This document shows, piece after piece, positions 1 through 64,000 of a stretch of DNA of 64,000 nucleotides. The translations under genes and the position numbers were made by a program. The DNA lies in NCBI GenBank assembly GCA_017444825.1, contig JAFSVU010000020.1, forward strand, positions 4,374 through 68,373, read 5' to 3'. The stretch is from Clostridia bacterium. Its GTDB lineage: Bacteria > Bacillota > Clostridia > UBA1212. Position 1 is the stretch's first letter, and every line of letters begins with the position of its first letter. The notes under the pieces are model-generated. The model did not search any database, was not told the origin of the DNA, and worked only from the letters and a program-made list of their open reading frames with translations.

Positions 1-738
1 ACAAATATGAAATAGAAACACTTTTCGTAATTGTCAAGTCCCTGAGGCATTTTTTCGATGATCCTGTCCACCACCGCGTAATAGAGGTCCACCGCCCTTC
101 TGACCTTGTCCCTGTCCGATTCGGGATGGTTCAGCCATTCGTTCGGCATATAGTAGGTAAGTTCGTAGGATGTGCCGTAAAAGTCTGAAGAAGGCATCAT
201 GTCGCTGTAGAGAAACAGCTCGGGTCTGTCAAGTCTCAGCGCGTCGATGGCATTGGTTACGGGATAGAAAAGGTCGCTGTCGTAATCGTTCTGGTCAAGC
301 GAATAATCACCGAATTTCTCTGCGTTTTCTTCCACTTTTTCGTAGAACAGTACCTCGTCTGCGCTTTTCAGAGAATCCTTTGCCTTCGGAAGCGATCCGT
401 AAGCTCCCGGATCGAGGTCCTCCGCCAGCCTGTCGCCAAGGGAGTTCATAAGCGTCACAGCCCTTTTTATAATGCCGTCGATCCTTTCGGATGCTTCTTT
501 TTCGATGTCGGAGTTAAATTCCTCACCCGGATCGAAGGAGGTTTCATATTTCGGTTTCAGCGGAGTCGGGTCCGGGGCGTTTGTTTTCTGATCATCCTGA
601 CCTCCGGGCGAGGGGACCCGGTCGTTAGGCACGATTCTTATAATGCCGCATCCGGCCAGGTAGACAACAAGAAGCAGCGCCATAAAAAAAGCGCCGCACC
701 TTCCTATTATTCCGTTACCGCTGAAATATCTTCTCACT
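1..738 (-). CDS. Putative lipoprotein, 3' end beyond window start (start GTG 738 or ATG 683). Signal peptide + lipobox LAGC.
   Basis: Reverse-strand translation gives MRRYFSGNGIIGRCGAFFMALLLVVYLAGCGIIRIVPNDR..., continuing open to position 1. AGGAAAG RBS before GTG. Not in ORF track because it is truncated. Confidence 0.45.
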
Positions 739-752
739 TTGTCTTTCCTGCT

Positions 753-1292
753 TTACAGTCCGAAGACTCTTTTTGCTTCGGGGTTCCTTGACGCCATCTC
801 TTTTTTGATCCTCTCGTCGGGATCTATGAAAATGTCGAACTGAACGCCCTCGTCCTTTCCTCTGGCGGTAAAGAAATATATCTCCTCGCTCTCCTCATTA
901 AAGCAGGGGAGCACCTTGTGATTGTTTTCCTTGGCCAGTTTTTCCTTCACCTCCACCTCTTCGGCTTTGGCGATCTTGAACCCCTGGGCGTCTCTGATGT
1001 CGAAGCTCATCACCTTCTTACGCCAGGTCTGGTTCCTTATCTCCGAGATTGTCATCTCGCCCGATACAATAGACAGCTCGTACTCAAGTCTGCTTCTCTT
1101 TATGAGCAATATCGATCCGTAGCATCCGATTCCGGTGATCATGATGACAAGAAGCACGCCGATCAGCTCAAGCAACGCAAAAAGCACCGTGTCTATCGCC
1201 ACAACAGCGACCGCGATCAGTATTATCCAGACCGGGATCATCTTGTTTTTTCTTGCCCTTATAAATGACTCTGTTACGCCATCGTTCATCAT
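753..1292 (-). CDS. Membrane protein with two TM helices and a bacterial PH-like (bPH_2/YdbT-like) domain
   Basis: ORF track 179 aa. Hydrophobic segments IPVWIILIAVAVVAI and LIGVLLVIMITGIG precede a soluble C-terminal domain. Stop 15 nt before the next minus-strand gene. Confidence 0.45.
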   Translation of the reverse strand: MMNDGVTESFIRARKNKMIPVWIILIAVAVVAIDTVLFALLELIGVLLVIMITGIGCYGSILLIKRSRLEYELSIVSGEMTISEIRNQTWRKKVMSFDIRDAQGFKIAKAEEVEVKEKLAKENNHKVLPCFNEESEEIYFFTARGKDEGVQFDIFIDPDERIKKEMASRNPEAKRVFGL

Positions 1293-1384
1293 ATGTCAGT
1301 CTTTTATCCTCATATTATCGGCAAACACCTTCAGACGCTTCCCGCGTCCGAAGGTGTGTCAGTCTAAATTGTAATCTTAAGTAA

Positions 1385-2830
1385 TTACCGAGTCAGCCAG
1401 CTGGCTTGGGCAGTTTCCTGAAGCTTCTGGAGTCCCTCAAGCATGGTCCTCTCGCCGGAGAGATAGCCTTCAACAGCATAGGCGATGTTGATCTCGCCTG
1501 CGGACATCGTAGGCATGAAGCATCCGAGGGAGCCTGCGAAATCCGCGCTTTCAGCAAAGTTCGAGAAAACGGAGGAGTTCTTTCCGGCCTTTGGATACTC
1601 GCGCCAGAATTTCTCCGAGTTTGCTTCCTTGTTAGCGGGAACGGACTGGCCTTGATCCGCATATCCTTCCGCAGCATCTTTTACCGTTGCGTAAAGAGCC
1701 AGATAAGCGCAGGTGCGGTAGAAGTCGTCGTTGTATGTTTCGCTCTTGCCGTGGTTGACCACTGCAAAGCCGTATACATTGGCGGCGATGGCCTGGTGAT
1801 AAATGCCGTTCTCCTCGTAATTGTCATCTTCCCAGCGGGGGAAATGGATGAAATCCCAGGTCCACTTTTCGCCTTCGGACTCCTCGTCCTCGGCCGCCAG
1901 CAGCGCCTCGCTCCATCTTGCGATATCCTCGTGATCCGCAACTATGAATGCGTATTTTGAAATATCATCGGGCTCAATGTCCTTGGAGTTTACGCAGGCA
2001 ACCAGTCCTCTTGCGGGATCGATTATGTCTGCCATATCCTCAAGGCCTTTTACAACGCCGGGATGTGTGAGGTCAAGCTCTTTTACATCTTCGGAGTTTC
2101 CAACGTAGTCATAAATGTCTTGACCGTAGCTTCTTGCGAAAGCGCCCCATATCGCATAGTCGGTATAGTCCATCGCGATCGGAGTCTCAACGCCCTTCTC
2201 CTTCAGCGCCTCTGCGATCTCGACCATGTCGTCCCAGGTCCAGTCGTCGTGGGGGAAAGAGAATCCCGCGTCTCCTATAAGAGAATAGTTGAGGAGCACG
2301 AACTTGTGGTTGTACTCAAGAGCTATCATGTAGACGGATCCGTTGTAGAAGCAGGCTTCGTAAGCCGCGGGAAGCAGGTCCGTTGCGGGGTTGATCTTCT
2401 TATACGTGTCAAAATTCAGGACAGTTCCGATGTACCGGGTCAGATCAATGATCTTGCCCTCCTGGGCATACTTTGCCATTCTCGGCGCATCCAGCAGTAT
2501 AACGTCTCCCGCCTCTGAAAGGTCGTCCGAGTCCATAAGATCGTCCAGTGTCTCAAAGTAGAGCTCCGGGCTTACACGGTCAAGATCGATATTGATCTCA
2601 ACGCTTGGATAGTCGGAAACGAATACCGATTTGTATCTTTCCAGGTTCTGGGCTCTGTCAGCATATAGATATCCTGAAAGTCTGATCTCATTTACAAGAG
2701 CTTCCGGAGTGGGTCTCGGGGTCGCTTTTGGGCCGTCATCGTCCTTTTTCTTCTCGGCGCAACCGAAGAAGCTGAATGTCAGAAGCAATGTCAGAGCGAC
2801 AGCGATAATGATCTTTAAAGCTTTTTTCAT
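1385..2830 (-). CDS. ABC transporter extracellular solute-binding lipoprotein (family 1, carbohydrate-type)
   Basis: Internal start MKKALKIIIAVALTLLLTFSFFGCAEKKK (signal + lipobox) preceded by a perfect RBS (revcomp TAAGGAGGAGGGACAA-ATG). Last gene of the transporter operon. The ORF track's upstream extension overlaps the permease gene and is rejected. Confidence 0.8.
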   Translation of the reverse strand: MKKALKIIIAVALTLLLTFSFFGCAEKKKDDDGPKATPRPTPEALVNEIRLSGYLYADRAQNLERYKSVFVSDYPSVEINIDLDRVSPELYFETLDDLMDSDDLSEAGDVILLDAPRMAKYAQEGKIIDLTRYIGTVLNFDTYKKINPATDLLPAAYEACFYNGSVYMIALEYNHKFVLLNYSLIGDAGFSFPHDDWTWDDMVEIAEALKEKGVETPIAMDYTDYAIWGAFARSYGQDIYDYVGNSEDVKELDLTHPGVVKGLEDMADIIDPARGLVACVNSKDIEPDDISKYAFIVADHEDIARWSEALLAAEDEESEGEKWTWDFIHFPRWEDDNYEENGIYHQAIAANVYGFAVVNHGKSETYNDDFYRTCAYLALYATVKDAAEGYADQGQSVPANKEANSEKFWREYPKAGKNSSVFSNFAESADFAGSLGCFMPTMSAGEINIAYAVEGYLSGERTMLEGLQKLQETAQASWLTR

Positions 2831-2843
2831 TTGTCCCTCCTCC

Positions 2844-3854
2844 TTATTCGATAACACCGATACGCTCGATACCGGCGGCAAGCTGCTTCTGTCCGAAGAT
2901 GTAGACCAGAAGGACCGGGAACATGACCATGAGGCACCCTGCGAAGAGCATCGGTTCCGAGAGAGCTCTGTCAAGCTCCGACATCATCTGGGATGTGGCA
3001 TACTTGTTGAAGTAGTTTCTTATGTTTGCAAGTCTCGGCTGCAGTGTCTGTTTGCCCTCGAGGTACATGTAGGTGGGAGCCTCGTAGTTGTCATTCCAGT
3101 GCCATACGAATGAGAATATGAACACGATGGCTATGGCCGACTTGACCAGAGGCAGCATGATCTGTCCGAAAACTCTGACAGGGCCCGCGCCGTCGATCCT
3201 TGCGGAGTCGTCCAGTACAGGAGGTATTCTCTGGAAGAAGTACATGTAGATCATTACGAACAGCGCGCCGCGGAGACCGAGTCCGAATACCGCAGGCAAC
3301 ACCACAGGTCCCCACGTATTAACAAGGCTCAAAGTCGCCCAGAGTCCGTACGAAGCAAGTATCATAACCTGAGGCGGGATGAGAAGCACCAATACCACCA
3401 GGATGAACACTATGTTCCTGAATCTGAACTTGTAGCGGCCCAGTGAATAACCAATGAGCGCACAGGACAGTGTCTGGAATATTGCCGAAAGCAGCGACGT
3501 TCCGAGGGAGTTAAAGAATGACGGAATGTAGTCGAGAGCCTGGAAGGCTTTCACAAAGTTGTCCCAGTTTACCGTGGTCGGAATGTACTGGACCGTCGGA
3601 TCCATGTAATCCTGCGACGTCATGAGCGACGTACTGAAGATGTAGATAAAGGGCAGAATGAAGAGGAATGCCATCTCAATGAGAACAAAGTAAACAAATA
3701 TTCTCGATATGAAATGCATTATTTTCTTTTTCGCCTTATAACCAAGGTTTTCGTATTTCTTGATGAGGCCTTTTATACCGCCGATGCGTTTCTTTTCGAC
3801 AACACCTGCAGCGTTTTCAGCAGCATTAACGGTTTCTGTTGTCACTTCAGCCAC
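2844..3854 (-). CDS. ABC transporter permease, MalG-like (CUT1 family)
   Basis: 336 aa, 6 TM pattern. EAA-loop-like DDSARIDGAGPVRVFGQIMLPLVKSAIAIVF. Confidence 0.85.
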   Translation of the reverse strand: MAEVTTETVNAAENAAGVVEKKRIGGIKGLIKKYENLGYKAKKKIMHFISRIFVYFVLIEMAFLFILPFIYIFSTSLMTSQDYMDPTVQYIPTTVNWDNFVKAFQALDYIPSFFNSLGTSLLSAIFQTLSCALIGYSLGRYKFRFRNIVFILVVLVLLIPPQVMILASYGLWATLSLVNTWGPVVLPAVFGLGLRGALFVMIYMYFFQRIPPVLDDSARIDGAGPVRVFGQIMLPLVKSAIAIVFIFSFVWHWNDNYEAPTYMYLEGKQTLQPRLANIRNYFNKYATSQMMSELDRALSEPMLFAGCLMVMFPVLLVYIFGQKQLAAGIERIGVIE

Positions 3855-4780
3855 CTCCTCGTAAACAGTATGAATATGAGTATGACCGCGAGCGTGGCAA
3901 GCATGTACAGCCAGCTGAGAGCGGAAGCCTGTCCGTATTTCGTACCCTCCTGAGTCATGCTGTTCATGATGCTCATAACAGGGTTGTCGGAAGCAACGAA
4001 GGAGTCAACAAGAGCATAGATGCAGTTCAGGATCACGAAAGGTGAAATGTAAGGCAGCGTAACGTGCCAAAAACTTTCCCAGGCGGTAGCACCGTCGATC
4101 TCAACGACCTCGTAGAGGATCGCCGGAACACTCTGGAGCGCTGCGAGGAAGATCAGTATCTCAACACTGCTGGCCCACATGATTGAGCCTATGTTGCTCA
4201 TGATCGTTCCGAAGAAAGTATTTATCTCAGCGGAGCCCGTGGTGATGGAGCTGAATACGCTCATGTTTCCTACGCCATCCGCAAAGAGGTAAGTCATAAT
4301 GGTTCCGGCAAGGATGACCGGGATGAAGAATATGACACGGAACACTGTCCTTCCCGGGAACTCCTGCTTAAGGAGCACAGCCACGAACAGCGAGAACGCA
4401 ACGATGACAGGCACCTTAATGAGAGACATACCGAAGGACTTAAACACCGTTTCACCTACGGACGGATCCTGGATGACCTTAACGTAGTTGTTGATGCCAA
4501 CGAACGTACTGGTTCCCTGGAATCCGTAGAGGTCTGTAAGAACCGTCTGGAAGAAGCTGATCCTTACGGACAGCACCAGCGGCACCACTATGAAACCGAG
4601 AAAACCTATCAGCCAGGGGATCGAGAAAACGAATCCTTCAAGGTTGCGTCTTTTCTCAAAAGACATCAGAGTGTATTTTTGAGAATGCGCAAGCTTCTTT
4701 TTATACTTAATCTGTTTCAAATCAACCGGCCTCCCTTCTTTATCCGACATTAACGGTCTCGAATGCGCCGTTTGTGACAA
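3842..4780 (-). CDS. ABC transporter permease, MalF/UgpA-like (CUT1 family)
   Basis: 312 aa with N-terminal basic region then TM helices. Overlaps the downstream permease by 13 nt (translational coupling). Confidence 0.85.
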   Translation of the reverse strand: MSQTAHSRPLMSDKEGRPVDLKQIKYKKKLAHSQKYTLMSFEKRRNLEGFVFSIPWLIGFLGFIVVPLVLSVRISFFQTVLTDLYGFQGTSTFVGINNYVKVIQDPSVGETVFKSFGMSLIKVPVIVAFSLFVAVLLKQEFPGRTVFRVIFFIPVILAGTIMTYLFADGVGNMSVFSSITTGSAEINTFFGTIMSNIGSIMWASSVEILIFLAALQSVPAILYEVVEIDGATAWESFWHVTLPYISPFVILNCIYALVDSFVASDNPVMSIMNSMTQEGTKYGQASALSWLYMLATLAVILIFILFTRRWLK

Positions 4781-7469
4781 GGCCTATGCCAAGAGCCGGA
4801 ACAACTCCGTCCTCGGTCTCAAAAGCCTCATCTCCGTAGTTAACATAAACCTTAATGCCGTTGCTGTACTCGGTGCAGTAAACATTACCGGATCTTGCTC
4901 CGTCAACGCAACGGTGGCCGGTGATCTCTGCGGCAGCAACAGGGGCGAGCACTTTGTCGGCTATTACGTAGCCCTTCTGAATATCCTTCGAAAGTTCTCC
5001 GTACTGTGCCTTGAAAAGTGAATTGTAGTTTGTGTATCTGAGTTCCTCGGTGGGCTCATGGGTCACTTCGTATGTGAGAAATGCGCCGTACTCAATGGAT
5101 CTCAGGATGGTCTTGGTGTAGTCGGAGCTTCTGTTGACGGCAGATGAATAGTAATCAACCAGTCCGTGATACACGATCTCAAGAAGCGGCACAGACTCAT
5201 CGATGGAGAAGAGTCTCGAGGTCTCCGTAGGAATGTCGAGGATGTTGTCGGCGACTGAAGCCGCATACTCATAGCCATAGTATACCGATACGGTGTCGAA
5301 TACCTCTTTGTACTTCACGATCCAACTGCGGTAGTATTCCAGTCCCTGCTGGCGGAGAAGAGCATTCTCCTTGTTATAGTCGGTATAAAGCAGATTGCCA
5401 AGCTGCTGGAGGTCAAGGTTCTTAAAGCCGAGCTTTGAGAGGTTCTTGATGTCGTTGCTCAGCATCTTGTTGTTGTAGTAGCGGGGGCTCATGTAGTAAT
5501 AGTCCGAATCCCTTCTGAACACGCCCGCGGTGCTGACCAGCTTATAGTTAACGTAGAACGTACCGGGATTCTTTACGACTGCCTGCCTGAGACTTGCGCC
5601 CTTCGGATTTCCGTAGAGTATGAGCATGTTCACGTCAGCAGAGACGGTGGCATCGCTCTCCGCAGCATAGGAGTTGAGATCCTTCAGACCGCCGGAGCCG
5701 CCCATAGCCAGACCGATGTTGTATTTCCGCGTAATGTTTCCGTAGTAGCCGTTCTGCTGCCAGCCCAGCACGGAGTAGCGGATCTTCGGCAATACCGTCT
5801 TAGTGTCGCCGATAATATCCTTTATCTGACCGAAAGTGGTCATGACCTTATAAGTCGGGAATATGGATACCGAAGCCCTGTTTATGTCAGCCACAAAGAC
5901 CTTGAGGTTGAGCACGTCAGGATTCTTGTTCTTGTTCTCCTCAGTGTTTACATCCACCTCGGAATTCTTCAGATAATCAAGGGTCTTCTTATCGTTGCCC
6001 CACTTCTCAATGATAAAGTTTCTGATGTTCTTGGCCACATCCACGTATGAGTAGTCCTTTGAGCTGTCGATCTCAAACATGTATTTCATGGTGAAATCGC
6101 CAATGCCGGACGGAACCTCGAGGAATGTGTACTCGGAACCGCCGTTGCTGAGCTTCGCCTGGTAGAACTCTCTCCACTTGAAGTAATATGAAATGTAGTA
6201 GAACGGGAGGCTCTTCGTGCCGGGCTTGCCCATGAGGATGGAAGCATTGGCTTCGCTCTCGGTAGCAAAGCATGTGAGCATCACTTCGTCGTCGATCGTG
6301 CCGAAAGCGGGAAGCGATATGGTCTCATTGGTCATATTCGGGTAGTTGAACACGTCGAATATGTCGTCGTAGCCGTAAATGCGCTTCTGGTACTCGTCGT
6401 ATGTGGAAATACGGGGCACGTCAAAATATGTGAGACCGCCTGAGCCGTCGGGAGTCACGTAATAACCGCTGTCGCCCTGTCTCTTTGCGCTGATAAAGGG
6501 CAGGCAGGCTATGGAAGCAACTCTCGGCATCTCGTCGGAATCATTGTCGTAGTCCTTTTCCTCCTTGTCCTCATGGACATCCTTCTTGGGAACGTTCACC
6601 ACGAGGTCGCCGTTTTCATCAAGGTAGAACTCAACGCCAATGCTGAACTCATAATTGACCTTGTAGGTCTCCGCCATGTTGTTGGTCTTGGTGATCTCAA
6701 CGGGGATGGTGTATTTAACCTTGAAGCCGTTTTCGATCATGTAATACTCGATGGTAAGCTTATCGTTCTGGTTGATACCCCAGTCCTTTCCTCCGTCAAG
6801 GTTGGAAGCGGTCCAGCCGAGTCTTACAAGAGACGAAATGATGTCATGGTTCTTCTTGTACTTCGGGTAGGGATCGTCTTTGGTGGCGGGATCCATCTCG
6901 CTTTCAAGCGGCGCTGGCCAGCTTCTGATCTCTTTTCTGTCGCCTTTTGCATTGGTTATGTCAAGGATCAGCAGCTGATCGGCAGGCGAGAACTTAAGGA
7001 TTGTCTCACCGCCCTGGCTGTTTTTGACCTTTGCGATCTCGGTCATGCCGGCATCCAGATCAATGCCGGCGCCCACAGGCTTGGGATCGTTCATGACGAT
7101 ATAGTCGCGAAGCCATTTGATGTAGCCGACGTTTCCGCCGAATATTACTTTGTATACTACGAAGACAGCCACGAGGACCACTATCACCGAAATGGTGGTG
7201 GCGATGATCCTGTTTCTCTTCTTTTTCTTTCTCTGCTGCTCGAGGAACCTTTCGGCCTCCTCTTTGTCGACGTAGACATTTCTCTTTACATTTTCCTCGT
7301 CCAGAGACTTGGAGAACAGAGAGGGCTTGTTCTCTTCGGGATTTTCGGTGCCCTGAGTTTTGTCGACAGGATTGGTTTCTGCGGCATTTTCCGGGGTCGT
7401 TCCCTCTATAGTCGTGTTGACTTGAGCAGCGTCTTTATCAGTTTCGGTCTTCTTTATTTTCTTAGACAA
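4740..7469 (-). CDS. Large type-II membrane protein, glycoside-hydrolase-like extracellular domain. Uncharacterised family, paralogous to CDS 41723-43579.
   Basis: 909 aa. TTG start at 7469 with AAAGGAG RBS. About 90 aa of charged N-terminus, then TM IIATTISVIVVLVAVFVVY, then a large ectodomain. Shares GG.SGGLKDL / LGWQQNGYYG / PLLEIVYHG motifs with the cytoplasmic paralog LDGWGKMGYD / GGAEGMKDL / PLFTLVYHE. Confidence 0.6.
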   Translation of the reverse strand: MSKKIKKTETDKDAAQVNTTIEGTTPENAAETNPVDKTQGTENPEENKPSLFSKSLDEENVKRNVYVDKEEAERFLEQQRKKKKRNRIIATTISVIVVLVAVFVVYKVIFGGNVGYIKWLRDYIVMNDPKPVGAGIDLDAGMTEIAKVKNSQGGETILKFSPADQLLILDITNAKGDRKEIRSWPAPLESEMDPATKDDPYPKYKKNHDIISSLVRLGWTASNLDGGKDWGINQNDKLTIEYYMIENGFKVKYTIPVEITKTNNMAETYKVNYEFSIGVEFYLDENGDLVVNVPKKDVHEDKEEKDYDNDSDEMPRVASIACLPFISAKRQGDSGYYVTPDGSGGLTYFDVPRISTYDEYQKRIYGYDDIFDVFNYPNMTNETISLPAFGTIDDEVMLTCFATESEANASILMGKPGTKSLPFYYISYYFKWREFYQAKLSNGGSEYTFLEVPSGIGDFTMKYMFEIDSSKDYSYVDVAKNIRNFIIEKWGNDKKTLDYLKNSEVDVNTEENKNKNPDVLNLKVFVADINRASVSIFPTYKVMTTFGQIKDIIGDTKTVLPKIRYSVLGWQQNGYYGNITRKYNIGLAMGGSGGLKDLNSYAAESDATVSADVNMLILYGNPKGASLRQAVVKNPGTFYVNYKLVSTAGVFRRDSDYYYMSPRYYNNKMLSNDIKNLSKLGFKNLDLQQLGNLLYTDYNKENALLRQQGLEYYRSWIVKYKEVFDTVSVYYGYEYAASVADNILDIPTETSRLFSIDESVPLLEIVYHGLVDYYSSAVNRSSDYTKTILRSIEYGAFLTYEVTHEPTEELRYTNYNSLFKAQYGELSKDIQKGYVIADKVLAPVAAAEITGHRCVDGARSGNVYCTEYSNGIKVYVNYGDEAFETEDGVVPALGIGLVTNGAFETVNVG

Positions 7470-9591
7470 GATAGCTCAACTCCTTTGCAAACTGAACGAT
7501 GAAATCGATAAGCTGTGATGTAAGTCCTCTCACGATCATGAAGAGAACCACAACAGCGGCAACACCTGCGGCCGTAAGCACGAATACCAGCAGCGCCTTA
7601 AGCGGGTTGAATCCGTGTACGCCCTTCATGCACATGAATACGAGGAAAATGACCCATGCGTATGAGATGTATTGTACAATGTTGTAAAGAGGCATTTCCT
7701 GGAGCGTCAGCACCTGGGTGATGATCGCCAAAGGAAGCTGGATGAGTATGAAAGGCACGTGGCAATATGCTCCGCCGATCACAACGTCCCTGAATCTGCC
7801 TTCGCCGTAAAGGATAGTCGTAACACCGTAGTTGACAGTGCAGATGACCGCCCAGGGAAGGATACAGAACAGCAGTTCAAATCCCCAGTCAATGAATTCC
7901 AGAGACTCACCGTTTCTGTAAATGAAGCTCGTGGCGTACAGTGACAGGATATGTGTCACGATGTAGATCACCATGACTATCACCGCATCAAGGTAGGTTC
8001 CCTTGTTCTCATATCTGATATCTTCAAATCCGTCCACCGGATGGATCGAGATATGCACCATATTCTTGAGAAAGGCCACGGTCTTTGTGAAGAAGTTGAC
8101 CTTCGGCTCGCCCTTCGGATGCTTCATCCTGTAGCGCTTCATGATGGACTTAAATACCACGAGACCTACGAGAAGCACCACGAGCACGGTGGCGATGATC
8201 GAGAAGTACTCGCCAAGGAAGTCGGAGCGGAGCTCTTCAAACGCTGTGGACGCACCTGTCGCATCCTCGGCATCGTAGAAATACTGAAGCGCTTCACTGT
8301 ATCTTTCTTCTCTCCAGTAGATCTGACCGATGGACTGAAGCGCAAGAACGTAGAAGTTGTCTTCGCGCTTTACTTCCGTCCACTGAACGAAAGCATTGTC
8401 GGTTCCGGTGGGGTCGTCCGGGTTGTCAGCGGCTTCATATTTTCCGTCGCTGTAATTCTTATTGGCTTTGTGAACAAGTCTTGCAAACTCGGTCTGTTCG
8501 AATACGTAAACGGTGTTGTTCTGACCGTTGAGAACGTACAATCTGCCGTTTTCATCCACCTCAATGGATCTCGGGAGGGAGAACTGGCCGTAGCCCGTAC
8601 CTACCGCACCGAAAGCGAACAGGTTTCTGCCCCACTCATCATATTCATAAACACGGCCGTACGTGGCGTCAATGATGTACGTGTTAAGGTCCTTGTCAAC
8701 GGTGACGTCGATAAAGTTCTGAAGGTCGGCTGAGTTTCTCAAAAGACCTATATCCGAGAAATCCTTTCCGGCGTAAAGAACGTCCGAACCTGCGGGGTTT
8801 ATCTTACGCATCTGAGCACTGGTGTAACCGGTCGTAGTGGCGTAGATATAACCGTCATGTATAAATATATTGTTAAAAGTATAAGGGAGCGTAACAACGG
8901 TTCCTTTTCTGGACTCTCTTGACCAGAGGAATCTCGCGACCATCTCCCAGAATGTGAGAGCAACCTTGTTTGTTCCGAAATAGTTTCTGAACTCACCGTC
9001 GGAGGAGAGCATCAGAATACCGTTCGAGTCGCCAACGGAGCAAACGTAGATGTATCCCTTCTCATCTTTTACGACGCGCTGGGGCTGGTAGTTAAAATCA
9101 TCCACCAGTATGTCACTGGACGGAGTCGGATATGCGTAACGGAAATTGCCGTACTTCGTGAACTCCACAAGTCGCTTGTTACCGTAGTCGGCTACGAGAA
9201 TGGTTCCGTCTTTGTCAACGAACACGCAGGTCGGCTTGCTGAGCTTGCTTCCGTCCTCCTCGAAGCCTGTGATCTCGAAATCGAAAGTGTAGTCACTCTT
9301 CAGAATAACGATCCTGTTGTTTCCCGTATCGGCGATATAGATCTTTCCGTCGGGGCCGATGAAAATGTCCTCAGGGTCGAGGAGTTTTCCGTGCTCCTTG
9401 TCGGGGAAGTCGATTACCTTGCTGATTTGATAAGCCTCCGGTGTGGGAAGGTTCCAGCTGTAATCGTCAGAGGATGACATGAAGTAGTTTGAGTACGGAG
9501 TCGCGGCACTGACAGGCGCTATCGTGAAAAGTGAGAGCACCAACGCCAATGCGACCGAAAGACACACAAATTTTGAAATGTTTCTTCTCAT
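7462..9591 (-). CDS. Secreted NHL-repeat beta-propeller protein fused to a C-terminal multipass (Yip1-like) membrane domain
   Basis: 709 aa. Signal peptide ...APVSAATP. NHL-type repeats IYIADTGNNRIVIL, LVADYGNKRLVEF, YVLNGQNNTVYVF. The C-terminal ~270 aa contain 5-6 hydrophobic helices. Confidence 0.7.
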   Translation of the reverse strand: MRRNISKFVCLSVALALVLSLFTIAPVSAATPYSNYFMSSSDDYSWNLPTPEAYQISKVIDFPDKEHGKLLDPEDIFIGPDGKIYIADTGNNRIVILKSDYTFDFEITGFEEDGSKLSKPTCVFVDKDGTILVADYGNKRLVEFTKYGNFRYAYPTPSSDILVDDFNYQPQRVVKDEKGYIYVCSVGDSNGILMLSSDGEFRNYFGTNKVALTFWEMVARFLWSRESRKGTVVTLPYTFNNIFIHDGYIYATTTGYTSAQMRKINPAGSDVLYAGKDFSDIGLLRNSADLQNFIDVTVDKDLNTYIIDATYGRVYEYDEWGRNLFAFGAVGTGYGQFSLPRSIEVDENGRLYVLNGQNNTVYVFEQTEFARLVHKANKNYSDGKYEAADNPDDPTGTDNAFVQWTEVKREDNFYVLALQSIGQIYWREERYSEALQYFYDAEDATGASTAFEELRSDFLGEYFSIIATVLVVLLVGLVVFKSIMKRYRMKHPKGEPKVNFFTKTVAFLKNMVHISIHPVDGFEDIRYENKGTYLDAVIVMVIYIVTHILSLYATSFIYRNGESLEFIDWGFELLFCILPWAVICTVNYGVTTILYGEGRFRDVVIGGAYCHVPFILIQLPLAIITQVLTLQEMPLYNIVQYISYAWVIFLVFMCMKGVHGFNPLKALLVFVLTAAGVAAVVVLFMIVRGLTSQLIDFIVQFAKELSYLV

Positions 9592-9603
9592 CCGGCGCCT
9601 CCT

Positions 9604-10473
9604 TTACTTGATACCCGAGTGGGCCATCGTATCCATAACGCTCGACTGGGAGACGATGAATACGATAATACTCGGAACAGTCATGATGAGTGAGGCTGCG
9701 GCATTAGCACCTTGTCTTGCAAGACCACCCTGCAGGGTGCTCATGAAGAATGCAAATGTACGGAGCTGCTCCTCATAAATGTAGGTCGTGGAAGCCGAGC
9801 TGTCATTCCAGATGCCCGGGAACGTCAGGATGACGCAGGTCGCCTGGGCATTTCTTAAGAGAGGCAAAGCTATCTTTGTGTACAGCTGCCATTCGGAGGC
9901 ACCGTCTATCTTTCCGGCTTCAAATATGGAATCCGGCACCTGGTCAAGGAACTGCTTCAAGAGGAACATACACGTGCAGTTTGCAAGTCCCGGGATGATA
10001 TATACCAGATAGGTATTGTCCAGATGAAGACCCGTAACGATTATGTAGGACGGGATGGCCGCAGCACCGGATATGATAAGGAGCGCGTTAGTAACGAGCT
10101 TGAAAAGTCCCTTCGCACCGGGGAATTTGTGCTTTGAAAGCGGGTAGCAGGCCATCGTTCCGACGACTATCATTGCGAAAATGTACAGCACCGTGATAAG
10201 CACAGTGTTGAACAGGTATCTTGTGAACGGAACCATCGTGTTTGAAGTAATGCTCACAAGGTCGGTGAAATTCTTGAGTGTCGGGTTGGACACGTAGAAT
10301 CTCGGCGGATAGAGGAACAGCTCTTCGGCAGGCTTGAATGCCGTAACCACGAGGTAGATCAGAGGCAGAAAGGATACAATGCCCGCAAATCCAAGTAAGA
10401 TCGAAATTACGGTCGGAGCATATTCTCTGCGTTTCTTGGCTTTCTTTAAATAATCAACGTCTACTTGAAACAC
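9604..10473 (-). CDS. ABC transporter permease, MalG-like (second pair)
   Basis: 289 aa. EAA-like EAGKIDGASEWQLYTKIALPLL. Confidence 0.85.
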   Translation of the reverse strand: MFQVDVDYLKKAKKRREYAPTVISILLGFAGIVSFLPLIYLVVTAFKPAEELFLYPPRFYVSNPTLKNFTDLVSITSNTMVPFTRYLFNTVLITVLYIFAMIVVGTMACYPLSKHKFPGAKGLFKLVTNALLIISGAAAIPSYIIVTGLHLDNTYLVYIIPGLANCTCMFLLKQFLDQVPDSIFEAGKIDGASEWQLYTKIALPLLRNAQATCVILTFPGIWNDSSASTTYIYEEQLRTFAFFMSTLQGGLARQGANAAASLIMTVPSIIVFIVSQSSVMDTMAHSGIK

Positions 10474-10479
10474 CTGTCA

Positions 10480-11484
10480 TCACCCCTTATCACTTAACAG
10501 CCTGAAGGCAAGTCTTCCTATACCGAGAACCAATGCGGAGAGCACGACGGCGATGGCCGAAGCATAACCGACCTCAAAACGCTGTCCGGCATAGTCTCCA
10601 AGGTGAAGCATGATTGTAAGACCGGCATCCTCAGGGCTCGGGTGTCCCACAAGGGCCTGGCTTATTCCGCCTACCGTAAACGAACCGGTTATCGTAAGGA
10701 CCGCGGAGAAGAGCAGCTGAGGCATCGTCTGCGGTATGTCAATGTAGATAAGTCTCTGGAATCTTGATGTGATACCGTCGACCATGGCCGCGTCGTAGAG
10801 TTCCTTATCAACGTTGGTGAATCCGGCGACGAAAGAAAGGAATCCGGTACCCAGTGAAGACCACAGCGAGACTATGATGATTACAGGCATGATCCAGTTG
10901 ACATTCTGAAGGAACTGTATAGGCTCCGTGATCAGGCCCGCATTGAGCAAAGCTGAGTTTATGTAACCCTGGCTGTCGTTTGCGAAAACCACCAGCCATA
11001 CGACGCTGAGCGCCACGCCGCCGGTAAGGGAAGGCGCGTAGAAGGCCAGTGTGTAGAGCGGCTTCAGCCTCTTCGGAACCTGGTTGATGAACCAGGCGAA
11101 GAAGTACGACGCAATGTAGGAAACAGGTCCGACTATGATCGCGTAGTACAGAGTGTTGCTGAAGGCCTTCAGGAACAGGCTGTCCTCAACGAAGAGGTAG
11201 AGGTAGTTGTCCCAGAAGATGAACCTCGGAAGGCTCAGCGCGTTGAAGTAGAAGAAGCTCAGCGCAGCCGAAGCGATAAGAGGCAACAGCGTGAATGTGA
11301 TGAAGCAGATAAAGAAGGGAGCGATCAGCGCATACGACATCTTGAACTGGCCCATCTCATGGAGCTTAAAGCGGAAATACGATTTCGTATAATCCTTCTT
11401 TTTCTTTCCGGTGGCCAATTCCTGATTGTCGGAATCGACTACCACAGAAGGCTCATTTTTGAGTTTCTTTTCTTTTTTGCTCAT
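10480..11484 (-). CDS. ABC transporter permease, MalF-like (second pair)
   Basis: 334 aa. YDAAMVDGITSRFQRLIYIDIP EAA-like loop. Long basic N-terminus. Confidence 0.85.
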   Translation of the reverse strand: MSKKEKKLKNEPSVVVDSDNQELATGKKKKDYTKSYFRFKLHEMGQFKMSYALIAPFFICFITFTLLPLIASAALSFFYFNALSLPRFIFWDNYLYLFVEDSLFLKAFSNTLYYAIIVGPVSYIASYFFAWFINQVPKRLKPLYTLAFYAPSLTGGVALSVVWLVVFANDSQGYINSALLNAGLITEPIQFLQNVNWIMPVIIIVSLWSSLGTGFLSFVAGFTNVDKELYDAAMVDGITSRFQRLIYIDIPQTMPQLLFSAVLTITGSFTVGGISQALVGHPSPEDAGLTIMLHLGDYAGQRFEVGYASAIAVVLSALVLGIGRLAFRLLSDKG

Positions 11485-11485
11485 A

Positions 11486-14400
11486 TCAGCCCTCCCCCTT
11501 TCTAGTCGACCAGATTATCGAGAAGTCTTCCTTTATAAGGTTACCCTCGCTGTCAAACGCATCATTGAAGAATTCTTTCTGTTTACGTTTCATTTCTTTG
11601 TTGATCTCCCTGACGGCATCCTCGAGAGCGATCCTGATGTTGTCGCCCTGAAGAACGGACTGGTTGAGCGCTGTCAGGAGGTAACGGTCTGTGTAGTATC
11701 CTCCGAGAACCACGGGGTATTCGGTGAAGTACTTCCACTGCTCGTTGATGACTTCCAGCTCATCGTCGCTGTATGCCATGTTGTTTATGGCAAGCTTGTT
11801 GGCTGTGTTCCATCTCGAAGCAACGCCGAACGTGGCCTCGACTTCCTGAGCATACTTGACCTGGATCTCCTCGCTCATCCACCACTTGACGAATTCCCAG
11901 CCTTCGGCTGCGTGGTTTCTGTCGCCCTCGTTTCTGATGAGGATGCAGGTGGTTCCGCTTCCGCCCATGCTTCTGTCAACCGTGCCGTCCTCTTTGAGAT
12001 GTCCCGGAACAGGCGACATAGCCCATTTACCGTTGATCTCAGGAGCGGAATATTTGAGCTGGCAGTAGAGGCCCATATCCGCAACTCCTATCGGCATGTC
12101 GCCGAGCTTGAACTTCATGTAGAAGTTGGATGCGTAAGGAATATTGTATTTATTGTAAAGGTTGGCGTACTCGTAGAAAGCATCGTATGCTTCTGCCGAA
12201 TCCAGGTTGGAGTGGAGACCGTCCGCGTCGTAAACCGACGCGCCGTTCTGGTAAAGGAACGGGTACATGTTTCCGACACCGTAGTTATAGCAGAAATCCA
12301 TGCTCTTTTCCTGGAGTCTCGGAAGTATCTCGTATACCTCTTCCCAGGTGTCCGGAGGATTCTCTATACCCAGTTCCTCCATGATATCCGTTCTGTAGAA
12401 GAGGGCCACCCAGTTCTGGGTCTCCGGCACCGTGTAATACATTCCGCGGTATCTGGAAAGCGTGTAGTTTCCGGGGAGGAAGTTCTCATCGAAATATGTG
12501 TAGAAATCGGTGTTTTCATCCTCCACGCCGTCTCCGTCGAGGTCGTTGTACGCCACCAGAGCGCCTCTGGCGGCATATTCGACAGGCGACCTGTTGCCTA
12601 CCGAGATGGCCACGTCAGGAGCGGTCTTCGTAACATAGCGCAGCATGACGAGGCCTTCGACATTCTGTACCATGTTAACGTTTACTCTGATATATTTCTC
12701 TTCGGTGACCCCGTTAACCGTCACTGCGCGTTTCACCGGTGTGAAGTCCTCGGCGATGAGGGCTCTCAGCATCTCGACGTATTCACGTCCTCTGCCGATA
12801 TAGACCTCGATCTCCTCGGTCTGGTTTTTAGAGGGGTCTTCTCTTGCGCCGACAACGGAGTAATCCTTTACCCAGGAGTCTCCGAATTTGATGGCGCCTA
12901 CGTAGAAGGACTGGAAGCCGTTACTGCGGCATTTATCATAGTTGAACTCGCCGCCGTGAATGACCATGTAATCGATGGCGATGGGCTGCTCGGTGATATT
13001 CTGAAGGGTTGTTGAAAGGCTCGAAAGAGCGTTTGAAATTTCGTTCAGGGATGCGGGAATGTCCTCAAGGCCCTCCGTACCTCTGGCAAGTCTCTCGAAG
13101 AGAGCTTTTGCCACGGCAACGGACGATCCGTAATAAGGGGTGACATCGCCGTTGGCGGCCTTGATCTCGTTAAATATCCTCTCGAAGGTGTCGCGGTAGT
13201 TTGCGATCTCTTCTTCGATTCCCATGATGTATTTATCGAGGTCCCAGTCTCTGTTCTTATCAACGCTGTATCCGCCGGTGGAGCTTCTCGTCGCGCCTGT
13301 GATGTTAACGACCATGCTGATAAGCTTTGAGATCGAATCCATGGACTCTTTGAGACTCTGGATGGCCTTTCTCAGGGGGCCGACCTTCGATGTGATGCTT
13401 ATGGTGTGGGTGCCCTTTGTGAGGTAGAAGTAATAAGGCTGCTGATTTTCGTCTATCAGCGAGGAACCTGCCCATCCGTCTGTGTACGGGAAGCAGTACT
13501 CCTCCATCTGTTCGAAGGGGATCTCGCCGTCAATGTTGATCTCGGCGTACACCGCGATATCCGTCAGTGTATTCTGGTATCTGAAACCGATCTGGTACCA
13601 GCCGTCTTTCTCTACGTTAAAGCTCCAGGAGGCACCGTCGCCGCCGTTGGCCCATCTGTCGCCGCCGAAATAGTTATATCTTGTGACCTTGTAGGATGCG
13701 GGTGATGAAGCATAGTCGCCGTCCCACTCGCTTCTGATGCTGATGGTGTTCTTTGTGTCGGGTACCTCAAACTCTACCTTGGTAAGGCCATCCTTAACGA
13801 TAGCGCTCTCGGAGAAGGAGTTCCGGACCTTGTACTCTTCATAAGTGAGAGACTTGAGAGGAGCCTTCAGTGTGATGGTTTTGATAATAACGGGCTCTCT
13901 TCCGAAGGTGAGCGATATAGTCCTCGGTTTGTCTGCAGATGCAAGGGAGCTGGCGTTGATCAGGAACCTGTAGGGGTTTCTGTAAAGACCTTCGGGATTC
14001 TGAAGAGTGGTCGTCTGCCACATGAAAAGTTCCTGCTGCTGGTTGCGGATCTCGTTTCCTCCGAAATCAAGGCTCTTTTTATCGAAGAATCCGTAAACAC
14101 GCTTAAGCTCGATGCTGGCGGCTTCCTTGAAGGGGTACTTGTTATCTACACTCAGACGGACCAGGGTGTTGTTAGATCTGTTCTCCGGGAGAAAATACTC
14201 AACGTCCATTGAGTAAAGAGCGGTCTCGGGCACATCAGGTTTGTAGATAAACGTGATCTCCTCGATGGCGCTGGAGGAACCGTCACCCGCATCGTTTCTG
14301 CCGAAATATATGGCGGAGGGGTCTGCCTTGATGGTTCCGGAGGCCTCGGTGAACCTGTCTTTCTGATTCGAAGCCGATGTGTAACCGTTCTCGTCTCTGC

Positions 14401-14911
14401 CCTCTTCGATGTCGACCTTGTAGGTAAAACCGTAATCCTCGTCAAAGCTGATGTGATTTACGATCCTCTCGATCTTCCTGACGACCTCCTCGGTGGCAAA
14501 AGAGAATTCTCCGTTAAGGACCTTCCCGTAATCGTAGTTCTTACCGCGGTAGGAGACGTTTTTGTATTCACCGTTATCGTCGCGGTAGAGGTAAAGTGTG
14601 TCGCCGCTGTCGATCTTAAAGCTGATGCCGTAAAAATCTGTAGCGTTAATGACAATATCTTCACCCGCGTAGGACTCGTATTTCTTGTCACCGTACTTCT
14701 TCAGTACCTTTCCGTACTCGAGGAGACTGTTATCGGATCTCTCCTCATAATCGGCAAAGGGGTTGAAGTCAAGAATATCGTCGTTTTCGACTTTGAACTG
14801 CTTGACATCCGCCTTGCGGCCGCCATAGATAAAGAGAGCCGCAATAATGGCAACGACAAGCACTGCAAAAATCACCAAAACGATAATTTTACGCTTTTGT
14901 TTCTTGTCCAT
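11486..14911 (-). CDS. Giant membrane-anchored solute-binding protein. N-terminal TM, ~650-aa extension with a beta-sandwich CBM-like segment, and a C-terminal family-1 SBP domain.
   Basis: 1141 aa. MDKKQKRKIIVLVIFAVLVVAIIAALFIYGG anchor. Middle segment NGGDGASWSFNVEKDGWYQIGFRYQN is CBM-like. The C-terminal ~450 aa (WVALFYRTDIMEELGI...PDTWEEVYEI...) resemble extracellular solute-binding proteins. First gene of the operon. Confidence 0.7.
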   Translation of the reverse strand: MDKKQKRKIIVLVIFAVLVVAIIAALFIYGGRKADVKQFKVENDDILDFNPFADYEERSDNSLLEYGKVLKKYGDKKYESYAGEDIVINATDFYGISFKIDSGDTLYLYRDDNGEYKNVSYRGKNYDYGKVLNGEFSFATEEVVRKIERIVNHISFDEDYGFTYKVDIEEGRDENGYTSASNQKDRFTEASGTIKADPSAIYFGRNDAGDGSSSAIEEITFIYKPDVPETALYSMDVEYFLPENRSNNTLVRLSVDNKYPFKEAASIELKRVYGFFDKKSLDFGGNEIRNQQQELFMWQTTTLQNPEGLYRNPYRFLINASSLASADKPRTISLTFGREPVIIKTITLKAPLKSLTYEEYKVRNSFSESAIVKDGLTKVEFEVPDTKNTISIRSEWDGDYASSPASYKVTRYNYFGGDRWANGGDGASWSFNVEKDGWYQIGFRYQNTLTDIAVYAEINIDGEIPFEQMEEYCFPYTDGWAGSSLIDENQQPYYFYLTKGTHTISITSKVGPLRKAIQSLKESMDSISKLISMVVNITGATRSSTGGYSVDKNRDWDLDKYIMGIEEEIANYRDTFERIFNEIKAANGDVTPYYGSSVAVAKALFERLARGTEGLEDIPASLNEISNALSSLSTTLQNITEQPIAIDYMVIHGGEFNYDKCRSNGFQSFYVGAIKFGDSWVKDYSVVGAREDPSKNQTEEIEVYIGRGREYVEMLRALIAEDFTPVKRAVTVNGVTEEKYIRVNVNMVQNVEGLVMLRYVTKTAPDVAISVGNRSPVEYAARGALVAYNDLDGDGVEDENTDFYTYFDENFLPGNYTLSRYRGMYYTVPETQNWVALFYRTDIMEELGIENPPDTWEEVYEILPRLQEKSMDFCYNYGVGNMYPFLYQNGASVYDADGLHSNLDSAEAYDAFYEYANLYNKYNIPYASNFYMKFKLGDMPIGVADMGLYCQLKYSAPEINGKWAMSPVPGHLKEDGTVDRSMGGSGTTCILIRNEGDRNHAAEGWEFVKWWMSEEIQVKYAQEVEATFGVASRWNTANKLAINNMAYSDDELEVINEQWKYFTEYPVVLGGYYTDRYLLTALNQSVLQGDNIRIALEDAVREINKEMKRKQKEFFNDAFDSEGNLIKEDFSIIWSTRKGEG

Positions 14912-15030
14912 AAACTCAACCTTTCAGCACCCGTTTCGGATGAAAAAGCCCGCAGTTTCCGTTTACTCTCGTAACGTCGCCGGAAGCCGTTTCCCGATAA
15001 GCGAGTCATTTATACAAAATAAACAAATTT

Positions 15031-15059
15031 ATTATAAGTTTTTTGGTTATTTGTGTCAA
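15031..15059 (-). promoter_or_regulatory. Sigma-A-type promoter for the ABC uptake operon (revcomp TTGACA-17-TATAAT)
   Basis: Minus strand reads TTGACAcaaataaccaaaaaactTATAAT. It sits ~110 nt upstream of the 14911 start codon. Confidence 0.5.
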
Positions 15060-15227
15060 TGATTATTTTGGCCGGAGGAGGCTCTGTTTTCGGGTCATCT
15101 CCTTGTAATAATATAATAAAGTCCGGAGGCCTGAACCGGCCGAACCTTGACTGAAGATTGATTTGTTTTATGCTCCGCAAAGAGAAGCTCTTTATGCGTT
15201 CCCTGTTGCACCCCCGAGAACGCAGGA

Positions 15228-15272
15228 AAGACCCCGCGGACGTCTCCTTCCGGAGCACCGCGGGGTCTGCCC
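15228..15272 (-). terminator. Stem-loop downstream of the DHHW gene
   Basis: GACCCCGCGG...CCGCGGGGTC 10-bp inverted repeat just after the stop at 15293. Confidence 0.4.
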
Positions 15273-15292
15273 TTCATGTTCGTTATAAGCTT

Positions 15293-17104
15293 TTATTTCA
15301 GCGGCAGGCTCGACAGGTAATCGTAGCACATGCGCGCACAGTTCACGTTATCCGAGTCGTAACGCTCGACTGCCATGATGAGCAGGAGATCTCCCGCTTT
15401 CAGTTCAGCCAGTGCGTCCTTTATGACGGTCTTTCCGGAGGAAACGACAGCTGCGCCGTCCCCTTCCTTCACGTAGTTTGATACCGTGTTGAAGTCGCCT
15501 CTGTGGGTCACGGTGACCTTGCAGTAGTCCTTGGCGAGATAAGGTGCGATCGCGTGTCTGAACGAATCTCCAATTATCAGGGCCTTCTGCTCCGTTGGCG
15601 CGTCGGACGTATACACTCTGAGCTCCGTGTTGGGAGTCTCATTGCCGCCGGTTACCGTGTTGGAATAGTATGCCGCGACTTTTGATTTGACCCACGGCTT
15701 ATAGTTCACGGAATAGCCGGTGTAATGTGTCGCGGGCCCTACGCCCAGGTTCACAAGGTCCCCGCCCTTGTAATCGCCCTCGGTGACTTCCACGTTCTGA
15801 AGACCGGTCACGGGGAGTCCTATCGCAGAATAGACCTGCATGGCGCCGACGAAGCCTCCAACGGAATTCCAGTGGGTGTCCTGCTGAAGGTATGTCTCGT
15901 AGAGTATCTTTGCGGATTTCATCTGGGTAAGGGGATACACAAACTTTATCGGACTGCCCTGCTGCTTCAGATATTCCACAAACTTTGGTTCGCGCTTCGC
16001 GGAATCGTCCACGATGGTAACGCCCGAAGGCATATACTCTGCGTAGACCTGCTCCTTGTTCGGGGGAATGAGGAACACGACCGAAATGCCTCTTTTCTCG
16101 CATTCGTAGTGAATAAGTTCATACGTATCCTTCCACGATTTGGCATCGGCGGCGGAGAGCACGTTGTCCCCCTGGAAATAGCCCACGCTGTCGTTTCCCG
16201 AATAGAAATACCAGTCGTGAAGGCCCTTGAAGCCTGCGCCGCTGTAAGAGATGGGAGATTTCCCGTCGTAGAATCCTTTAACAGTGGTCCGGAGGACGAT
16301 GTTGCTGACATCCACATCCGAGCACATGGAGCACTTTTTCATGACGTAGCCGTCGTGGGCGTAAGAAGCGTTCTGGCTTTTTACCACCGTATAAATATGG
16401 CCCGGCGCTTTGATGACCTCGTATTTATATTCGCCGCAGTATTCGCACTGATAGCGGGCTTCTCCGTCTTTCGTGCAGGACGACGTTTTAATGACCGTAT
16501 AGTTCACGAAATGGTGAGGACAGGGAGTGGGAGTGGGTGGCTCTGTCGCTTCCGGAGACTCAGTCTCCTCCGGGGATTCGGTCTCTTCCGGCTCCGGTGT
16601 GTCAGTCGCCTCCGGTGTCTCCGTGGGTGTCTCCGTGGGAGCTTCCGTGGGCTCTTCTGTAGGGGCTTCGGTGGGGTCACCGAAAATACCGCCGAAATCC
16701 GGCGTAGGCGTCGGCTCCGGGGTCGGGGTCGGTGTCTGATCGGGTGCCAAAGTTACCTCCGGGGTCGCCGTGGGCTCGGGGGTCGCATTGGCGAGTACTA
16801 TCGCCCTGTAGATCGGGTTTTTGATCCTCTCCTCGTAAAACTTGCTCATTCCGTTGTCCATGTCCTTCATGACCTGAATGTTCCAGTTCCTGAGCGGGGC
16901 ATGGTCTTTTATAAAGCTGTCGACTTTGGCAAAGTAGTCGTTGGAATATTCCGACGGAAAACCCGCAAGCTCCCTGATCTCGCCGCCCTCTTCGTCCTGG
17001 ACAACGTCAAGTCCCGCGATTCCCAGGGCCCAGGGTACGGCTATGGCAAGCGCAAACAGGCTCACCGCCACTATGGATATGATGAAATTCTTCACCTGCC
17101 GCAC
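15293..17104 (-). CDS. DHHW-family (AlgJ/AlgX/DltD-like) protein with N-terminal TM, Pro/Thr/Glu linker and an inserted Cys-rich module
   Basis: 603 aa. DTHWN motif in ETYLQQDTHWNSVGG. Linker TPEPTATPEV...PTPTP. Cys-rich block CPHHF...CTKDGEARYQCEYCGEY...CSMCSD. Lies immediately downstream of the MBOAT gene. Confidence 0.75.
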   Translation of the reverse strand: MRQVKNFIISIVAVSLFALAIAVPWALGIAGLDVVQDEEGGEIRELAGFPSEYSNDYFAKVDSFIKDHAPLRNWNIQVMKDMDNGMSKFYEERIKNPIYRAIVLANATPEPTATPEVTLAPDQTPTPTPEPTPTPDFGGIFGDPTEAPTEEPTEAPTETPTETPEATDTPEPEETESPEETESPEATEPPTPTPCPHHFVNYTVIKTSSCTKDGEARYQCEYCGEYKYEVIKAPGHIYTVVKSQNASYAHDGYVMKKCSMCSDVDVSNIVLRTTVKGFYDGKSPISYSGAGFKGLHDWYFYSGNDSVGYFQGDNVLSAADAKSWKDTYELIHYECEKRGISVVFLIPPNKEQVYAEYMPSGVTIVDDSAKREPKFVEYLKQQGSPIKFVYPLTQMKSAKILYETYLQQDTHWNSVGGFVGAMQVYSAIGLPVTGLQNVEVTEGDYKGGDLVNLGVGPATHYTGYSVNYKPWVKSKVAAYYSNTVTGGNETPNTELRVYTSDAPTEQKALIIGDSFRHAIAPYLAKDYCKVTVTHRGDFNTVSNYVKEGDGAAVVSSGKTVIKDALAELKAGDLLLIMAVERYDSDNVNCARMCYDYLSSLPLK

Positions 17105-17110
17105 CTCCCG

Positions 17111-18622
17111 TCAGAAGTTCTGGTAAATGGACGGCGCATAGGAACCGCCCACCACTCTTACGATGCAGAGTGCGAACAGCGCAAGCAGCAGAACGTACTC
17201 AACGATGCGCACCCAAGTCTTCGTCTTGAACTTTTCAGCTACTTTTGCGAGAGGTCTCTGGAGCGCGCCGCAGAAAACAATGCCGCAGACGAGGGCAATG
17301 ATGACCGAAAGATCAAGGTAGGACAGCACGGAATAGCCCGCGGAGGACGACTTGAAGGAGAACATCTGACCAATGTACTTCCCTGCAAAATCAAGGCTGT
17401 CGGATCTGAAGAACACCCAGCCGATCATGACCACCAGCGTGGTGTACAGCCAGTTCAGAGGCTTCACCGGGTTCTTCTGAAGAAGTTTTCCGAGGAACAG
17501 CCTTTCTATAATGCTCATCACCACGAAAATGAGACCCCAGACTATAAAGGTCAGGTTTGCACCGTGCCAGATGCCCGTCACGAAGAACACGACGGCGACG
17601 TTGAAGCACGCTCTCGCCTTGCTGCACCTGCTTCCTCCGAGGGGTATGTAGATGTAATCCTTGAACCAGTTGGAAAGCGATATGTGCCATCTGCGCCAGA
17701 ATTCCTGGACCGAGAATGACGTGTAAGGATAATTGAAGTTTTCGTCGATCTTAAATCCGAGCATACCGCCCACGCCAATGGCCATATCGGTGTAGCCCGA
17801 AAAATCGTAATAGATCTGGATCGTGTAAAGGACGATGCCGAGCCATGCTATCGGGGCGCCCATGGATTCGATGTTCATGGTGGTATTCTGGGTCGCGAAG
17901 ATCTTGTCCACCGAGGCGGCGACGACATTGGCGATGAGCACTTTTTTCGCAAGGCCGTAAACAAACCGTCTCAGCCCGGCAGTGAAGCCCTCCATCGTAT
18001 GGGTCCTGCTCTCGATCTGCTTTCCCAGGTTCCCGTATCTCATGATAGGTCCCTGTGTGACCTGGCAGAGCAGCGTCATGTACAGCGCAAAGGTGAGGAT
18101 GTTTTTCGAACGCTCCGTCTTCCCGAGATAGACGTCGGTGACATACGAGATCGCCTGGAATATGATAAACGAGATCGCAAGGGGCATCACTATCTTCAGG
18201 ATCCCCTCAGGAACGACTGAAGTGTTGAACTTGACCAGTCCCTCCATGGCCGCGCCGAAACTGCCGCTGTTTTTGAACATGTCTATCATGCTCATGAACA
18301 TGGTGGTGTACTTGAAGAAGATGAGCACGCCCACGTTAAGAAGAAGCGTTCCTACGAAAACCGCCCGCCTGAGGCCTTTTTTCTTTTCGGCATCAATGGC
18401 GCCAATGGCCCACCCCGCGAAAAAGTTCAGCGCTATCAGGGCAATGAAGAGAAGAAGCTCATTGATCCCTCCGAAAGCGTAGAAAACGAGACTTGCGAGG
18501 AGGAGGAAACCGTTTCTGATACCTGTCCTGACCCGCTCTTTTTTGATAAATCCCAGCAGGTAGTATACGATCAGTATTACCGGCAGGAACAGTTCAATAA
18601 ACAAAACCGATGCAAATTCCAT
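17111..18622 (-). CDS. MBOAT-family membrane O-acyltransferase (AlgI/DltB/PatA-like)
   Basis: 503 aa multipass. WRRWHISLSNWFKDYIYIPLGGSR and GIWHGA motifs are typical of MBOAT. Confidence 0.85.
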   Translation of the reverse strand: MEFASVLFIELFLPVILIVYYLLGFIKKERVRTGIRNGFLLLASLVFYAFGGINELLLFIALIALNFFAGWAIGAIDAEKKKGLRRAVFVGTLLLNVGVLIFFKYTTMFMSMIDMFKNSGSFGAAMEGLVKFNTSVVPEGILKIVMPLAISFIIFQAISYVTDVYLGKTERSKNILTFALYMTLLCQVTQGPIMRYGNLGKQIESRTHTMEGFTAGLRRFVYGLAKKVLIANVVAASVDKIFATQNTTMNIESMGAPIAWLGIVLYTIQIYYDFSGYTDMAIGVGGMLGFKIDENFNYPYTSFSVQEFWRRWHISLSNWFKDYIYIPLGGSRCSKARACFNVAVVFFVTGIWHGANLTFIVWGLIFVVMSIIERLFLGKLLQKNPVKPLNWLYTTLVVMIGWVFFRSDSLDFAGKYIGQMFSFKSSSAGYSVLSYLDLSVIIALVCGIVFCGALQRPLAKVAEKFKTKTWVRIVEYVLLLALFALCIVRVVGGSYAPSIYQNF

Positions 18623-18658
18623 ATTGATCCTTCCGTTTTTTCCTGGATTCAGACACTA

Positions 18659-18688
18659 ATTTTACTTTATGGGAAAGCTCATTGTCAA
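18659..18688 (-). promoter_or_regulatory. Putative promoter for the MBOAT-DHHW pair (revcomp TTGACA-18-TAAAAT)
   Basis: Minus strand reads TTGACAatgagctttcccataaagTAAAAT, about 35 nt upstream of the start at 18622. Confidence 0.4.
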
Positions 18689-18769
18689 GGAATATGTTTC
18701 TTTTTCCATCGCCAATGCGCCTGTATCACGGTATATTTTTTCGTTTTTTCGTTGCCTTTCGGGCCTCTT

Positions 18770-19678
18770 TCAAACCCCCAGAAGTTTGCCTATTTCTTCG
18801 GAAGAAAAGTTATATTTGCTGTTGCAGAAATGGCAGCAGAGCTCCGCTCCCTTCCCGTCGTCGCAGATCTCCTGCAGGTCCTTGCGTCCCATTGCCGCAA
18901 GAGCGCCCAGCATCTTCTCTCTTGAGCATCCGCATCTGTATTCAAAAGACCTTGTCTCTTTGATCTCGGGGGAGAAGCCATTCAGCACGTCTTCGGCCAC
19001 ATTGGTTATGGTCGCGCCTGCCGCAAGGAGTGTCGTTACGCTGGGCATCGAAGACATCCTCGTTTCAAGAGTCCCTATGAGTTCCTCATCCGCACCGGGC
19101 ATAAGCTGGAGTATGAAGCCGCCCGCCTTATCCACCAAAAAAGGTTCTTTTCCGCTCTCGTCGGGTCTCACTCTGACGCCAAGGGCCACGCTGGACGGCA
19201 CCTGTTCCGATGTCGCAAAGTAGTACGAAAGGTCGTCCGCTATCTCTCCGCTTACAAGAACGCTGGTCCCCACGTAAGGCTCCTTCATCGAAAGGTCCTT
19301 GATCACCCGGAGGAAGCCCTTGCCGACAGCGCCGCCCACGTCAAGCTTTCCGTCAGTCTCCCTGACGGGCAGCTCAAGCGACGGATTGTTCACGTAGCCC
19401 TTCACGTTTGCATGCACGTCCGAGACGCAGAGTATGCTTCCCAGGGGTCCCCTGCCGCTGACGTGGAGGGTTATCGAGTCGGTCTCGTTCTTAAGCTGGC
19501 CGGACATGAGAGCCGCCGCCGTAAGCGTCCGTCCCAGTGCGGCAGTTGCGACTGCGGAAGTCCGGTGGATGCGCCTTGCATCCTCACAGGCTTTAGTGGA
19601 CTCGCAGGCTGTCATCCTCACGAGGCCATCCGCCGCGGTAACCGTTATGATCGTATTTTGCATTTTATTGCTTTCCAT
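18770..19678 (-). CDS. hslO: Hsp33 redox-regulated chaperone
   Basis: 302 aa. N-terminal Hsp33 fold with ...VATAALGR.... C-terminal zinc centre CGCSRE...CHFCNSKY. Confidence 0.85.
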   Translation of the reverse strand: MESNKMQNTIITVTAADGLVRMTACESTKACEDARRIHRTSAVATAALGRTLTAAALMSGQLKNETDSITLHVSGRGPLGSILCVSDVHANVKGYVNNPSLELPVRETDGKLDVGGAVGKGFLRVIKDLSMKEPYVGTSVLVSGEIADDLSYYFATSEQVPSSVALGVRVRPDESGKEPFLVDKAGGFILQLMPGADEELIGTLETRMSSMPSVTTLLAAGATITNVAEDVLNGFSPEIKETRSFEYRCGCSREKMLGALAAMGRKDLQEICDDGKGAELCCHFCNSKYNFSSEEIGKLLGV

Positions 19679-19699
19679 TATGATTTCCTTTTGGTTATT

Positions 19700-21811
19700 T
19701 CAGATTTTTGTGTAAAAATAGATGATTCCGCTTCTTTTCGGGATCTTTACGGATATGCCCTCCATCGCCTTTTTTGACGACAATGTGAACTTTTCTCCGG
19801 TCTCGCCGTTCTCGAAGCAGTATTTCGCGCCCTTCTCCAGCACAGGCTTCAGTATGAACTCGTCCTCCGGAGCTTTCGTGTTTCTCACCACCTGGACAAA
19901 TCCGTCGCCCCTGTCGGGCCTGTCGAACTGCATTGCGTAATAGTCCTCATTCGACTTGCGGCACTCCGTCAGAGGGTAGTAGTCCCCGCCGATCATGTAC
20001 TCGGCCGCCCTGCGCCAAAGCTTTGTCATCCTGTTTCCGATCTCAAAGCGGTTCTCGTCGTCGTAATACTCGATCATTGACGTCAATGCCGGCGCCATCG
20101 CGCAGTGGTACGCGTACTCGTCGCTGGGTTTGCTCGCCCCCGGGGTGTAGTCGCCGTTCTCATCGTCCCAGTTGTAGGTGTGGGCCCTGAAATAGGGTAT
20201 CCATTCAAACATCATCCTGTGCTGCTTCTGTTTCACCGGATGGACGCCGTAACCAACGTCCGTGTAATGCAGCGCCACAGACCTTCTCATCGTCTCAAGA
20301 TCGTTCCGCCGTCCTCCTGAGGAGCAGGAGTCTATCAGGATGCCGGGATTGGCGTCAAGGATCCTGTCCCAGAGCTTGTAATAGCCAATGATATGAGTGT
20401 TTTCGGTCATTCCCGCCCGGTCCTCACCGTCCGCGGACTGCCAGGCGTTTGCAGGCGCAAAATTGAAGTCCTGTCTGTATATCTTCACACCGCCGTCCTT
20501 GATGATCTTGTTCACCGTTTCGATGGCCCAGTCAAGGCATTCGGAATTTCCCAGATTCAGAAGATTGAACGACGGCACGTTCATGCGCCCCTCGTCCGGC
20601 TCTCTTATGATCCACTCAGGTTTGTTTTTGTCAAGCCACGTGTCCACGTGCACCCTTTCCAGCTCAAACCAGAGAAGCAGCGCAATATCGTTCTCCGTGC
20701 ACTTTTTCCCGACAGGTCCCAGGCCGTTCGGAAAGTTTTCCGGATTCGGCCACCAGTTGCCGGTCACTACCCAATGGCCGTCGCAGGGATACCATCCGGC
20801 ATCTATCCACCAAACGTCGGGCTTCATTCCCTTTCGGATGTATTCATCAATGGCCGCCAATTGGTTCTGCTCGGTGCACCCGGTAAACTCCTCCTTGCCG
20901 TCGATCATCCACGTGTGAAGGCAGAGCAGCGGTTTGATAGGCTTCCCGCCCATGTCCGGCACGATGTGTTTGAACATCCAGCGTCTCCACATGTTCCTGC
21001 TCCTCGCCTCGTCCCCTTTGGAACACATCAACGTGAGCCTCGGTGTCCTGACTGTCTCTCCCGGCTTCAGGTAGGTTCTGAAATTCTTCTGCTTCGCGTA
21101 AACTCTCACGCCGCCCTTTTCCGGCTTGAAGCCCGCCTCCCAGCCTCCGGTCCAACCGACAGCCATGTTGACGCAGCAATCTTTGAATATCAACCTGAAA
21201 TAAGGCAGCGCCCCGCAGCAAGACACGCCAGAGGAAGGGGAATACACCAGTTCCCTGTCCACCGGGTCCTTCCACATCTCATACCCCTCATCGTTACATG
21301 TGTCTCCGTTCCCGTGGTAGAGCACCGGCGAGCTCCCTTTTATGAGGCGGTCTCCCACCTTTACGTTTTCAAGTATCTTGCTTTTTTGCGAAAAATCAAC
21401 GGAAGCCGCCGCCACGTTTCCCTCAAGTCCCGCATAGCTGAGGAAAAAGATCCACTCGCAGACCGGGAAGTCGGGATACTCGTTAAAATGCGCCACGACC
21501 TCAAGACCGTCGTCGTTCCTGCCTGCAATGACTGTGGTCTTTCTGCCGCTCATCAGGTCTTCTCTTACCTCGATGACCATTGGCGAAAATTCCTCCGGGA
21601 TCCCCCTGAACTCCTCTCCGCCGTATGTAAACGATAGCGGAATGCTGCCGAAATCCTCCCCGTCAAAGCGAAAGACATTTCCGGCAAAACCAAAATCATC
21701 CGTTGTCGCAGCAATCCTGTCCATTGGGCCCTCCGTAAATATATAGAACTTTGCGTCTGCGGCACCCGCCGCACCTGCTGGATTTATATCACAAATACCC
21801 GCCGTATTCAA
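19700..21811 (-). CDS. Alpha-galactosidase-like glycoside hydrolase (GH36 family)
   Basis: 703 aa. WWIDAGWY, YRQDFN and DSCSSGGRR motifs are characteristic of GH36 melibiases. Confidence 0.7.
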   Translation of the reverse strand: MNTAGICDINPAGAAGAADAKFYIFTEGPMDRIAATTDDFGFAGNVFRFDGEDFGSIPLSFTYGGEEFRGIPEEFSPMVIEVREDLMSGRKTTVIAGRNDDGLEVVAHFNEYPDFPVCEWIFFLSYAGLEGNVAAASVDFSQKSKILENVKVGDRLIKGSSPVLYHGNGDTCNDEGYEMWKDPVDRELVYSPSSGVSCCGALPYFRLIFKDCCVNMAVGWTGGWEAGFKPEKGGVRVYAKQKNFRTYLKPGETVRTPRLTLMCSKGDEARSRNMWRRWMFKHIVPDMGGKPIKPLLCLHTWMIDGKEEFTGCTEQNQLAAIDEYIRKGMKPDVWWIDAGWYPCDGHWVVTGNWWPNPENFPNGLGPVGKKCTENDIALLLWFELERVHVDTWLDKNKPEWIIREPDEGRMNVPSFNLLNLGNSECLDWAIETVNKIIKDGGVKIYRQDFNFAPANAWQSADGEDRAGMTENTHIIGYYKLWDRILDANPGILIDSCSSGGRRNDLETMRRSVALHYTDVGYGVHPVKQKQHRMMFEWIPYFRAHTYNWDDENGDYTPGASKPSDEYAYHCAMAPALTSMIEYYDDENRFEIGNRMTKLWRRAAEYMIGGDYYPLTECRKSNEDYYAMQFDRPDRGDGFVQVVRNTKAPEDEFILKPVLEKGAKYCFENGETGEKFTLSSKKAMEGISVKIPKRSGIIYFYTKI

Positions 21812-21814
21812 TAA

Positions 21815-22128
21815 GAACAGTATGCTTGTTTCCCAATACCTCTTACTTCTTACCTCTTACTTCTTACCTCTTACCTTGTCCGGCACCGCTCTAACCCGAA
21901 GCGGCACCCCTTACGTCTCGCACCTTGCATCTCGTCACTTGGCTGCACTTCGTGCAGAATCGTTCCTCGATGAAATGTGGTCGACGTGGGCCCACTATTA
22001 CTTTTTACCTGTTACTTAGTCCGGCACCGCTTACGCAGTGACCTCTTACCTATTACCTCTTACCTCTTACCTCTTACTTATTACTTTGTCCGGCACCGCT
22101 CCAACCCAAAGCGGCACCCCTCAAACAG
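21815..22128. repeat. Structured intergenic repeat locus A (reverse orientation). TTACC(T/C)CT heptad runs plus GTCCGGCACCGC / AGCGGCACCCC boxes, two copies.
   Basis: ttacctcttacttcttacctcttacc..gtccggcaccgctctaacccgaagcggcacccc, and again at 22060-22125. Same modules as loci B-E. Confidence 0.8.
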
Positions 22129-22269
22129 TTTAGCTTTTTTTCAGCATTTATACTATAATACCATTGTAACCGCAAATCAGTCAGCGCCGGGAGTAAAAAC
22201 GCCTGCTCACGCAGACGTTAAGGCAGACAATTGAAAAGAAAGGAGCAACCCCGGCAGAGGAGGAATTCT

Positions 22270-22950
22270 ATGCAAATACTGTTGGTCGAGGACGAGCTCC
22301 GGCTCGCAAAAGCTCTCAAGCAGATACTTGAGGAGAATAAATACATTGTTGATACCGTAGCCAACGGCCTTGACGGCTACGAGTACGGGGTCAGCGGCAT
22401 CTATGACGTCATCGTGCTGGACGTTATGCTCCCTAAAATGGACGGAATGCAGGTGGCCAGAAAGCTTCGCGAGAACGGAGTCAGCACACCGATCATCATG
22501 CTCACCGCGAAGGACAGCATCAGGGACAAGATCAACGGCCTTGACAGCGGCGCGGACGACTACATGACAAAACCGTTTTCGCCGAACGAGTTATTGGCGA
22601 GGATCAGAGCTCTCACCCGGAGATATTCAGAGGTGCTGGCTGAAGTCACCGAATTTGGCGATTTTTCCTTCAACACCTCCGTCAACGAGATCTCACGCGG
22701 CGACAAGAGCATCAAGCTCAACTTCAAGGAGGCCGAGATACTGAAGCTGCTTCTTTCGAGGAAAAACGTGCCCGTTGCCAAGGAAGACATCATAACCAAG
22801 GTCTGGGGGCTGCAGTCCGAAGCCAGCGACTCGAACGTTGAGGCTTACATAAGCTTCGTGAGGAAGAAAATGGCCTTCATCGGCTCCGAAGTGACCATAG
22901 TTTCCTACAAGAAAAAAGGCTATATGCTGGAGAACGCCAATGCTAAATAA
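22270..22950 (+). CDS. OmpR-family response regulator
   Basis: MQILLVEDE... receiver domain plus winged-helix C-terminus. GGAGG RBS 5 nt upstream of ATG 22270. The track's upstream M at 22231 is rejected. Confidence 0.85.
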   Translation: MQILLVEDELRLAKALKQILEENKYIVDTVANGLDGYEYGVSGIYDVIVLDVMLPKMDGMQVARKLRENGVSTPIIMLTAKDSIRDKINGLDSGADDYMTKPFSPNELLARIRALTRRYSEVLAEVTEFGDFSFNTSVNEISRGDKSIKLNFKEAEILKLLLSRKNVPVAKEDIITKVWGLQSEASDSNVEAYISFVRKKMAFIGSEVTIVSYKKKGYMLENANAK

Positions 22951-24307
22951 GCTCAGGAACAAAATAGTACTGACCAATCTGATCTTCGTCGGGGTGCTTC
23001 TCATCGTGATCAGCGTCGTTTTGTGCGTCGCCATCGCCAATAACGAGCTCTTCAAAATGAACAAGCGCCTTGATCTGGCTGTCAGGTATGTTTCGGAGGC
23101 GCCGGAAGCGGATTTCATGAGAAGCTTCGGCTTTGAAACGAACAGGAATTCAGGCGTCTTCAACGGAGAAGACAGCGAAAGCGAAGACGGCGAAGACCCG
23201 GCTCCAAAAAGGCCCGACGGGACCAGGCCCCCTCTTCCTGACGGCGCAACAGATGTCATCATAGAAAACGGAGCGAGGCAGACCATTGACGGGGCCGCTT
23301 TTTCAGTGCTTCTTGATGCTGAAGGAAACATTCTGTCAAAGAAGCAGTTTTTTGCTTCAATGGATGATGAATCGCTTGCCTATGCCCTTGCCAAGGTTGA
23401 GTCGGCGGGAACGCTCCGCGGAACCGTTTCAGAGCTGGACCTTGCCTTTGCGAAAAAAAACACTGTTTTGGGCACCGCCGTAGCTTTTACCAGCAAGACG
23501 GAGGCCGATACGACCATCAGGAATTCTATCATCATTGCCGCAGGTCTTGATATCGTGATACTTGCTTTCGTGGCCCTCATCAGCTTCAGATTGGCGTCGC
23601 TCAGCGTCAAGCCGGTCAGAGAGGCCTGGGACAGTCAGAAGAGGTTCATTGCCGACGCGTCCCACGAGCTGAAAACACCGCTCACGGTTATACTTGCGAA
23701 CAACAGCATCCTGGAGCTCAGCGAAAAGGACCCGAATAACATGCAATGGCTCGAAAGCAACCGCTACGAGGCCGAAAGGATGCAGAAGCTCATCGAGGAG
23801 ATGCTTTTCCTGGCAAAGAACGACGAGGGAGGCTACAGACTTTTCCTTGGTGAAGCCGATATTTCCGATATCGCCGAGCAGACATGCCTCAGCTTTGAGC
23901 CGGTGGCGTTTGACCAGAGTGTTTTTATCGAGACCGCTATCGAGAAGGACGTCAGGATCACGACAGACTCGTCAATGGTGGAGAAGGTGCTCATTGTCCT
24001 CATCGACAATGCCGTGAAGCATTCCCCGGAAGGCGGCACAGTCACCCTTTCCCTTGAGAAGGATGCAAAGAACGTCAGATTGTCCGTTCACAACACGGGC
24101 GAGCCTATCGCCAAGGACGACCTCCCCCACATTTTCGAGCGGTTCTACAAGGCCGACACGTCAAGGGTCGCTGATTCCGCCAAAAGCGGATTCGGGCTGG
24201 GCCTTGCGATCGCCCATGACATAGTTGAGAAGCTGGGCGGCACCATCACCGCAAAGAGCAGTTCCGAAGAAGGCACCACGTTTACGGTGACTCTGAAAAA
24301 CCAATAA
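22940..24307 (+). CDS. Sensor histidine kinase (two TM, HAMP, HisKA, HATPase)
   Basis: 455 aa. H-box FIADASHELKTPL. G-boxes GFGLGLAIA and GGTI. Overlaps the RR stop. Confidence 0.85.
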   Translation: MLNKLRNKIVLTNLIFVGVLLIVISVVLCVAIANNELFKMNKRLDLAVRYVSEAPEADFMRSFGFETNRNSGVFNGEDSESEDGEDPAPKRPDGTRPPLPDGATDVIIENGARQTIDGAAFSVLLDAEGNILSKKQFFASMDDESLAYALAKVESAGTLRGTVSELDLAFAKKNTVLGTAVAFTSKTEADTTIRNSIIIAAGLDIVILAFVALISFRLASLSVKPVREAWDSQKRFIADASHELKTPLTVILANNSILELSEKDPNNMQWLESNRYEAERMQKLIEEMLFLAKNDEGGYRLFLGEADISDIAEQTCLSFEPVAFDQSVFIETAIEKDVRITTDSSMVEKVLIVLIDNAVKHSPEGGTVTLSLEKDAKNVRLSVHNTGEPIAKDDLPHIFERFYKADTSRVADSAKSGFGLGLAIAHDIVEKLGGTITAKSSSEEGTTFTVTLKNQ

Positions 24308-24452
24308 ACACTGCCGCGGCACGGTTTCAGGCTTGACCCGGGCTTGATTCTCCCGGGTCTCGGGCTTTACTCACGGCCGCCAAAGTGTTATTATTAGTAT
24401 ATCTATGCAGTCCGGCTGCATAAGTTCTTGTTTGAAAAGAAGCGCAGGTATT

Positions 24453-25844
24453 ATGAGATTCAAACCGTTCAAGGGTAATAACGTTGTAAGACTGGCAGCA
24501 TTCATCATTGCTTTCGCGGTGTTCTTCGGCGGCATTGTCGTCGTCCATTCAGAGGACTACAAAGGCGACATCAGCGACACGAAGGAGCAGATAGACGAGG
24601 CGAATAAAAAGCTTTCGGGCATTCAACAGCTTATAAAGGAAAGGCAGGACTCTCTGGACAGGATGGCAAGCGATATCCTTGCCCTGGAGGCTGAAAAGAT
24701 CAGCCAGATGACCGACAAGGAAGCCGCGATTTCCGAGCTCAAGGAACTCAAGAAGAGTATCGAGAACTTTGACGATGAGATCGCAGCCATGGAAGCCAAG
24801 CATGATGAGCTTGAGGCCCTCTTCCTTGACCGTTCGAGAGCGATGTACCAGTCATCCACAGACTTCGAGCTTCTTTCGGTATTGTTCCAGTCGACCAGCC
24901 TCTTTGATTTTCTCCGCAGGCTTGATATTCACCGCACGATGATCAAGGAGGACAGAGAGCTCATGGAGAGCGTCCGCGAAAGCGAAAGGCAGCTGGAAAA
25001 GAAGAAGGAACAGCAGAAGATCATCGCAGAGAACAAAGAGCAGGTGCTTGCGGACCTGGAACAGGCGATAGCGGAGCTTGAAAGCAACACAGACTTCGTT
25101 GCCGAAAACTATCTGAATCTCTCGGCAATGATCCAGGACCTTGAGGAAGAACAGAACGATTATTCCTCCGAAATAAATGCCCTGACCAAGAAGCTGAACG
25201 ACCTCGAAAAGAAGCAGCGCGAAGCCGAGGAAGCAGCAAGGAAGGCCGAAGAAGAGCGCAAACGCAAAGAAGAGGAAGCCAGAAAAGCTGCAGACGCGGA
25301 GAAGAAAAGGCTTGAAGAAGAAGCCAAAAGAGCTGCCGAAGAGGCGGAGAGGCTAAAACGCGAAGCCGAAGCTGCCGCAAGAGCCAAGGAAGAAGCCGAG
25401 CGGGAAGCGGGTGAGGCGATCCAGTCCCACAACAATCCCGCAGACTGGAACTTCTGCTGGCCCCTCGCAAACTACGTATGCTTCACCGGAAGATTCGGCT
25501 ACAGAGTCCACCCCATCACCGGCGCATGGCAGCTCCACGCGGGAGTTGACATTGCCGCGGCAGGAGGCACCAAGATATACGCCGCACAATCCGGCACGGT
25601 AAGCATGTCCAGGAACAACGGCGCATACGGTCTGACCGTCATAATCGACCACGGACAGGGCCTCCAGACCGTCTACGGACACTGCAGCAAACTCCTCGTC
25701 AGCGAAGGTCAGCACGTTGAAAGAGGCCAGACCATCGCCCTCGTGGGAATGACCGGCGGCGCCACCGGCAACCACCTCCACTTCGAGGTCCGCGAATGGA
25801 CAGTGCCGGTCGATCCGATGCCTTATATCGAAGGAAAGTATTGA
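24453..25844 (+). CDS. M23-family metallopeptidase with N-terminal TM and long coiled-coil (EnvC/PcsB-like)
   Basis: HAGVDIAAAGGTKIYAAQSGTV ... GNHLHFEVRE (LytM/M23). N-terminal Glu/Lys/Ala-rich coiled coil. Alternative upstream ATG at 24405. Confidence 0.75.
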   Translation: MRFKPFKGNNVVRLAAFIIAFAVFFGGIVVVHSEDYKGDISDTKEQIDEANKKLSGIQQLIKERQDSLDRMASDILALEAEKISQMTDKEAAISELKELKKSIENFDDEIAAMEAKHDELEALFLDRSRAMYQSSTDFELLSVLFQSTSLFDFLRRLDIHRTMIKEDRELMESVRESERQLEKKKEQQKIIAENKEQVLADLEQAIAELESNTDFVAENYLNLSAMIQDLEEEQNDYSSEINALTKKLNDLEKKQREAEEAARKAEEERKRKEEEARKAADAEKKRLEEEAKRAAEEAERLKREAEAAARAKEEAEREAGEAIQSHNNPADWNFCWPLANYVCFTGRFGYRVHPITGAWQLHAGVDIAAAGGTKIYAAQSGTVSMSRNNGAYGLTVIIDHGQGLQTVYGHCSKLLVSEGQHVERGQTIALVGMTGGATGNHLHFEVREWTVPVDPMPYIEGKY

Positions 25845-25847
25845 TTT

Positions 25848-25992
25848 AAGGGAGTGCCGCATTTAGTTAGAGGGAGTGCCGCCCAAGGTAATAAGTAAGA
25901 GGTAATAGGTAAGAAGTGACTGCGTGAGGGCGTGCCGCCTTAAGTAATAAGTAACTGCGAAAGAAGTGCCTTCTTAAGTAATAAGAAACAGA
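25848..25992. repeat. Structured intergenic repeat locus B
   Basis: GGGAGTGCCGCatttagTTAGAGGGAGTGCCGCCcaaGGTAATAAGTAAGAGGTAATAGGTAAGAAG then TGACTGCGTGAGGGCGTGCCGCC then TAAGTAATAAG...AAGAAGTGCC. Confidence 0.8.
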
Positions 25993-26094
25993 TAAAAAAG
26001 CAAGAAAATATAGGTGAAAAGGCGTCGGGGTTCAAAGAAGTCCCGGCGTCGTTTTTTATGGTGTTTTGGCATCCTTGCAGGTAAATATCCACTG

Positions 26095-26123
26095 TTGACA
26101 ATATAACGGTTTGCCGTTATAAT
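26095..26123 (+). promoter_or_regulatory. Promoter TTGACA-17-TATAAT for the XRE regulator gene
   Basis: ttgacaatataacggtttgccgttataat, followed by AGGTGA RBS and ATG 26146. Confidence 0.5.
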
Positions 26124-26145
26124 TGTTGGGAGGCAGGTGAATACC

Positions 26146-26715
26146 ATGAGTGTAAGCGAAATCATAAGTCAAAAACATTTATCCAAATACCGTGTTGCTA
26201 AGGACAGCAACATTCCGTATATGACACTTAATGACATTTGCAACGGCAAAGCTCGTCTCGATAAATGCAGTGCAGATACGGTATATAAACTTGCGAAAGT
26301 GCTTAACGTATCTATGGAGGAACTATTGGAACCGTATGTTTCGCCTCGTCCGTCTTTCGATCTGTTTAAAAGCAACGTATGTCACAGGCTCAAGGAACTT
26401 GGCGATATAGATTTCTTGATTGACACTATAGAAAGCGATGACATCACGAAGTATTATAAAAGATCATGGTACCCGGAAAGCCTTTATCTGCTGGCTATGG
26501 TGGACTACATAAGTCGAATCAACAATGTCCCGATCTGCGATGCCTACACCGATATCCGCAGAGCAAAGCTGAAAGATACTGTTTTTCCGTCAAGCGTCAT
26601 CGCCGCCTCAGCTGTAATGAGAGATGAAAGTATTCTGGAAAGAGCAAAGAAAGAATCGATTCCGGAATTCATGCGATTTAATATCGTAGAAAGCGATGTG
26701 AGAAATGTAGATTAA
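26146..26715 (+). CDS. XRE-family HTH transcriptional regulator with an uncharacterised C-terminal domain
   Basis: HTH segment LSKYRVAKDSNIPYMTLNDICNGKARLDKCSADTVYKLAKVLNVSMEEL. ATG 26146 preferred over GTG 26137. Confidence 0.6.
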   Translation: MSVSEIISQKHLSKYRVAKDSNIPYMTLNDICNGKARLDKCSADTVYKLAKVLNVSMEELLEPYVSPRPSFDLFKSNVCHRLKELGDIDFLIDTIESDDITKYYKRSWYPESLYLLAMVDYISRINNVPICDAYTDIRRAKLKDTVFPSSVIAASAVMRDESILERAKKESIPEFMRFNIVESDVRNVD

Positions 26716-26717
26716 AA

Positions 26718-26745
26718 AGGGGCCTTGAGGCCCCTGATCTATATC
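26718..26745 (+). terminator. Hairpin AGGGGCC-ttga-GGCCCCT after the regulator gene
   Basis: Perfect 7-bp stem. The downstream tract is not T-rich, so it is a weak intrinsic terminator. Confidence 0.35.
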
Positions 26746-26778
26746 TGTTCGAATACTTTGTAATGTCTGTGACTGTTA

Positions 26779-26952
26779 CCGGTCAGCTGAGTTTATTTCT
26801 GGCCACCTATTACCTTTTACCTTTTACTTATTACCTCTTAGCGGCACTCCCTTAAACCTTTACTTATTACCTGAGCGGCACTCCCTTAAACCTTTACTTA
26901 TTACTTTGTCCGGCACCGCTCTAACTAAGGGGGCACCCCTTCCGCAGGCACT
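26779..26952. repeat. Structured intergenic repeat locus C (reverse orientation)
   Basis: ttaccttttaccttttacttattacctcttaGCGGCACTCCCttaaacctttacttattacctgaGCGGCACTCCC...ttgtccggcaccgctctaactaagggggcacccc...ggcacttctt. Confidence 0.8.
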
Positions 26953-26954
26953 TC

Positions 26955-27515
26955 TTACTTGCCAAACAGCATCCCTTCCTCAAGCTTATCCGCCGCATTG
27001 CCAAGGCCCAAAGCCCGCAGGATCTCATAAGAAAAAGCCAAAGCCGTGCCGGGGCCTCTTGATGTGATGATATTGGCGTCGCGGACCACTCTGTCTTCAA
27101 CGTAGGACCCGCAGGATTCCATCTTTATCGAGCCCGGATACGAAGTTGCCTTGCGGCCGGAAAGCAGCCCTGCCCTCTCCAGAACGCAGGGAGCGGCACA
27201 TATTGCGCAAACAAGTTTGCCGTCGCTGAAAAAACGCTTGACGCACTCGATAACGCCGTCATTGTCTCTCAAGAGATGGGCATTGGGGAGGCCTCCCGGA
27301 AGAACTACCGCATCATAGCCTATGCCAGCCTTCTCCTTTTCGCCAAAGGGTTTGTCGGCTCTGACCCCGATGCCGTGGGAGCCGTTCATAATGTCATTTC
27401 CGGGCACCGAGCAAAGGGTTACCGAAACGTTCGCCCTTCTCAGCACGTCCACCACGGAAAGCGCCTCTATCTCTTCAAAACCTTCGCAGCAAAGGACCAA
27501 TACCGATCTGTTCAT
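26955..27515 (-). CDS. DJ-1/PfpI (ThiJ) family protein
   Basis: MNRSVLVLCCEGFEEIEALSVVDVLRR... with nucleophile elbow AICAAP. GGGAGG RBS before ATG 27515. The track's longer N-terminus is rejected. Confidence 0.8.
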   Translation of the reverse strand: MNRSVLVLCCEGFEEIEALSVVDVLRRANVSVTLCSVPGNDIMNGSHGIGVRADKPFGEKEKAGIGYDAVVLPGGLPNAHLLRDNDGVIECVKRFFSDGKLVCAICAAPCVLERAGLLSGRKATSYPGSIKMESCGSYVEDRVVRDANIITSRGPGTALAFSYEILRALGLGNAADKLEEGMLFGK

Positions 27516-27603
27516 AATATACCTCCCGAACACTTTGGTTTCATAAAATTTCAAAAAAGCCGCGGGATAGCCCGCGGCCTGATAAAGCTGTTAAACTGTC
27601 AGA

Positions 27604-29292
27604 TCAGCTTGCGGTTCCGAAAACCTTTTCGGAAGCCTTGGCGATGTTCTTATCGTCCTTGCCGGTAACAGCGTATTTGGTGCCTGCATCCTTGACTGTG
27701 TCTTTTACCATGTCATTGGTAGTGGCGGTCTTGAGAACCCTGATGACCACTGCTCTTACGCTGAGGATCGTGTTCTCATCGGCCTCGTCCTCGGAAGGCT
27801 CTTCCTCGGTGCTGTTTTCAAGGTCATAAACATTGATGCACTTAACGATGTAGTAGTAGCTTCCGTCCTGGATGAGGATCAGCTTGGTCTCTTTGAACTT
27901 ACCGTCCTCGGTAACGCTCTCGAGAGTATAGTCGTTGTTGTACTCTGCCCAGGGATCGGTGTCCTCGTCCTCTTTGTCATCGTCGGACTTATCGGCATCA
28001 GCATCAGCCTCAGTTTCGGTCTTTTCCTCGCTGTCGGCAGCCTCTTCGGCATCTTCTTCCTTCGCCCATCTGGTAAGGAGGTCGGATGCTACAGCAGTGC
28101 GGGTGTCGTCGGTCCAGTCAATGGATTCCGCAAACACATCCATCAGATTGCTCTTGGAGGGTTCGCCGTAGAACAGGGTCACACCCTTCTCGTTCATATC
28201 GCTGTCGTACTTCTCGCCCTCTTTTGCTATAATGTCTTCAAATGTGGCGTTTTCGTAAACAGCAACCTCTTTGATGGCATTTCCGTCTGCGTCTTTATTG
28301 CCCGTATCAAGTTCCTTGATGCCCTTGCCGGAATACTTACCGTCGTTCAGCAGTGCCTGATAGATCGTCTCCACCAGCTCGGCAGTCTTCTTGTTTTCCT
28401 CTTCCCAGGTCTTGAGTTTCTCCTCGTACTCGGCTTTTTTCGTCAAATAAGTGTTATATTCCTCGAGTTTGCTCTTGTACTCAACGTACTCGGTGGACGT
28501 CTCATCCTCGGTCTCGGGCTTTACGGGCTCCTCAACAGCTGTGGGCTCGGTGGGCTTGGATCCGCCTTTGCTTATCGCCAATGCGGCAAGCTCGATCCTG
28601 CGGTACTCTACTTTATTGGCTTCGTACTCGTCCTTAATAGCCTGTTCGCCTTTGGAAACGACTTTCTCGGTATCCTCGTCAATGTATCTGAGATCTTCAA
28701 CGTTGAGCTTCTCCGAGATGGAAGTCTTGTAGTTACTGATGGCCTGGCTCTTCACCGAATACTGCACGAACTCATTGATCTCGTCGTATTTAACGTTTGC
28801 TCCGGTCATGAGCGTGGTGACCTGGTCAAGAGTGTAAGAAGGGTACTGGTAGTTCTTGTAGTACTGGATCGCATTGATTACATTGGTGGAGTACTGGTTC
28901 TTTTCAGCCTTTGAAAGAGCAAAGCCGTTCTTCTTAGCCAGCAGATATTCCGCATAAAACTCTCTTACGTCTTCAAGAGCCTTTTCCTCGGCCTCTTTGA
29001 TCTTTTCTGCCGTCCAGAAAGTTTTTGAATCATAATTCTCGTCGTTTTCCGACGCTTCCGACTGCATCTCGGACTTTGTCTGGTCAAGGAACAGTCTGTA
29101 ATCGAATACAGATATCTTCGTTCCGTCAACGGAACCGACATAAGAACTGGTAGCTGTGTTGATAATGAGCGCAGCCAGAATTCCGGCAACGACAACTACG
29201 ACTGCAATGGAGACAATTATAATTATCTTCGAGTCAAAGTTTGAGACCTTTTTCGCTGTGGGCCTCTTTTTGTCATAAACACCTTTAGCCAC
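27604..29292 (-). CDS. Membrane-anchored protein with SurA-N/PrsA-like chaperone region and acidic C-terminal tail
   Basis: 562 aa with a single N-terminal TM. VGSVDGTKISVFDYRLFL resembles the SurA N-terminal domain. No PPIase motif recognised. Confidence 0.45.
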   Translation of the reverse strand: MAKGVYDKKRPTAKKVSNFDSKIIIIVSIAVVVVVAGILAALIINTATSSYVGSVDGTKISVFDYRLFLDQTKSEMQSEASENDENYDSKTFWTAEKIKEAEEKALEDVREFYAEYLLAKKNGFALSKAEKNQYSTNVINAIQYYKNYQYPSYTLDQVTTLMTGANVKYDEINEFVQYSVKSQAISNYKTSISEKLNVEDLRYIDEDTEKVVSKGEQAIKDEYEANKVEYRRIELAALAISKGGSKPTEPTAVEEPVKPETEDETSTEYVEYKSKLEEYNTYLTKKAEYEEKLKTWEEENKKTAELVETIYQALLNDGKYSGKGIKELDTGNKDADGNAIKEVAVYENATFEDIIAKEGEKYDSDMNEKGVTLFYGEPSKSNLMDVFAESIDWTDDTRTAVASDLLTRWAKEEDAEEAADSEEKTETEADADADKSDDDKEDEDTDPWAEYNNDYTLESVTEDGKFKETKLILIQDGSYYYIVKCINVYDLENSTEEEPSEDEADENTILSVRAVVIRVLKTATTNDMVKDTVKDAGTKYAVTGKDDKNIAKASEKVFGTAS

Positions 29293-29551
29293 TATATTTA
29301 CCGCCTTTACTTACAAATAATGATTTCACCGACCGGTTTTTTCGCGACGGAACGTCACGTATTTGAGCCGGGTCGCATAAAACGCAAATCATATTATACT
29401 ATCTTGATTAAAAGAATTCAACGGAAAAATTTTCCGCATTTAAGGCGGTCTTAAGGTGCCGGATCCGTGCGAAACCCGGCATTTTAAGGTTGAAGGCGGC
29501 GGCTCAAAAATGGTAAAATTTCATATCATAAGACACGGGGAGGATGTTCAT

Positions 29552-32053
29552 ATGCAAAATCCTTTTACAAAAGCGATACCCCTGGTTTCAGGCGAGCCCG
29601 GCGACCTGTCCGTCGTGAACGTTTACACGGATTTCTTTGAAGAGTTCACAGCGGATGCCCCTCGGGAGGAAACCAATGTCATTCTCAAGATCAATGCCGA
29701 CAGCGAGTTTGCGGTATGGATAAACGGCAGATTTGCCCTGACCGGCCAGCATTCCCAGTTTCCCGACACCCCCTGCGCTGAGTTTGCCGACATCACGGAA
29801 CTCATCCGGGAAGGCGCCAATACCATTGCCGTGACGGTATACCGCCAGGGTCTCACCACTTCCACCTACATAAGCGGCCCCGGCCAGTTTCTCTACGAGA
29901 TCGCCCTCCTCTCTCCGGACGGCGAAGAAGTTATCGCCGCATCCTCCGAAAACACTCTCAGACGGTTTTCACCGTCGTACAAAAGCGGGCCCGTGCCCCA
30001 GGTCTCCGGACAGCTTGGTTTTTCTTTTGCATACACTCATTCACCGGGCTGTGACGATTTTCTCGGGGCAAGCTACACCGAAGAGGTTGCCAGAGAGGAC
30101 GGTTTTACGAATGCCGTCGTTCTCCGGGATTTTGAGCCTGCGGATTTCACGACGAGGAACATCAAAAACCTTGGTATCTTAAGCGCCGGGACCTCCGAGC
30201 TGGTCGCCCAGGGACTTTTCGACTACGGGCTTGAGTACCGTGAGACCAATTCCATGCCCCACGGCAGCTATATGCAAAACGCCGCGCTCCGCTCAAGATA
30301 CCTTCATCAGCTTCTTGACGACCCCGTGACGACAAGGGAGATACCCGCGGTACAAAACTACGCTCTCGAGCCCTCCGCAGAGCTTCCCGAAGTCAAAAAC
30401 CCGATCAGACTTGTAACAAAAGAGCTCACCCTCACAGGCGCTCTCCGGGAGGGCCGGGGCATATACGCGGTGATAGACATTGGTGCCGAGACCCTTGGTT
30501 ATTTATCCTTCAGAGTCACTACGAAGCGTCCCACGGTCATTGGCGTGGCCTATTCAGACCACCTGATCGACCTCAGGGCCAGGAGCTACGTCGGAGGCAG
30601 GCATTTTGCGGAAACAGTCATCGTTCCTGCGGGGGAGACGGCCCACACCCACCTTCTCAGCAAGATCGGTGCGAGATATATCATGCTCTACGCGGAAACG
30701 GACGACATCACCATCTCCGGAGTCGGGATCATTCCCACAGTCTATCCGGTGGACGGGTACGCCCGGGGCGATTTTGCGGTCAACGACGACCTGCATAAAA
30801 AGATCTATTCCACCTGCCTCAGCACACTTCTTCTTTGCATGAACGAGCACTACATGGATTGCCCCCAGCGTGAGCAGGCACTCTATGCGATGGACAGCAG
30901 AAACCAGATGCTCTGCGGCTACTACGCTTTTGGCGAGTATGCATACGCCAAGGAAAGTCTGTCGCTCCTGTCGAGATCTCTCAGGCCAGACGGCCTCCTG
31001 GAGCTCTGTGCGCCGGCAAAGGTTCCGATCACTATTCCGTCATTTTCACTTCACTGGGTCATCGCCCTCTGCGAGTACACGAAATTCAGCGGCGACACAG
31101 CCTTCTTCTACGAACAGCTTAAGACCGCAAACACCATAATGAGTTCGATCCTCACCTGCCGCGGCGAAAACGGAGCCCTTCTCCGGCGCACCGAGAAGGA
31201 ATACTGGAACTTCCATGAGTGGAACGGCGAGCTTTCGGGTTCCATCGGCAGTCCATCCACCTCCGACGCGGACGGCTGCCTAACGGCACTGTTCATAATC
31301 GCAACTGATAAACTTGCCGAGATCATCGAGGAAACAGGTGGCGAGGACGAAAGCGCCGCTTCTCAGGTCAGAAAGCTCCGGGCCCTCTCGACGTCGATGC
31401 GCGCGGTGTTCAACGACACTTTCTTCGACCCGGAAAACGAGGTCTACTGTTCCTACAAAGACATGTCGGCCGAAACCAATGGGCTCCGCAACCACAGCGA
31501 GTACATGAACGCATTGGCAATACTCTCGGGAGCTGCCTCCCTTGACGAGAACTGCCTTGCAGCCGCAGTAAAAGCGATCACCCGCAAGGCCGAAAAGGTC
31601 GAGATAAGCCCCTGCACTCTCAGCACCTGCCTCTTCAAGTACGATGCGCTGATGTCGGTTTCGAGAGAATATATCGACTTCGTGATGGAGGAGATAACCG
31701 AGCTCTGGGGCTACATGATAAGCCGAGGAGCCACGTCTTTCTGGGAGACTATCAAAGGGGCCGAGGACTTTGACGATGCAGGCTCTCTTTGCCACGGCTG
31801 GGCCGCGATCCCGGTGGCGGTGTATTACAGATACATTCTGGGAATTGAGCCCTTAAAGTGCGGCTTCGAGAAATATTCGGTGAGCCCCGCATTCTGGGAC
31901 AGACATCACGCAAAGGGCAGTATCTTCCTGCCGGCAAAGTCGATGAAGCTGGAGGTCACGGTGGACGACAAGTCGTTTTTCTTTGACGAAAAAGTGCCTG
32001 CGGAAGGGAGTGCCGCCTTAAGTTATAGGGGTGCCGCCCAAGGTAATAGGTAA
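29552..32053 (+). CDS. Six-hairpin glycosidase, GH78 alpha-L-rhamnosidase-like
   Basis: MDCPQREQALYAMD and C-terminal CHGWAAIPV resemble GH78 signatures. GGGGAGGA RBS 8 nt before ATG 29552. An extended -10 TGgTAAAAT at 29510-29518 argues against the 29510 and 29456 starts. The C-terminus runs into repeat locus D. Confidence 0.55.
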   Translation: MQNPFTKAIPLVSGEPGDLSVVNVYTDFFEEFTADAPREETNVILKINADSEFAVWINGRFALTGQHSQFPDTPCAEFADITELIREGANTIAVTVYRQGLTTSTYISGPGQFLYEIALLSPDGEEVIAASSENTLRRFSPSYKSGPVPQVSGQLGFSFAYTHSPGCDDFLGASYTEEVAREDGFTNAVVLRDFEPADFTTRNIKNLGILSAGTSELVAQGLFDYGLEYRETNSMPHGSYMQNAALRSRYLHQLLDDPVTTREIPAVQNYALEPSAELPEVKNPIRLVTKELTLTGALREGRGIYAVIDIGAETLGYLSFRVTTKRPTVIGVAYSDHLIDLRARSYVGGRHFAETVIVPAGETAHTHLLSKIGARYIMLYAETDDITISGVGIIPTVYPVDGYARGDFAVNDDLHKKIYSTCLSTLLLCMNEHYMDCPQREQALYAMDSRNQMLCGYYAFGEYAYAKESLSLLSRSLRPDGLLELCAPAKVPITIPSFSLHWVIALCEYTKFSGDTAFFYEQLKTANTIMSSILTCRGENGALLRRTEKEYWNFHEWNGELSGSIGSPSTSDADGCLTALFIIATDKLAEIIEETGGEDESAASQVRKLRALSTSMRAVFNDTFFDPENEVYCSYKDMSAETNGLRNHSEYMNALAILSGAASLDENCLAAAVKAITRKAEKVEISPCTLSTCLFKYDALMSVSREYIDFVMEEITELWGYMISRGATSFWETIKGAEDFDDAGSLCHGWAAIPVAVYYRYILGIEPLKCGFEKYSVSPAFWDRHHAKGSIFLPAKSMKLEVTVDDKSFFFDEKVPAEGSAALSYRGAAQGNR

Positions 32054-32135
32054 TAGGTAAAAGGTAAGAAGTTATAGGGAAAAAATGACTGCGTGAGCGG
32101 TGCCGGACAAGGTAATAAGTAAAAGGTAACAGGTA
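32004..32135. repeat. Structured intergenic repeat locus D
   Basis: GGGAGTGCCGCcttaagTTATAGGGGTGCCGCCcaaGGTAATAGGTAATAGGTAAAAGGTAAGAAG...ATGACTGCGTGAGCGGTGCCGGACaaGGTAATAAGTAAAAGGTAACAGGTAAAAGG. Confidence 0.8.
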
Positions 32136-32193
32136 AAAGGTGCGGGCGCATTCGGATGGATGATCCGGGCGCCCGCTTTAAGCAGATACGTTT

Positions 32194-33000
32194 TTATGCT
32201 TTTCTGGCGGTCACAAGCCATCTTCCCGGATCAGCCTCCGCCTGAACGAGTTCAAACACCTCAAAACCGTTTTTGATCAGTTCGGTTTTTACGTTTTCCG
32301 GCTCAAGAGCCCTCTCGGTGACAGTATCCTCCGACCTTTCAAACAGGCCGTCCTCCGTCTCCGCATAGCATATGACGTCGTAGGTCATGATCCTATCCTT
32401 GTATTCCGCGGTCCAGATGCACGTGCCCTCCTCTGAGTCCTCGAAGAAAACGCCCTTCTCCGCAGCAGCCGTGAAATAAGCGTCCGTGAGGAAATCAAAT
32501 ATCAGAAGACCGCCCTCATCGATGAAATTCCTGGCGTTTGAAAGGAACCTGCCGAGGTCATCCTCACCGGTCATATGGTTCACGCCGTCCTCGAGGCAGT
32601 ACATTGCCGCATAGGAGCCGAAGGTGTCCATTTCCCGCATATCCTGGCACAGCCAGAGTATCTGCTCGCCCTTCTCATAACCAAGCTCCGACGCGATCTC
32701 AAGCATCTCGGGGCTGAGGTCGAGGCCCGTCATGTCGTAGCCCCGTTCGGAGAGCAGCACGGTGAGCTTTCCGGTGCCGCAGCCCACGTCTATAACCAAT
32801 GTGGACTTTGAAATATCCGCTCCGTTCTCTTCGCCCGGTGTGCCTCGTTTGAGCCCATTGGTTTCGAAGGAACGGGTCGCCACCGCTTTCAGACCCTCGT
32901 TTCCGAACCTTTTGAAGCGGTCTTCCAGGAGATCCGCCAGTCTGTCCCGGTCAAGATCACCGGTGTACATATCGTAAAACCATGCGAGATTTTCGTACAT
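32194..33000 (-). CDS. Class I SAM-dependent methyltransferase
   Basis: Motif I VIDVGCGTGKLT. Confidence 0.75.
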   Translation of the reverse strand: MYENLAWFYDMYTGDLDRDRLADLLEDRFKRFGNEGLKAVATRSFETNGLKRGTPGEENGADISKSTLVIDVGCGTGKLTVLLSERGYDMTGLDLSPEMLEIASELGYEKGEQILWLCQDMREMDTFGSYAAMYCLEDGVNHMTGEDDLGRFLSNARNFIDEGGLLIFDFLTDAYFTAAAEKGVFFEDSEEGTCIWTAEYKDRIMTYDVICYAETEDGLFERSEDTVTERALEPENVKTELIKNGFEVFELVQAEADPGRWLVTARKA

Positions 33001-33012
33001 AAACGTCTCCTT

Positions 33013-34470
33013 TCAACCCCTGAGGACCCTCACGGCCTCTATCAGCTGTACGTCGCTTTCGCGGGGAATATCCGCGGCCCTCGTACCCGAAAACTCCGCT
33101 GCCGTATCCAGGATGATATCCGGAGTGATTCCTGTGCCGTCCACGCACTCCCCCGAGGGTGTGTAATATTTGTATGCGGAAAGAGAGATGCCGCTGCCGT
33201 CGTGTTCAAAGGATTTCATGATCTGGCCAACCGCCTTGCCGTAGGTTTTTGTGCCTATAACTGTGGCAGCCTTCATGTCCCGGACCGCTCCCGTGAGAAG
33301 CTCCGAGGCGCTGGCAGTGCCGGAATTTACGAGGAGTACCAAGGGAAGGCCGATGGAGCCGGGCTTTGATCTGTAAGTCTCTATTTCATTGCCTTTTCTG
33401 TCCTTTGCGACCGCGATCACGCCCTCCGGAAGAAGAACGTCGGCAATGTTCACAGCCTGGTCAACGTATCCACCCGGGTTGTCCCTGAGGTCAAGTATGA
33501 GGCCTTTTGTGGCATTGGTTTTGAGCACAGCCAGAGTCTCGTTAAACTCATCCGTTGACTCGGGGGTAAACTGGTCTATCCTTATGTAGATTATGCCGGA
33601 ACCAAGGTCCTCGCCGGACACCACGTGCCTCTTGAGCTTGACAGTAGAACAAGAGACCGCTCTTACGGTCTCTCCATTTCTGACTAAAAATGAAAAAGTC
33701 GCATCGGTCTGCGACAAAATGTTTTCAATGTTCTGAAGTGTCTTCCCTGCGGTCTTTTCACCGTTGATTTCAGTGATTATGTCTCCGGCGACAAGTCCGG
33801 CGCTCTTTGCGGGCGATCCGTCCTCCACTTCCTTTATCAGAAACCCGTCCTCCGAGCTCTCCATCAACGTTCCGATGCCCGTGTAGCTTCCGTTCACGTA
33901 GTCCTCAAAGGAGTCCATCTTGCCGGGCCTGTGGTAGCTGCCGTAGGGGTCGTTTATGGAAGCCGCCATGCCCGCCACAGCCCCTTCAAGGAGCTCGTCG
34001 GGGTCGGTCTCCATGTAGTAATTATCGGAGATAAACGTAAATATCTCCGCGAACTTTTCGATCTGGTCGCTGCCGGCTCCGTATTTTTCGAAGACGACAT
34101 TCACCGCATTCTGTCCGGTCTGCTTCGACCTTGACGCGATCTGGACGATAAATACGATGCACAGTATCAGCAGCACCAATATGAGAAGTGCTCCGATCAC
34201 CACTATCGATATGGTGGTCTTGTCCTCCTTGGTCAGCTCCGACGACTCGTCAATGTCATCCCTGTCCTTCGCCTCGGCTTCCGCCGGATCCTCCGCAGGT
34301 GCCCCCGGGATGCCTGCACCCATCTCGTCCTGCTCGTCCGAGTCAAACTGGCCGTACAGGCCCGGGGCCTTTGGTTTTTGGGCATCATCGTTCACGACAC
34401 CCGCAAAGAACGATTCCGCCCACGGGTCCTTGTCTACGTTTAACCTGCTGTCCTTGTTACCGTTTTCCAT
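33013..34470 (-). CDS. S41-family C-terminal processing peptidase (CtpA/Prc-like) with N-terminal TM
   Basis: PDZ region. GLILDLRDNPGG and GTASASELL (Ser/Lys dyad context). Confidence 0.8.
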   Translation of the reverse strand: MENGNKDSRLNVDKDPWAESFFAGVVNDDAQKPKAPGLYGQFDSDEQDEMGAGIPGAPAEDPAEAEAKDRDDIDESSELTKEDKTTISIVVIGALLILVLLILCIVFIVQIASRSKQTGQNAVNVVFEKYGAGSDQIEKFAEIFTFISDNYYMETDPDELLEGAVAGMAASINDPYGSYHRPGKMDSFEDYVNGSYTGIGTLMESSEDGFLIKEVEDGSPAKSAGLVAGDIITEINGEKTAGKTLQNIENILSQTDATFSFLVRNGETVRAVSCSTVKLKRHVVSGEDLGSGIIYIRIDQFTPESTDEFNETLAVLKTNATKGLILDLRDNPGGYVDQAVNIADVLLPEGVIAVAKDRKGNEIETYRSKPGSIGLPLVLLVNSGTASASELLTGAVRDMKAATVIGTKTYGKAVGQIMKSFEHDGSGISLSAYKYYTPSGECVDGTGITPDIILDTAAEFSGTRAADIPRESDVQLIEAVRVLRG

Positions 34471-34473
34471 AAC

Positions 34474-35376
34474 TTATACCTTCATATACTTTCTCGCCGC
34501 AAGCATACTGGCGACAAAACCCGTCGCTATGCCGAAGAGTATGAAGCCGACGAAGATAGCCCCGCCGCCGGACTCTGCGAACGTCTTGGGGACGATATTG
34601 GTTTGTGCCGCAAGCTCACTGATGAAATTGAACACCGCTTTGTAAACGCCCGAGAGAACTATCCAGGCTATGATCGCGCCAACGATGCCCGTGGAGACAC
34701 CCTCTAAAATGAAAGGTGTGGCAATGTAAACGTCCGTGGCGCCAATGTACTTCATGATCTCGATCTCACGGTGCCTTGCGATGACGGTGAGTTTTACAGT
34801 GTTAAAGATGAGGAGAAGCGAGAGGCCCGTCATGATCACCGCAGCGGTAATTGTCCCTACGTTTACCCAGAATCTTGTAAGCTCCATCTTGTCCACGGTC
34901 TCGACGATGTCCTTCACGCTGTCGATGCCGTCAAGCTGCTTGATCTCATTGACGAAAGCGGTGCCGTCCTCGAAATGGTTCAGCTGCACCTCGATGGACA
35001 CGAACTGAAGTCTTTCGCTGTTGCGGTAATTCTCGAAGAGCTCCTTGTCATCCTTGAAGTAGTCGAGGATCTTGTTCAGGTTCTCTTCCTTGGTTATGTA
35101 GGTCGCGGTCTTGACTCTCGCATCCTTCGAAATGACGTCGAAATACTCCTTTGCGGTCTCGTCGGACACGATGTAGCTGAAGTTGATCTGTATCTCAGCC
35201 CTGTCGCTGAACTGCTCGATAACGGAGCCAAGAGTAAGGCCCGCCTCGATGAAAATGCCCACCACGAGGAGCACGAAGAAAACGACCACAACGGACGCGA
35301 ACACCATGAAAAGGTTTCTCAATATGTTTTTCACGCTCTGGCGGAGTACGTAATAGACTATCCTGATATATTTCAT
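34474..35376 (-). CDS. ftsX: FtsX-like permease
   Basis: 300 aa. N-terminal TM, large extracellular loop, then 3 TM. Adjacent to ftsE. Confidence 0.8.
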   Translation of the reverse strand: MKYIRIVYYVLRQSVKNILRNLFMVFASVVVVFFVLLVVGIFIEAGLTLGSVIEQFSDRAEIQINFSYIVSDETAKEYFDVISKDARVKTATYITKEENLNKILDYFKDDKELFENYRNSERLQFVSIEVQLNHFEDGTAFVNEIKQLDGIDSVKDIVETVDKMELTRFWVNVGTITAAVIMTGLSLLLIFNTVKLTVIARHREIEIMKYIGATDVYIATPFILEGVSTGIVGAIIAWIVLSGVYKAVFNFISELAAQTNIVPKTFAESGGGAIFVGFILFGIATGFVASMLAARKYMKV

Positions 35377-35389
35377 AACGCCGCCCCCT

Positions 35390-36118
35390 TTACTTATTGC
35401 CCAGAATCCTGACGCCGTGGCTCAGTTCTATGACCCTGTGCCCGATTTTCGACACCAGCTCTTTCTCGTGGGTCGCGACAAGCACCGTCGCGCCGAGCTC
35501 CGTGTTTATCTTCTGGAGAAGCTCCATGATCTCCTGGGAGTTCTCGGTGTCCAGGTTTCCCGTAGGCTCGTCGGCAATTATAAGGCCCGGCAGGTTTACC
35601 ACCGCCCTTGCAATGGCAACTCTCTGCTGCTCGCCTCCCGAAAGGTGCCCCGGGTACTCATTTCTCTTCTTCGCAAGACCGACCAGATCGAGGGCCGCCA
35701 TGACCTGGGTCTCTATCTGCTTCCGGCCCGCGCCAAGCATCTCCAGCGCAAACGCTACGTTTTCAAACACGGTCATGCTGGATATGATCCTGAAGTCCTG
35801 GAAAACTATGCCCACAAGTCGCCTGTAATATGGTATGCCGCTGCTCTTTACGGAGTTCAGGTTTATGCTCCCCACCAGGATATCACCCGACGTGGCCCTT
35901 TCCTCGAGCATCAGCAGCTTCGTAAGTGTCGACTTTCCCGAGCCCGAATGGCCCATAAGGAACGCAAACTCGCCCGGAGCCACGCGAAAGCTCACATTGT
36001 CAAGTGCTCTCACGCCGTTCTGGTATTCCTTCGTAACGTTCTCAAAAACTATTTCCGGACCCTTGTTATCGTCCTCCTGAGAACTGTAATCGTACCGGTA
36101 ATCATTCTCCATACTCAA
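35390..36118 (-). CDS. ftsE: FtsE ABC ATPase
   Basis: Walker A GHSGSGKST. Signature LSGGEQQRVAIARA. Walker B IIADEP. Confidence 0.85.
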   Translation of the reverse strand: MSMENDYRYDYSSQEDDNKGPEIVFENVTKEYQNGVRALDNVSFRVAPGEFAFLMGHSGSGKSTLTKLLMLEERATSGDILVGSINLNSVKSSGIPYYRRLVGIVFQDFRIISSMTVFENVAFALEMLGAGRKQIETQVMAALDLVGLAKKRNEYPGHLSGGEQQRVAIARAVVNLPGLIIADEPTGNLDTENSQEIMELLQKINTELGATVLVATHEKELVSKIGHRVIELSHGVRILGNK

Positions 36119-36163
36119 TTTCCCTCCGTTAAGACCCTCAGCAACCGGCTTCAGGCCAACGAT

Positions 36164-37378
36164 TTATCTTTTGTTCGTTTTTTTCACCTTGGAACTCATC
36201 TGAGCCGTTCTCTTCTCCGCAGCACCGTCGTCTCCCGGCGGCAGCTGTGTCTCCAGATAATTGACCAGCATAAAACCAATGCTTATCCTCACTCCGTCCT
36301 CAAACCTGGTACAGTCAAGGCCCGTGAGCTTGTTGAATTTTTCAATGCGGTAGTTAAGAGTGTTTCTGTGGACGAAAAGCGCCTTGGCGGTCTCCGTGAC
36401 GTTCTGGTTGAGCTTCAGATACATCTTGATGGTAAGAAGCAGCTCGTCATCGCTCTCGGAACGGTTCTCACTGTCCTGCACTCTCAGGCAGTTTTCAAAA
36501 AATGTGTTTCCGAACACCTCTCTCAGGTAGCTCTCGCACACGTCCCTCTTCTGACCGTAAAGGATCCTGGCGACGCCAAGGTTATCGTAGGAATAAACGA
36601 CGCTGTCAATATCAAACGCCTCTCCTATCGCCAATGCCCTCTCCGCCGTTTTGTACGCCGCGTCAATGTTCCGGAGCAGCTTTACCCTGCAGCCCACCGA
36701 GACGTTTATGTCGATGGCAAGCTCGGTCCTCACGGTGTCGATAACGGACTCCGCCGCCTCAAGAGCATTTTCAAACTGCATGTCCTCCGAAAGAGGCACG
36801 ATGACCGCGCAGGCGTCCGATCTTATTCTCACGGTGACGAAACCGTCGCTCTCCGGGAAAGCGTATTCAAGAAGAGAAGTCACCTCGGTCATCCGGTCAA
36901 CTTCTCTGTCGTCCTGCTTTTTCTTTCTGGCGAGGGTCACAAGGAGCGCGGTGTATTCCTGGGCAGGCACGTTTTTCTTAGTGTTTACCGTAAAATCGCC
37001 CTGTGTCACCGAGTCCTTTCCTCCCAGCAGCAGCTGACGGAAAAACTCATTTCTTCTGGAAAAGCTGGCGGTGACGTTTTCGGTATAGAACAAAGATGCT
37101 ATCTTCAGTGCCTTCGCAGCACCGTCCTTTGCGTCCTGTCCGCCCTCCGGAACGTCGCAGAAAAACCAGAGTTCCCTGCCCTCGCAGGTTATCTGGCAGA
37201 ACATCCTGCCGCCGGAAGTCACGATGTCGCCGTCCTCGTCCGGCAGTTCGTAAGTTTCTTCCGAAACAGGGTACAGCACCCGGCCCGAGCTGTCGCAAAC
37301 GCCGAAGCCCCGGCCCATCGTCTCCGCTATTTTTTCGATAAAACCAATGTCATCGATCTTGCCCGGTTCAATACTCAT
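36164..37378 (-). CDS. PucR/CdaR-family transcriptional regulator
   Basis: C-terminal HTH TAKALFVHRNTLNYRIEKFNKLTGLD is typical of the PucR C-terminal domain. Confidence 0.65.
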   Translation of the reverse strand: MSIEPGKIDDIGFIEKIAETMGRGFGVCDSSGRVLYPVSEETYELPDEDGDIVTSGGRMFCQITCEGRELWFFCDVPEGGQDAKDGAAKALKIASLFYTENVTASFSRRNEFFRQLLLGGKDSVTQGDFTVNTKKNVPAQEYTALLVTLARKKKQDDREVDRMTEVTSLLEYAFPESDGFVTVRIRSDACAVIVPLSEDMQFENALEAAESVIDTVRTELAIDINVSVGCRVKLLRNIDAAYKTAERALAIGEAFDIDSVVYSYDNLGVARILYGQKRDVCESYLREVFGNTFFENCLRVQDSENRSESDDELLLTIKMYLKLNQNVTETAKALFVHRNTLNYRIEKFNKLTGLDCTRFEDGVRISIGFMLVNYLETQLPPGDDGAAEKRTAQMSSKVKKTNKR

Positions 37379-39225
37379 CCTGCGTACCTGAAGCTGAGCG
37401 CCCCGATGGGGAAGCTCCTTCCCGACACATAGTAGTCCATAATGTCGTTTTCGACCTCTATGCCGTCAGCGATCTTAAAATAGAAACTGTCTGTGCCGAT
37501 AACTGTTTTCGGCACTTTCACAAGCATAACGTTACCTGTCACGTTGTATCCCGCAAGTCCCGCGTCCGCGACGGAAAAATCCGCAGAAAGCTTTTCGACA
37601 CTGAGGGTGTTTCCGTTTTCGCGCCTTCCGATCACATATTCGTAGCCCTCCCAGCCTTTTTTCTCAAGCTTTCCGGTGCCGATGAATATGTTCATCCAGG
37701 ACGTTTCGCCATTCTCTCTGAGAACCAACGTGTCCTCCGTTTGGATCCTGAAGTAGTAATTGTCACTGTCCTCGCATATCCTCACTTCGTTTATGAAGTT
37801 TCTGGCGGCGGGGGCGGTGTATTTGACGGAGGATGCTCCTCCCGCGCTGTTTCTGGCTTTGTTTACGACCATTGCGGTGCCGAATACCGCATGGACACTG
37901 TTCCACTCGCTGCTGTCGGAGGATATATCCATGGTGATCATGTCCGTCTTTACTCTCGCATTACCCAGCGGAACGTTCTTGTAAGCCCTGATGTTGGCGG
38001 CCAGCTGGATGTAAAAATTGTCCATATGTCCGCCCTTCATAGGCTCCGCATCTCTGGAGAACTCGGTGTTGCACTGATCCACCATCGCATAGCCGTCACC
38101 GTATTCAATTCTTCCCGCGGTCCATTCGTTCCAGCCCGTCACGAATACGATGGCCGGATCCGCCTTTAGCGCCACGTCCCAGGTGGACTGGAAAAACTGC
38201 CCTTCGGCGGCCTTGTCGCTTTCATTTTTCAAAGTTTTCACGTTCCAGCCTCTGCCCCAGTTGTCGGCTCCTTCAGTCACCGAAAGGGACATGGGAAGGC
38301 AGGGATGGGCCGATACCGCGACGTTTATGACGCCGTTATGGACCGGAGCCGGATAAGTGAATTCTATCCAGGGAAATCCGTTCTCACGGAACTCCTCCGT
38401 GGGCCACTGGCATTCTCTGAAGTAAAAATAGTTTTCGATCTCATCGCCAAAGGGTTCCGGGCTGTAATTCAGGTCGCCCCTGCCTCTTGCCTCGGAAAGA
38501 TCGTCATCCATATCGATGCGGCCTATGATCAGCGGCTTCCCGTCGATTCTGTACCACGCAGAGTCATATTTGCCCTGCTTGTAGAACTTGTCGTAAAGGT
38601 CCCTGATCACCGTGTGGGTGTAGGATGCGGTGTAGAACACCAGTTCCGGGCAATCCTCCCGGCCCGCCTCCTTCAGTTTTTTGACCTCTGCCGCAATTTT
38701 GGCGGCCACTATGTCGTAGGTGACTGCATTGGTCACGTCAAAGACCAGAAAGTCCACGCCCGCGGCGCCCAGCATTTCAAGATGCCTGCGTATCACCCAG
38801 CTGTCCGAGGAATTGTAGTACCCGAAAAGGGGCTCTCCCCAGTAGTAAGCCGGGTTCCCCGGAAACTTGTAGCTTTTGTCAAGGAACATTTTTTCGAGGC
38901 CGCCCTCCTCTTCGAGGAGTTCGGACACGTTTACCACCGATGTGCTTCCGTGCTGGCCCGAGCAGAGGAAATAGAATATTCCCACATCACGGGATTTGTC
39001 GTTTTTCTCACCCCGGGTCGCCTCGAAAGTTCTCCCGAGACGGTCCATGCCTATGACCGGATTCGAGTTTTTTCCGCCGGCGTAGTATTCCGATGCTTCT
39101 ATATATGTCACCGTATTCTCCTCCGGCCCGTCGTTTACGTTACGCGAGCAGCCCGCAAAACCGATGCATCCCGCAGTCAGGACCATCGTCAGCGCCAAAA
39201 CCGCAAAGCCTCGGACCCTTTTCAT
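37375..39225 (-). CDS. Lipoprotein, putative TIM-barrel glycosidase (possibly GH99/GH71-like; family uncertain)
   Basis: MKRVRGFAVLALTMVLTAGC lipobox. YYWGEPLFGYYNSSDSWVIRRHLEMLGAAGVDFLVFD and TGWNEWTAG resemble endo-mannosidase-like folds (from memory only). Confidence 0.5.
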   Translation of the reverse strand: MKRVRGFAVLALTMVLTAGCIGFAGCSRNVNDGPEENTVTYIEASEYYAGGKNSNPVIGMDRLGRTFEATRGEKNDKSRDVGIFYFLCSGQHGSTSVVNVSELLEEEGGLEKMFLDKSYKFPGNPAYYWGEPLFGYYNSSDSWVIRRHLEMLGAAGVDFLVFDVTNAVTYDIVAAKIAAEVKKLKEAGREDCPELVFYTASYTHTVIRDLYDKFYKQGKYDSAWYRIDGKPLIIGRIDMDDDLSEARGRGDLNYSPEPFGDEIENYFYFRECQWPTEEFRENGFPWIEFTYPAPVHNGVINVAVSAHPCLPMSLSVTEGADNWGRGWNVKTLKNESDKAAEGQFFQSTWDVALKADPAIVFVTGWNEWTAGRIEYGDGYAMVDQCNTEFSRDAEPMKGGHMDNFYIQLAANIRAYKNVPLGNARVKTDMITMDISSDSSEWNSVHAVFGTAMVVNKARNSAGGASSVKYTAPAARNFINEVRICEDSDNYYFRIQTEDTLVLRENGETSWMNIFIGTGKLEKKGWEGYEYVIGRRENGNTLSVEKLSADFSVADAGLAGYNVTGNVMLVKVPKTVIGTDSFYFKIADGIEVENDIMDYYVSGRSFPIGALSFRYAG

Positions 39226-39887
39226 TCCGCGGTCTCCGGCTCGTAACCGTAGCATACGAAGTCATATATACTGCAGTAGGGATAGTCGCTGAATTCCTCA
39301 TCCTCCGGGAAATCCACCGTTATCATGATCTTTGTGGCGAAGGTGTCCTTCGGGAACGTGCTCTCATCCAGCAGCATAGTGGGCTTTGTGTAAACGTCGT
39401 AGAACTCGTAGACCTCTTTCCATTCGCTGCCGTCCTCGGTCACAAGTATCTTGTAGTAACCGGTCAAAGTCTCCCAGGTGATGGAAAAGTCGCTGAGTTC
39501 ATATCGTCCCCCGAGATCGATGGTGATCTCATGGTGAAGATCTGTTCTCCAGTTCGGTCTCTGCAGGTCAAATCCGCTCCACCTCGTGGTCTCGTCCTCA
39601 TCCACTATAGCTTTCGGATCTCCGTATTCGCCGCGCTGTGAGTAGTCCGCTTCCACTTCTTTATCGTAGACGACGTTCATAATTTTCCTTGAGGGCGTCG
39701 GTTCGGCCGTAGGCTCGGACGTGAGCTCCGGTGTGGCTTCGGGAGCCTGCGTTTCTTCGACAGGATCTGCCTCGGCAGTAGCTTCGGCAGTGGCCTCTGA
39801 GGGAGTGTTGTTACCGGGGGTTCCGGCGCATGCCGCCAGACAAACCAATGCAATCAAAACCGCAACCGTCACGAAAAATTTCTTCAT
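39222..39887 (-). CDS. Lipoprotein with F5/8 type C (discoidin/CBM32-like) carbohydrate-binding domain
   Basis: MKKFFVTVAVLIALVCLAACAG lipobox. Pro/Glu/Thr/Ala linker. DETTRWSG... discoidin-like core. Confidence 0.55.
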   Translation of the reverse strand: MKKFFVTVAVLIALVCLAACAGTPGNNTPSEATAEATAEADPVEETQAPEATPELTSEPTAEPTPSRKIMNVVYDKEVEADYSQRGEYGDPKAIVDEDETTRWSGFDLQRPNWRTDLHHEITIDLGGRYELSDFSITWETLTGYYKILVTEDGSEWKEVYEFYDVYTKPTMLLDESTFPKDTFATKIMITVDFPEDEEFSDYPYCSIYDFVCYGYEPETAE

Positions 39888-39904
39888 TAAGATTTCCTCT
39901 TTCC

Positions 39905-39960
39905 TGTTGTTTCAGTATGTAATTTGCACATATCCTTTTTTTGTGCAATCTGCACATATT
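39905..39960. promoter_or_regulatory. Operator-like inverted repeat TTGCACA-N15-TGTGCAA-tc-TGCACA in the divergent promoter region
   Basis: gtaatTTGCACAtatcctttttttGTGCAAtcTGCACAtattc. It lies between the lipoprotein start (39887, minus) and the DUF4091 gene (40066, plus). Confidence 0.3.
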
Positions 39961-40065
39961 CTACAGCTTGACCTCCCTTTTTTCAAGTATAATCATTGCG
40001 CCGAAGAGCCTTATCTGTTAAAATAAAAAACAATTCAAATACACTTCTCCGAAGGAGACCAGGTC

Positions 40066-41709
40066 ATGTTTTACAGAATCGTTTCTTCTCTCGACAAATG
40101 CTTTCCGGATATGAAAGCCGGGGATTTCAAGGAGCTCACCTCCTTTTCGATGCTTCGGAACGAGCGGTATTCTTTTCAGCTCTGTTACGACTCGGAGCCC
40201 GGCACAAATCTTGCATCCGCTCCCACGGAGATATTCATAGAATCACCCTTAAGCGAATACATAAAGCTTTACAAAGTGCGGTGCGTCCCTTCGGAGCACC
40301 CCGTTTCCGCCGGTTTCTACGACGAAAACTACGAGCGCATTAAACCGGGCCTCTTTCCGGACGTGCTGGAACCGATGTCTCCCGGCGAGCGGATCTTAAA
40401 GAGCGACTCTCTCAACGCCATCTGGTTTGAAGTCGACCCCTGCGGCAAAGCCGCGCCGGGAACGTACCCGATCACGGTAAAGCTTCTTTCCCCCGGAAAG
40501 GAAGAGCGGGTCTCCGTAAGCTGTGAGATCATTGGCGCATCTCTTCCGGATACGGATTTTATTTTCACCCAGTGGTTCCACGTGGACTGCCTGAAGGATT
40601 ATTACCTCACCGGGGACTACGACGACAGGCTATGGAAGATCATTGGCGATTTTGCCGCAAACGCAGCGAGATACGGCCAGAATATGATCCTCACGCCGGT
40701 CCTCTCGCCCGAGCTTGACACGTTTCCGTCCATTTACAGGACCAACGTGCAGCTGGCAAAAATAAAGGCGGATAACGGGGTCTACAGCTTCGATTTTTCA
40801 CGCCTCGGGAAGTGGATCGCCCTTTGCGAAGAAAAAGGTATCAAATATTTTGAGATCAACCACCTCTTCTCCCAGTGGGGCGCCGCGAAATGTCCTCAGG
40901 TCTGGGCTGTCAAAGACGGGGTGTATCAGAGAATCTTCGGCTGGGAAAACGATGCGGACAGCGAGGAGTACATTGGTTTTTTGAAGCAGTTCCTGCCTGC
41001 CCTCGTAAGATACCTTAAGAGAAAAAAGGTGCTTGACAGGTGCTTTTTCCACATATCCGACGAGCCGAATATCACCATGCTTGAGCACTACGGTAGGCTC
41101 GCATCCGTCGTAAAGCCTCTTCTCTCCGGAAGACCCGTGATGGACGCCCTGTCCGATTACGATTTTTACGAGAAGGGTATCTGCGACATTCCGATACCGT
41201 CGAACGATCACATTGGTCCGTTTATCGAGCACAAGGTGCCGGGCCTTTGGACGTATTACTGCTGCGGTCAGTGGAAGGACGTTTCCAACAGGTATTTTTC
41301 TATGCCCTCCGCCAGAAACCGTGCCATTGGCGTCCAGTTCTGGAAGTTCAACATCAAGGGATTTTTGCAGTGGGGGTATAACTTCTACAATTCCTTCCTT
41401 TCGTTTACAAAGATCAATCCGTTCCTCACCACAGACGGCGACGGCTTCGTGCCCTCGGGAGATACCTGTTCCGTGTACCCGGGCCGTGAGGAGACTCCCC
41501 TCCCTTCCCTCCGCGAAGTTGTGTTTTTCGACGCTCTTCAGGACATGAGGGCCCTATACCTGCTGGAGAGCTTCATCGGGAAAGACGCCGCGCTGGCCAT
41601 TGTGGAGAACGGTATCGAGCCCGTCTTATTCAACAGATTCCCGTATAGCAGAGATTTCGTTCTGGGCCTTAGAGAAAGGATCAACGCCGAAATCAAAAAA
41701 CATATTTGA
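40066..41709 (+). CDS. DUF4091-like putative glycoside hydrolase (GH123-like, DE catalytic pair in HISDEP)
   Basis: 547 aa, no signal peptide. FHISDEPN contains an Asp-Glu pair like the GH123/GH20 retaining hexosaminidase catalytic dyad. Assignment from memory of family signatures. Confidence 0.5.
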   Translation: MFYRIVSSLDKCFPDMKAGDFKELTSFSMLRNERYSFQLCYDSEPGTNLASAPTEIFIESPLSEYIKLYKVRCVPSEHPVSAGFYDENYERIKPGLFPDVLEPMSPGERILKSDSLNAIWFEVDPCGKAAPGTYPITVKLLSPGKEERVSVSCEIIGASLPDTDFIFTQWFHVDCLKDYYLTGDYDDRLWKIIGDFAANAARYGQNMILTPVLSPELDTFPSIYRTNVQLAKIKADNGVYSFDFSRLGKWIALCEEKGIKYFEINHLFSQWGAAKCPQVWAVKDGVYQRIFGWENDADSEEYIGFLKQFLPALVRYLKRKKVLDRCFFHISDEPNITMLEHYGRLASVVKPLLSGRPVMDALSDYDFYEKGICDIPIPSNDHIGPFIEHKVPGLWTYYCCGQWKDVSNRYFSMPSARNRAIGVQFWKFNIKGFLQWGYNFYNSFLSFTKINPFLTTDGDGFVPSGDTCSVYPGREETPLPSLREVVFFDALQDMRALYLLESFIGKDAALAIVENGIEPVLFNRFPYSRDFVLGLRERINAEIKKHI

Positions 41710-41722
41710 AGGAGATAAACCA

Positions 41723-43579
41723 ATGTCACCGTTCCAGTTTAAAACCGACGATCTGTCAGTATCATACGACCCCGAGACCCTTTCTCTGACCGCCGCCTCC
41801 GGCGGAGAGACCTGGAGGACCAAACCGGGCTCCGAAACTTATATCGTATCCCGAAAATTCGGGAACATTCCCTTCGCCTCCGCAAAATGCGAAGCCTCAG
41901 CTTACAAAACAGGCACCGTTTCGGGGGTAAAGGCGGTCTACACCTTCGAGGAGAGCGGCATCACGGCCGTCACCTACGTATTTGCCGAAGGATATGACGA
42001 CACACTCCACTGCGAATTTTTCCTGAAGGGAGACATTTCCTCCGACGTAAGGGCCGTCTACTGGCCTGCGCCCCTTGAGTTTAACGCGGACGACGGCTGC
42101 ACCGTACTTCCCAAGATGCAGGGAGTCCTTCTTCCCGCAAAGTGGGACGGGAAGGTTCCGAACTTTCAGAACTGGCAGATGCTGTCGAGAGATTTTTACA
42201 TGCCATTTGCCGGCCAGGTCAGAAACGGCTCCGGCTGCATGATGATATTTGAGACACCCTGGGACGCAAACTGCTTCGTGGACCACATCCCCGGAGGCGA
42301 CACCACACTGGTTCCCTACTGGAGACCGTCTCTCGGCCACTACTCGGCGCATGACAAGAGAAAGCTCAGCTACCGCTTCCCGAAAAATGCCGATTACAAT
42401 CTTTTTGCGAAAATTTACAGAAAATACGTGTGCGAGCACGGCGATTTTGTAACGCTCCGCCAGAAGGCAGAAACCAATCCCAACGTATCCTACATGACGG
42501 GTACGCCGGTCTACATTGACGGCATATGCACCATGATACACCCGGACTCGGAAGCCTACGACAAGGCCCACCCCGAAAGAAACACCCACGTGTGCAGGTT
42601 CGAGACCGTTGGCGAAAGGCTCGACATGCTGAAAAAGGAAGGCTTTGAGAAGATCTACCTCCATCTGGACGGATGGGGAAAGATGGGCTACGACAGGCTC
42701 CACCCGGACGTATTCCCGCCCTGCCCCGAGGCCGGCGGCGCTGAAGGCATGAAGGACCTTAGCGACAGGTGCAGAGAGCTGGGCTACAGGTTCGGTATCC
42801 ACGACCAGTTCAGGGATTACTATTTCGAGGCGGAGACGTTTGACATGGACAACGTGGCGGTGGACGAGGCCGGCGGCTATGAGTGCTACAACGTGTGGTG
42901 CGGCGGTCCCCAGACCTTTATGTGCCCCGAGCTCAGTCCCCAGTACGTCCGCAGGAACTACGCCACCTTCGACAGCCTCGGCATAGGCATCGACGGCACG
43001 TACCTTGACGTGTTCTCGGTGGTAGATCTTGACGAGTGCTTTAACGAGAAACATACGGTGACAAGAAAAGACTGTGTAAAATACCGCAGAGAGTGCTATG
43101 ATTTTCTGAACAAAAAAGGTATAATCACATCTTCGGAGGAGGCTGTTGACGCAGTTCTTCCCTCGTTTGTGCTCTGCCACCACGCGCCCTTCGCCGTTGA
43201 CGAGCTTTCGTCCTCCACCGGCAAGGCTGTGGGCATTCCGATACCGCTGTTCACGTTGGTTTATCACGAGTGTTTGATCGTGCCCTGGTTCGGCATCGAT
43301 AAAAAAGGCGGCTGGCACATTCCGATCACGGACAGCGGCTACCTCTACGCACTTCTTACGGGCGGCACAGTTTACGTATGGCCGGGCATGACGAAGGAGG
43401 AGCGCAGACGGGCGGATATCGCATTGGCGCTTCAGGCCGAGGTCTGGGACAAGGAGCTTGTCTCCCATGAGTTTATTGACGGAAACCCCCGCAGACAGCG
43501 TTCGACGTTCGCGGGCGGCACTACAGTTACAGTTGATTTTGAAACGGAGGAATTTAGTATAAGCCATGCTTCCAATTGA
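41723..43579 (+). CDS. Cytoplasmic glycoside-hydrolase-like protein, paralog of the 909-aa membrane protein (uncharacterised family)
   Basis: GGAG RBS then ATG 41723 (MSPFQFKTDD...). Motifs LHLDGWGKMGYD, GGAEGMKDL and PLFTLVYHE are shared with CDS 4740-7469. Confidence 0.55.
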   Translation: MSPFQFKTDDLSVSYDPETLSLTAASGGETWRTKPGSETYIVSRKFGNIPFASAKCEASAYKTGTVSGVKAVYTFEESGITAVTYVFAEGYDDTLHCEFFLKGDISSDVRAVYWPAPLEFNADDGCTVLPKMQGVLLPAKWDGKVPNFQNWQMLSRDFYMPFAGQVRNGSGCMMIFETPWDANCFVDHIPGGDTTLVPYWRPSLGHYSAHDKRKLSYRFPKNADYNLFAKIYRKYVCEHGDFVTLRQKAETNPNVSYMTGTPVYIDGICTMIHPDSEAYDKAHPERNTHVCRFETVGERLDMLKKEGFEKIYLHLDGWGKMGYDRLHPDVFPPCPEAGGAEGMKDLSDRCRELGYRFGIHDQFRDYYFEAETFDMDNVAVDEAGGYECYNVWCGGPQTFMCPELSPQYVRRNYATFDSLGIGIDGTYLDVFSVVDLDECFNEKHTVTRKDCVKYRRECYDFLNKKGIITSSEEAVDAVLPSFVLCHHAPFAVDELSSSTGKAVGIPIPLFTLVYHECLIVPWFGIDKKGGWHIPITDSGYLYALLTGGTVYVWPGMTKEERRRADIALALQAEVWDKELVSHEFIDGNPRRQRSTFAGGTTVTVDFETEEFSISHASN

Positions 43580-44693
43580 TGTTATTAAAGGATTTTACAC
43601 TGATATCGAAAACTACGACGCCCTTGATATAACCAAAATCGAGAGCGGCCACATTAACAGGACCTACGAGGTCAAGGACAGGACACTTGCGGGCACGTAC
43701 CGGGGCCACTACATTTTTCAGCGCATCAACACGTCCATCTTCAAGAACCCTGTGGGGCTCATGAACAATATCATGCTGGTGACGGAGCATGCCGCAGCCA
43801 GCGCAATTGCCGCGGGAAAGGATCCGAAGGTATCGACGCTCACGCTCATGAAGTCGGTGCAGGACAAGGTATATTACGTCGACAGCGAGGGGTATTATTG
43901 GCGCTGCTATCTGTTCCTTCCCAATTCCATCAACCTTGACGTGGTGGAGGTCACGCCGGGAACTTACGTTCAGGCCGGCGGCGCATTGGCGGATTTTCAG
44001 AGAATGCTGGCGGATTTCGACGCGTCTCTCCTCTGCGAAGTCATTCCGGGCTTCCACGACACGAGAAACAGGTTCAAAAATCTCAAGAAGGCCATCGAAG
44101 AGAACAGGTCGGGCCGGGCTGCAAACGCCAAGGCGGAGATCGAATATGCCCTTTCCCTTGAAGGTATCACAGGCACTATAGTCGACCGCCTGCGGGACGG
44201 CAGGCTGCCTCTCCGCGTGACCCACAACGACACCAAGCTCAGCAACATCATGATCGACAATGACACCCACGAAGTAATGTGCCTGATCGATCTCGACACT
44301 GTCATGCCGGGCAGCGCCCTTTACGATTTCGGCGACGCTCTCAGGGCTGGGGGCTCCTCTGCAGCGGAGGACGAGGCTGATCTCTCCAAGGTCAACTTCC
44401 TCGAACTCAACTTCGAGAAATATTGCGAGGGCTACATCGGCGGCGCCAAGGACTTCCTCACGGACGAGGAGCTGAGCCTGCTTCCGGAGTCTGCGGCCAT
44501 ACTCACATATGAGTGCGGCATCAGGTTCCTGTCGGATTACCTTGACGGCGACACATATTTCTCCACAAAGTACCCTGAGCACAATCTGGTGAGGGCCAGA
44601 AACCAGTTTAAGCTGGTGAAGGACGTGCTGGGGAATCTGGAGAGGCTGCACGGGATCGTTGAAAAGGTAATGGTTAAAGGAGTGCCGCACTAA
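43566..44693 (+). CDS. nahK: N-acetylhexosamine 1-kinase (NahK/LnpB-like, APH-fold)
   Basis: PLRVTHNDTKLSNIMID, IDLDTVMPGSALYDFGD and YFSTKYPEHNLVRARNQFKLV closely match my recollection of Bifidobacterium NahK. Overlaps the upstream gene by 14 nt. Confidence 0.7.
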   Translation: MLPIDVIKGFYTDIENYDALDITKIESGHINRTYEVKDRTLAGTYRGHYIFQRINTSIFKNPVGLMNNIMLVTEHAAASAIAAGKDPKVSTLTLMKSVQDKVYYVDSEGYYWRCYLFLPNSINLDVVEVTPGTYVQAGGALADFQRMLADFDASLLCEVIPGFHDTRNRFKNLKKAIEENRSGRAANAKAEIEYALSLEGITGTIVDRLRDGRLPLRVTHNDTKLSNIMIDNDTHEVMCLIDLDTVMPGSALYDFGDALRAGGSSAAEDEADLSKVNFLELNFEKYCEGYIGGAKDFLTDEELSLLPESAAILTYECGIRFLSDYLDGDTYFSTKYPEHNLVRARNQFKLVKDVLGNLERLHGIVEKVMVKGVPH

Positions 44694-44832
44694 GTTAAAG
44701 CGGTGCCGGACAAAGTAATAAGTAATAGGTAAAAGGTAAGAAGTAATAGCTTTAGGGAGTGCCGCTCAGGTAATAAGTAATAGGTAATAGGTAAAAGGTA
44801 ATAGGTAAAATTCAGTAAATATAGGTAAAAAG
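44684..44832. repeat. Structured intergenic repeat locus E
   Basis: GGAGTGCCGCactaagTTAAAGCGGTGCCGGACaaaGTAATAAGTAATAGGTAAAAGGTAAGAAG...GGGAGTGCCGCTCAGGTAATAAGTAATAGGTAATAGGTAAAAGGTAATAGGTAAAA. Confidence 0.8.
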
Positions 44833-44845
44833 TAACAGGTGGGAA

Positions 44846-45757
44846 ATGAGCAGGATATTGAATTTCGGGTCGCTGAACGTTGATTACGTTTATCACGTGG
44901 ACCATTTTGTGGCGCCGGGAGAGACCATTGCGTCGACGGCAAGGGACGTAAACTGCGGAGGCAAAGGTCTCAATCAGAGTATCGCATTGGCGGCGTCCGG
45001 AGCGACCGTTATGCACGCCGGAATGATCGGGTCTGACGGTAAAATGCTAACGGACCTTCTCTCTTCCGCGGGCGTCAGCACAGCTCTTGTGGACATCTCG
45101 GACGGTCCCTCGGGGCATGCGATAATTCAGGTCGACAAAAACGGCCAGAACTCCATCATTCTCTTCCCCGGCGCAAACCACGAGATCACCCCCGAAATGA
45201 TAACCTGCGTCTTCAGCCACCTGGAGGAAGGCGACACAGTTGTCCTTCAGAACGAGATCAGCCGCATCCCGGAGATCATGACCTTCGCCAAAACTTCGGG
45301 CATAAGGATCGTTTTCAACCCTTCCCCCGTGACCCCCGAGCTGTTCGACTACCCTCTGGAACTGGTGTCGCTTTTTGTGCTTAATGAGATCGAAGCGGCC
45401 GCCCTCTCGGGAACCGACGACTTTGCGCAAATGCCTGATGCCCTCAGGGAGAGATTCCCGGATGCGGATTTCCTCCTCACCTTCGGCACCCACGGCGCGG
45501 TCTTCATAACCAATGACACCGTCATTAAATACGGCATCCACAAGGCTCCAGTTGTCGACACCACTGCCGCAGGGGACACGATACTCGGTTTCTTCACGGG
45601 ACTTACCGCGGAAGGCATGGAGCCCGAAAAAGCTCTCCGGCTTGCCACAAAAGCCGCATCGGTCACAGTCTCAAGGAAAGGGGCCGCTCCATCGATACCG
45701 ACTTTGGATGAAGCGGAGGCTTGCGATTTCCCGTACGTGCCCTTCGACCTTTTCTGA
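44846..45757 (+). CDS. PfkB-family sugar kinase (ribokinase-like)
   Basis: N-terminal GG motif region VNCGGKGLNQ. DTTAAGD anion-hole motif. Confidence 0.8.
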   Translation: MSRILNFGSLNVDYVYHVDHFVAPGETIASTARDVNCGGKGLNQSIALAASGATVMHAGMIGSDGKMLTDLLSSAGVSTALVDISDGPSGHAIIQVDKNGQNSIILFPGANHEITPEMITCVFSHLEEGDTVVLQNEISRIPEIMTFAKTSGIRIVFNPSPVTPELFDYPLELVSLFVLNEIEAAALSGTDDFAQMPDALRERFPDADFLLTFGTHGAVFITNDTVIKYGIHKAPVVDTTAAGDTILGFFTGLTAEGMEPEKALRLATKAASVTVSRKGAAPSIPTLDEAEACDFPYVPFDLF

Positions 45758-45814
45758 TCGTTCCTTTTTCATTTCACCCGCAAGAACTGTGCCGTGCCCG
45801 GCACACCGTCAAAA

Positions 45815-45861
45815 CGCCTCCGGAGCCACTATGGCGAAGGAGGCGTTTCGGTTTATCACAT
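45815..45861. terminator. Bidirectional stem-loops between convergent ribokinase-like and GtrA genes
   Basis: GTGCCG-tgcc-CGGCAC and AAACGCCTCC...GGAGGCGTTT (10-bp stem). Confidence 0.4.
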
Positions 45862-45871
45862 TGGCTATTGT

Positions 45872-46384
45872 TTATTCCTTGGGTTCGTCTTTTGGCGCAT
45901 CGGTTTCGGGCTTTTTGAAGGCAAAGAAACGCTGACCGAAGTAGTTCAGGATCACAAAGAGGCCTGCGCCCACAAGGGTCGCAACGTAGCCGACGTAACC
46001 CGGCACTTCCACGTTCTGCCATGGGAATATCCAGGTGCCCGTGAAAATGAGGGTGACCAGGGGCTTGGCGACGCCGTAGGCGACTATCCAGCAGACGATG
46101 ATATTGGCGATGAAGCGGAGAACCTCTGCGAAGCTTTTTGCGTTACTCTTAAACGTGAAATACTTGTTGAGGAAAAAGCTCAGGATGCTGCCGATCACGT
46201 AATTCCCGGCGGAGGCGATCCAGTAGGATGCATTGTCGGAAAGGCCCCACCTTGGCAGGAGAAACAGAAGAAGGTAGTTCACGCCAAGGCCCACAACCGT
46301 GTTGAGGACGCCCACCAGCACAAATCTCCAGAAGGTCTTATCCAGCACTGTTTTCTGAAAAAATTTTTTGATCAGCTCTTTCAT
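45872..46384 (-). CDS. GtrA-family membrane protein
   Basis: 170 aa, 4 TM. FVLVGVLNTVVGLGVNYLL is typical of GtrA. Confidence 0.7.
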   Translation of the reverse strand: MKELIKKFFQKTVLDKTFWRFVLVGVLNTVVGLGVNYLLLFLLPRWGLSDNASYWIASAGNYVIGSILSFFLNKYFTFKSNAKSFAEVLRFIANIIVCWIVAYGVAKPLVTLIFTGTWIFPWQNVEVPGYVGYVATLVGAGLFVILNYFGQRFFAFKKPETDAPKDEPKE

Positions 46385-46540
46385 GGCGGCTCCTTTGGTT
46401 TTTGGAATGCTTTCGCACTAAAATCATACACCAAAGAGATCTGTTTGGCAATACGGTTGACAGAGGCCCTCTTTGATAATAAAATAATTCTTTAACTGTC
46501 GGAAGCCTTGGGATCAAGTCCTTAAGGAGCCGAAAAACCT

Positions 46541-48664
46541 GTGAAGAAGGGTATTGACATGGGAGAAAAAGCAGTAAATATTCCCGAAATTTTCGGAAGT
46601 CTTGTGTTTAACGACAAGGAGATGCGGGAGCGTCTGCCCGAGGATATCTATGCCTCACTGCAGAAGACCCTGAGTGAAGGCGGCGAGATCGAGAAAGACG
46701 TCGCCAATGCAGTCGCATCCGCTCTCAAAGACTGGGCGATTTCAAAAGGGGCCACCCACTTTACCCATTGGTTCCAGCCCATGACAGGCATCACTGCGGA
46801 AAAACATGACAGCTTCATCACGGCAATGCCGGGCGGCACCGCCATAATGGAGTTCAGCGGCAAATCCCTCATCAAGGGCGAGCCCGACGCGTCCTCCTTC
46901 CCTTCGGGCGGCCTGAGAGCCACCTTCGAGGCCCGTGGCTACACCTCATGGGATCCCACGTCCTCCGCATTCATAAAAGACAACTGTCTCTGCATTCCCA
47001 CCGTCTTCCGTTCATTCAGCGGCGAGGTCCTGGATATGAAGACCCCCCTGCTCCGCTCAATGGAACTGATCAACACGGAAGCGCTGAGGATACTGAGGCT
47101 CTTTGATATAAACGACGTCACCAAAGTCACACCGACAGTGGGCCCCGAGCAGGAATATTTCCTCGTGGACAGAAAAATGGCCGAGCGAAGACGCGACCTG
47201 ATGCTCACGGGCAGAACTCTCTTCGGGGCAAAGCCCCCAAAGGGACAGGAGCTGGCAGACCATTACTTCGGCTCTCTCCGCCCAAGGGTAAGGGAGTTTA
47301 TGCAGGAGCTTAACGAGGAGCTCTGGAAGCTTGGCGTTTACGCAAAGACCGAGCACAACGAGGCGGCCCCCGCTCAGCACGAGCTGGCCCCCATATTCGT
47401 GGCCGCAAACCTTGCCGCCGATCACAACCAGCTGACCATGGAGAAGATGAAGATCATTGCCGAAAACCACGGCCTCCTGTGTCTCCTCCACGAAAAGCCC
47501 TTTGAAGGCGTAAACGGCTCCGGCAAGCACAACAACTGGTCCCTCGAGACCGATACCGGGAATAATCTGCTCCGTCCGGGCCACGACCCTGCGGGCAACA
47601 AGCTCTTCCTTCTCATGCTGGTCGCAGTCATCAGCGCGGTACACAAGCATCAGGACCTGCTGCGCATTGCCGTCGCCTCAGCCTCCAACGACAACCGTCT
47701 GGGCGGCAACGAGGCACCTCCCGCCATCGTATCCATGTTCATAGGCAGCGACCTGGAGGGTATACTTAACTCAATGGCAGGCATCGCGCCAATGCCCTCC
47801 GCCGAGGTCTCCCGGAAGCTGGACTCCGGCGTAAAGTCACTTCCCAACATCAACAGGGACAAGACCGACCGCAACCGCACCTCGCCCTTCGCTTTCACCG
47901 GCAACAAATTTGAGTTCCGTATGCTGGGTTCCAGCCTCTCCGTTGCCGAAACCAACGTGATTATAAACACAATCGTTGCCGACGAGCTGCGCTCCTTCGC
48001 AGAGGTCATTGAAGCCGCTCCAGACCGCGCAGCAGCCATCGATGAGGTCATAGTGTCAAAATACAGGGAACACTCCGCCGTCATATTTAACGGTAACAAT
48101 TACGACCCCGGCTGGAGCGAGGAAGCCAAGCACCGTGGACTTCTAAACCTTCCCACCACGCCCGACGCCCTCCCCTACCTTACTTCGGAGGAGAACATTG
48201 GTTTGTTCGCGAGAAATCACGTCTATTCAGAGACCGAGCTTGTGAGCCGTCAGGAGATCCTGTACGATAAATACGAAAAAGACATACTCATCGAAGCCAA
48301 CACCATGATAGAGATGGCCTCCCGTCAGATCCTTCCGGGTGTGATCGAAAATCTGAACGTGCTCCTCGGCACGTTGAAATCGAGGCACGATATCGGTCTT
48401 CCCACGTCGCTTAACGCAGAGCGGCTGCTCATCGAGAAGATCGACCCCCTCGCCAAGGCCATGGTCAATGCCATCGACAGCCTCCGCAGCACCGTTGACG
48501 CCTGCTCGGAGCTGGCCCACGCAAAAGACAAGGCGGATTTCTGCCGCGACCGGGTGATACCGGCGATGAAGGAGCTCCGCACCGTAAGCGACAGCCTGGA
48601 GGAGATCACAGGGGAATATTACTGGCCCTTCCCGACCTACGCGGACCTGCTCTACGGAGTCTGA
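46541..48664 (+). CDS. glnN: Glutamine synthetase type III
   Basis: 707 aa. WAISKGATHFTHWFQPMTGITAEKHDSFI and GSGKHNNWSL match GSIII. Start GTG 46541 after AAGGAG, or ATG 46559. Confidence 0.85.
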   Translation: MKKGIDMGEKAVNIPEIFGSLVFNDKEMRERLPEDIYASLQKTLSEGGEIEKDVANAVASALKDWAISKGATHFTHWFQPMTGITAEKHDSFITAMPGGTAIMEFSGKSLIKGEPDASSFPSGGLRATFEARGYTSWDPTSSAFIKDNCLCIPTVFRSFSGEVLDMKTPLLRSMELINTEALRILRLFDINDVTKVTPTVGPEQEYFLVDRKMAERRRDLMLTGRTLFGAKPPKGQELADHYFGSLRPRVREFMQELNEELWKLGVYAKTEHNEAAPAQHELAPIFVAANLAADHNQLTMEKMKIIAENHGLLCLLHEKPFEGVNGSGKHNNWSLETDTGNNLLRPGHDPAGNKLFLLMLVAVISAVHKHQDLLRIAVASASNDNRLGGNEAPPAIVSMFIGSDLEGILNSMAGIAPMPSAEVSRKLDSGVKSLPNINRDKTDRNRTSPFAFTGNKFEFRMLGSSLSVAETNVIINTIVADELRSFAEVIEAAPDRAAAIDEVIVSKYREHSAVIFNGNNYDPGWSEEAKHRGLLNLPTTPDALPYLTSEENIGLFARNHVYSETELVSRQEILYDKYEKDILIEANTMIEMASRQILPGVIENLNVLLGTLKSRHDIGLPTSLNAERLLIEKIDPLAKAMVNAIDSLRSTVDACSELAHAKDKADFCRDRVIPAMKELRTVSDSLEEITGEYYWPFPTYADLLYGV

Positions 48665-48691
48665 TATGGCTTTAAAGTACGTAAACCAGCC

Positions 48692-48745
48692 GCGGCAGGA
48701 AGCCTCATCGGGGCCCTGCCGCGGCTGGTTTCATTTTTTCTAAAT
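48692..48745. terminator. Strong bidirectional intrinsic terminator
   Basis: aaccagccgcggcagg...cctgccgcggctggtt followed by TCATTTTTTC. Confidence 0.8.
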
Positions 48746-48752
48746 ATAATGA

Positions 48753-51374
48753 TCAAGGCTTCATGTCTCTCTCACTGCTGCAGGTGAGGTATATGATCTG
48801 CTTGGTCTCGCCGATCCTTCTCAATAGTTTTTTCACCGCCTCGAGGTTTGCATTGCTGAGGCTCATGAACGGATCATCGAGCACCATGAAGCACCTGTCG
48901 CCGCCCATTATACCCTCCGCAAGAGCCAGCTTCACGCAGAGCGCGACACAGGCCAGCTGTCCCGTGCTGAGATGTTCCTGCTTCCTTAAGGCGCCGCTCT
49001 TTTCAAATTCCACAGTAAAGTCCCTACGGAGAGTTATCCCGGCTCCCACCGCATTTTCAAGGTCCTTTCTGTACGTCTCGAAACGGGCTGTCACCGGCCC
49101 CATGTGCCTGTCCTTAAGCTCCTTTTCGGCTTTTTCCAAAAGCCTGTCTGCCAAGGTCAGCTCGGCGTAAAACACTTTTGCGTCATTCAGCTTTTCCTCT
49201 GTGTCCATGATATTGGCCTCGAATTCGCCGATACGCTCCGTCTCGTTTTCATCACGCCTGATGGATATCTCCACCTCCCGGAGCCTGCCCTCCAATGTGA
49301 CGATGTTATTGCTGTAGAGAGCTTCCGCGCCGTCCGGAACGGGACCCGGCCGCTCTTCATCCCCGAGGCCTGCCCTGAAGCCTGCAAGCCTTGACTCCGA
49401 AGACGTGATCTCCCCTGAGAGGACCCCTATCAGAGTTACATCGGTTTTCACAGTCTCGGGGTCTGAGATAAGTTCCTCCGCTGTGACATCAGGCATATAT
49501 TTTTCGATAAAATCCGATATGACAGCAAGTGCCGAGGATGTGGTGTAGCTGGTGCTTGCGGCATTCTTTTTCTTTACCGACAGCGCCTCAAGCTCCCTCT
49601 TCATGGATTTTAAGGCGTCAAAGCGTTCCCTGAGACTGCCTTCGCTGATACCGTAGACCTTGAAATATTTTTCAAGATCGCGCTCCTTTTCGGCCGCATT
49701 TTCCCTGAGGCTTGCGATCTCAGTTTCCTCACGCTTTGCCGCGGATACGCTCCTCCGGTAATACTCCACGTGGGATAAAAACACCCCCGCACCGTTATCT
49801 GACGTATACTCTTCGCCAAAGGCACCAAGGCGTCCCGAAAGCTCAGCCTTTGCATCCCGGGCTTTCTTTTCAAGCTCACCGATCTTTTCTAAGCCCGTTC
49901 CTTTTTTTCTGACGGCAGCCCTACCTATCAAAAGGCCGAGACCTGTGGCAAATAACACCGCTCCCGCACCTGCGGCTGCGTAGAAAAGTGCCGGAGATAT
50001 GCCTGCATTTGCAACCTTAAGTATGACGCCTGCGGCAACGGCAAGTATCCCGAGGGTGAGAAGCACTGCACCTGCAACGGCCATGCCCGTCTCCCTGCGC
50101 CTCATTTTTTCTTTTAAAGCCTCGTGGTCTGAAGCGCCGTTTCTGAACGCGTTTTCGGCATCCTGAGCGGCTTTCGTAAGGCCCGGGATGTCGTTTTCAA
50201 GGGATGATATTTCATTTTCTCTTCCCCCGAACCTCTCCTCAAGCTTTTTCTGTTCCGGATCTTCCGCTCCCCGCCTCAGATTTTCCTCCCTGCTGTCGGC
50301 ACTGTTTTTTGTCCGTTCCACCTCGGATATATCAGCCTCAAGAAGCCCGAAATCTGCACCGAACAAACTGTCATCACCGTAAGCTCCGATCCTGCCCTCG
50401 GCACAGTTCCTTGACAGATCGTCAAGCCGCGCCTCTTCCTCCGGTCCGAAACCAATGACGTCAGCTCTTCCCCGGTTTATCCTGACAGCCTCCGCGGCGT
50501 TCCGCATCCCGTCCACTTCACTGAGTTCCGGAAGCTTTCCCGGAAACCGCCCGGTCTTTTCCTCAAGGCGTCTCTTCTTTTCGACCAGCTCAGCCATGCC
50601 CCGGTCGTAGTCGTCCCACTTTTCAATGAGCCTCCGCCTGCGCCTGATATCCTCCACCAGAGCCTTGTTGGTTCTAAGCCCCTCCAGCAGTTTCTCCCGC
50701 TCCTCATATTTTGCAGGAAGCCCGTCCCTAACCGCCTCAAGCCTCCTGAGTTCCAGTTTGAGACTCGTCAGCCTGTCCTCAAGTATCGGTATCCTGCTGT
50801 GGGTGTCGGCACGTCTGGTCTTCGGCTGAAGCTCGGTCTTTGCCTTGTCCAGTTCCTCCCTGGCCTTGGCGTAAAGCAGGTTCTCATCGTTTTCGAAATT
50901 TCCTATTTTACCGCTTATTTCACTGTTTCCCGAGGGGATCATCGTGAACGGGTTCATGTACGCGAGATTTCTGAAGGTGTCGGGGCCCACGCCCAGAAGC
51001 TCATAACCAATGTCATTGCCGCAGGACACCTCGTCCCCGTTAACATAAAACTTGACAGTATCTCCGGTCAGGCTCTTCCTGTCAAACTGCCGCTCTATCC
51101 TGCAGCGCTTCTCCACGCCGTCGATGGCATGCGTAAAAGTCATGGAGCCGCCGAAGGACGACCCGTCAAAGGGCATATAGTGGGCTCTCGGTTTAAGTTC
51201 CTTGTCTCTGGCATTTAACGAATCCATGCCGTAGAGCATTGCCGTGATGAACTCGCAGAGGGTACTTTTGCCCTCGCCGTTGTCCCACAAAAAAGAGTTG
51301 AGGCCGCCTATAAAACCGATCTTCTGACCGGAGAGCTTTCCGAAACCCGCTATGTATATCTCCAGAAGCTTCAT
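48753..51374 (-). CDS. SbcC/Rad50-like ATPase with internal TM helices (B. subtilis YhaN/SbcE-like)
   Basis: Walker A DNGEGKST at N-terminus. Long coiled coils with a central hydrophobic pair of helices. C-terminal signature/D-loop CFMVLDDPFMSLS. Confidence 0.7.
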   Translation of the reverse strand: MKLLEIYIAGFGKLSGQKIGFIGGLNSFLWDNGEGKSTLCEFITAMLYGMDSLNARDKELKPRAHYMPFDGSSFGGSMTFTHAIDGVEKRCRIERQFDRKSLTGDTVKFYVNGDEVSCGNDIGYELLGVGPDTFRNLAYMNPFTMIPSGNSEISGKIGNFENDENLLYAKAREELDKAKTELQPKTRRADTHSRIPILEDRLTSLKLELRRLEAVRDGLPAKYEEREKLLEGLRTNKALVEDIRRRRRLIEKWDDYDRGMAELVEKKRRLEEKTGRFPGKLPELSEVDGMRNAAEAVRINRGRADVIGFGPEEEARLDDLSRNCAEGRIGAYGDDSLFGADFGLLEADISEVERTKNSADSREENLRRGAEDPEQKKLEERFGGRENEISSLENDIPGLTKAAQDAENAFRNGASDHEALKEKMRRRETGMAVAGAVLLTLGILAVAAGVILKVANAGISPALFYAAAGAGAVLFATGLGLLIGRAAVRKKGTGLEKIGELEKKARDAKAELSGRLGAFGEEYTSDNGAGVFLSHVEYYRRSVSAAKREETEIASLRENAAEKERDLEKYFKVYGISEGSLRERFDALKSMKRELEALSVKKKNAASTSYTTSSALAVISDFIEKYMPDVTAEELISDPETVKTDVTLIGVLSGEITSSESRLAGFRAGLGDEERPGPVPDGAEALYSNNIVTLEGRLREVEISIRRDENETERIGEFEANIMDTEEKLNDAKVFYAELTLADRLLEKAEKELKDRHMGPVTARFETYRKDLENAVGAGITLRRDFTVEFEKSGALRKQEHLSTGQLACVALCVKLALAEGIMGGDRCFMVLDDPFMSLSNANLEAVKKLLRRIGETKQIIYLTCSSERDMKP

Positions 51375-51380
51375 GACGGG

Positions 51381-52451
51381 TCACCTCTCTTTCTTGTAAT
51401 CTGCCAGATCGCCGTAGAGCGCCTTCAGTCCGATGGTTATGATCCTCGATCTGTCAAGCTCCTCCGGAATATCCGCATCCCTTGCCAGGCGCACGAACTC
51501 TCCCGCGAGAGTCTCCTCCGTTGCGACGGCGTCAACGTCGACCCCGGATCTTGTTTCGTCCTTCACCGACACATTGTAGAATCTGTGCTTCAGCCTCTCC
51601 TTCGTATCAGCCGCCAGACCCGCGGTGTCAAAAGAGGTCTCGCCCGTAAATACAAGGCGGAGGATGTCTTTTTGAGGGATGTCACCCGTCATCGCGATGG
51701 CCATCGCCAATGCCTCCTGCTTGTCCCGGGCCCCGGTAACGTCCGTCTCCACAAGTCTTATAGTCCTTTGAGCAAAGGGAATGAAGCGGTGGCTCACACC
51801 GGCACCCGTCTCCAGCTCCACGAAGCCCTTTTCACCGGTCTCGTCAAAGCCCCTTCCTTCAGGACACCCGCAATAGACATATTTTCCCCTCCCGTCAATA
51901 TCGCCGCAGGAGTAGGAATGCACGTGGCCGAGAGCAACGTAGTCGATGCCCTTCCCCGCGTAGTCCCTGATCACTATGTCGTCGTCAGTGGAACCGGTCT
52001 GCCCGTGGAGCATCACGATATTGATGTCATTAGGATCGCATATCAGACTCTCCGCAGCTGCCCTCTTCCCCTTTTCCGGAAGCTCTATGCCGTAAACGCA
52101 CACGTTCCCGAACCGGTAGCAGGTCCACTCAGGGCCGAAGGTGAAAAGGTTGGGAAGCTCCTCGGTAAAAGAGGTCACGCAGTCGTGGTTTCCCTTTAAG
52201 TAGAGAAATCTAATGTTCGGATGTCTCTTCACCACATCGTAAAAATAGTCCTTGTCCGTTCTCGGGGGGAGATTGGCGTCGAATACGTCACCCGCAAGAA
52301 GCATAAGTTCAGCGCCTCTTGACTCCGCGTAGTCGGCCATATTGGCGAACGTACCTACAAGTTCCCTCCGCCTCTCCGCGATCTTGTCTGCGGGAAGTGC
52401 GCTGCCGAGGGACGAACCAAGGTGCAAATCAGCTGTGTGTATGATCCTCAT
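51381..52451 (-). CDS. SbcD/Mre11-like metallophosphoesterase (YhaO-like)
   Basis: MRIIHTADLHLG...LLAGDVFD...GNHD calcineurin-like motifs. Confidence 0.8.
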   Translation of the reverse strand: MRIIHTADLHLGSSLGSALPADKIAERRRELVGTFANMADYAESRGAELMLLAGDVFDANLPPRTDKDYFYDVVKRHPNIRFLYLKGNHDCVTSFTEELPNLFTFGPEWTCYRFGNVCVYGIELPEKGKRAAAESLICDPNDINIVMLHGQTGSTDDDIVIRDYAGKGIDYVALGHVHSYSCGDIDGRGKYVYCGCPEGRGFDETGEKGFVELETGAGVSHRFIPFAQRTIRLVETDVTGARDKQEALAMAIAMTGDIPQKDILRLVFTGETSFDTAGLAADTKERLKHRFYNVSVKDETRSGVDVDAVATEETLAGEFVRLARDADIPEELDRSRIITIGLKALYGDLADYKKER

Positions 52452-52478
52452 AATCCACCTAACAAATAAACCGTTTAC

Positions 52479-53357
52479 CTATTTTTTGAAATATGCATAA
52501 ACCATGGGCAGCAGGGAAAGCACCGTAAGAAGCGCAAACACCGCCCCCGATATCACCATCAGGGTGTTTCTTATATCCTCAAACATGGCAAGGGACACAC
52601 CCGTATCCTCCCAGCCGCCGTGGTCAAGAGCCAAAAACTCCGAATCGGTCTTAAGATAGTAGTCATAGCCGGGCTCCGTGCCGTTGTCGTCCCAGGTCAC
52701 GTCCACGTGATACCACTTGAAGCCCAGTTTTACCGCGTTCCAGGTGTGGTCGGAATTGGTTTTTACCCCGTATTCGATGCCGAACCGCTTGGCCAGTGCG
52801 CTGAAAAGCGACGTGTACCCGTTACAGGTGCCCACTCCTCTTTCGATCATCGACAATGCATTCCCGCTCGCCAGAGAATGGTCGTACTCATAATTTTCTA
52901 TGATGTAGTCGTGGATCCACTTCACCGCCTCCCGGTCGTTTGAAAACCCCGGCGCCGATCCCGCTATACTGTCTACCGCATTGTTGAAGCGCTCAAGATT
53001 CCTCTCGTAGTCGCCGGCGTAGCTGTTGATGTTAAACATGTAGGTCACGGTGTCGTTCATTGATATGTACGAATAACTGTCCACAATGAAAAGCTCCGGG
53101 GTCGAAAAAACCGCCCTCTTCACCGCCATCTCAGAAAGCATCGTCTTTTTCAAAGTTATGGACGTGCGGCCCGAAACCAATGCCTCGCAGGTCTTTTCGT
53201 AGTACTCCTGGTACTTTGCCTCCATCACCGCCGCGGCAATGCTCACACCGATAGCCAGGACCAGCGTAATGACCGGCACCAGAAACGCAGTCAGCGTCGT
53301 TGAATGGTAATTCCCTTTTCGAGTCCTGAACGTAAAAACCAATGGGTCCTCCCGCAA
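52479..53357 (-). CDS. Membrane-anchored transglutaminase-like cysteine protease domain protein
   Basis: GVGTCNGYTSLFSALAKRFGI ... DHTWN ... D (Cys-His-Asp core). N- and C-terminal TM helices. Confidence 0.6.
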   Translation of the reverse strand: MREDPLVFTFRTRKGNYHSTTLTAFLVPVITLVLAIGVSIAAAVMEAKYQEYYEKTCEALVSGRTSITLKKTMLSEMAVKRAVFSTPELFIVDSYSYISMNDTVTYMFNINSYAGDYERNLERFNNAVDSIAGSAPGFSNDREAVKWIHDYIIENYEYDHSLASGNALSMIERGVGTCNGYTSLFSALAKRFGIEYGVKTNSDHTWNAVKLGFKWYHVDVTWDDNGTEPGYDYYLKTDSEFLALDHGGWEDTGVSLAMFEDIRNTLMVISGAVFALLTVLSLLPMVYAYFKK

Positions 53358-53379
53358 AGCAAAATTTGAAGTTTTTTTG

Positions 53380-55083
53380 TCAGTTCTTTTTCTTTCCGAT
53401 CACGACTCCGATGAGCACGCATATCGCGCAGAGCGCCAGCACTCCCACAACGATAAGGACGATAAACAGCGGATTCAGGTCCGTGCTGTTCCCGTTCGAG
53501 GGCTCTCCGGTTTTCTCAGGTTCAGCGGTCTCTCCGTTCTCCGGTGTCTTTTCTCCGGCATCAGGCTCTTTCGTGGTCCCGTCGGGGGCTTTTGTGGGTT
53601 CCTCACCATCCGGGGTGGGAGTCACCTCCTCCGCTTTTTCAAGCATCACCGAGAATATGAGGTGACCGCCTGAAGTGTAGCCTCTGTCGTCCACGGCGTA
53701 GACCTCATAGTAAAACACCTTTCCGGCGTCCTTCTCGTCAATGGCAGGCAGGTCTATGCTGTAGCCGTTGCCGAGGGGATGGGCCCTGTCCGGAGTTCCG
53801 TCACTGTCGCAGGGGAACCAGTCAACGGAGCACTCCGAAATGTTGTTTTCGAGAACGGCCTCCACCGAGACAGGCTTGCCTGCCTCCTTCACGACTATCG
53901 CCTCACCCTGGGCAACGGACACCTTGATCTGTTCATCATCGCCCTCTATGCCCGAAGGAAGAAGCGTGTAGGGGATGACAGCCGCGCAGGAACGTTTTGC
54001 TCCGTCCGTCTCCTGAACAGTGACCAATACGTATTGATCCATCATCATCTCCCCAGCCGGGATGCCCTTCAGCATGACCGAGTAGCCCTTTCCGAAGGAT
54101 TTGTCGCCGGTCTTCTCGCCAAGAGCATCGCAGTAGAACCACTGGATATTCACCTGGCCATTGGCGTTTTCAACCTCCACCTTGGCGTTGGTCTCCTGAA
54201 GCGCATGGTACGTGTAGAACTGGATCTCTCCGTCTGCGGGCTTGACAGTGAGATTGTTTTCGCCAAGGGTCGGGAAGGTTTTGCAAATAAATCCAACCTT
54301 TTTGGCATCGTCGCCCACAAGCTTTGTTCCCGTGGCGGCGGCTTCATTGTTTATGGTGGCGCCTATCACACCCGCAAGAGTTGATCCGGATTTCGCCATT
54401 ACCTCGATGTAGAATCTGTAGGCACAGCCCTCCTTGAACTTGCTTGACTGGTTCGGATCCAGCGCTGTCCAGGTAAGTCCGCCGTCGGAAGACTCGTCCC
54501 AGCGTGCTCCCGCACCCGCAAGCGAAGCAATTACGTCGGAATATTCGCTTATCTTGAACGAGTATGAAACGTCCTCACCTGCCTTCGGGGTGACCACGTC
54601 GGTGATTCCTACAAAAGACACCAATCCTTCCCACGTGAGAGGTCCGAAATCCTTTGAAACAGTCAGCGTTTTTCCGCTGATGGAGTAATCGGCGGCGGCT
54701 CCGTTGATCTTAACGGTCAGGTTGCCCTCGTCCCATGAACAGTTCTGTTCGGGCTCATACTCCGCCATAAAACGGTAATAATAGTTTTCCTTGAAGAACT
54801 GCCTGCTCCCGTCGCCAAAAGACTCATAGCCCATGGGCATTAATGTGTAATCCTTGCCGTCCTTGGATTCATACCAGCGTCCTCCCGGGCCCGCCGTTAC
54901 GGCTGTAAACTCTGTCTGGTTCACAACAGCCCAATTGTACTCAGGCTCCCATCCGACAACGGGCTCCGTAAGATCTTTTATTTCCACGGTGCTGATGACT
55001 GACCCTGCAAACGCACTCAGTCCGAATGCGCCGACCGCCAGCATAACTGCCAGCAAAGCAGCAAACAACTTAGATATTTTCAT
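53380..55083 (-). CDS. Cell-surface repeat protein with C-terminal Pro/Glu/Thr stalk and TM anchor
   Basis: Start MKISKLFAALLAVMLAVGAFG after GGGAGGA RBS (ATG 55083). Repeated ~120-aa modules (RWYESKDG / RWDESSDGG). C-terminus ...LFIVLIVVGVLALCAICVLIGVVIGKKKN. Confidence 0.55.
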   Translation of the reverse strand: MKISKLFAALLAVMLAVGAFGLSAFAGSVISTVEIKDLTEPVVGWEPEYNWAVVNQTEFTAVTAGPGGRWYESKDGKDYTLMPMGYESFGDGSRQFFKENYYYRFMAEYEPEQNCSWDEGNLTVKINGAAADYSISGKTLTVSKDFGPLTWEGLVSFVGITDVVTPKAGEDVSYSFKISEYSDVIASLAGAGARWDESSDGGLTWTALDPNQSSKFKEGCAYRFYIEVMAKSGSTLAGVIGATINNEAAATGTKLVGDDAKKVGFICKTFPTLGENNLTVKPADGEIQFYTYHALQETNAKVEVENANGQVNIQWFYCDALGEKTGDKSFGKGYSVMLKGIPAGEMMMDQYVLVTVQETDGAKRSCAAVIPYTLLPSGIEGDDEQIKVSVAQGEAIVVKEAGKPVSVEAVLENNISECSVDWFPCDSDGTPDRAHPLGNGYSIDLPAIDEKDAGKVFYYEVYAVDDRGYTSGGHLIFSVMLEKAEEVTPTPDGEEPTKAPDGTTKEPDAGEKTPENGETAEPEKTGEPSNGNSTDLNPLFIVLIVVGVLALCAICVLIGVVIGKKKN

Positions 55084-55264
55084 AATGATCCTCCCAAAAC
55101 CAACAAGACCGGAAGCCTGCCGGTCAATGTCATTGTATCGTGTAAGAGGTGTGTTTTCAAGCAAAACTGCGCTATTTCGGCCGGTGAAGCGCCAAGCGGT
55201 TGATTTTCGGCACCGTTTCGGGTATGATTCCCTGGTCTTTAAGTTTAAGACAGGCGGAGGCATC

Positions 55265-55819
55265 ATGGAAAAAAGTCAGTCAAAAGCAGATCCGGTCACG
55301 ATCGTAAAAGTCGACCGGGTTGAAATAAGGGAAACGACAAAGGCGGATCTTAAGGACGTTCAGAGGCTCTGGGCAGACGGCGACGTCATGAAATTTGTGG
55401 GGTTCCCGGATGGGCTCCGCAACACTGACGAGGAGATGGAGGACTGGTACGGCTGGATCGACGCTGGCAGGCCCCTTATCAACCACTTCTCGGTTTTTGA
55501 GAACGGAGTCTACTCCGGTGAATCGTTTTACGAGATCAGCAGGGAACACGGAAACTATGCAGCTGTTGACATAAAGCTTTTCGGTTTCGCAAGAGGACGG
55601 GGCATCGCCGCAAAAGCGCTGTCCTTCGCCGTCAATGAGGCATTCAGAAACGGTGCGGAAAAGGTCTGGGTGGACCCAAATCCCGAAAACGCCAAAGCCA
55701 TCGCCCTCTACAAGCGCTTGGGCTTTGAAAAAAAGGAAAGGCCATCATTCACGGTTTCAAGCGACTGGGCCCCCTCCTCGGTCTATATGGAGCTTGGCAA
55801 AGAAAAGCATCGCCAATGA
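55265..55819 (+). CDS. GNAT-family N-acetyltransferase
   Basis: GGAGG RBS, ATG 55265. ARGRGIAAKALSFAVNEAF...LYKRLGFE acetyl-CoA binding motif. Confidence 0.75.
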   Translation: MEKSQSKADPVTIVKVDRVEIRETTKADLKDVQRLWADGDVMKFVGFPDGLRNTDEEMEDWYGWIDAGRPLINHFSVFENGVYSGESFYEISREHGNYAAVDIKLFGFARGRGIAAKALSFAVNEAFRNGAEKVWVDPNPENAKAIALYKRLGFEKKERPSFTVSSDWAPSSVYMELGKEKHRQ

Positions 55820-55930
55820 TTCGGCCTCGCACCCGTCTGCAAGTCCGGTGTGTCATGCCGCGATGCACCCCACGGGCCCTAAAAAAGATATTGACACAAA
55901 ACCGGTATTTTGTTATACTCTCAAGGCCGT

Positions 55931-56008
55931 GGTGGCTATAGCTCAGTTGGTTAGAGTACCAGGTTGTGGCCCTGGGGGCCGTGGGTTCGAGTCCCACTAG
56001 CCACCCCA
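55931..56008 (+). tRNA. tRNA-His (anticodon GUG) with G-1 and encoded CCA
   Basis: Acceptor stem GTGGCTA/TAGCCAC with extra 5' G paired to C73. Anticodon loop TTGTGGC. T-arm GTGGGTTCGAGTCCCAC. 3' CCCA. Confidence 0.85.
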
Positions 56009-56055
56009 TAGAAAAAGCGAGATGAACTGTGTTTGTCTCGCTTTTTCTATGGGGT
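56009..56055 (+). terminator. Terminator hairpin within a long inverted repeat that includes the tRNA 3' end
   Basis: ctagccaccccatagaaaaagcgaga...tctcgctttttctatggggtggctag is a ~28-bp perfect inverted repeat. The inner stem AAGCGAGA/TCTCGCTT is followed by TTTTC. Confidence 0.6.
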
Positions 56056-56096
56056 GGCTAGTTTGGTGGAGCGAGAATACACTAATAAAGGGGCCC

Positions 56097-56145
56097 CCGA
56101 AAGTGCTTGCACTTTTGGGGAGAAGGAGATGCGAGCGATGCAAAT
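56097..56145 (+). repeat. Hairpin+SD motif copy 1 (CCCCGAAAGTGC-tt-GCACTTTTGGGG-AGAAGGAG)
   Basis: 12-bp stem with one G-U, then AAGGAG and ATG codons. Three copies in the island (copies 1 and 2 by sequence, copy 3 by structure). Confidence 0.6.
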
Positions 56146-56215
56146 GCAGCCTTTCAAGAGGCGATCTTTTGTATTTCTTGGAAGGCGGAATCGGCAGCGC
56201 TCGCAGCGACGCGTA

Positions 56216-56230
56216 CCACTAGCCACCCCA
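56216..56230 (+). repeat. Direct repeat of the tRNA-His 3' end (att-like)
   Basis: CCACTAGCCACCCCA is identical to 55994-56008, and 17 of 18 bases match with the flank included. Confidence 0.6.
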
Positions 56231-56356
56231 AGGTGTTTAGACTACAAATATATGCACACGCAAAATCGGCTTTTTTTGCTTATTTTTGCTATCAAAAGGC
56301 CCAAAATTTTAGTGCGAAATAAAAAGATACAAAAGCCCTTTTTCGAAGGGAACATA

Positions 56357-56405
56357 TAGGGGACCCCGAAAGTGCTCGCACTTTTGGGGAAAAGGAGGCG
56401 CAGAG
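56357..56405 (+). repeat. Hairpin+SD motif copy 2
   Basis: GGGGACCCCGAAAGTGCTCGCACTTTTGGGGAAAAGGAGgcgcagagacgcaaacgaag. Confidence 0.6.
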
Positions 56406-56535
56406 ACGCAAACGAAGTGGTCCAAGCGAATACAATCTTATAATGCTTGAAACACGCAGTCGGCGTCTCTTGCGGTGACGCATTCGTACGCTATTGATCA
56501 AAGTCCCAGGGCTGTTTTTGTTATCAACAAATTCG

Positions 56536-57129
56536 TTACTCTTCGGAATAACTTCTCAAAAAATGATCGAATCCGAAAGACGATATCTTTTCAAGGATTT
56601 CGGAAACCGCCTCGGCAGACGGAGAAAAACCGTCGATGATCCATTTTCTGTAAACAGCGATCCTTCCCGCGACGGCAAATGTGAGGATCATATCGATTTG
56701 CGCAGGCGGAATCGACGTTTTTGAATTCAGAGTTGCCTTTAGCTTCTCCCTGACCGTATAGTTGATTTTTTCAAGAAAATTGATATTCTGATTGGCGAGC
56801 AATATTTTTGAATAAAACCCAATCTCAGACATTATCTCTTCGTTGACTTTTTCTAAAAACTGTTTCCGGCCGTAGATAAAATCGTCAAGATCTGTGTTCT
56901 CAAGAAGAACTTTGAACCTCGACAAAACAATATCCTCTATATCAGCTTCAATGTCTGCAATGGTCTTATAGTGCCGGTAAAAAGTCGTTCTGTTGATATT
57001 GCTTGCCTCGCACAAATCATTTACAGAGATGTAATCGCGATCTCTTTGTGACAGCAATTCCGCATACGCCTTTATGATTTCATCCCTTGTGGCTCTTGCC
57101 CGAGGATCTGAGCAATTCCTGTATAGCAT
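56536..57129 (-). CDS. TetR/AcrR-family transcriptional regulator
   Basis: Start MLYRN after GGGAG RBS. HTH ISVNDLCEASNINRTTFYRHY. Confidence 0.7.
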   Translation of the reverse strand: MLYRNCSDPRARATRDEIIKAYAELLSQRDRDYISVNDLCEASNINRTTFYRHYKTIADIEADIEDIVLSRFKVLLENTDLDDFIYGRKQFLEKVNEEIMSEIGFYSKILLANQNINFLEKINYTVREKLKATLNSKTSIPPAQIDMILTFAVAGRIAVYRKWIIDGFSPSAEAVSEILEKISSFGFDHFLRSYSEE

Positions 57130-57427
57130 CTTTTTTCTCCCAAAAAACATGAAATTCTCAACTTCTGCAACACTTTTCCCGGAAAAACGTTGCACAACTC
57201 CCGGTTAATTCATAGTATAATGTACTTGATGGTGAGTGTCAATGCAGGCCGATTGTTTTTTGCTGAAGAAATATATATGTGATCTGTGTGGCTTGGAAAC
57301 AGCTACAGGATCTCTTGATGCTGGTGTTAAATCCGTGGTGAAAAGACAACTCACTCCAATTGGTTTGTACAACGCTTTAATAAAGGATGCGTAGTTTCAC
57401 AAGAGCAAAGATTGGGTTTAGGAGATA

Positions 57428-58153
57428 ATGCAAATGAAATATAGAGTAGTAATTATTATAATGTGTGTTTTAATCTGCCTATGTGGCTGCTCGCCTAGCC
57501 ATTCTAATTTGCCACAAGACAACATATGTGTCAAATGGAAGTACCATCTCTCACCTTACCAACGCTCATCGTTTGTCTACAATGAGATTGAATATAGATT
57601 AGTAGATTCACAATGGGAAATTGATGAAGCCTCAACCCAAAAAATAGGTACCCTTTTGACGGGGGGGACTGGAGGAAGTTCGGCCCCGATAGTTGTATTT
57701 GGCATCCCAGTAATCAGTGGTTATCGAGATGCATATACATTTAGGTCTAATGAAGAAGAAATAAAGTTTATTGCGACCGCGGAAGCTATTTGGGTTGATT
57801 CTAGAATCAATTTCGACGACAAGGAAAACTTATCATTTTATAAACTCGGCATAATTATTGATTCGATATGTGACGAGAATAGTAATGAGTTAACGGCAGA
57901 AAAAAACTTTACTTTCGAAGAAATGATTGATAAGTCAGTTATTATCGAACAACAGGAGATTGCTACATGTTCATATAGGGTAAGACTATACTTAGAAGAA
58001 GTGAAGGGTTTGTTTTGTTACATTGAAATTGTTCGCATAAATGACTTACTTTATACCCCATTACAAATGTGTGCTTACATTAGTGGACAAGGACAGCAAT
58101 TAGTCTTACTAACAGACGAATGGACGAAATGCATCCTAAACCTTATCACTTGA
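57428..58153 (+). CDS. Hypothetical lipoprotein (AT-rich island cargo)
   Basis: MQMKYRVVIIIMCVLICLCGCS lipobox. RBS AGGAGATAATGCAA-ATG. Confidence 0.5.
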   Translation: MQMKYRVVIIIMCVLICLCGCSPSHSNLPQDNICVKWKYHLSPYQRSSFVYNEIEYRLVDSQWEIDEASTQKIGTLLTGGTGGSSAPIVVFGIPVISGYRDAYTFRSNEEEIKFIATAEAIWVDSRINFDDKENLSFYKLGIIIDSICDENSNELTAEKNFTFEEMIDKSVIIEQQEIATCSYRVRLYLEEVKGLFCYIEIVRINDLLYTPLQMCAYISGQGQQLVLLTDEWTKCILNLIT

Positions 58154-58723
58154 AGTGGTCTGGTATGGAAAAGTATTAGTGGGTAATGTGCTATACTATA
58201 CATGGCAAGGATGAGTAGAAAAATGCCAGGCAACAATTGGAGTGTGATGAAAAAGCCTTAGCTGTTTCGACAACGCAGTGTGATGTTTTTTCACCAAGGT
58301 AACGCTACCATCAGGCCCGTGTGGGGGCGACTCCATACAGGTTCAAGGCGGCGGCTCCGCACCAAATGGGACAAATCCGAACTCTAAGCCGATTGGCGAA
58401 GGGTTCGGATTTGTCGTTTATTTCGGCGATCTGAATTTGACCTCAGGCAAAAACAAACCAAATTGAAAAACGGAGTTCAAGAAAATGAATTTGAACATAG
58501 GTAAAATCGGAGTCTGGGGACTCCGGCATTATGAATTTCTTGAATATAGCGCACCAAACTGGACACTTCGGCCGCACTGATTGAACAGTTGCGACGCAGA
58601 AAACTGAACACCCTCGTCGTTTGAAACTGAACAGTATCGTCGGAGAAGTTGAACGCCGAAAATACAGGCGGTAATATGTTGCTACACGCAAGAGCGTGAA
58701 TACAACATAAGGAGGTCAAGAAT

Positions 58724-58861
58724 ATGACCAATTACCGTGAGATTCTGAGACTTAAAAAACTCGGGCTCAACAATTCCCAAATTGCTCAACCTTCACATTT
58801 TTATACTAACATTTACAACAAGTACCACTTGAAGAAGATTTATCGAGAAGAAGCCGCTTAA
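58724..58861 (+). pseudogene. Truncated transposase N-terminal HTH fragment (IS21/IstA-like)
   Basis: AAGGAGG RBS then MTNYREILRLKKLGLNNSQIAQ..., stop after 45 aa. The pattern resembles IstA-type N-terminal HTH. Confidence 0.35.
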
Positions 58862-59116
58862 ACAATTGTTTGATAGAATAAAAAAATTGAAAAATCCCAC
58901 AGCCTTGTGTGCTGAAGGGTGCTTAGTCATACCCTAAAATTAGGACGTTTTGCCTGTTAAGTGATAAAAACGATTAGATCAATTCATGAATGAACAAAAC
59001 ATGAAAAAGCCAGCAGTTTTTGCAGTAAAGCAATTACTTGCCGGCTTTTTTCACTGGGCTTTTTTTACAGCCCCTTTTCATGTGACCTAGCGTGGGACTC
59101 GAACCCCTTGGGCCCC

Positions 59117-59165
59117 CCGCAAAGTCCACGACTTTGTGGGGAAAAGGAGCCGCAGCGGAACAATT
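59117..59165 (+). repeat. Hairpin+SD motif copy 3 (stem variant with compensatory changes)
   Basis: CCCCGCAAAGT-ccacg-ACTTTGTGGGG-AAAAGGAGccgcagcggaacaattgaag. Arms differ from copies 1 and 2 at several positions including a 1-nt indel, yet an 11-bp stem is still maintained (compensatory changes). Confidence 0.55.
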
Positions 59166-59291
59166 GAAGTCTATTGACATTGGATATAATCGAAATATCG
59201 TTGGCAATGAAGTGTGAACGCTTGATATGTGGCTTAATTTAGTATATAATTTAGTCACAGCAACACATGCTGATCTTGGAGGTATTTCACT

Positions 59292-59546
59292 ATGACGATT
59301 GTCCCCATGCGTGATCTCAAAAACACTGTTGAAATTGAGCGTCTCTGCGCTGAAGGCGGCCCTGTATTTGTAACAAAAAACGGATACGGAAGGCTCGTTG
59401 TGATGGACATTGAGTACTACGAAAAAACAATGGGCAATATCTATGAAGCCGGACTTGTGAATGATGGCCTTTCTGATCTCGAAAACGGCAGGACAATTGA
59501 CGGCGATTCTGTAAAATCAAGGATAAAGGGAAACTATGGACTCTAA
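59292..59546 (+). CDS. Phd/YefM-family antitoxin (orphan, convergent to doc)
   Basis: MTIVPMRDLKNTVEIERLCAEGGPVFVTKNGYGRLVVMDIEYYE. Upstream TATATAAT -10. Confidence 0.65.
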   Translation: MTIVPMRDLKNTVEIERLCAEGGPVFVTKNGYGRLVVMDIEYYEKTMGNIYEAGLVNDGLSDLENGRTIDGDSVKSRIKGNYGL

Positions 59547-59619
59547 ATATTCCTATCGCTTTACCGAATAAGCATAATAATTTCAATGCAGCAGCCACTT
59601 TCCTTGTGCAGTTATGATT

Positions 59620-60000
59620 TTAACCATCAATATGGTTTTTTATCCAGCTCAACAGATCCTCATAATCTATCTTTCCCGAGGCAACGCCAAGGATGATATT
59701 GGTTAATTCCTCCTGTGTATAGGTTAATTCAGTATCGTTTACAGCCAGGAAAACTAACATCGAATGCGCACCTATTCTTTTGTTGCCGTCAATAAACGCA
59801 TGATTCTTTACAAGACCGAAGCACAGACGTGCAGCCTTCTCAATCACTGTCGGAAACAGTTCTGTGCCATCAAAAGACTGGAACGGTGCCGAAACCGCCG
59901 AATCAAGAAGCCCTTCGTCGCGAAGTCCGGCAGCTCCGCCAGTTTCCCGCAATAGGTGTTCATGGAGCAAAAGAACCTGTTTCTTGGTGATTATCTTCAT
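59620..60000 (-). CDS. doc: Doc/Fic-family toxin
   Basis: Fic motif HAFIDGNKRIG. Confidence 0.8.
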   Translation of the reverse strand: MKIITKKQVLLLHEHLLRETGGAAGLRDEGLLDSAVSAPFQSFDGTELFPTVIEKAARLCFGLVKNHAFIDGNKRIGAHSMLVFLAVNDTELTYTQEELTNIILGVASGKIDYEDLLSWIKNHIDG

Positions 60001-60251
60001 TTTGAGAGCACCTCATATGCCTGTCGGTTCTTATCGATCAAAGACTTAGATACTGACAGCAGCTCCTCGTCGCTGACTGTGACGGCATTGTTTGTCTTGC
60101 GAATTTCAAAAGGGATACCGTTGTAATCAACAGAAGACCTCAAAAAAACCGTTATGGCCGAGGACATATTTAGCCCAAGTTCGGCAAACAGTTGCTCCGC
60201 CCTCTTTTTCAGATCCTCATCAATTCGAATATTTAAGTTTGTTGTTGCCAT
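59997..60251 (-). CDS. RelB/DinJ-family antitoxin, translationally coupled (ATGA) to doc
   Basis: MATTNLNIRIDEDLKKRAEQLFAELGLNMSSAITVFL (ribbon-helix-helix). AAGGAG RBS. Confidence 0.65.
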   Translation of the reverse strand: MATTNLNIRIDEDLKKRAEQLFAELGLNMSSAITVFLRSSVDYNGIPFEIRKTNNAVTVSDEELLSVSKSLIDKNRQAYEVLSK

Positions 60252-60391
60252 AGAAATCAACTCCTTTCGCAATATCATTGTACTGAAATCCGAAAGAATA
60301 GTCAATACATTGTAAAGATATTTTCTTTACAATGAGAAGCATTTATTTCAAAAACGCAATTTTACCAATCTATTTTTATTGAAAAACCAAT

Positions 60392-60488
60392 ACAAAAATG
60401 CTACCATACCCGCATAATAGCAAAATAATAACATTTGCCTTTGAGCATAATTAAAGTTTGCCCGAGGGATAGTCAAAACACATCTCGC
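60392..60488 (+). repeat. 97-bp direct repeat, copy 1 (upstream of ATPase cassette)
   Basis: acaaaaatgctaccatacccgcataatagcaaaataataacatttgcctttgagcataattaaagtttgcccgagggatagtcaaaacacatctcgc. One mismatch to copy 2. Confidence 0.9.
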
Positions 60489-60512
60489 CCCAGTTTAAAA
60501 ACAAAAAATCCG

Positions 60513-60541
60513 TTGATAATTTCTAAAAATATGTTACAATA
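60513..60541 (+). promoter_or_regulatory. Promoter TTGATA-16/17-TGtTACAAT for the ATPase cassette
   Basis: ttgataatttctaaaaatatgttacaat. Imperfect palindrome AAAAC-N2-GTTTT just downstream. Confidence 0.45.
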
Positions 60542-60599
60542 GCCTTGACAACAAAATCAAAAACGCAAAACACGTTTTTAAATCGCGGAGGCATTATAA

Positions 60600-61753
60600 T
60601 GAAACTTCTCAGATTTACAGCTCAAGGGCTACCGCTTTTCAAAGAAAAGCTCGATATTTGTTTTTACGCAACTCAGCGCATTTCGGAGGAACAAAAAGAT
60701 CTGCTCTATCCGCTGTTCTCAAATGTTTACCTAAATACCACAAGTGGCTTCATCGGAATCAATGCTTCCGGAAAAACATCGGTACTGAAAGTCATCCTTC
60801 TGATTCTCGGGATACTTAACAATGAGCCGATAAACTACATTGAAACCAAAGATATCCTTGGCGATGCAGATAACGTTGTTATAAATACGTACTTCTACTC
60901 CGATAAAAGCAAAGAAGTCTGCAGATTGGAAACAACTATAACGGGAAACAGGGCTAAACCTGACGGAATAGTCTACAGCATTGTTTCTGAGAAACTCTGG
61001 TCTAAGAGGACAGATGAAATAGCCACCCGCAAGAGCATGCTTGATTTTGAAGGCAGAGAACCCGTAATGATCAGAAGCGGTCTGGAAGACTACCTCTCCG
61101 AAGATGTAAGCATTCTGATAGCAAGGAACAAGAGAATCGGCGAAAGAGTAAACTTTGTAAATCTTCTTCAGTTCACAAATATAAATGTGCTTCCTTTCTC
61201 TGAAGATATCCCGTCAGAGGTTATAACCTTTCTTGATCCAACAATAGAAAGCCTGCATTTTGGCGAACAGGATAACAAAACCAATATCGGGCTGAAATTC
61301 ATTGGTAAGGAAGAAATTATTCTCAGCAACCCGGTAGAACTCAACAACTATCTCTCTTCAGGCACTGTGAAGGGAATGATCATATTTACATTGGCGCAGG
61401 AAGTGCTCCGGGATGGTGGTTACCTTGTTGTAGATGAAATCGAGAACCATTTCAACAAAGAAATCGTCACAACATTGATGCGTTTCTTCATGGATGCGAG
61501 GTTTAATAAAAATGGCGGAACTTTGGTCTTCTCGACGCATTATCCGGAGCTGCTGGACGAGTATGATCGGAATGACAGCATCTATATTACAAGAAACCGC
61601 AACGGAATCACTGTGGATAATCTGTCTGCGATCCTCAAGCGAAATGATATTAAGAAGAGTGATGCGTATCAAAGCGGATTTCTCGAAGGAACCACCCCTG
61701 TGTATGAGGCGTATATCCGGCTAAAGAAGAGCATTGCAAAAGCACTCAGTTAG
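60600..61753 (+). CDS. AAA_21/ABC-type ATPase (defence-associated family type)
   Basis: GGAGG RBS, MKLLRF.... Walker A GINASGKTS. Signature-like LSSGTVKG. Walker B YLVVDEIENHFN. H-loop VFSTHYPELL. Confidence 0.7.
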
Positions 61754-61762
61754 GAGGCACCA

Positions 61763-62284
61763 ATGGAATTGGCGAAATATAAGGCCTGCATTTGCGAAGG
61801 TTCCGCCGAGCAAGCCATCATTGACGTTCTTCTGGATAATGCACTCCTGATTTTCTCCAGAGAAGACATGCTGGAGGAAAGTGTTATTCGGTGCAGAGAC
61901 GGCAAGCAGTTCGAAGCCAAATATTTGAGAAAAGGCTTTGCAGACAAGATATCTGTTATTCGCGTGCTTGATTCAAGGCGTGAAAACTTCAAACTCAGTA
62001 AAGCATATGAGCAAAAGGTGGATGTCATTAATATTGTCACCGCACCTGAGATTGAGATGTTGATAATTCTGAATGAAGATAAGTACTCAGAATTCAAAAG
62101 ATCCGGAGAAAAACCAAGTGAGTTCTGCAAGAAGCATTTGAAGATGTCGAGTGTGAAGACCTATGATTTTGTGAAAGAATACTTTTCAGATCCGTCTGTA
62201 TTGGTTGCATCGATTAAAGAATATCACAGAATATCGAAAAAACGTAAAGGCGAATATACTTTACTTGAGCTGTTGAAAGATTAG
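61763..62284 (+). CDS. Small partner protein, possible TOPRIM/RloB/DUF4276-like nuclease
   Basis: 173 aa. N-terminal ACICEGSAEQAIIDVLL (Glu motif) and acidic DVINIVTAPEIEMLIILNED. Starts 10 nt after the ATPase stop. Confidence 0.5.
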   Translation: MELAKYKACICEGSAEQAIIDVLLDNALLIFSREDMLEESVIRCRDGKQFEAKYLRKGFADKISVIRVLDSRRENFKLSKAYEQKVDVINIVTAPEIEMLIILNEDKYSEFKRSGEKPSEFCKKHLKMSSVKTYDFVKEYFSDPSVLVASIKEYHRISKKRKGEYTLLELLKD

Positions 62285-62285
62285 A

Positions 62286-62382
62286 ACAAAAATGCTACCA
62301 TACCCGCATAATAGCAAAATAATGACATTTGCCTTTGAGCATAATTAAAGTTTGCCCGAGGGATAGTCAAAACACATCTCGC
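62286..62382 (+). repeat. 97-bp direct repeat, copy 2 (immediately after cassette stop codon)
   Basis: 96 of 97 bases identical to copy 1. Spacing 1894 bp. Confidence 0.9.
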
Positions 62383-62415
62383 AGGCTTTCTGCAAACAGG
62401 ACCGGGAGGTTTTTA

Positions 62416-63423
62416 ATGTCTAAAAAACGATATTCAGTAATTGTGATCGTGTGCATTATTGCATTGGCGATACTCGCAGGGTGCGGTGATGACGACTTAT
62501 CGCCAACGGCAGATCCCACAGTTGAGCTCACACTCGAGCCATCCGCTGAACAATCTACACCCGAGTCAACGGAAGAGCCTTCACCTGAACCAACGATATA
62601 CCTTTACACCCGCGACGGCGACTACATTTATTTCGGCTCCTACCCGCAGTCTGTAGTAACTGACGAAACCCGCAAAGAGTCTCTCACAAACACTGCAGGT
62701 GACACAGGTACCTGGACATCTTACGACTATTACATCGAAGGCGAAGCATCCGACTTCATGGTCTACAAGGATGTAAGCTATGAAGGCGAAAAGTATAGAG
62801 GCGTTTTTTTCACAAAATACAGGCCAATGTACACAACCAACAAATCCTCGGCAGATTACTCTTATCAGGATAACAACGGTTATTACGCCAACACCGTATA
62901 TTGGTTTAAGTATGAACCAATTAAGTGGAAGATATTATCGGAATCTGACGGCGACGTATTTCTTTTGTCAGAGCTGCTGCTTGATTCCCAGGACTATCAT
63001 TATACACAGGATACGATAAACGACTATAGCGCAAATGATTATGAACAGTCTCACATCAGGGCCTGGCTAAATGATCATTTCTACAATACTGCATTTTCTG
63101 AATCGGAAAAAGCCATTATCAAAGAAACACTTGTGGATAACACAAATGATAAGATATTCCTCCTAAGCTATAGCGAAGTTAACAACGGCAAGTACTTTGT
63201 CTTCGATAACAATGCCGTAGTTAAAAAACCCAGTGATTACTCGAAGGCACAGGGCACGACCGTCTACTCCGGAGAAGGTTATTGGTGGTTGCGGTCACCT
63301 GCAAGCACCGGGAGCGTTGCCGCGTACGCTGTCGACTGCGAGGAGAAACCAAATGCCATGACCTACAACGTTAATGCAACTGTGTTTGGCGTCCTGCCTG
63401 CCTTGCATTTAGACATTGGTTAA
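62416..63423 (+). CDS. Hypothetical lipoprotein with Thr/Glu/Pro linker and WWLRSP-containing C-terminal domain
   Basis: GGGAGG RBS, MSKKRYSVIVIVCIIALAILAGCG lipobox. Confidence 0.5.
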   Translation: MSKKRYSVIVIVCIIALAILAGCGDDDLSPTADPTVELTLEPSAEQSTPESTEEPSPEPTIYLYTRDGDYIYFGSYPQSVVTDETRKESLTNTAGDTGTWTSYDYYIEGEASDFMVYKDVSYEGEKYRGVFFTKYRPMYTTNKSSADYSYQDNNGYYANTVYWFKYEPIKWKILSESDGDVFLLSELLLDSQDYHYTQDTINDYSANDYEQSHIRAWLNDHFYNTAFSESEKAIIKETLVDNTNDKIFLLSYSEVNNGKYFVFDNNAVVKKPSDYSKAQGTTVYSGEGYWWLRSPASTGSVAAYAVDCEEKPNAMTYNVNATVFGVLPALHLDIG

Positions 63424-63653
63424 TAACTCCCTAAATATGATTTTTTTGCAGCGCTGATGGAATACATTGGCGCTGTCTTTAAATACCCTTAAATCCCCGC
63501 AAAGCGTCGGCGTTTCAGAAGACTTTCCCGAAATTTGATGTTAGAATATCATTGAATGAAGAAACCAATGGATCGGGCTGTGCTCTTTTATCGGCCCGGC
63601 AGTTTACGAAAAATTCCGGTTTGAATGATCAGAAAGCACTACAGGAGGTTGTT

Positions 63654-64000
63654 ATGAAACGTTTTTTTGCATGTATATGTTTGTTTTTTGCGGCAGTCAT
63701 GATACTTACCGCATGTTCCCCGAGGTTCAATGCGGCAGTTTATGAGGACGTCCACATTGACGAGAGTCTCGGGTTTGAAAGCCGGGCGTTTTTGCTCAAA
63801 AATACCGGTGACGTCGAAGCTCACATCGAGTCCCACGAGACGGATGAGTTTTCAAAGCCTTATTACGGTGACCTGAAAAAGTATGATAGCAAGTTTTTCG
63901 AAGAGAACAGTTTAGCGGTCGTTTATTATTATGACTCCACCACCTCAGCAAAAATATCCGTAAAAGGGATACAGTATAGTGGTGATACCGTCACGGTCAT
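63654..64000 (+). CDS. Hypothetical lipoprotein, 3' truncated by window end
   Basis: AGGAGG RBS, MKRFFACICLFFAAVMILTACS lipobox. Confidence 0.45.
   Translation, partial: MKRFFACICLFFAAVMILTACSPRFNAAVYEDVHIDESLGFESRAFLLKNTGDVEAHIESHETDEFSKPYYGDLKKYDSKFFEENSLAVVYYYDSTTSAKISVKGIQYSGDTVTV

Follow-up and report, generated by a model that had tools for sequence, protein, structure and literature searches.

We analyzed a 64,000-nucleotide stretch of DNA from a Clostridia bacterium (referred to as the window here), in which eight co-directional open reading frames on the minus strand occupy positions 1385 to 14911. They form a single operon encoding two sugar-type ABC importers and three membrane-anchored surface proteins, in the order bigSBP, F1, G1, NHL-Yip1, DUF5696, F2, G2, and lipoSBP, with no ATPase gene. 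A preliminary description of the same DNA had placed ten genes in this interval, all on the minus strand and separated by minimal gaps or overlapping; we counted eight, as its own gene list does, while the shared strand and the tight packing were confirmed. Successive junctions measure, in nt and with overlaps as negative values, 1, 6, 12, −8, 19, −4, and 13. Pfam models matched the operon as SBP_bac_8 (in the 1141-amino-acid bigSBP), BPD_transp_1 (in all four permeases), NHL plus Yip1 (709 amino acids), DUF5696 (909 amino acids), and SBP_bac_1/8 (last gene). The program-made starts appeared too long in F2, G2, and lipoSBP, whose likely starts are at positions 4720, 3845, and 2830, respectively.

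The operon is preceded by a σ70-type promoter, TTGACA-17-TATAAT (positions 15031 to 15059, minus strand), which matches the consensus at 12/12 positions and had already been pointed out at ~15.05 kb. No such match was produced by any of 100 shuffles of the window. Two clades with 16 orthologous loci, 7 of them close and 9 more distant, conserve the promoter within intergenic sequence that has otherwise diverged. Immediately following the −10 element is the block AATTTGTTTATTTTGTATAAA (positions 15009 to 15029, minus strand), which contains TTGTwTA twice, varies hardly at all among the 7 close loci, and is unique in the window; in clade 2, a related block, TTTTGTWTA..TTTG..CAAA, occupies the equivalent position. 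We refer to this block as operator-like, a putative regulator binding site. No regulator gene adjoins the operon in the window, and no cre-like sites were found near the promoter, their window-wide counts not being above chance. A search of positions 1 to 16000 with Rfam gave no match, and the fold of the 5′ untranslated region was not significant (z = −1.5).

On the upstream side, a strong hairpin at positions 15229 to 15268 (minus strand; −44.4 kcal/mol, z = −4.5, with 0/200 shuffles folding equally well), followed by UCUUUCC, marks the end of an MBOAT/AlgX-like unit and the upstream boundary of the operon. On the downstream side, 28 nt past the last stop codon, there is a terminator-like, GC-rich hairpin of 14 bp (positions 1325 to 1357, minus strand; −26.2 kcal/mol, z = −4.7, 0/200 shuffles); given that its U-tract is weak, transcripts may continue into the DUF6106 gene. 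Promoter-like and terminator-like sites inside the operon are weak matches only, no commoner than in shuffled sequence. This layout, running from promoter to hairpin with translationally coupled genes, points to a single transcription unit, as the preliminary description had proposed.

Permeases, binding proteins, and the ATPase

The four permeases are F1 (positions 10480 to 11484), a MalF/UgpA-type protein with six transmembrane helices; G1 (9604 to 10473), of the MalG/UgpE type; F2 (3842 to 4720), a second MalF-type permease; and G2 (2844 to 3845), a second MalG-type permease, all on the minus strand. The likely start of F2 is a TTG codon preceded by the ribosome-binding site GAAGGGAGG, and the GTG start of G2 overlaps the F2 stop codon. 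All four score above the cut-off of Pfam PF00528, their best NCBIfam matches are UgpA/MalF-like and UgpE/MalG-like models, and an EAA-type coupling loop could be read in each sequence (DAAMVDG in F1, EAGKIDGA in G1, EVVEIDGA in F2, and DSARIDGA in G2), in line with the two CUT1 permease pairs described before. The two pairs share little sequence, with 22% identity between F1 and F2 and 24% between G1 and G2, and are ancient paralogues.

The last gene, lipoSBP (positions 1385 to 2830, minus strand), encodes a CUT1 binding protein with the lipobox FFGC, the lipoprotein binding protein reported earlier. The first gene, bigSBP (positions 11486 to 14911, minus strand), encodes a much larger one, made up of a transmembrane anchor (residues 9 to 27), a small domain, two CBM35/Golvesin_C-like β-sandwiches (219 to 349 and 376 to 509), a helical bundle (511 to 640), and a MalE-like binding domain (644 to 1114). 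Its AlphaFold2 model has a pLDDT of 87, and in Foldseek searches with this model the C-terminal domain groups with CUT1 oligosaccharide binding proteins. Profile searches against the PDB matched Lin1841 (E = 5e-30) and the CBM35 region of CITase (E = 3e-8); among 33 bigSBP relatives, CBM_35 was found in 14 and Golvesin_C in 18. These results support the membrane-anchored fusion of CBM and binding protein in the preliminary description.

A scan of the whole 64-kb window confirmed that the operon contains no ABC ATPase gene. The sole protein with Walker A and LSGG motifs lies at ~35.4 to 36.1 kb, and we take it to be a putative FtsE from its motifs and position. In 2 of 76 related loci (L041 and L058), an ABC ATPase gene is located directly upstream of bigSBP. 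These observations are consistent with an ATPase acting in trans, as in the Gram-positive CUT1 importers (TC 3.A.1.1) that share an MsmX/MsmK ATPase and that likewise combine MalF/MalG permeases with EAA loops, MalE-like binding proteins, and an ATPase-free operon. The operon differs from these importers in having two permease pairs fixed together, a binding protein of ~1100 amino acids with CBM35-like domains and a helical bundle, and NHL, Yip1, and DUF5696 modules that are always interleaved with the transport genes.

Gene order across related loci

At least 530 species genomes have a locus with a DUF5696 relative; grouped at 50% identity, the family forms about 3,800 clusters. We fetched 80 related loci (from Clostridia, Paenibacillus, a Bacillus, and Limnochordaceae), all of which fit the order bigSBP-F1-G1-NHL-Yip1-DUF5696-F2-G2; contig ends truncate 15 of them, and the other 65 are complete. 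Even a homologue as distant as E = 3e-6 is still found inside the same cassette. The lipoprotein gene is less constant: lipoSBP follows G2 in the window's clades, and in 37 further loci another lipoprotein binding protein is encoded beside the cassette. Each permease retains its own positional orthologue across the related loci (F1 in 72 and G1 in 74), with cognate bit scores of at least 112 and noncognate ones of at most 84. Judged from these sequences, the arrangement is a fixed cassette, with a gene order that is invariant across Clostridia, Bacilli, and Limnochordia. Hundreds of Gram-positive species have these genes in this order.

This bears on whether the locus might simply be two independent sugar ABC operons that came to lie, with unrelated genes, side by side. 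The presence of two permease pairs and two binding proteins, with only 22 to 24% identity between corresponding permeases, could be read in this way, and the preliminary description had regarded the layout as atypical and composite. However, all 65 complete loci show the identical order across three classes, the 15 truncated ones agree with it, positional orthology is strict, coding regions overlap or lie at most 19 nt apart, and a single promoter is conserved. The synteny data refute a chance assembly, to which we assign next to no credence.

Literature searches for DUF5696 or PF18952 found nothing, and those for combinations of Yip1, NHL, binding protein, and permease with GH, xylan, Paenibacillus, or CBM35 returned nothing relevant; a paper on archaeal Yip1 proteins concerns unrelated cassettes. 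The preliminary description had allowed for homologous loci being characterized already, and none was found in the searchable literature. As far as could be found, the cassette has never been studied before.

The NHL-Yip1 and DUF5696 proteins

The NHL-Yip1 gene (positions 7462 to 9591, minus strand) encodes a 709-amino-acid protein with a signal peptide, an NHL propeller (residues ~50 to 370), a TPR-like hairpin (~383 to 440, with a TPR match at 383 to 439), a transmembrane helix, and a Yip1 domain with five hydrophobic segments (514 to 683). Both NHL (55 bits versus a cut-off of 20) and Yip1 (PF04893, 39.4 versus 28.6 bits) exceed their Pfam cut-offs, substantiating the fusion of propeller and multipass membrane domain noted at the outset. 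Profile searches with the propeller gave 4 to 6 matching stretches, with E = 1e-75 for the six-blade Pizza6 designs and E = 4e-38 for the PknD sensor (1rwi), and the propeller appears to be six-bladed. The extracellular NHL sensor of Mycobacterium tuberculosis PknD is its closest natural relative by sequence profile, but the PknD propeller belongs to a kinase, whereas that of the cassette is joined to a Yip1 membrane domain and has no signaling output domain. One fused gene encodes NHL and Yip1 in 32 loci, and two neighboring genes do so in 33, a pattern that speaks for joint action of the two.

A parallel for the Yip1 part comes from Bacillus, where the Yip1-family protein YknW modulates assembly of the ABC transporter YknXYZ (PMC4887032). 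Both systems encode a bacterial Yip1 membrane protein together with an ABC transporter, and it is for YknW that an action on the transporter is known (PMC4887032). The two differ in that YknYZ belongs to the MacB-type exporters and has a membrane-fusion protein, whereas the partners in the cassette are type-I importers, and in that the cassette Yip1 carries or adjoins an extracellular NHL propeller, unlike YknW.

The DUF5696 gene (positions 4740 to 7469, minus strand) encodes a 909-amino-acid protein that matches PF18952 at 393.6 bits (cut-off, 25.6 bits; E = 2e-117) over model positions 7 to 610 of 612. A disordered cytoplasmic tail (residues 1 to 87) and a single transmembrane helix (88 to 106) are followed by an ectodomain, predicted to consist of an N-terminal β-sandwich, a (β/α)8 barrel, and a C-terminal β domain (AlphaFold2 pLDDT of 78 and pTM of 0.81). 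In Foldseek, this model matched 5opq (E = 2.5e-29, target-normalized TM score of 0.71) and 5wzn (~1e-22), followed by GH101, GH97, and GH36 structures. These first two are the GH129 enzymes ZgGH129 (5OPQ, a 3,6-anhydro-D-galactosidase) and NagBb (5WZN, an α-N-acetylgalactosaminidase), which, like GH101, have the same three-domain architecture and barrel fold as DUF5696. Profile comparison by hhalign, for which the NagBb sequence was rebuilt from an alignment and the window's own GH129 gene was also used, aligned DUF5696 collinearly and at full length with NagBb (probability of 99.7% over 611 columns, ~13% identity), while the PDB profile search recovered GH129 at only E = 1e-5 and in fragments; a protein database search with a ZgGH129 fragment taken from an alignment gave no match. 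The genuine GH129 gene of the window, at positions 41600 to 43579, matches NagBb with E = 4e-121 and is also scored by Pfam DUF5696. Judged by profile alignment and predicted fold, DUF5696 is a distant full-length homologue of the GH129/GH101 glycosidases, and the GH-like type II membrane protein of the preliminary description is upheld. Unlike GH129, it is anchored in the membrane, extends a long tail into the cytoplasm, and always occurs within the ABC cassette.

Catalysis is less clear. In NagBb, D435 and E478, which we take to be the catalytic nucleophile and the acid/base and whose positions we verified in the NagBb sequence, align in the profile alignment with Q688 and Y731 of the window protein, neither of which is conserved. 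An acid at the β5 position (E734) was considered as a GH129-type acid/base of the family but rejected, as it is restricted to the window's clades and acidic in only 30 of 75 sequences. With the GH129 residues unmatched and E734 so restricted, hydrolase activity is not secured, and the alignment does not allow the GH129 catalytic residues to be mapped onto DUF5696 with confidence. The family does have conserved acids of its own, namely, D341 (75/75 sequences), D368 (72/75), D697 (67/75), D757 (70/75), and E793 (73/75), with E758, beside D757, also among them; H768, N779, and W570 are near-invariant as well, and PDGSGG and DExxPF are DUF5696-specific motifs. Many conserved polar residues follow barrel strands. 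D697 and D757, located 60 residues apart after strands 4 and 6, have a spacing that presumably resembles that of the GH36 nucleophile and acid/base pair.

These data can also be read as a noncatalytic platform, that is, a substrate-agnostic docking and import device in which DUF5696 would act as a pseudo-glycosidase or as a lid that binds glycan, NHL-Yip1 would act as a scaffold, and depolymerization would fall to separately encoded secreted enzymes that differ between species. The lack of conserved acids at the GH129 positions agrees with this, as do the propeller's best relatives, which are sensor or binding domains rather than enzymes, the CBM-like modules that bigSBP has of its own, and the wide variation among taxa of the flanking GH families (see below), which fits poorly with one fixed enzymatic specificity of DUF5696. 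However, the near-invariant polar residues look like those of an active site, and the GH36-like spacing points in the same direction; we regard a purely noncatalytic role as rather unlikely.

Genomic surroundings and a proposed module

In other taxa, the cassette is accompanied by GH10, GH30, GH3, GH43, GH67, GH31, GH29, GH28, GH38, or GH106 genes, with xylan-related ones most often among the varied hydrolases of the distant taxa. Across 32 de-duplicated distant loci, CAZymes make up most of the same-strand downstream neighbors, AraC-type regulators flank 17 distant loci, and a widespread Lachnospiraceae-type locus has the order GH43, cassette, SBP-GH10-GH3-GH67. The preliminary description had suggested mucin or GalNAc-containing substrates on account of the NahK cluster at 40 to 45 kb. 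We rejected this cluster, which is GH123-GH129-NahK-like, as evidence, since it lies 25 kb away on the opposite strand, and this substrate finds no support in the varied GH genes next to the cassette in other taxa, among them xylanases in soil Paenibacillus. Sheridan et al. in 2016 reportedly defined a Gram-positive PUL as a locus that unites a transporter and a regulator with an enzyme for polysaccharide degradation. At the window locus, the carbohydrate transporter is present, a colocated regulator is absent, and the one enzyme candidate is the GH129-like DUF5696 protein, of putative activity; bona fide glycoside hydrolases flank the cassette in other taxa.

The neighbors in the window's own clade are housekeeping and envelope genes, not catabolic ones. 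The cassette there directly follows the MBOAT and AlgX-like O-acetyltransferase pair, in the next clade it directly follows a murD-like gene, and neither clade has a catabolic GH or regulator gene nearby. The cassette might thus recover or remodel the cell's own secondary wall polymer or exopolysaccharide rather than dietary glycans. We consider this quite improbable, because a terminator hairpin and its own promoter separate the cassette from the MBOAT unit, the neighbors in Paenibacillus and Lachnospiraceae are plant polysaccharide hydrolases and AraC-type regulators, and the neighbor sets differ between clades, as expected if adjacency is coincidental.

Our preferred reading, to which we give a probability of roughly 0.6, is that the single operon encodes a self-contained glycan capture-and-import module that is widespread in Bacillota. 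Like the extracellular capture and processing complex of the preliminary description, its binding-protein/permease pairing, hydrolytic activity, complex formation, substrate, and accessory roles are inferred, as follows. F1G1 and F2G2 would be two type-I (CUT1-like) translocators, both powered by a shared MsmX/MsmK-type ATPase encoded elsewhere. The CBM35-like β-sandwiches of bigSBP may keep a polymer or large oligosaccharide close to the membrane, and the MalE-like domain of the same protein would supply one of the translocators, presumably the neighboring F1G1; lipoSBP would serve the other. DUF5696 would trim the captured glycan at the surface, and the NHL propeller, mounted on the polytopic Yip1 domain, could bind ligand or partners and organize the assembly, by analogy to YknW. 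Transcription would start from the one consensus promoter with its conserved operator-like block, under a regulator that is not encoded nearby.

A bolder version, which we think unlikely, is a single obligate supercomplex at the cell surface made up of the seven core proteins, in which Yip1 bridges the two importers, NHL and bigSBP hold the polymer, and DUF5696 cuts it into two product classes, one per translocator. If true, this would be a Gram-positive counterpart of the Bacteroidota utilisome and a new, widespread architecture for glycan uptake, and it would provide the first functions for bacterial NHL-Yip1 proteins and the DUF5696 family. The Sus-like systems of Bacteroidota are a functional analogue only: as in the cassette, a conserved uptake core and surface glycan-binding or enzyme-like proteins are found amid variable CAZymes, but there is no homology, and the cassette has single-membrane ABC importers instead of TonB-dependent SusC/SusD.

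Gram-positive bacteria play a major part in degrading plant and host glycans in gut and soil, and their uptake systems are usually described as simple: one binding protein and two permeases that draw on a shared ATPase. The cassette is far larger than this usual set, and it keeps the same order across classes of Bacillota and in several taxa lies within loci for xylan-type and other polysaccharides. Three of its components are without an assigned function. Characterization of one culturable example, several Paenibacillus species being carriers, would annotate thousands of genes, and the study of such a carrier could reveal how Gram-positive bacteria couple processing at the surface to import.

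Gene content and predicted transcription of the operon

The minus-strand interval 1385-14911 is occupied by eight ORFs. The preliminary description had counted ten genes, whereas both the ORF listing of the window and that description's own list give eight. According to Pfam and NCBIfam models, these encode, in order, a 1141-aa binding protein (bigSBP), whose sole strong match is SBP_bac_8 at residues 761-1022, a MalF/UgpA-like and a MalG/UgpE-like permease (F1 and G1), a 709-aa protein that combines NHL repeats with a Yip1 domain (NHL-Yip1), a 909-aa DUF5696 protein (PF18952, E value of 2e-117), a second permease pair (F2 and G2), and a lipoprotein binding protein (lipoSBP; SBP_bac_1/8). Based on gene calls in identical metagenomic contigs and on ribosome-binding sites, we shifted three starts: F2 to 4720 (a TTG preceded by GAAGGGAGG), G2 to 3845, and lipoSBP to 2830 (MKKALK..., with the lipobox FFGC). 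The successive junctions are then gaps of 1, 6, and 12 nt, an overlap of 8 nt, a gap of 19 nt, an overlap of 4 nt, and a gap of 13 nt. Hydrophobicity analysis assigns bigSBP a single N-terminal anchor (residues 9-27), the DUF5696 protein an 87-residue cytoplasmic tail followed by a single anchor (residues 88-106), and NHL-Yip1 a signal peptide, an ectodomain, one transmembrane helix (TM), and a five-segment Yip1 domain. An EAA-type loop can be read in all four permease sequences, so that coupling to an ABC ATPase is expected.

The operon is preceded by a TTGACA-17-TATAAT promoter (15059-15031, minus strand), the only 12/12 match within positions 1-17500; none of 100 window shuffles contained such a site. 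This promoter is kept in 7 close orthologous loci and in 9 loci of a more distant clade, while the intergenic surroundings have diverged. Directly after the -10 element lies the block AATTTGTTTATTTTGTATAAA (15029-15009, minus strand), which occurs once in the window and is nearly invariant in the seven close orthologous loci, where its flanks diverge; a related block sits at the equivalent position in the second clade. The block is probably an operator for some regulator. We found no cre-like site at the operon promoter, no significant structure in the 5' UTR, and no Rfam match in the operon region. A second perfect TTGACA-17-TATAAT site, of which chance would predict none in the window, is located on the plus strand at 26095-26123, just upstream of a 192-aa ORF (26137-26715).

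Upstream, a hairpin at 15268-15229 (z of -4.5) closes the preceding MBOAT/AlgX-like unit. Internal promoter- and terminator-like matches within the operon were no more frequent than in shuffled sequence, in line with the earlier view of the locus as one unit. The downstream hairpin (1357-1325, z of -4.7) lies 28 nt past the last stop codon and has a weak U-tract, suggesting that some read-through into the DUF6106 gene (753-1292, minus strand) is possible. This gene is found downstream of the operon in all close relatives, and in the identical contigs it is followed by a transglutaminase-like gene beyond the window start. Both genes could possibly be cotranscribed with the operon, and they may be the source of the earlier count of ten.

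Conservation of the cassette

The window stems from a ruminant-gut Clostridia metagenome-assembled genome (MAG). Scanning one genome per species, we found 530 loci that encode a DUF5696 relative, and we fetched the best 80 of these and searched their ORFs with the window proteins. The complete order bigSBP-F1-G1-NHL-Yip1-DUF5696-F2-G2 was present in 65 of them, while the remaining 15 end at contig ends (one with a split F1) and are compatible with the same order. Thus, there was no exception among the best 80 of 530 loci, which span Oscillospirales-type Clostridia, Lachnospiraceae, many Paenibacillus species, Bacillus caseinilyticus, and a Limnochordaceae MAG. The preliminary description had regarded the locus as an atypical composite; on this comparison of gene order, the layout is instead a conserved cassette, and the invariant synteny rules out a chance juxtaposition of genes. 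Even a DUF5696 homologue as distant as an E value of 3e-6 is still found within the same cassette, and searching 1.84 billion representative proteins with a profile yielded 3,831 clusters at E values of ≤1e-30.

The permeases are orthologous by position (cognate matches of at least 112 bits, noncognate matches of at most 84 bits). Within the window, F1 and F2 share only 22% identity and G1 and G2 only 24%, which makes the pairs paralogues of ancient origin. NHL and Yip1 are fused in 32 loci and encoded by two adjacent genes in 33, which argues for their working together. Most loci also have, next to the cassette, a second lipoprotein binding protein of ordinary type; it is of the window type in close clades and of a different family in 37 further loci.

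The absence of an ATPase gene from the operon, already pointed out in the preliminary description, extends to most relatives. The sole protein with Walker A and LSGG motifs in the 64 kb, at ∼35.4-36.1 kb, is likely FtsE from its motifs and position. Only two of 76 related cassettes, both from Paenibacillus (loci L041 and L058), have their own ATPase, encoded on the same strand immediately upstream of bigSBP (1226-2440 and 1361-2491, respectively), and one of the two has the MsmX-like Walker A motif GPSGCGKST. CUT1 systems in Bacillota commonly borrow an MsmX/MsmK-type ATPase, and both observations fit such an arrangement here.

Architecture of the three accessory proteins

In the AlphaFold model of the DUF5696 protein (pLDDT of 78, pTM of 0.81), a (beta/alpha)8 barrel lies between a beta-sandwich at the N terminus and a beta domain at the C terminus. 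The top Foldseek matches of this model are ZgGH129 (5opq; E value of 2.5e-29, target TM score of 0.71) and NagBb (5wzn; E value of about 1e-22), the two GH129 enzymes with known structure, followed by GH101, a GH36-type galactosaminidase, GH97, GH36, and GH31-like proteins. Against PDB sequences, the family profile matched GH129 chains collinearly but weakly. The window also encodes a genuine GH129 protein (41600-43579, plus strand), an alpha-N-acetylgalactosaminidase homologue that matches NagBb with an E value of 4e-121, scores on Pfam DUF5696 and GH101, and has no TM anchor. Aligning this protein and NagBb with 75 DUF5696 proteins in hhalign gave a probability of 99.7% and an E value of 2e-24 over 611 columns, on which basis the homology of DUF5696 to GH129 is secure.

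Putative catalysis by DUF5696 is not secure. In this alignment, the window protein has Q688 and Y731 where NagBb has D435 and E478, neither position being conserved, and E734, at the end of strand 5, is an acid only in the window's clades (30/75 sequences). The main rival reading of the operon is that DUF5696 and NHL-Yip1 are noncatalytic platform components. On the side of an enzyme, conserved acids lie near the barrel top: D697 follows strand 4 (67/75), a DExxPF motif behind strand 6 contributes D757 (70/75) and E758 (57/75), and E793 is kept as well (73/75). The N-terminal domain also holds conserved acids, D341 in a PDGSGG motif (75/75) and D368 (72/75).

The nearest relatives of NHL-Yip1 are binding or sensor modules, not enzymes. 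Its family profile matches the PknD sensor propeller (E value of 4e-38), from which the Pizza designs derive; PknD and these designs are matched in 4-6 stretches, and TPR consensus proteins at residues 383-439. This suggests that the signal peptide is followed by an NHL propeller, apparently with six blades, and then by a TPR-like hairpin, a TM, and the Yip1 domain. YknW, the one bacterial Yip1 protein that has been studied, modulates how the YknXYZ ABC transporter assembles (PMC4887032), providing a precedent for a scaffolding role.

In the bigSBP model (pLDDT of 87), a TM helix is followed by a small alpha/beta domain (about 60-200), by beta-sandwiches at 219-349 and 376-509, by a helical bundle at 511-640, and finally by a MalE-like domain (644-1114). 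The latter resembles CUT1 oligosaccharide binding proteins, and the best sequence-profile match is the beta-1,2-glucooligosaccharide binder Lin1841 (E value of 5e-30). The second sandwich is CBM35/Golvesin_C-like, in support of the carbohydrate-binding module fusion proposed earlier; the window protein itself gives a weak signal (E value of 8e-4) and its relatives a clearer one (CBM35 in 14/33, Golvesin_C in 18/33), and the profile matches the CBM35 region of cycloisomaltooligosaccharide glucanotransferase (E value of 3e-8).

Genomic surroundings and proposed function

In the window's clade, the cassette is flanked by housekeeping and envelope genes, with an MBOAT and AlgX-like pair upstream and DUF6106, transglutaminase-like, IMPDH, and GreA genes downstream; upstream of it in the next clade is a murD-like gene. 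In the window, the pair (15293-18622, minus strand) encodes a 503-aa MBOAT protein and a 603-aa SGNH protein of AlgX-like type, which has a long linker rich in Pro, Thr, and Glu as well as a segment rich in Cys. The two are predicted to act together in polysaccharide O-acylation, and the closest relatives also have the AlgX-like gene directly upstream of the cassette. Alongside such neighbors, turnover of the cell's own envelope glycan is to be weighed as a weaker rival to glycan import. In distant taxa (32 deduplicated loci), CAZymes from a wide range of families make up most of the downstream same-strand genes: GH10 in 5/32, and also GH30, GH3, GH31, GH29, GH28, GH32, GH38, GH5, and GH43. 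One widespread gut species carries GH43, the cassette, and then SBP-GH10-GH3-GH67, a typical glucuronoxylan set, and AraC-type regulators flank 17 loci. Given these varied CAZymes, the cassette behaves like an uptake core that is portable between polysaccharide loci, its commonest partners being xylan-related.

Nothing was found that points to mucin or GalNAc, the substrate suggested in the preliminary description, for the operon. The GH129 gene is preceded by a GH123 gene (40066-41709) and followed by an APH-family (NahK-like) kinase (43566-44693) and a PfkB kinase (44846-45757), all on the plus strand; long antisense ORFs there (41897-43567 and 43554-44690) have no family matches and look spurious. 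A GH36/melibiase-like gene (19700-21811, minus strand), an alpha-L-rhamnosidase six-hairpin (GH78-like) gene (29456-32053, plus strand), and a gene whose product matches GH99 weakly and below threshold (37375-39255, minus strand) are further CAZyme-like genes scattered in the window, none of them next to the operon. Following tRNA-His (55932-56008, plus strand), the 56-64 kb region has few long ORFs, among them an AAA_21/AbiEii-like gene (60545-61753) and a DUF6273 gene (62329-63423), and may be an element integrated at this tRNA.

We found no description of DUF5696, PF18952, or the cassette, and no characterized homologous locus, in the literature searched, which takes in few subscription journals. 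On the evidence of its components with their topology signals, folds, and homologies, of the invariant synteny, and of the conserved promoter with the operator-like block, the reading with the best support is that the operon encodes a self-contained module for glycan capture and import. Two CUT1-type translocators, energized in trans, would each work with their own binding protein, presumably one of the two encoded here, while the GH129-superfamily ectoprotein, possibly hydrolytic, and the NHL-Yip1 scaffold would act at the cell surface, perhaps in a physical complex, on a putative glycan substrate. We class the cassette as a CUT1 ABC sugar-uptake locus that, compared with known loci of this kind, has a fixed layout with two translocators and, in addition, three accessory modules that are conserved.

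Follow-up and report, generated by a model that had tools for sequence, protein, structure and literature searches.

By combining profile searches, predicted structures and gene order, our analysis of a 64,000-nucleotide stretch of Clostridia DNA (the window) points to a membrane-anchored protein, ORF A, which to judge from its sequence and model has the fold of GH129 without GH129 chemistry, and whose gene holds a fixed place in an ABC-transporter cassette found across Bacillota (Table 1). With moderate confidence, we suggest that ORF A serves a composite ABC importer as its glycan-processing subunit at the cell surface. The second protein considered here, ORF B, is a very distant relative and a matter separate from ORF A.

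Table 1. Features of the window discussed in the text, with their positions and the evidence for each.
Feature	Coordinates	Strand	Basis or remark
Terminator-like hairpin after last operon gene	674..697	minus	
DUF6106 small membrane protein, last operon gene	753..1292	minus	Pfam
Second solute-binding protein (SBP)	1385..2974	minus	Pfam SBP_bac_8/1
Permease pair B	2844..4780 (3842-4780 + 2844-3854)	minus	Pfam BPD_transp_1
ORF A, 909-aa DUF5696 protein	4740..7469	minus	Cytoplasmic K/E-rich tail, one TM anchor, GH129-like ectodomain (predicted)
C-terminal beta-sandwich of ORF A (about aa 849-907)	4749..4925	minus	DSSP of model; aligns with GH129 C-terminal domain
(beta/alpha)8 barrel of ORF A (about aa 545-805)	5055..5837	minus	Model and conservation
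N-terminal beta-sandwich of ORF A (about aa 125-470)	6060..7097	minus	DSSP of model
Signal-anchor TM helix of ORF A (about aa 88-110)	7140..7208	minus	Hydropathy peak and modelled helix 69-109
709-aa NHL/Yip1 protein	7462..9591	minus	Pfam NHL and Yip1; end overlaps ORF A start by 8 nt
Permease pair A	9604..11484 (10480-11484 + 9604-10473)	minus	Pfam BPD_transp_1
Gene 1, 1141-aa TM-anchored multi-domain SBP	11486..14911	minus	Pfam SBP_bac_8
Promoter-like site TTGACA-17-TATAAT (12/12)	15031..15059	minus	Consensus match only; about 120 nt upstream of gene 1
GH123-type exo-beta-N-acetylgalactosaminidase, cytoplasmic	40066..41709	plus	Pfam GH123_cat (E 5e-94); 13 nt upstream of ORF B
ORF B, cytoplasmic GH129 alpha-N-acetylgalactosaminidase homologue	41723..43579	plus	618 aa; PDB 5wzn (E 3.5e-121), full length
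N-acetylhexosamine 1-kinase (NahK) homologue	43566..44693	plus	PDB 4ocu (E 1.1e-88) / 4wh1; 14-nt overlap with ORF B end
PfkB-family sugar kinase	44846..45757	plus	Pfam PfkB and synteny

The ORF A sequence is identical to that of IJS71_04000 (locus tag), a protein on record for a Clostridia MAG, and matches Pfam DUF5696 (PF18952) at E 2.1e-117 and 393.6 bits against a cut-off of 25.6, which by sequence makes it a core member of this uncharacterised family. At least 3,884 50%-identity clusters match the family at E<1e-30, the members in our sample coming from Bacillota only; our literature search found no paper that mentions DUF5696, and we found no solved structure for any member. The sole hydrophobic segment of ORF A (aa 88-106, mean Kyte-Doolittle 2.85) follows a stretch of 15 residues that includes 8 K/R and lies in the one long helix of its AlphaFold2 model, which fits a single-pass N-in/C-out signal-anchor membrane protein with an extracytoplasmic ectodomain. 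We extend this location to DUF5696 as a whole because N-terminal hydrophobic segments scoring at least 1.8, be they TM anchors, signal peptides or lipoboxes, occur in 59 of 72 members; just two of the 72 lack such a segment entirely.

The AlphaFold2 model (pLDDT 78.5, pTM 0.81) shows the ectodomain in the predicted three-domain architecture of GH129 and GH101, a (beta/alpha)8 barrel between two beta-sandwiches. Its best Foldseek match is ZgGH129/DagB, an exo-alpha-1,3-(3,6-anhydro)-D-galactosidase of Zobellia galactanivorans (5opq, E 9e-30; also 8rzk), which is likewise the best PDB match by sequence profile (E 5.5e-15), followed by NagBb, the GH129 enzyme of Bifidobacterium bifidum (5wzn, E 1e-23), with target-normalised TM scores of 0.70-0.73 for the two (0.71 for NagBb). 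GH101, GH36 and GH31 rank next. The GH101 enzymes EngBF and SpGH101 (E about 1e-16) share the barrel type and an extracellular location with ORF A, but their TM scores are just 0.26-0.41 and they are far larger, multi-domain and cell-wall-anchored.

ORF A and ORF B both pass the DUF5696 cut-off, ORF B with 72.5 bits. Their direct alignment is marginal (BLASTP E 0.025, 20% identity over 231 columns), although the three motif pairs singled out in the earlier note on this DNA (LGWQQNGYYG/LDGWGKMGYD, GGSGGLKDL/GGAEGMKDL, PLLEIVYHG/PLFTLVYHE) are in register both in the top BLASTP alignment and in the hhalign alignments. Profile-profile comparison of DUF5696 with GH129 settles the question (99.8% probability, E 5.2e-28, 582 columns), and this sequence evidence is decisive for true but very distant homology, with about 15% identity over aligned columns. 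The two are thus both glycoside-hydrolase-like and homologous, as had been proposed, but not the paralogs of one family in two locations that the earlier note took them for, given that identity and a family of ORF A without conserved GH129 catalytic carboxylates. Its remark that the family could not be assigned and was possibly a DUF-type GH holds for ORF A; ORF B, on the other hand, belongs to GH129, a characterised family with crystal structures.

Sequence comparison shows ORF B to be an unremarkable GH129 alpha-N-acetylgalactosaminidase of the cytoplasm, encoded in a GalNAc-salvage operon. Homologous to NagBb along its whole length, it has neither a signal sequence nor an N-terminal hydrophobic segment (for 19-residue windows that begin among residues 1-60, the maximum is 0.19), so that hydropathy supports the cytoplasmic placing of ORF B as it does the membrane anchoring of ORF A. 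It retains W392, H314, D316, H360, D429 (NagBb D435) and E472, the counterpart of NagBb E478, which we take to be the acid/base; the nucleophile D429 and acid/base E472 are invariant in 36 homologues. It departs from NagBb in having Ile265 for a His that is kept in 34 of the 36 and is among the residues changed in the quadruple mutant of NagBb, and the Pfam GH101 model matches it weakly. The gene adjoins nahK and the one previously read as a DUF4091 protein, now matched by GH123_cat; the latter's product resembles PDB 8k2l, a monosaccharide-releasing beta-N-acetylgalactosaminidase (E 1e-131). In a relative with a GH129 of 79% identity, the PfkB kinase gene is syntenic with the GH123-type, GH129 and NahK genes.

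The homology, the GalNAc operon and the presence of both genes in one window would speak for the single HexNAc-glycan pathway proposed earlier, in which ORF A cleaves first outside the cell and ORF B second in the cytoplasm. We regard this as highly improbable: the genes are separated by 34 kb, belong to different operons and lie on opposite strands; in the 80 DUF5696 loci compared, no homologue of GH129, GH123 or NahK is found within 10 kb; and the contexts of more distant GH129 homologues are unrelated and lack the cassette. The glycosidases that do flank the cassette (GH30, GH10, GH106, GH36) are not HexNAc enzymes. Moreover, ORF A lacks the catalytic and metal-site residues of NagBb, so its specificity cannot be read from ORF B.

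How, then, does ORF A differ from GH129 at the residue level? It shares with NagBb W570, R706 and H768, the GGxxGLKxL helix and the PLxxxVYH motif, but differs in its extracellular, membrane-anchored form, its place in an ABC cassette and an insertion of about 30 residues that bears the YGxD motif. Counted over 72 diverse DUF5696 members, no carboxylates are conserved at the GH129 nucleophile or acid/base positions, and the metal-site positions are likewise unconserved. The acid/base E472 of ORF B pairs with column 730 (hhalign confidence about 0.9), whose composition is Y22 E12 N10 D9; none of columns 683-690, around the end of beta4, is more than 33% acidic, and D686 varies (V, A, T, E) even in close relatives. 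The residue that follows the shared His768 is D/E in GH129 but an invariant Gly in DUF5696. The equivalents of the GH101 beta4 Asp and beta5 Glu, placed through the GH129 alignment rather than a direct GH101 alignment, are also unconserved in ORF A. The catalytic acid pair is thus kept in ORF B and unconserved in the family of ORF A.

Other acidic positions are conserved across the same 72 members: D341 is 99% acidic, D368 93% and D697 90%, and nearly every member has an acid at 757 or 758. W570, R706, Y735, H768 and N779 are conserved as well. D341 and D368 belong to the near-invariant PDGSG loop and the YGxD motif of the N-terminal beta-sandwich, the former loop pairing with the P-x-M-Q-G loop of GH129 (hhalign confidence about 0.9), and the barrel bears W570, D697, R706, Y735, D757/E758, H768, N779 and E793, all its conserved residues lying on beta-to-alpha loops of the model. 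If ORF A is an enzyme, it would use relocated carboxylates and not the GH129/GH101 catalytic pair, with sequence and model nominating D697 (beta4-alpha4 loop), D757/E758 (after beta6), and D341 and D368 (N-domain loops) as candidates.

That the family of ORF A conserves none of the GH129/GH101 positions for the nucleophile, the acid/base, the metal site and the acid after the His could be expected of a pseudo-glycosidase, a non-catalytic ectodomain that binds glycans or acts as a scaffold and that the importer would require as an accessory subunit, for example to dock the NHL propeller or the giant SBP or to gate substrate delivery. By analogy, 4F2hc and rBAT are type II membrane proteins with a GH13-like ectodomain that lacks catalytic residues, and they partner with transporters, 4F2hc being a eukaryotic partner of amino-acid exchangers; ORF A resembles them in its single pass, glycosidase-like ectodomain and tie to a transporter, an analogy that claims no homology. 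In 7 of the 72 members (about 10%), D697, too, is replaced by Asn, Ser, Thr or Tyr. We nonetheless consider such a role rather unlikely, if a serious contender. The four carboxylate positions and several polar or aromatic residues of the catalytic face are 90-100% conserved among members sharing 20-25% identity, a pattern seen more often in an active site than in a scaffold. ZgGH129 offers a precedent, in that it remains active with its fold kept, its acid/base changed and an essential Asp, D202, recruited from the N-terminal domain (PMC5698469). In the HMMER alignment, in which the second half of the barrel does not align, D202 falls about 5 residues from the conserved D368 of ORF A. The parallel has limits: both proteins are extracytoplasmic, but ZgGH129 retains the beta4 nucleophile D486 where DUF5696 conserves none, and it is a soluble periplasmic dimer from a Bacteroidota carrageenan locus.

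In a nine-gene operon without an ATPase gene, ORF A comes fifth, and the junctions among the first seven genes span -41 to +12 nt. The two separate permease pairs of this operon are of the CUT1 type. The AlphaFold2 model of the giant SBP (pLDDT 86.4) combines a MalE-like oligosaccharide-binding domain with a helical bundle and three beta-sandwich domains; some homologues match CBM_35 or Golvesin_C. In the 709-aa protein, a signal peptide and an NHL beta-propeller precede a multi-pass Yip1 membrane domain at the C-terminus (6 hydrophobic segments there by hydropathy), the NHL and Yip1 parts being two adjacent genes in Paenibacillus. The second SBP likely starts at Met48 (nt 2833), which from the sequence would give a lipoprotein signal ending FFGC. 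The DUF6106 gene is kept in 6 of the closest loci (L001-L007).

Among the 80 loci most similar to ORF A out of 530 confirmed hits, drawn from Clostridia, Paenibacillus and Limnochordia, all are colinear where sequence reaches: the giant SBP comes first, followed by two permeases, NHL/Yip1, DUF5696 and a further two permeases. The complete seven-gene order is present in 65, 14 are colinear but cut by contig ends, and one has an additional permease pair. Pair A orthologues keep their position in every locus whose flank reaches that far, and pair B lies directly downstream of DUF5696 in every locus with flank. This order holds with DUF5696 identity down to 23%, and it is also kept in P0026 and P0025, which are the most distant of the hits. 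Glycan-utilisation genes flank the cassettes elsewhere (GH30, GH10 with CBM4_9, GH106, GH36, extra SBPs, AraC-type response regulators), the GH families varying with lineage; the cassette is common in soil Paenibacillus beside GH30, GH10 and GH106 genes. The rigid place of DUF5696 between two permease pairs in 80/80 loci, set against these varying glycosidases, would suit a generic structural role and so the pseudo-glycosidase alternative.

We found no description of this cassette in the literature. Gram-positive CUT1 polysaccharide-utilisation loci likewise combine an SBP with two BPD_transp_1 permeases and no ATPase gene, many with neighbouring glycosidases and AraC-type response regulators. 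In contrast, the cassette has two permease pairs per operon, a TM-anchored SBP of 1,000-1,150 aa with three extra beta-sandwich domains, and the NHL-propeller/Yip1 protein and DUF5696 fixed between the pairs. In Bacillus YknWXYZ, the Yip1-family protein YknW is a documented accessory subunit that organises the ABC transporter complex (PMC4887032), a role as assembly factor that fits a composite importer and would also suit a non-catalytic ORF A; YknWXYZ, however, is a MacB-type exporter rather than a CUT1 importer, and the likeness is the Yip1 Pfam match only.

Directly upstream of the cassette on the same strand lies an O-acyltransferase pair, an AlgX-like SGNH protein (15293-17104) and an MBOAT (17111-18622), which raises the prospect that ORF A acts on the envelope or exopolysaccharide of its own cell, remodelling it instead of serving nutrient foraging. 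This we judge improbable. The AlgX-like gene is present in 6/7 of L001-L007 (L005 has no upstream flank) but is confined to these closest relatives and absent from other loci, and the 12/12 promoter-like site stands between it and the cassette. SBP-dependent CUT1-type permeases are importers, and the SBP domain resembles oligosaccharide-uptake SBPs, which are its Foldseek matches.

We therefore return to the glycan-processing subunit as our working model. In it, the CBM-bearing SBP would capture an alpha-linked glycan, which ORF A would cleave or trim at the cell surface, and the products would pass to the adjacent permeases. Should ORF A prove to be an enzyme with relocated carboxylates, it would represent a new GH family in the GH101/GH129/GH36/GH31 fold group.

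Combining profile searches, structure models and gene-neighbourhood comparison, our analysis places A, a membrane-anchored DUF5696 protein, and B, both encoded in this window (see table), in one homologous group but in different operons. The three motif pairs by which the earlier note had joined the two proteins do lie in register in the top BLASTP segment, which is marginal when taken alone (E 0.025, 20% identity). The homology is instead settled by family-level evidence: both proteins score above the Pfam DUF5696 cut-off of 25.6 bits (A 393.6 bits, B 72.5 bits), a profile of 24 A relatives matches B with 95% probability, and hhalign of 72 diverse A relatives against 36 B relatives gives 99.8% (E 5.2e-28) over 582 columns that span all three domains. 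The sole hydrophobic segment of A (aa 88-106 by hydropathy) directly follows a Lys/Arg run, and AlphaFold2 (AF2) models a disordered N-terminal tail rich in K/E/T followed by a single long helix (aa 69-109), so that an N-in/C-out ("type II") signal anchor is the straightforward reading; hydropathy reveals no N-terminal hydrophobic segment in B. A protein identical to A is on deposit for a Clostridia MAG (IJS71_04000).

Locations of the features discussed, in window nucleotides unless amino acids (aa) are stated
Feature	Location	Strand	Evidence or remark
Nine-gene operon around A	14911 down to 753	minus	
NHL-propeller/Yip1 protein	7462-9591	minus	
A	4740-7469	minus	ORF of 909 aa
A, N-terminal beta-sandwich	~aa 125-470		AF2 model
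A, (beta/alpha)8 barrel	~aa 545-805		AF2 model
A, C-terminal beta-sandwich	aa 849-907		AF2 model
Second SBP	1385-2974	minus	longest ORF
AlgX-like SGNH protein	15293-17104	minus	
MBOAT O-acyltransferase	17111-18622	minus	
GH36 (Melibiase-like)	19700-21811	minus	
Bac_rhamnosid6H (GH78-like)	29456-32053		
626-aa protein	37375-39255		GH99, weak, sub-threshold
GH123-type enzyme	13 nt upstream of B (junction +13 nt)		Pfam GH123_cat; PDB 8k2l, E 1e-131
B	41723-43579	plus	ORF of 618 aa
B residue 265	42515-42517	plus	Ile
N-acetylhexosamine 1-kinase (NahK) homologue	downstream of B, 14 nt overlap (junction -14 nt)		E 1e-88
PfkB kinase	next gene after NahK		Pfam
Low-GC segment	56000-64000		GC 0.41-0.43

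The profile match of A (PF18952, E 2.1e-117, covering 7-610 of the 612 model positions) places it at the core of Pfam DUF5696, a family of at least 3,884 cluster representatives (50% identity; E<1e-30 in a profile search of 1.84 billion representatives) spread widely through rumen and gut Clostridia and soil Paenibacillus. An N-terminal TM anchor, signal peptide or lipobox is clear in 59 of 72 members and a hydrophobic N-terminus is missing from 2, and DUF5696 as a whole is, on these predictions, extracytoplasmic. We found no characterised member, no paper in a full-text search for "DUF5696" or "PF18952", nothing relevant in the literature on Yip1/NHL/ABC/SBP combinations or GHL family names, and no NCBIfam model matching A, B, the GH123-like protein or NahK. 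The PDB contains no DUF5696 member, and the sequence of A alone draws only a chance match there; profiles are needed to reach the nearest entries, the GH129 enzymes ZgGH129 of Zobellia galactanivorans (E 5.5e-15) and NagBb of Bifidobacterium bifidum (E 3.9e-10). When the AF2 model of A (pLDDT 78.5, pTM 0.81) is compared with the PDB by Foldseek, ZgGH129 ranks first (5opq, E 9e-30, TM 0.70 normalised to the target) and NagBb second (E 1e-23, TM 0.71; GH129 range 0.70-0.73, likewise target-normalised), followed by GH101 (~1e-16), a GH36 galactosaminidase, other GH36, GH31 and GH97. A thus has both the fold of GH129 and detectable homology to it (Foldseek; hhalign, 99.8%), and the Foldseek ranking of the model makes A a distant relative, outside the cell, of the GH129/GH101 alpha-glycosidases. 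The likeness to GH101 is second-tier and structural (Foldseek), and A has no Pfam GH101 match.

The invariant GH129 residues were mapped onto the DUF5696 alignment by hhalign, reading the confidence of each column. At a confidence of 0.8-0.9, GH129 W318, C439, N441, R448, E472 and H515 pair with A W570, D697, N699, R706, Y730 and H768, respectively, and the GH129 P-x-M-Q-G loop pairs with a P-D-G-S-G loop. The GH129 nucleophile Asp at the end of beta4 is not conserved, every DUF5696 column from 683 to 690 being acidic in at most 33% of 72 members; the register near this point is uncertain (confidence ~0.1), but the absence stands under any register. The acid/base Glu after beta5 is not conserved either, the E472-Y730 pairing having a confidence of ~0.9 and column 730 holding Y in 22 members, E in 12, N in 10, D in 9, Q in 5 and S in 4. 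Of the presumed metal-site residues H314, D316 and H360, none is conserved in the corresponding columns 566, 568 and 612, the first two of which are variable and the last acidic in 39/72, and the residue after the shared His (A H768) is an invariant Gly in DUF5696 and D/E in GH129. We rejected D686 of A, which hhalign pairs with GH129 D429, as a kept nucleophile on account of the alignment confidence of ~0.1 and of its variability, with V, A, T or E at this site among A relatives of more than 38% identity and Ser/Ala in most of DUF5696. The beta4 and beta5 positions of the GH101 Asp/Glu pair, located through the GH129 alignment, show no conserved carboxylates in A. Such a loss of every canonical GH129/GH101 catalytic position, in a cassette that is rigid irrespective of substrate, would suit a pseudo-glycosidase acting as receptor or scaffold, the chief competing reading of DUF5696, which we nevertheless regard as less likely in the face of four carboxylates that are 90-100% conserved across the family.

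Over the 72 members, D341, which lies in the N-domain PDGSG loop, is acidic in 99%, D368, part of a YGxD motif within an insertion specific to DUF5696, in 93%, and D697 in the beta4-alpha4 loop in 90%. Position 757 or 758, after beta6, also carries an acid in nearly all (DExVP or TDTVP), and R706, Y735, H768 and N779 are conserved as well. The model puts the conserved barrel carboxylates of A in beta-to-alpha loops. E793 is 100% acidic and was nonetheless rejected as a catalytic residue; the model places it on the non-catalytic face, at the C-terminus of the helix before the last barrel strand, and it is therefore probably structural. We posit that beta4-loop D697, post-beta6 D757/E758 and N-domain D341/D368 are candidates for relocated catalytic carboxylates. 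Clan GH-D (GH27/31/36) has a beta4-loop and post-beta6 pair, in contrast to GH13/101/129, and we infer that a pair so placed in A would resemble GH-D rather than the latter families. Recruitment of an N-domain acid would have a precedent in ZgGH129, which shares only the nucleophile with NagBb and draws an essential Asp, D202, from its N-terminal domain (PMC5698469); in the HMMER alignment D202 falls ~5 residues from A D368.

The operon around A encodes, in order, a 1141-aa SBP, two permeases, the NHL-propeller/Yip1 protein, A, two further permeases, an SBP lipoprotein and a DUF6106 membrane protein. Its first seven genes are joined by -41 to +12 nt; the operon is preceded by a perfect match to the TTGACA-17-TATAAT consensus and followed by a hairpin with a T-run. 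Two permease pairs (BPD_transp_1) and two SBPs correspond to a CUT1-type importer. The nine genes include no ABC ATPase (ABC_tran, Pfam), and the only ABC_tran match among the window ORFs scanned is FtsE-like and adjoins FtsX; in Firmicutes such importers usually share an ATPase whose gene lies elsewhere. The model of the large SBP (pLDDT 86.4) comprises an N-terminal TM helix, three beta-sandwich domains, a helical bundle and a C-terminal MalE-like domain, whose nearest structures are oligosaccharide-binding proteins. Because the MalE-like domain dominated the fold-search matches, the N-terminal domains yielded no substrate clue; some homologues of this SBP have CBM_35 or Golvesin_C matches. 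Taken at its longest, the ORF of the second SBP begins with TTG and overlaps the upstream permease by 131 nt, but its true start is probably near nt 2833, as the lipoprotein signal (MKKALKIIIAVALTLLLTFSFFGC) begins at residue 48. The NHL beta-propeller and Yip1 form one protein here and in related Clostridia and are split into two adjacent genes in Paenibacillus (7026-8474 and 8443-9084 in the Paenibacillus amylolyticus locus L055, which has its DUF5696 orthologue at 9044-11779), which suggests that the two parts work together. Directly upstream of the cassette, on the same strand, are genes for an AlgX-like SGNH protein, an MBOAT O-acyltransferase and a GH36 protein.

A scan with one genome per species confirmed 530 relatives, of which the best 80 loci, the most query-like, were examined by BLASTP of the window operon proteins against their ORFs. 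These 80 loci come from rumen/gut Oscillospiraceae and Lachnospiraceae, many Paenibacillus species, Bacillus caseinilyticus and a Limnochordaceae MAG. All 80 have the cassette on one strand and in one order (big SBP, permeases A1 and A2, NHL(/Yip1), DUF5696, permeases B1 and B2), with 65 complete, 14 colinear up to the contig end and one carrying an additional permease pair, even though DUF5696 identity among them falls to 23%; the two most distant homologues from the protein search have the cassette too. The flanking genes vary: extra SBPs occur at 29 loci, AraC-type response regulators at 13, GH30 at 7, GH10+CBM4_9 at 6 and GH106 at 5, and in L088, a distant locus, a GH36 comes after the cassette.

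B proves to be already known in kind. Where the earlier note could not assign its family, phmmer aligns B end to end with crystallised NagBb, the GH129 alpha-N-acetylgalactosaminidase (PDB 5wzn; E 3.5e-121, residues 5-614 on 3-629). Counted along this alignment, NagBb D435 corresponds to B D429 and NagBb E478 to B E472, the latter being, we presume, the acid/base. D435 is a named catalytic residue of NagBb (PMC5698469). In B, D429 and E472 are invariant across 36 homologues, as are W392, H314, D316, H360 and H515. Of the four positions at which the "quadruple mutant" structure of NagBb, 5wzq, is altered, B keeps H314, D316 and H360, and the fourth is Ile265, a site occupied by His in NagBb and in 34 of 36 homologues. 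Being among the four altered residues, this His presumably binds metal; the putative metal-ligand roles in NagBb come from comparing the 5wzn and 5wzq sequences. Ile265 is no sequencing error in the window, because an identical protein, Ile265 included, comes from another sample (P0175).

The surroundings of B, an exo-beta-GalNAc-ase and NahK, are consistent with its predicted activity as an alpha-N-acetylgalactosaminidase. Its GH123-type neighbour, called DUF4091 in the earlier note, is GH123_cat under present Pfam naming, and its best PDB match is a "monosaccharide-releasing beta-N-acetylgalactosaminidase". NahK adjoins these GalNAc-releasing glycosidases, as in GNB/LNB-type GalNAc salvage; N-terminal hydropathy detects no signal sequence in the GH123-type enzyme, B or NahK, and the order GH123-type/GH129/NahK/PfkB recurs in a relative with a GH129 of 79% identity to B. 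We read the B operon, from gene content, as a conventional cytoplasmic module that would free alpha- and beta-linked GalNAc and phosphorylate GalNAc at C1. Elsewhere in the window, the GH78-like and 626-aa glycosidase-like genes suggest a broadly glycan-degrading organism. A possible acquired island is the low-GC segment (0.50-0.55 elsewhere in the window), whose genes code for a TetR regulator, an AAA_21 (AbiEii-like) ATPase and a DUF6273 protein.

A single two-stage HexNAc pathway running through A and B is not borne out. The two genes lie in separate operons 34 kb apart, and no GH129, GH123 or NahK homologue occurs within 10 kb of the 80 examined DUF5696 loci, the sole cross-matches being of GH129 against DUF5696 itself. 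Distant GH129 homologues lacking the cassette are found beside NAGPA and a phosphodiesterase, beside GH29/GH95/GH5, or beside a second GH129, and the pocket of A, as aligned, appears too unlike that of NagBb for HexNAc specificity to be transferred. The proposed pair of GH-like proteins, one extracellular and one cytoplasmic, stands in its homology and locations, whereas the joint pathway and the unassignable family do not. On some Oscillospiraceae contigs (L091, at 4656-6521 and 8001-9842, and likewise L092) a single unannotated gene lies between two genes of GH129 type, which suggests local duplication within GH129. The Pfam DUF5696 model also matches genuine GH129 enzymes (P0175-P0294), only a few of which match Pfam Glyco_hydro_129 (PF11308); because of this cross-matching, GH129 proteins like B are named "DUF5696 domain-containing" or "hypothetical" in public records, even though a confident functional assignment is possible for them.

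A is tightly packed and strictly co-inherited with two permease pairs, the CBM-bearing SBP and NHL/Yip1, in an arrangement resembling co-transcription, and glycan-utilisation genes surround the cassette. On balance we favour, with modest confidence, a role for A as the surface glycan-processing step of a composite importer. A would act on the external side of the membrane, most likely cleaving an alpha-linked glycan, since all its structural relatives are alpha-glycosidases, and its products would pass to the two permease pairs, for which a shared ATPase with its gene elsewhere would supply the energy. Organising the complex may fall to the Yip1 domain, as reported for the Yip1-type YknW in YknWXYZ (PMC4887032). 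More tentatively, DUF5696 could mark an undescribed composite ABC importer of Bacillota, assembled from the NHL-propeller/Yip1 protein, a giant CBM-bearing SBP, two permease pairs and the GH129-fold ectodomain as an obligate coupled subunit, the last being either a new GH family with relocated carboxylates or a pseudo-glycosidase receptor. The family of A is catalogued but uncharacterised; new here are its fold assignment, the non-conservation of GH129/GH101 catalytic residues, the alternative carboxylates and the invariant cassette. If A is active, it would represent a new GH family with an unusual catalytic layout in the GH101/GH129/GH36/GH31 fold group and would assign a role to thousands of genes now called "hypothetical" in Firmicutes that degrade polysaccharides; should it be coupled or non-catalytic, the invariant cassette would constitute a new Gram-positive architecture for glycan capture and import.

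Follow-up and report, generated by a model that had tools for sequence, protein, structure and literature searches.

The window, by which we mean the whole 64,000-nucleotide stretch of DNA from a Clostridia bacterium that was analyzed, carries on its minus strand a cassette of genes encoding a large solute-binding protein (SBP), two ABC importer permeases, an NHL/Yip1 protein, a DUF5696 protein, and two further permeases, followed by a gene for a small SBP (Table 1). The genes are densely packed, with overlaps or with gaps of at most 12 nt, and the NHL/Yip1 gene itself lies next to its same-strand neighbors with a 12 nt gap and an 8-nt overlap. An earlier note had placed this gene in a CUT1-type ABC importer operon with permease genes on either side, and BPD_transp_1 genes are indeed found there on the same strand. 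EAA loops could be read in all four permease translations, which gives each transporter two MalF/MalG-type permeases alongside SBPs of the SBP_bac_1/8 type. Permease B1 probably starts downstream of the listed TTG. The small SBP (SBP_bac_8, 8e-11) was counted from MKKALKII...FFGC.

Table 1. Features of the cassette and domains of the NHL/Yip1 protein (positions are those of the window)
Feature	Position	Strand	Basis
Terminator-like hairpin	674..697	-	Consensus scan, pattern match only
Small solute-binding lipoprotein, about 481 aa	1385..2830	-	SBP_bac_8, SBP_bac_1; lipobox-like FFGC
ABC importer permease B2, 336 aa	2844..3854	-	BPD_transp_1; EAA loop DDSARIDGAG...IMLP
ABC importer permease B1, up to 312 aa	3842..4780	-	BPD_transp_1; EAA loop YEVVEIDGAT...VTLP
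DUF5696 protein, 909 aa	4740..7469	-	Pfam DUF5696 2e-117; AF2 pTM 0.80; Foldseek
NHL-propeller/TPR-like linker/TM1/Yip1 fusion protein, 709 aa	7462..9591	-	ORF, Pfam, AF2
Yip1 domain, aa 514-683, five TM helices	7543..8052	-	Pfam PF04893, hydropathy
TM1, aa 462-480, outside to inside	8152..8208	-	Hydropathy, K/R counts
Helical TPR-like juxtamembrane linker, aa 367-443	8263..8493	-	AF2 helices 368-440
Six-bladed NHL beta-propeller ectodomain, about aa 36-366	8494..9486	-	AF2, Foldseek, PDB sequence matches
Signal peptide, aa 1-29 (MRRNISK, hydrophobic core, VSA|AT)	9505..9591	-	Hydropathy, sequence reading
ABC importer permease A2, 289 aa	9604..10473	-	BPD_transp_1; EAA loop FEAGKIDGAS...IALP
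ABC importer permease A1, 334 aa	10480..11484	-	BPD_transp_1; EAA-like loop ELYDAAMVDG...IDIP
Large membrane-anchored SBP, 1141 aa	11486..14911	-	Pfam SBP_bac_8, PDB match Lin1841
Promoter-like site TTGACA-17-TATAAT, 12/12 match	15031..15059	-	Consensus scan, pattern match only

The large SBP is anchored by an N-terminal transmembrane (TM) segment. Its two CBM35-like modules lie at about aa 150-500 and are followed by a coiled-coil-like stalk at about aa 505-640; the SBP domain covers about aa 741-1026 or extends beyond (SBP_bac_8, 8e-14; Lin1841 in the PDB, 2.5e-14). A profile of its N-terminal part matched the CBM35 of CITase at 1.3e-9, and Pfam CBM_35 was matched in 8 of 23 homologues. The promoter-like site lies about 120 nt upstream of this gene, in a region where the total of such sites is no higher than in shuffled sequence, and the terminator-like hairpin follows the last minus-strand gene, DUF6106 (753..1292). 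No MalK/MsmX-type ATPase was found in the cassette or in the rest of the window, where the sole ABC ATPase-like ORF (257 aa) is at 35390-36163. An ATPase that is shared between transporters and encoded elsewhere is common in Bacillota.

The NHL/Yip1 ORF begins with an ATG that has an SD sequence (AAGGAGG) 7 nt upstream. The signal peptide that had been proposed is borne out by a hydropathy scan, which places a hydrophobic segment at aa 9-27 with VSA/AT behind it; residues 23-31 have pLDDT values below 50 in the AF2 model. The three NHL motifs named in the earlier note (ADTGNNRIVIL, ADYGNKRLVEF, and LNGQNNTVYVF) are all present in the translation, and Pfam NHL (PF01436) matches two significant stretches (E 4.4e-15; 55.3 bits against a cut-off of 20). 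In the AF2 model of the whole protein (pLDDT 82.4, pTM 0.71), residues 36-366 form six four-stranded blades, with pLDDT mostly 85-95, and the strand pattern together with Foldseek identifies a closed six-bladed NHL propeller. Solved NHL domains, among them TRIM71, Thin, Brat, and Pizza6, were matched by Foldseek with target-normalized TM scores of 0.79-0.83 and E values down to 1e-18, and PDB sequence matches included Pizza designs (4.5e-29), TRIM71 (1e-20), and the PknD sensor domain 1rwi (8.6e-12). The propeller contains a conserved insert at aa 206-238. It is followed by the TPR-like linker, for which weak TPR family matches were found among homologues; linkers of this kind are typical protein-protein interaction modules.

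The C-terminal part had been described as Yip1-like, with five to six TM helices. Hydropathy and AF2 give six, of which one belongs to the linker and five (aa 536-687) to Yip1, and PF04893 is matched over positions 3-171 of 173 (E 7.3e-10; 39.4 bits against a cut-off of 28.6), within the range of 36-62 bits seen among family members. The earlier note had named failed NHL and Yip1 profile searches as the outcome that would speak against its assignment; both profiles scored above their cut-offs. TM1 is followed by a K/R-rich loop (11 K+R in aa 481-535), and the signal peptide and the positive-inside rule together suggest that the N-terminus of the Yip1 domain is cytoplasmic. Conservation of the whole protein peaks at aa 585-602 (YG.T.I..GEGR.RD; mean column identity 0.90), a segment predicted to be a cytoplasmic turn of Yip1. 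Homologues with the same architecture numbered 368 at E ≤ 1e-5, which speaks against a chance arrangement.

A propeller gene between permease genes had been called unusual. We found instead that it is a fixed element: the order large SBP, two permeases, NHL/Yip1, DUF5696, two permeases was present in 67 of the 84 fetched loci (phmmer), and in 64 of 76 family loci among 80 genome matches. The loci that break the order are mostly truncated contigs, and the others contain unrelated NHL proteins or divergent members of the family. With a DUF5696 HMM, the gene was detected immediately downstream in 78 of the 80 family loci (in the other two, the contig ends there), and, conversely, the remotest DUF5696 homologues that turned up (21-25% identity) were also located in this cassette. 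The order is kept across three phyla and down to 26-30% identity, and the carriers comprise Paenibacillaceae, Bacillaceae, Lachnospiraceae, Oscillospiraceae, Treponema, and one Caldilineaceae genome. The full seven-gene set is not obligatory: in one Chloroflexota locus (L016), neither the large SBP nor the first pair of permeases is present. Nine relatives have ATPase-like ORFs of MalK size immediately upstream, and one locus (L012) has two of them; by Pfam, the upstream genes of relatives include ABC_tran in 10 of 63 and OB_MalK in seven. The cassettes of relatives are flanked by carbohydrate-related genes (GH43, GH26, GH10, GH3, GH67, GH36, GH78, CBM35, and CBM65). We found no paper on this cassette.

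The propeller and Yip1 parts are fused in 40 loci and split in 39-40. In every split locus the break is in the cytoplasmic loop behind TM1: the NHL ORF stops just past TM1 with a K/R tail, the two genes usually overlap by 4 nt, and the stand-alone Yip1 partner is around 210 aa long, with five TM helices in 33 of 39 loci. A rough neighbor-joining tree requires at least five changes of state, and the protein in the window is therefore a gene fusion of two partners. As Rosetta-stone evidence, this pattern suggests that propeller and Yip1 work as one unit. The fusion, the glycosidase fold of DUF5696, and the CBM35-like modules of the large SBP had all been missed by the earlier note.

The DUF5696 protein consists of an N-terminal TM anchor, a beta-sandwich, a (beta/alpha)8 barrel, and a C-terminal beta domain. 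Foldseek matched its model to ZgGH129 (5opq; E 1.4e-29, TMt 0.70), a 3,6-anhydro-D-galactosidase, and to NagBb (5wzp; 1.4e-24, TMt 0.73), an alpha-N-acetylgalactosaminidase, and a DUF5696 profile gave a collinear GH129 match among PDB sequences (1.1e-5). The model thus places DUF5696 in the GH129/GH101-like glycosidase fold, the three-domain arrangement being common to DUF5696, the GH129 enzymes, and GH101; its enzymatic activity is putative. DUF5696 differs from GH129 in its N-terminal TM anchor, and the two have only 12-15% identity. Sequence alignments between them do not cover the catalytic region, and each of the candidate acids D697, D757, and E793 is substituted in one or two of 22 aligned members.

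The nearest precedent would be YknW of the YknXYZ exporter of Bacillus subtilis and B. amyloliquefaciens. YknYZ requires YknW for its activity, and YknW modulates how the complex assembles (PMC4887032). A second Yip1 protein, BawG (223 aa, five TM helices), is encoded beside BawDEF in the BawDEFG bacteriocin (bawcin) cluster (PMC10707071). YknW (likened here by family and description), BawG, and the cassette Yip1 are all five-TM PF04893 proteins encoded beside ABC transporter genes in Bacillota, and the split cassette Yip1 genes are close in size to BawG and YknW. As with YknW, the cassette gene shares one operon with ABC components, here four permease genes and two SBP genes on one strand. 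YknYZ and BawEF, in contrast, are MacB-type peptide exporters with an HlyD/MFP partner, whereas the cassette encodes type I CUT1 sugar importers with SBPs, and Pfam identified no FtsX/MacB permease or HlyD gene within it. That both precedents are MacB-type exporters rather than type I importers counts against a subunit role for the cassette protein. An extracellular NHL propeller, fused or coupled, is found on the cassette Yip1 and is missing from YknW and BawG.

Other known systems share single features with the protein. The eukaryotic Yip1/YIPF proteins belong to the same Pfam family and have the same five-TM core and cytoplasmic N-terminus (PMC6682643). Their role, however, is in traffic between ER and Golgi, where they work with Rab GTPases and Yif1, and they have neither an extracytoplasmic propeller nor a transporter context. 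Rab GTPases and Yif1 are both absent from bacteria. The propeller of Mycobacterium tuberculosis PknD (1rwi) and the Pizza designs derived from NHL propellers are six-bladed, as is ours, and the display outside a bacterial membrane on a TM tether is of the PknD type; the PknD propeller is joined to a cytoplasmic Ser/Thr kinase, whereas our protein has only the Yip1 loops inside and is encoded in a transporter operon. The locus as a whole resembles the Gram-positive polysaccharide utilization loci (gpPULs), which are defined by an enzyme, a transporter, and a regulator (PMC5320581). Like gpPULs with CUT1 importers, the cassette combines SBPs, MalF/MalG-type permeases, and a protein of glycosidase fold, and its relatives are flanked by CAZymes. 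The window contains the transporter and, as enzyme candidates, the GH129-like protein (putative activity) and a GH36-like gene about 5 kb upstream; no dedicated regulator of the sugar type adjoins the cassette in this window. Two permease pairs in fixed order, DUF5696, the NHL/Yip1 component, and the CBM35-SBP fusion of roughly 1000 aa are not described for gpPULs in PMC5320581.

As a constant component of a widespread cassette, the NHL/Yip1 protein is most likely an accessory subunit of an uptake machine. We put at roughly 0.5 the probability that it serves as an accessory subunit, integral to the membrane, in a conserved machine for glycan capture, trimming, and import that contains two CUT1-type ABC importers. 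After cleavage of the signal peptide, the NHL propeller and the TPR-like stalk would stand outside the membrane, TM1 would take the chain to the cytoplasm, and the five-TM Yip1 core would lie in the membrane, where it would dock sideways on the permease heterodimers or organize them. As the conservation peak is the cytoplasmic turn, the Yip1 core may touch the cytoplasmic face of the permeases or a MalK-type ATPase. The ectodomain would keep extracellular partners beside the importers, namely the tethered CBM35-SBP protein and the GH129-like DUF5696 protein with its membrane anchor, and perhaps the glycan as well, and a captured oligosaccharide would be trimmed and then passed directly to the transporters. 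The trimming step is uncertain because the candidate DUF5696 acids are not strictly invariant in distant members. The sequences show that the partners are related to carbohydrates; we infer the physical association, the partners contacted, and a propeller that binds instead of catalyzing. A scaffold was one of the two functions guessed at in the earlier note; it fits the evidence, and is the reading that we favor.

The propeller could be an extracellular enzyme, for instance a lyase, lactonase, or esterase with the imported glycan as its substrate, and Yip1 would then be a mere membrane anchor. Enzymes are known among six-bladed NHL or SGL-type propellers, and the SGL (SMP-30/gluconolactonase) profile scored 23.3 bits, just below its cut-off of 26.3, and 33.8 bits in one homologue (P0152), which clears it. 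Virginiamycin B lyase is also among the Foldseek matches, homologues carry the name 'sugar lactone lactonase YvrE' in one source, and the operon setting is one of carbohydrate processing. The conserved D/N/R residues, however, lie within each blade's structural NHL motif, no second conserved set of metal or catalytic residues was identified in the propeller, and the top fold matches are binding-type NHL domains. One TM helix would suffice as an anchor, which leaves a conserved five-TM Yip1 with a cytoplasmic conservation peak unexplained, and the neighboring CAZymes differ so widely in specificity that a generic role fits better than a single chemistry. We therefore consider an enzyme improbable. 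The other function guessed at, a sensor, has gained no support. As a sensor or gate, the propeller would detect the glycan and the Yip1 core would relay the signal allosterically to the transporters or to a cytoplasmic regulator, much as the matched extracellular propeller of the PknD kinase is a sensor domain, and the conserved cytoplasmic turn could meet an ATPase or a regulator. The protein nevertheless has no recognizable output domain, its cytoplasmic parts being short loops only, and no family of regulators recurs consistently beside it: histidine kinases account for 3 of 68 downstream genes, and LacI, GntR, and AraC are sporadic. The two-component system of the window lies about 7 kb away on the other strand, beside a PcsB-like M23 peptidase gene. 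This role appears quite unlikely.

A role in biogenesis, in which the protein would be needed transiently for insertion, folding, or assembly of the membrane-anchored components and would not be stoichiometric, overlaps with the favored subunit explanation to the extent that sequence analysis cannot separate them. It draws on the effect of YknW on YknXYZ assembly (PMC4887032), on the function of eukaryotic Yip1 in membrane trafficking rather than transport (PMC5898192, PMC6682643), and on the TPR-like module, which suits a chaperone-type role. The mid-operon position and translational coupling to structural genes argue instead for similar expression levels, and membrane insertion does not explain a large conserved extracellular propeller; we regard a pure assembly factor as unlikely. 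That the adjacency is incidental, or that the locus is there to export or modify a surface polysaccharide, might be suggested by an MBOAT gene and an AlgX-like SGNH gene directly upstream of the cassette on the same strand in this window. This is contradicted by the conserved neighborhood, and it is highly improbable: the upstream genes vary among relatives, the MBOAT and AlgX families are not among the recurrent ones, and in type I ABC systems the combination of BPD_transp_1 permeases and SBPs serves import.

Gram-positive fiber degraders of the gut, rumen, and soil take up oligosaccharides mainly through ABC sugar importers, for which the usual description is one SBP, two permeases, and one ATPase. 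The cassette adds two permease pairs, a CBM35-SBP fusion, a GH129-like DUF5696 protein, and an NHL/Yip1 component as fixed parts. Given these parts, and given that a search with the Yip1 part as sole query yields 658 clusters at 50% identity (E ≤ 1e-10), the surface machine would be more elaborate than the textbook suggests. As a more tentative proposal, which we hold to be possible at less than even odds, the cassette would encode an unrecognized multi-subunit machine for glycan capture, cleavage, and import in Bacillota, transferred to some Spirochaetota and Chloroflexota, in which NHL-Yip1 is an obligatory extra importer subunit that couples the CBM35-SBP and the GH129-like enzyme to the two permease pairs. 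Since the carriers include the cultivable Paenibacillus, Cohnella, Lederbergia, Ruminiclostridium hungatei, and Ruminococcus flavefaciens, the idea is directly testable. To our knowledge, an additional polytopic membrane subunit has not been described as a requirement of any type I ABC importer, so an obligatory subunit of this kind would make bacterial Yip1 proteins general organizers of ABC transporters. If the protein is a true subunit, it would be a second, independent link of bacterial Yip1 to ABC transporters, after YknW; DUF5696 would gain a functional context, and in microbiome genomes the presence of the cassette would mark out glycan-uptake loci of a separate class.

The product of the NHL/Yip1 gene, which begins with an ATG codon 7 nt after AAGGAGG, is a protein of 709 aa. 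In a Pfam profile search, it was matched by NHL (E 4.4e-15, 55.3 bits against a cut-off of 20) and by Yip1 (PF04893; E 7.3e-10, 39.4 bits against a cut-off of 28.6), and the latter match covers aa 514-683 and profile positions 3-171 of 173. As both scores exceed the Pfam cut-offs, the two domain assignments made in an earlier note stand, and the signal peptide and multipass C terminus that it described were also recovered by a hydropathy scan. The scan detected a signal sequence at the N terminus, with VSA/AT after it, a linker TM helix (TM1, aa 462-480), a loop containing 11 Lys and Arg residues (aa 481-535), and five further hydrophobic segments (aa 536-687). On the basis of the signal peptide and the positive-inside rule, we predict that the propeller and linker lie outside the cell, that TM1 runs inward, that the N terminus of the Yip1 domain is cytoplasmic, and that the C-terminal tail is outside.

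An AlphaFold2 model of the protein, for which the input was an alignment of 38 family members (A1), had a mean pLDDT of 82.4 and a pTM of 0.71. It contains six blades of four strands each (about aa 36-366), a helical stretch (aa 368-440), a long helix (aa 444-490), and then membrane helices up to the C terminus. A sequence search of the PDB returned only NHL propellers, including the Pizza designs (4.5e-29), TRIM71, and the extracellular sensor domain of PknD (1rwi; 8.6e-12). When the model was compared with the PDB by Foldseek, NHL domains were matched with target-normalised TM scores of 0.79-0.83; the best 50 hits were all beta-propeller proteins, and none of them matched the Yip1 membrane part. 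The most conserved region of the fused family is the turn between TM3 and TM4 (aa 585-602, YG.T.I..GEGR.RD; mean column identity 0.90), which is predicted to be cytoplasmic, followed by the C-terminal tail (0.78) and an insert within the propeller at aa 206-238 (0.75).

The gene belongs to a closely packed operon on the minus strand, whose components are listed in the table together with other features of the window. A promoter-like site (12/12 consensus) lies about 120 nt 5' of the first gene and a terminator-like hairpin lies 3' of the last minus-strand gene, both identified by pattern matching only. EAA-type loops are present in the translations of all four permeases. The operon thus specifies three extracellular proteins that are tethered to the membrane (CBM35-SBP, NHL-TPR, and GH129-like), as well as a lipoprotein SBP and the cores of two importers. 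No gene for a MalK-type ATPase was found in the cassette or elsewhere in the 64-kb window. The DUF6106 gene may be carried on the same transcript as the cassette.

Features of the operon and of the rest of the window
Feature	Window position	Strand	Remarks
Membrane-anchored solute-binding protein (large SBP), 1141 aa	14911..11486	-	First in transcription order
Two BPD_transp_1 permeases	11484..10480 and 10473..9604	-	Between large SBP and NHL/Yip1
NHL/Yip1 protein, 709 aa	7462..9591	-	3' of first permease pair
DUF5696 protein, 909 aa	7469..4740	-	Pfam 2e-117; 8-nt overlap with end of NHL/Yip1 gene
Two further permeases	4780..3842 and 3854..2844	-	3' of DUF5696 gene
Lipoprotein SBP	about 2830..1385	-	Last SBP, after second permease pair
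DUF6106 small membrane protein	753-1292	-	Between last SBP gene and terminator-like hairpin
MBOAT (503 aa) and AlgX-like SGNH protein (603 aa)	15293-18622	-	Directly upstream of operon
GH36/Melibiase-like protein, 703 aa	19700-21811	-	
OmpR-type response regulator, histidine kinase, PcsB-like M23 peptidase	22231-25844	+	
GH78-like rhamnosidase, 865 aa	29456-32053	+	
S41 (CtpB-like) peptidase, FtsX, 257-aa ABC ATPase-like ORF	33013-36163	-	
tRNA-His	55932-56008	+	

We matched the eight window proteins to every ORF of the homologous loci fetched from other genomes. The seven-gene order large SBP, permease, permease, NHL/Yip1, DUF5696, permease, permease was present in 67 of the 84 loci, and the remainder are truncated contigs, four unrelated NHL loci, or divergent members. 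Searched with the DUF5696 HMM, 78 of the 80 family loci have DUF5696 directly downstream of NHL/Yip1, and in the other two the contig ends at that point. In the reverse test, the recovered DUF5696 homologues with the lowest similarity (21-25% identity) were found to sit in the same cassette. A reduced variant is present on a closed chromosome from the Caldilineaceae (Chloroflexota; L016, 3311-17839, +). It consists of two ordinary SBPs, NHL-Yip1, DUF5696, and one permease pair, with a sulfatase after them, and has neither the large SBP nor the first pair of permeases. This variant suggests that the tightest link is between NHL/Yip1, DUF5696, and the second permease pair.

The genes that flank this core differ widely between relatives and include GH43, GH26, CBM35, beta-helix proteins, GH10, GH3, GH67, GH36, GH38, GH78, CBM65, and extra SBPs, so the cassette looks like a generic module set among CAZymes of differing specificity. 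ABC_tran was detected by Pfam in 10 of 63 genes upstream of the cassette. ATPase-like ORFs of MalK size directly precede the large-SBP gene in nine loci from Paenibacillaceae, Bacillaceae, and Ruminiclostridium (L005, L006, L011, L012, L013-L015, L019, and L020); the Ruminiclostridium hungatei locus (L012, 2784-5067, +) has two such ORFs in tandem, the same as the number of permease pairs.

The combination of NHL and Yip1 is common. At E<=1e-5, 368 proteins match the target, nearly all of them of about 700 aa with both domains, and those that are named are most often called "YIP1 family protein" or hypothetical protein. When the Yip1 part alone (213 aa) was searched against 1.84 billion 50%-identity clusters, 1284 representatives were found at E<=1e-3 and 658 at E<=1e-10, and the best 150 are a mixture of proteins of about 660-745 aa and of about 200-240 aa. 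Scanning one genome for each GTDB species yielded at least 484 confirmed stretches; among the best 80 of these, 76 are family members and four are unrelated NHL proteins. The 76 carriers include Paenibacillus, Cohnella, Lederbergia, Bacillus, Alkalibacterium, Limnochordia, Ruminiclostridium hungatei, Ruminococcus flavefaciens, Lachnospiraceae, Oscillospiraceae, two Treponema MAGs, and the Caldilineaceae chromosome. The two Treponema MAGs (L065 and L070) are independent, and each has a complete cassette with separate NHL and Yip1 genes; their position inside the clostridial sequences on the tree suggests transfer between phyla.

NHL and Yip1 are fused in 40 loci and encoded by two genes, usually overlapping by 4 nt, in 39-40 loci. 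The separate NHL gene encodes about 495 aa and the Yip1 gene about 210 aa. The N-terminal signal is kept in 36 of 39 split NHL proteins, 37 of 39 end in a TM helix and a short Lys/Arg tail, and five TM segments were found in 33 of 39 split Yip1 proteins. These features place the predicted fusion junction in the cytoplasmic loop and imply that the fused and split forms probably share the same topology. On a rough NJ tree, the two states require at least five changes, which gives good reason to think that the propeller and the Yip1 core function together as a single unit.

For DUF5696, a family to which Pfam assigns no function, the AlphaFold2 model (pTM 0.80) starts with a TM helix and continues with a beta-sandwich, a (beta/alpha)8 barrel, and a beta domain at the C terminus. 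In Foldseek, the model matched the GH129 enzymes ZgGH129 (3,6-anhydro-D-galactosidase, 5opq; E 1.4e-29, TMt 0.70) and NagBb (alpha-N-acetylgalactosaminidase, 5wzp; E 1.4e-24, TMt 0.73), and less significantly GH101, then GH36, GH31, and GH97. The family profile aligned with GH129 chains in collinear pieces (1.1e-5 and 1.7e-3) that exclude the catalytic region. The modeled three-domain fold and the weak, collinear sequence likeness suggest a putative glycosidase of GH129/GH101-like architecture; catalysis is only putative because the catalytic residues cannot be aligned and the best candidates (D697, D757, and E793) are each substituted in one or two distant members. Some Eubacteriales and Oscillospiraceae MAGs encode longer DUF5696 proteins of 1200-1719 aa (L029, 12185-17344, +; also L033, L035, L039, and L041), and a Pfam scan assigned no family to the added sequence.

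Proteins of the large-SBP type, of about 1000 aa, are encoded first in the cassette of nearly all relatives. The C-terminal part resembles sugar SBPs (best match Lin1841, 2.5e-14). An alignment of the first 580 aa from 23 loci revealed an internally repeated module, and its profile matched the CBM35 of cycloisomaltooligosaccharide glucanotransferase (5x7g; 1.3e-9) as well as other CBM35/CBM6 modules; Pfam CBM_35 was found in 8 of the 23 members. The window protein comprises two CBM35-like modules, a coiled-coil-like stalk C-terminal to them, and a sugar SBP domain. Some divergent variants matched no Pfam SBP model, and no extra domains were found in them by Pfam scan.

The best-supported reading, to which we assign a probability of about 0.5, is that the NHL/Yip1 protein belongs, as an accessory membrane subunit, to a machine for glycan capture, trimming, and import, with physical contacts that we infer. 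The permeases would be partners of the Yip1 core, as might their ATPase, and the propeller and TPR-like ectodomain would keep the tethered proteins (CBM35-SBP and GH129-like), or else the glycan itself, beside the importers. A link between bacterial Yip1 proteins and ABC transporters is provided by YknW, a modulator of YknXYZ assembly that is required for YknYZ activity (PMC4887032), and BawG is found alongside BawDEF (PMC10707071). The partners of YknW and BawG are MacB-type exporters, whereas the NHL/Yip1 cassette has importer-type components, and so we regard the likeness as one of working principle, not of membership.

It is unlikely that the protein serves only transiently as an assembly factor, and we consider it no more probable that the propeller is itself catalytic. 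A role as sensor or gate is less likely still: a survey of the neighboring genes in the window and its relatives revealed no regulator with a consistent link to the cassette. That the adjacency is incidental, or that the protein acts in export, is very improbable, as it is contradicted by the conservation of the cassette and by its importer-type components. An export or surface-polysaccharide role was considered because MBOAT and AlgX-like genes lie upstream of the operon, and was rejected because these neighbors are not conserved beside the cassette in relatives. The AlgX-like protein has a Pro/Thr/Glu-rich linker and a Cys-rich stretch, and the pair resembles polysaccharide O-acetylation systems.

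Elsewhere, the window contains GH36/Melibiase-like and GH78-like genes, and a Melibiase gene is also present 3' of the cassette in one relative (L086). The genes at 22231-25844 and 33013-36163 seem to serve cell division and cell-wall hydrolysis, not the sugar operon. The GC content drops 3' of the tRNA-His gene from about 0.53 to 0.41-0.43 through to the window end (64000), and the genes in this region encode a TetR-type regulator, an AAA_21 ATPase (402 aa), a DUF6273 protein, and ORFs without a family; the segment from 55932 to 64000 may be an integrated foreign element.

The individual domains are already known, and the protein is annotated generically. In the literature library searched, no publication on DUF5696 or the NHL/Yip1 cassette was found, nor any account of the conserved seven-gene module, of NHL and Yip1 as a gene pair and as a fusion, of the resemblance of DUF5696 to GH129, or of the CBM35-SBP fusion. 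We place the finding with the Yip1 accessory proteins of ABC transporters and with Gram-positive glycan-uptake loci, and the hypothesis of an accessory role for the NHL/Yip1 protein is clear and testable in cultivable carriers.
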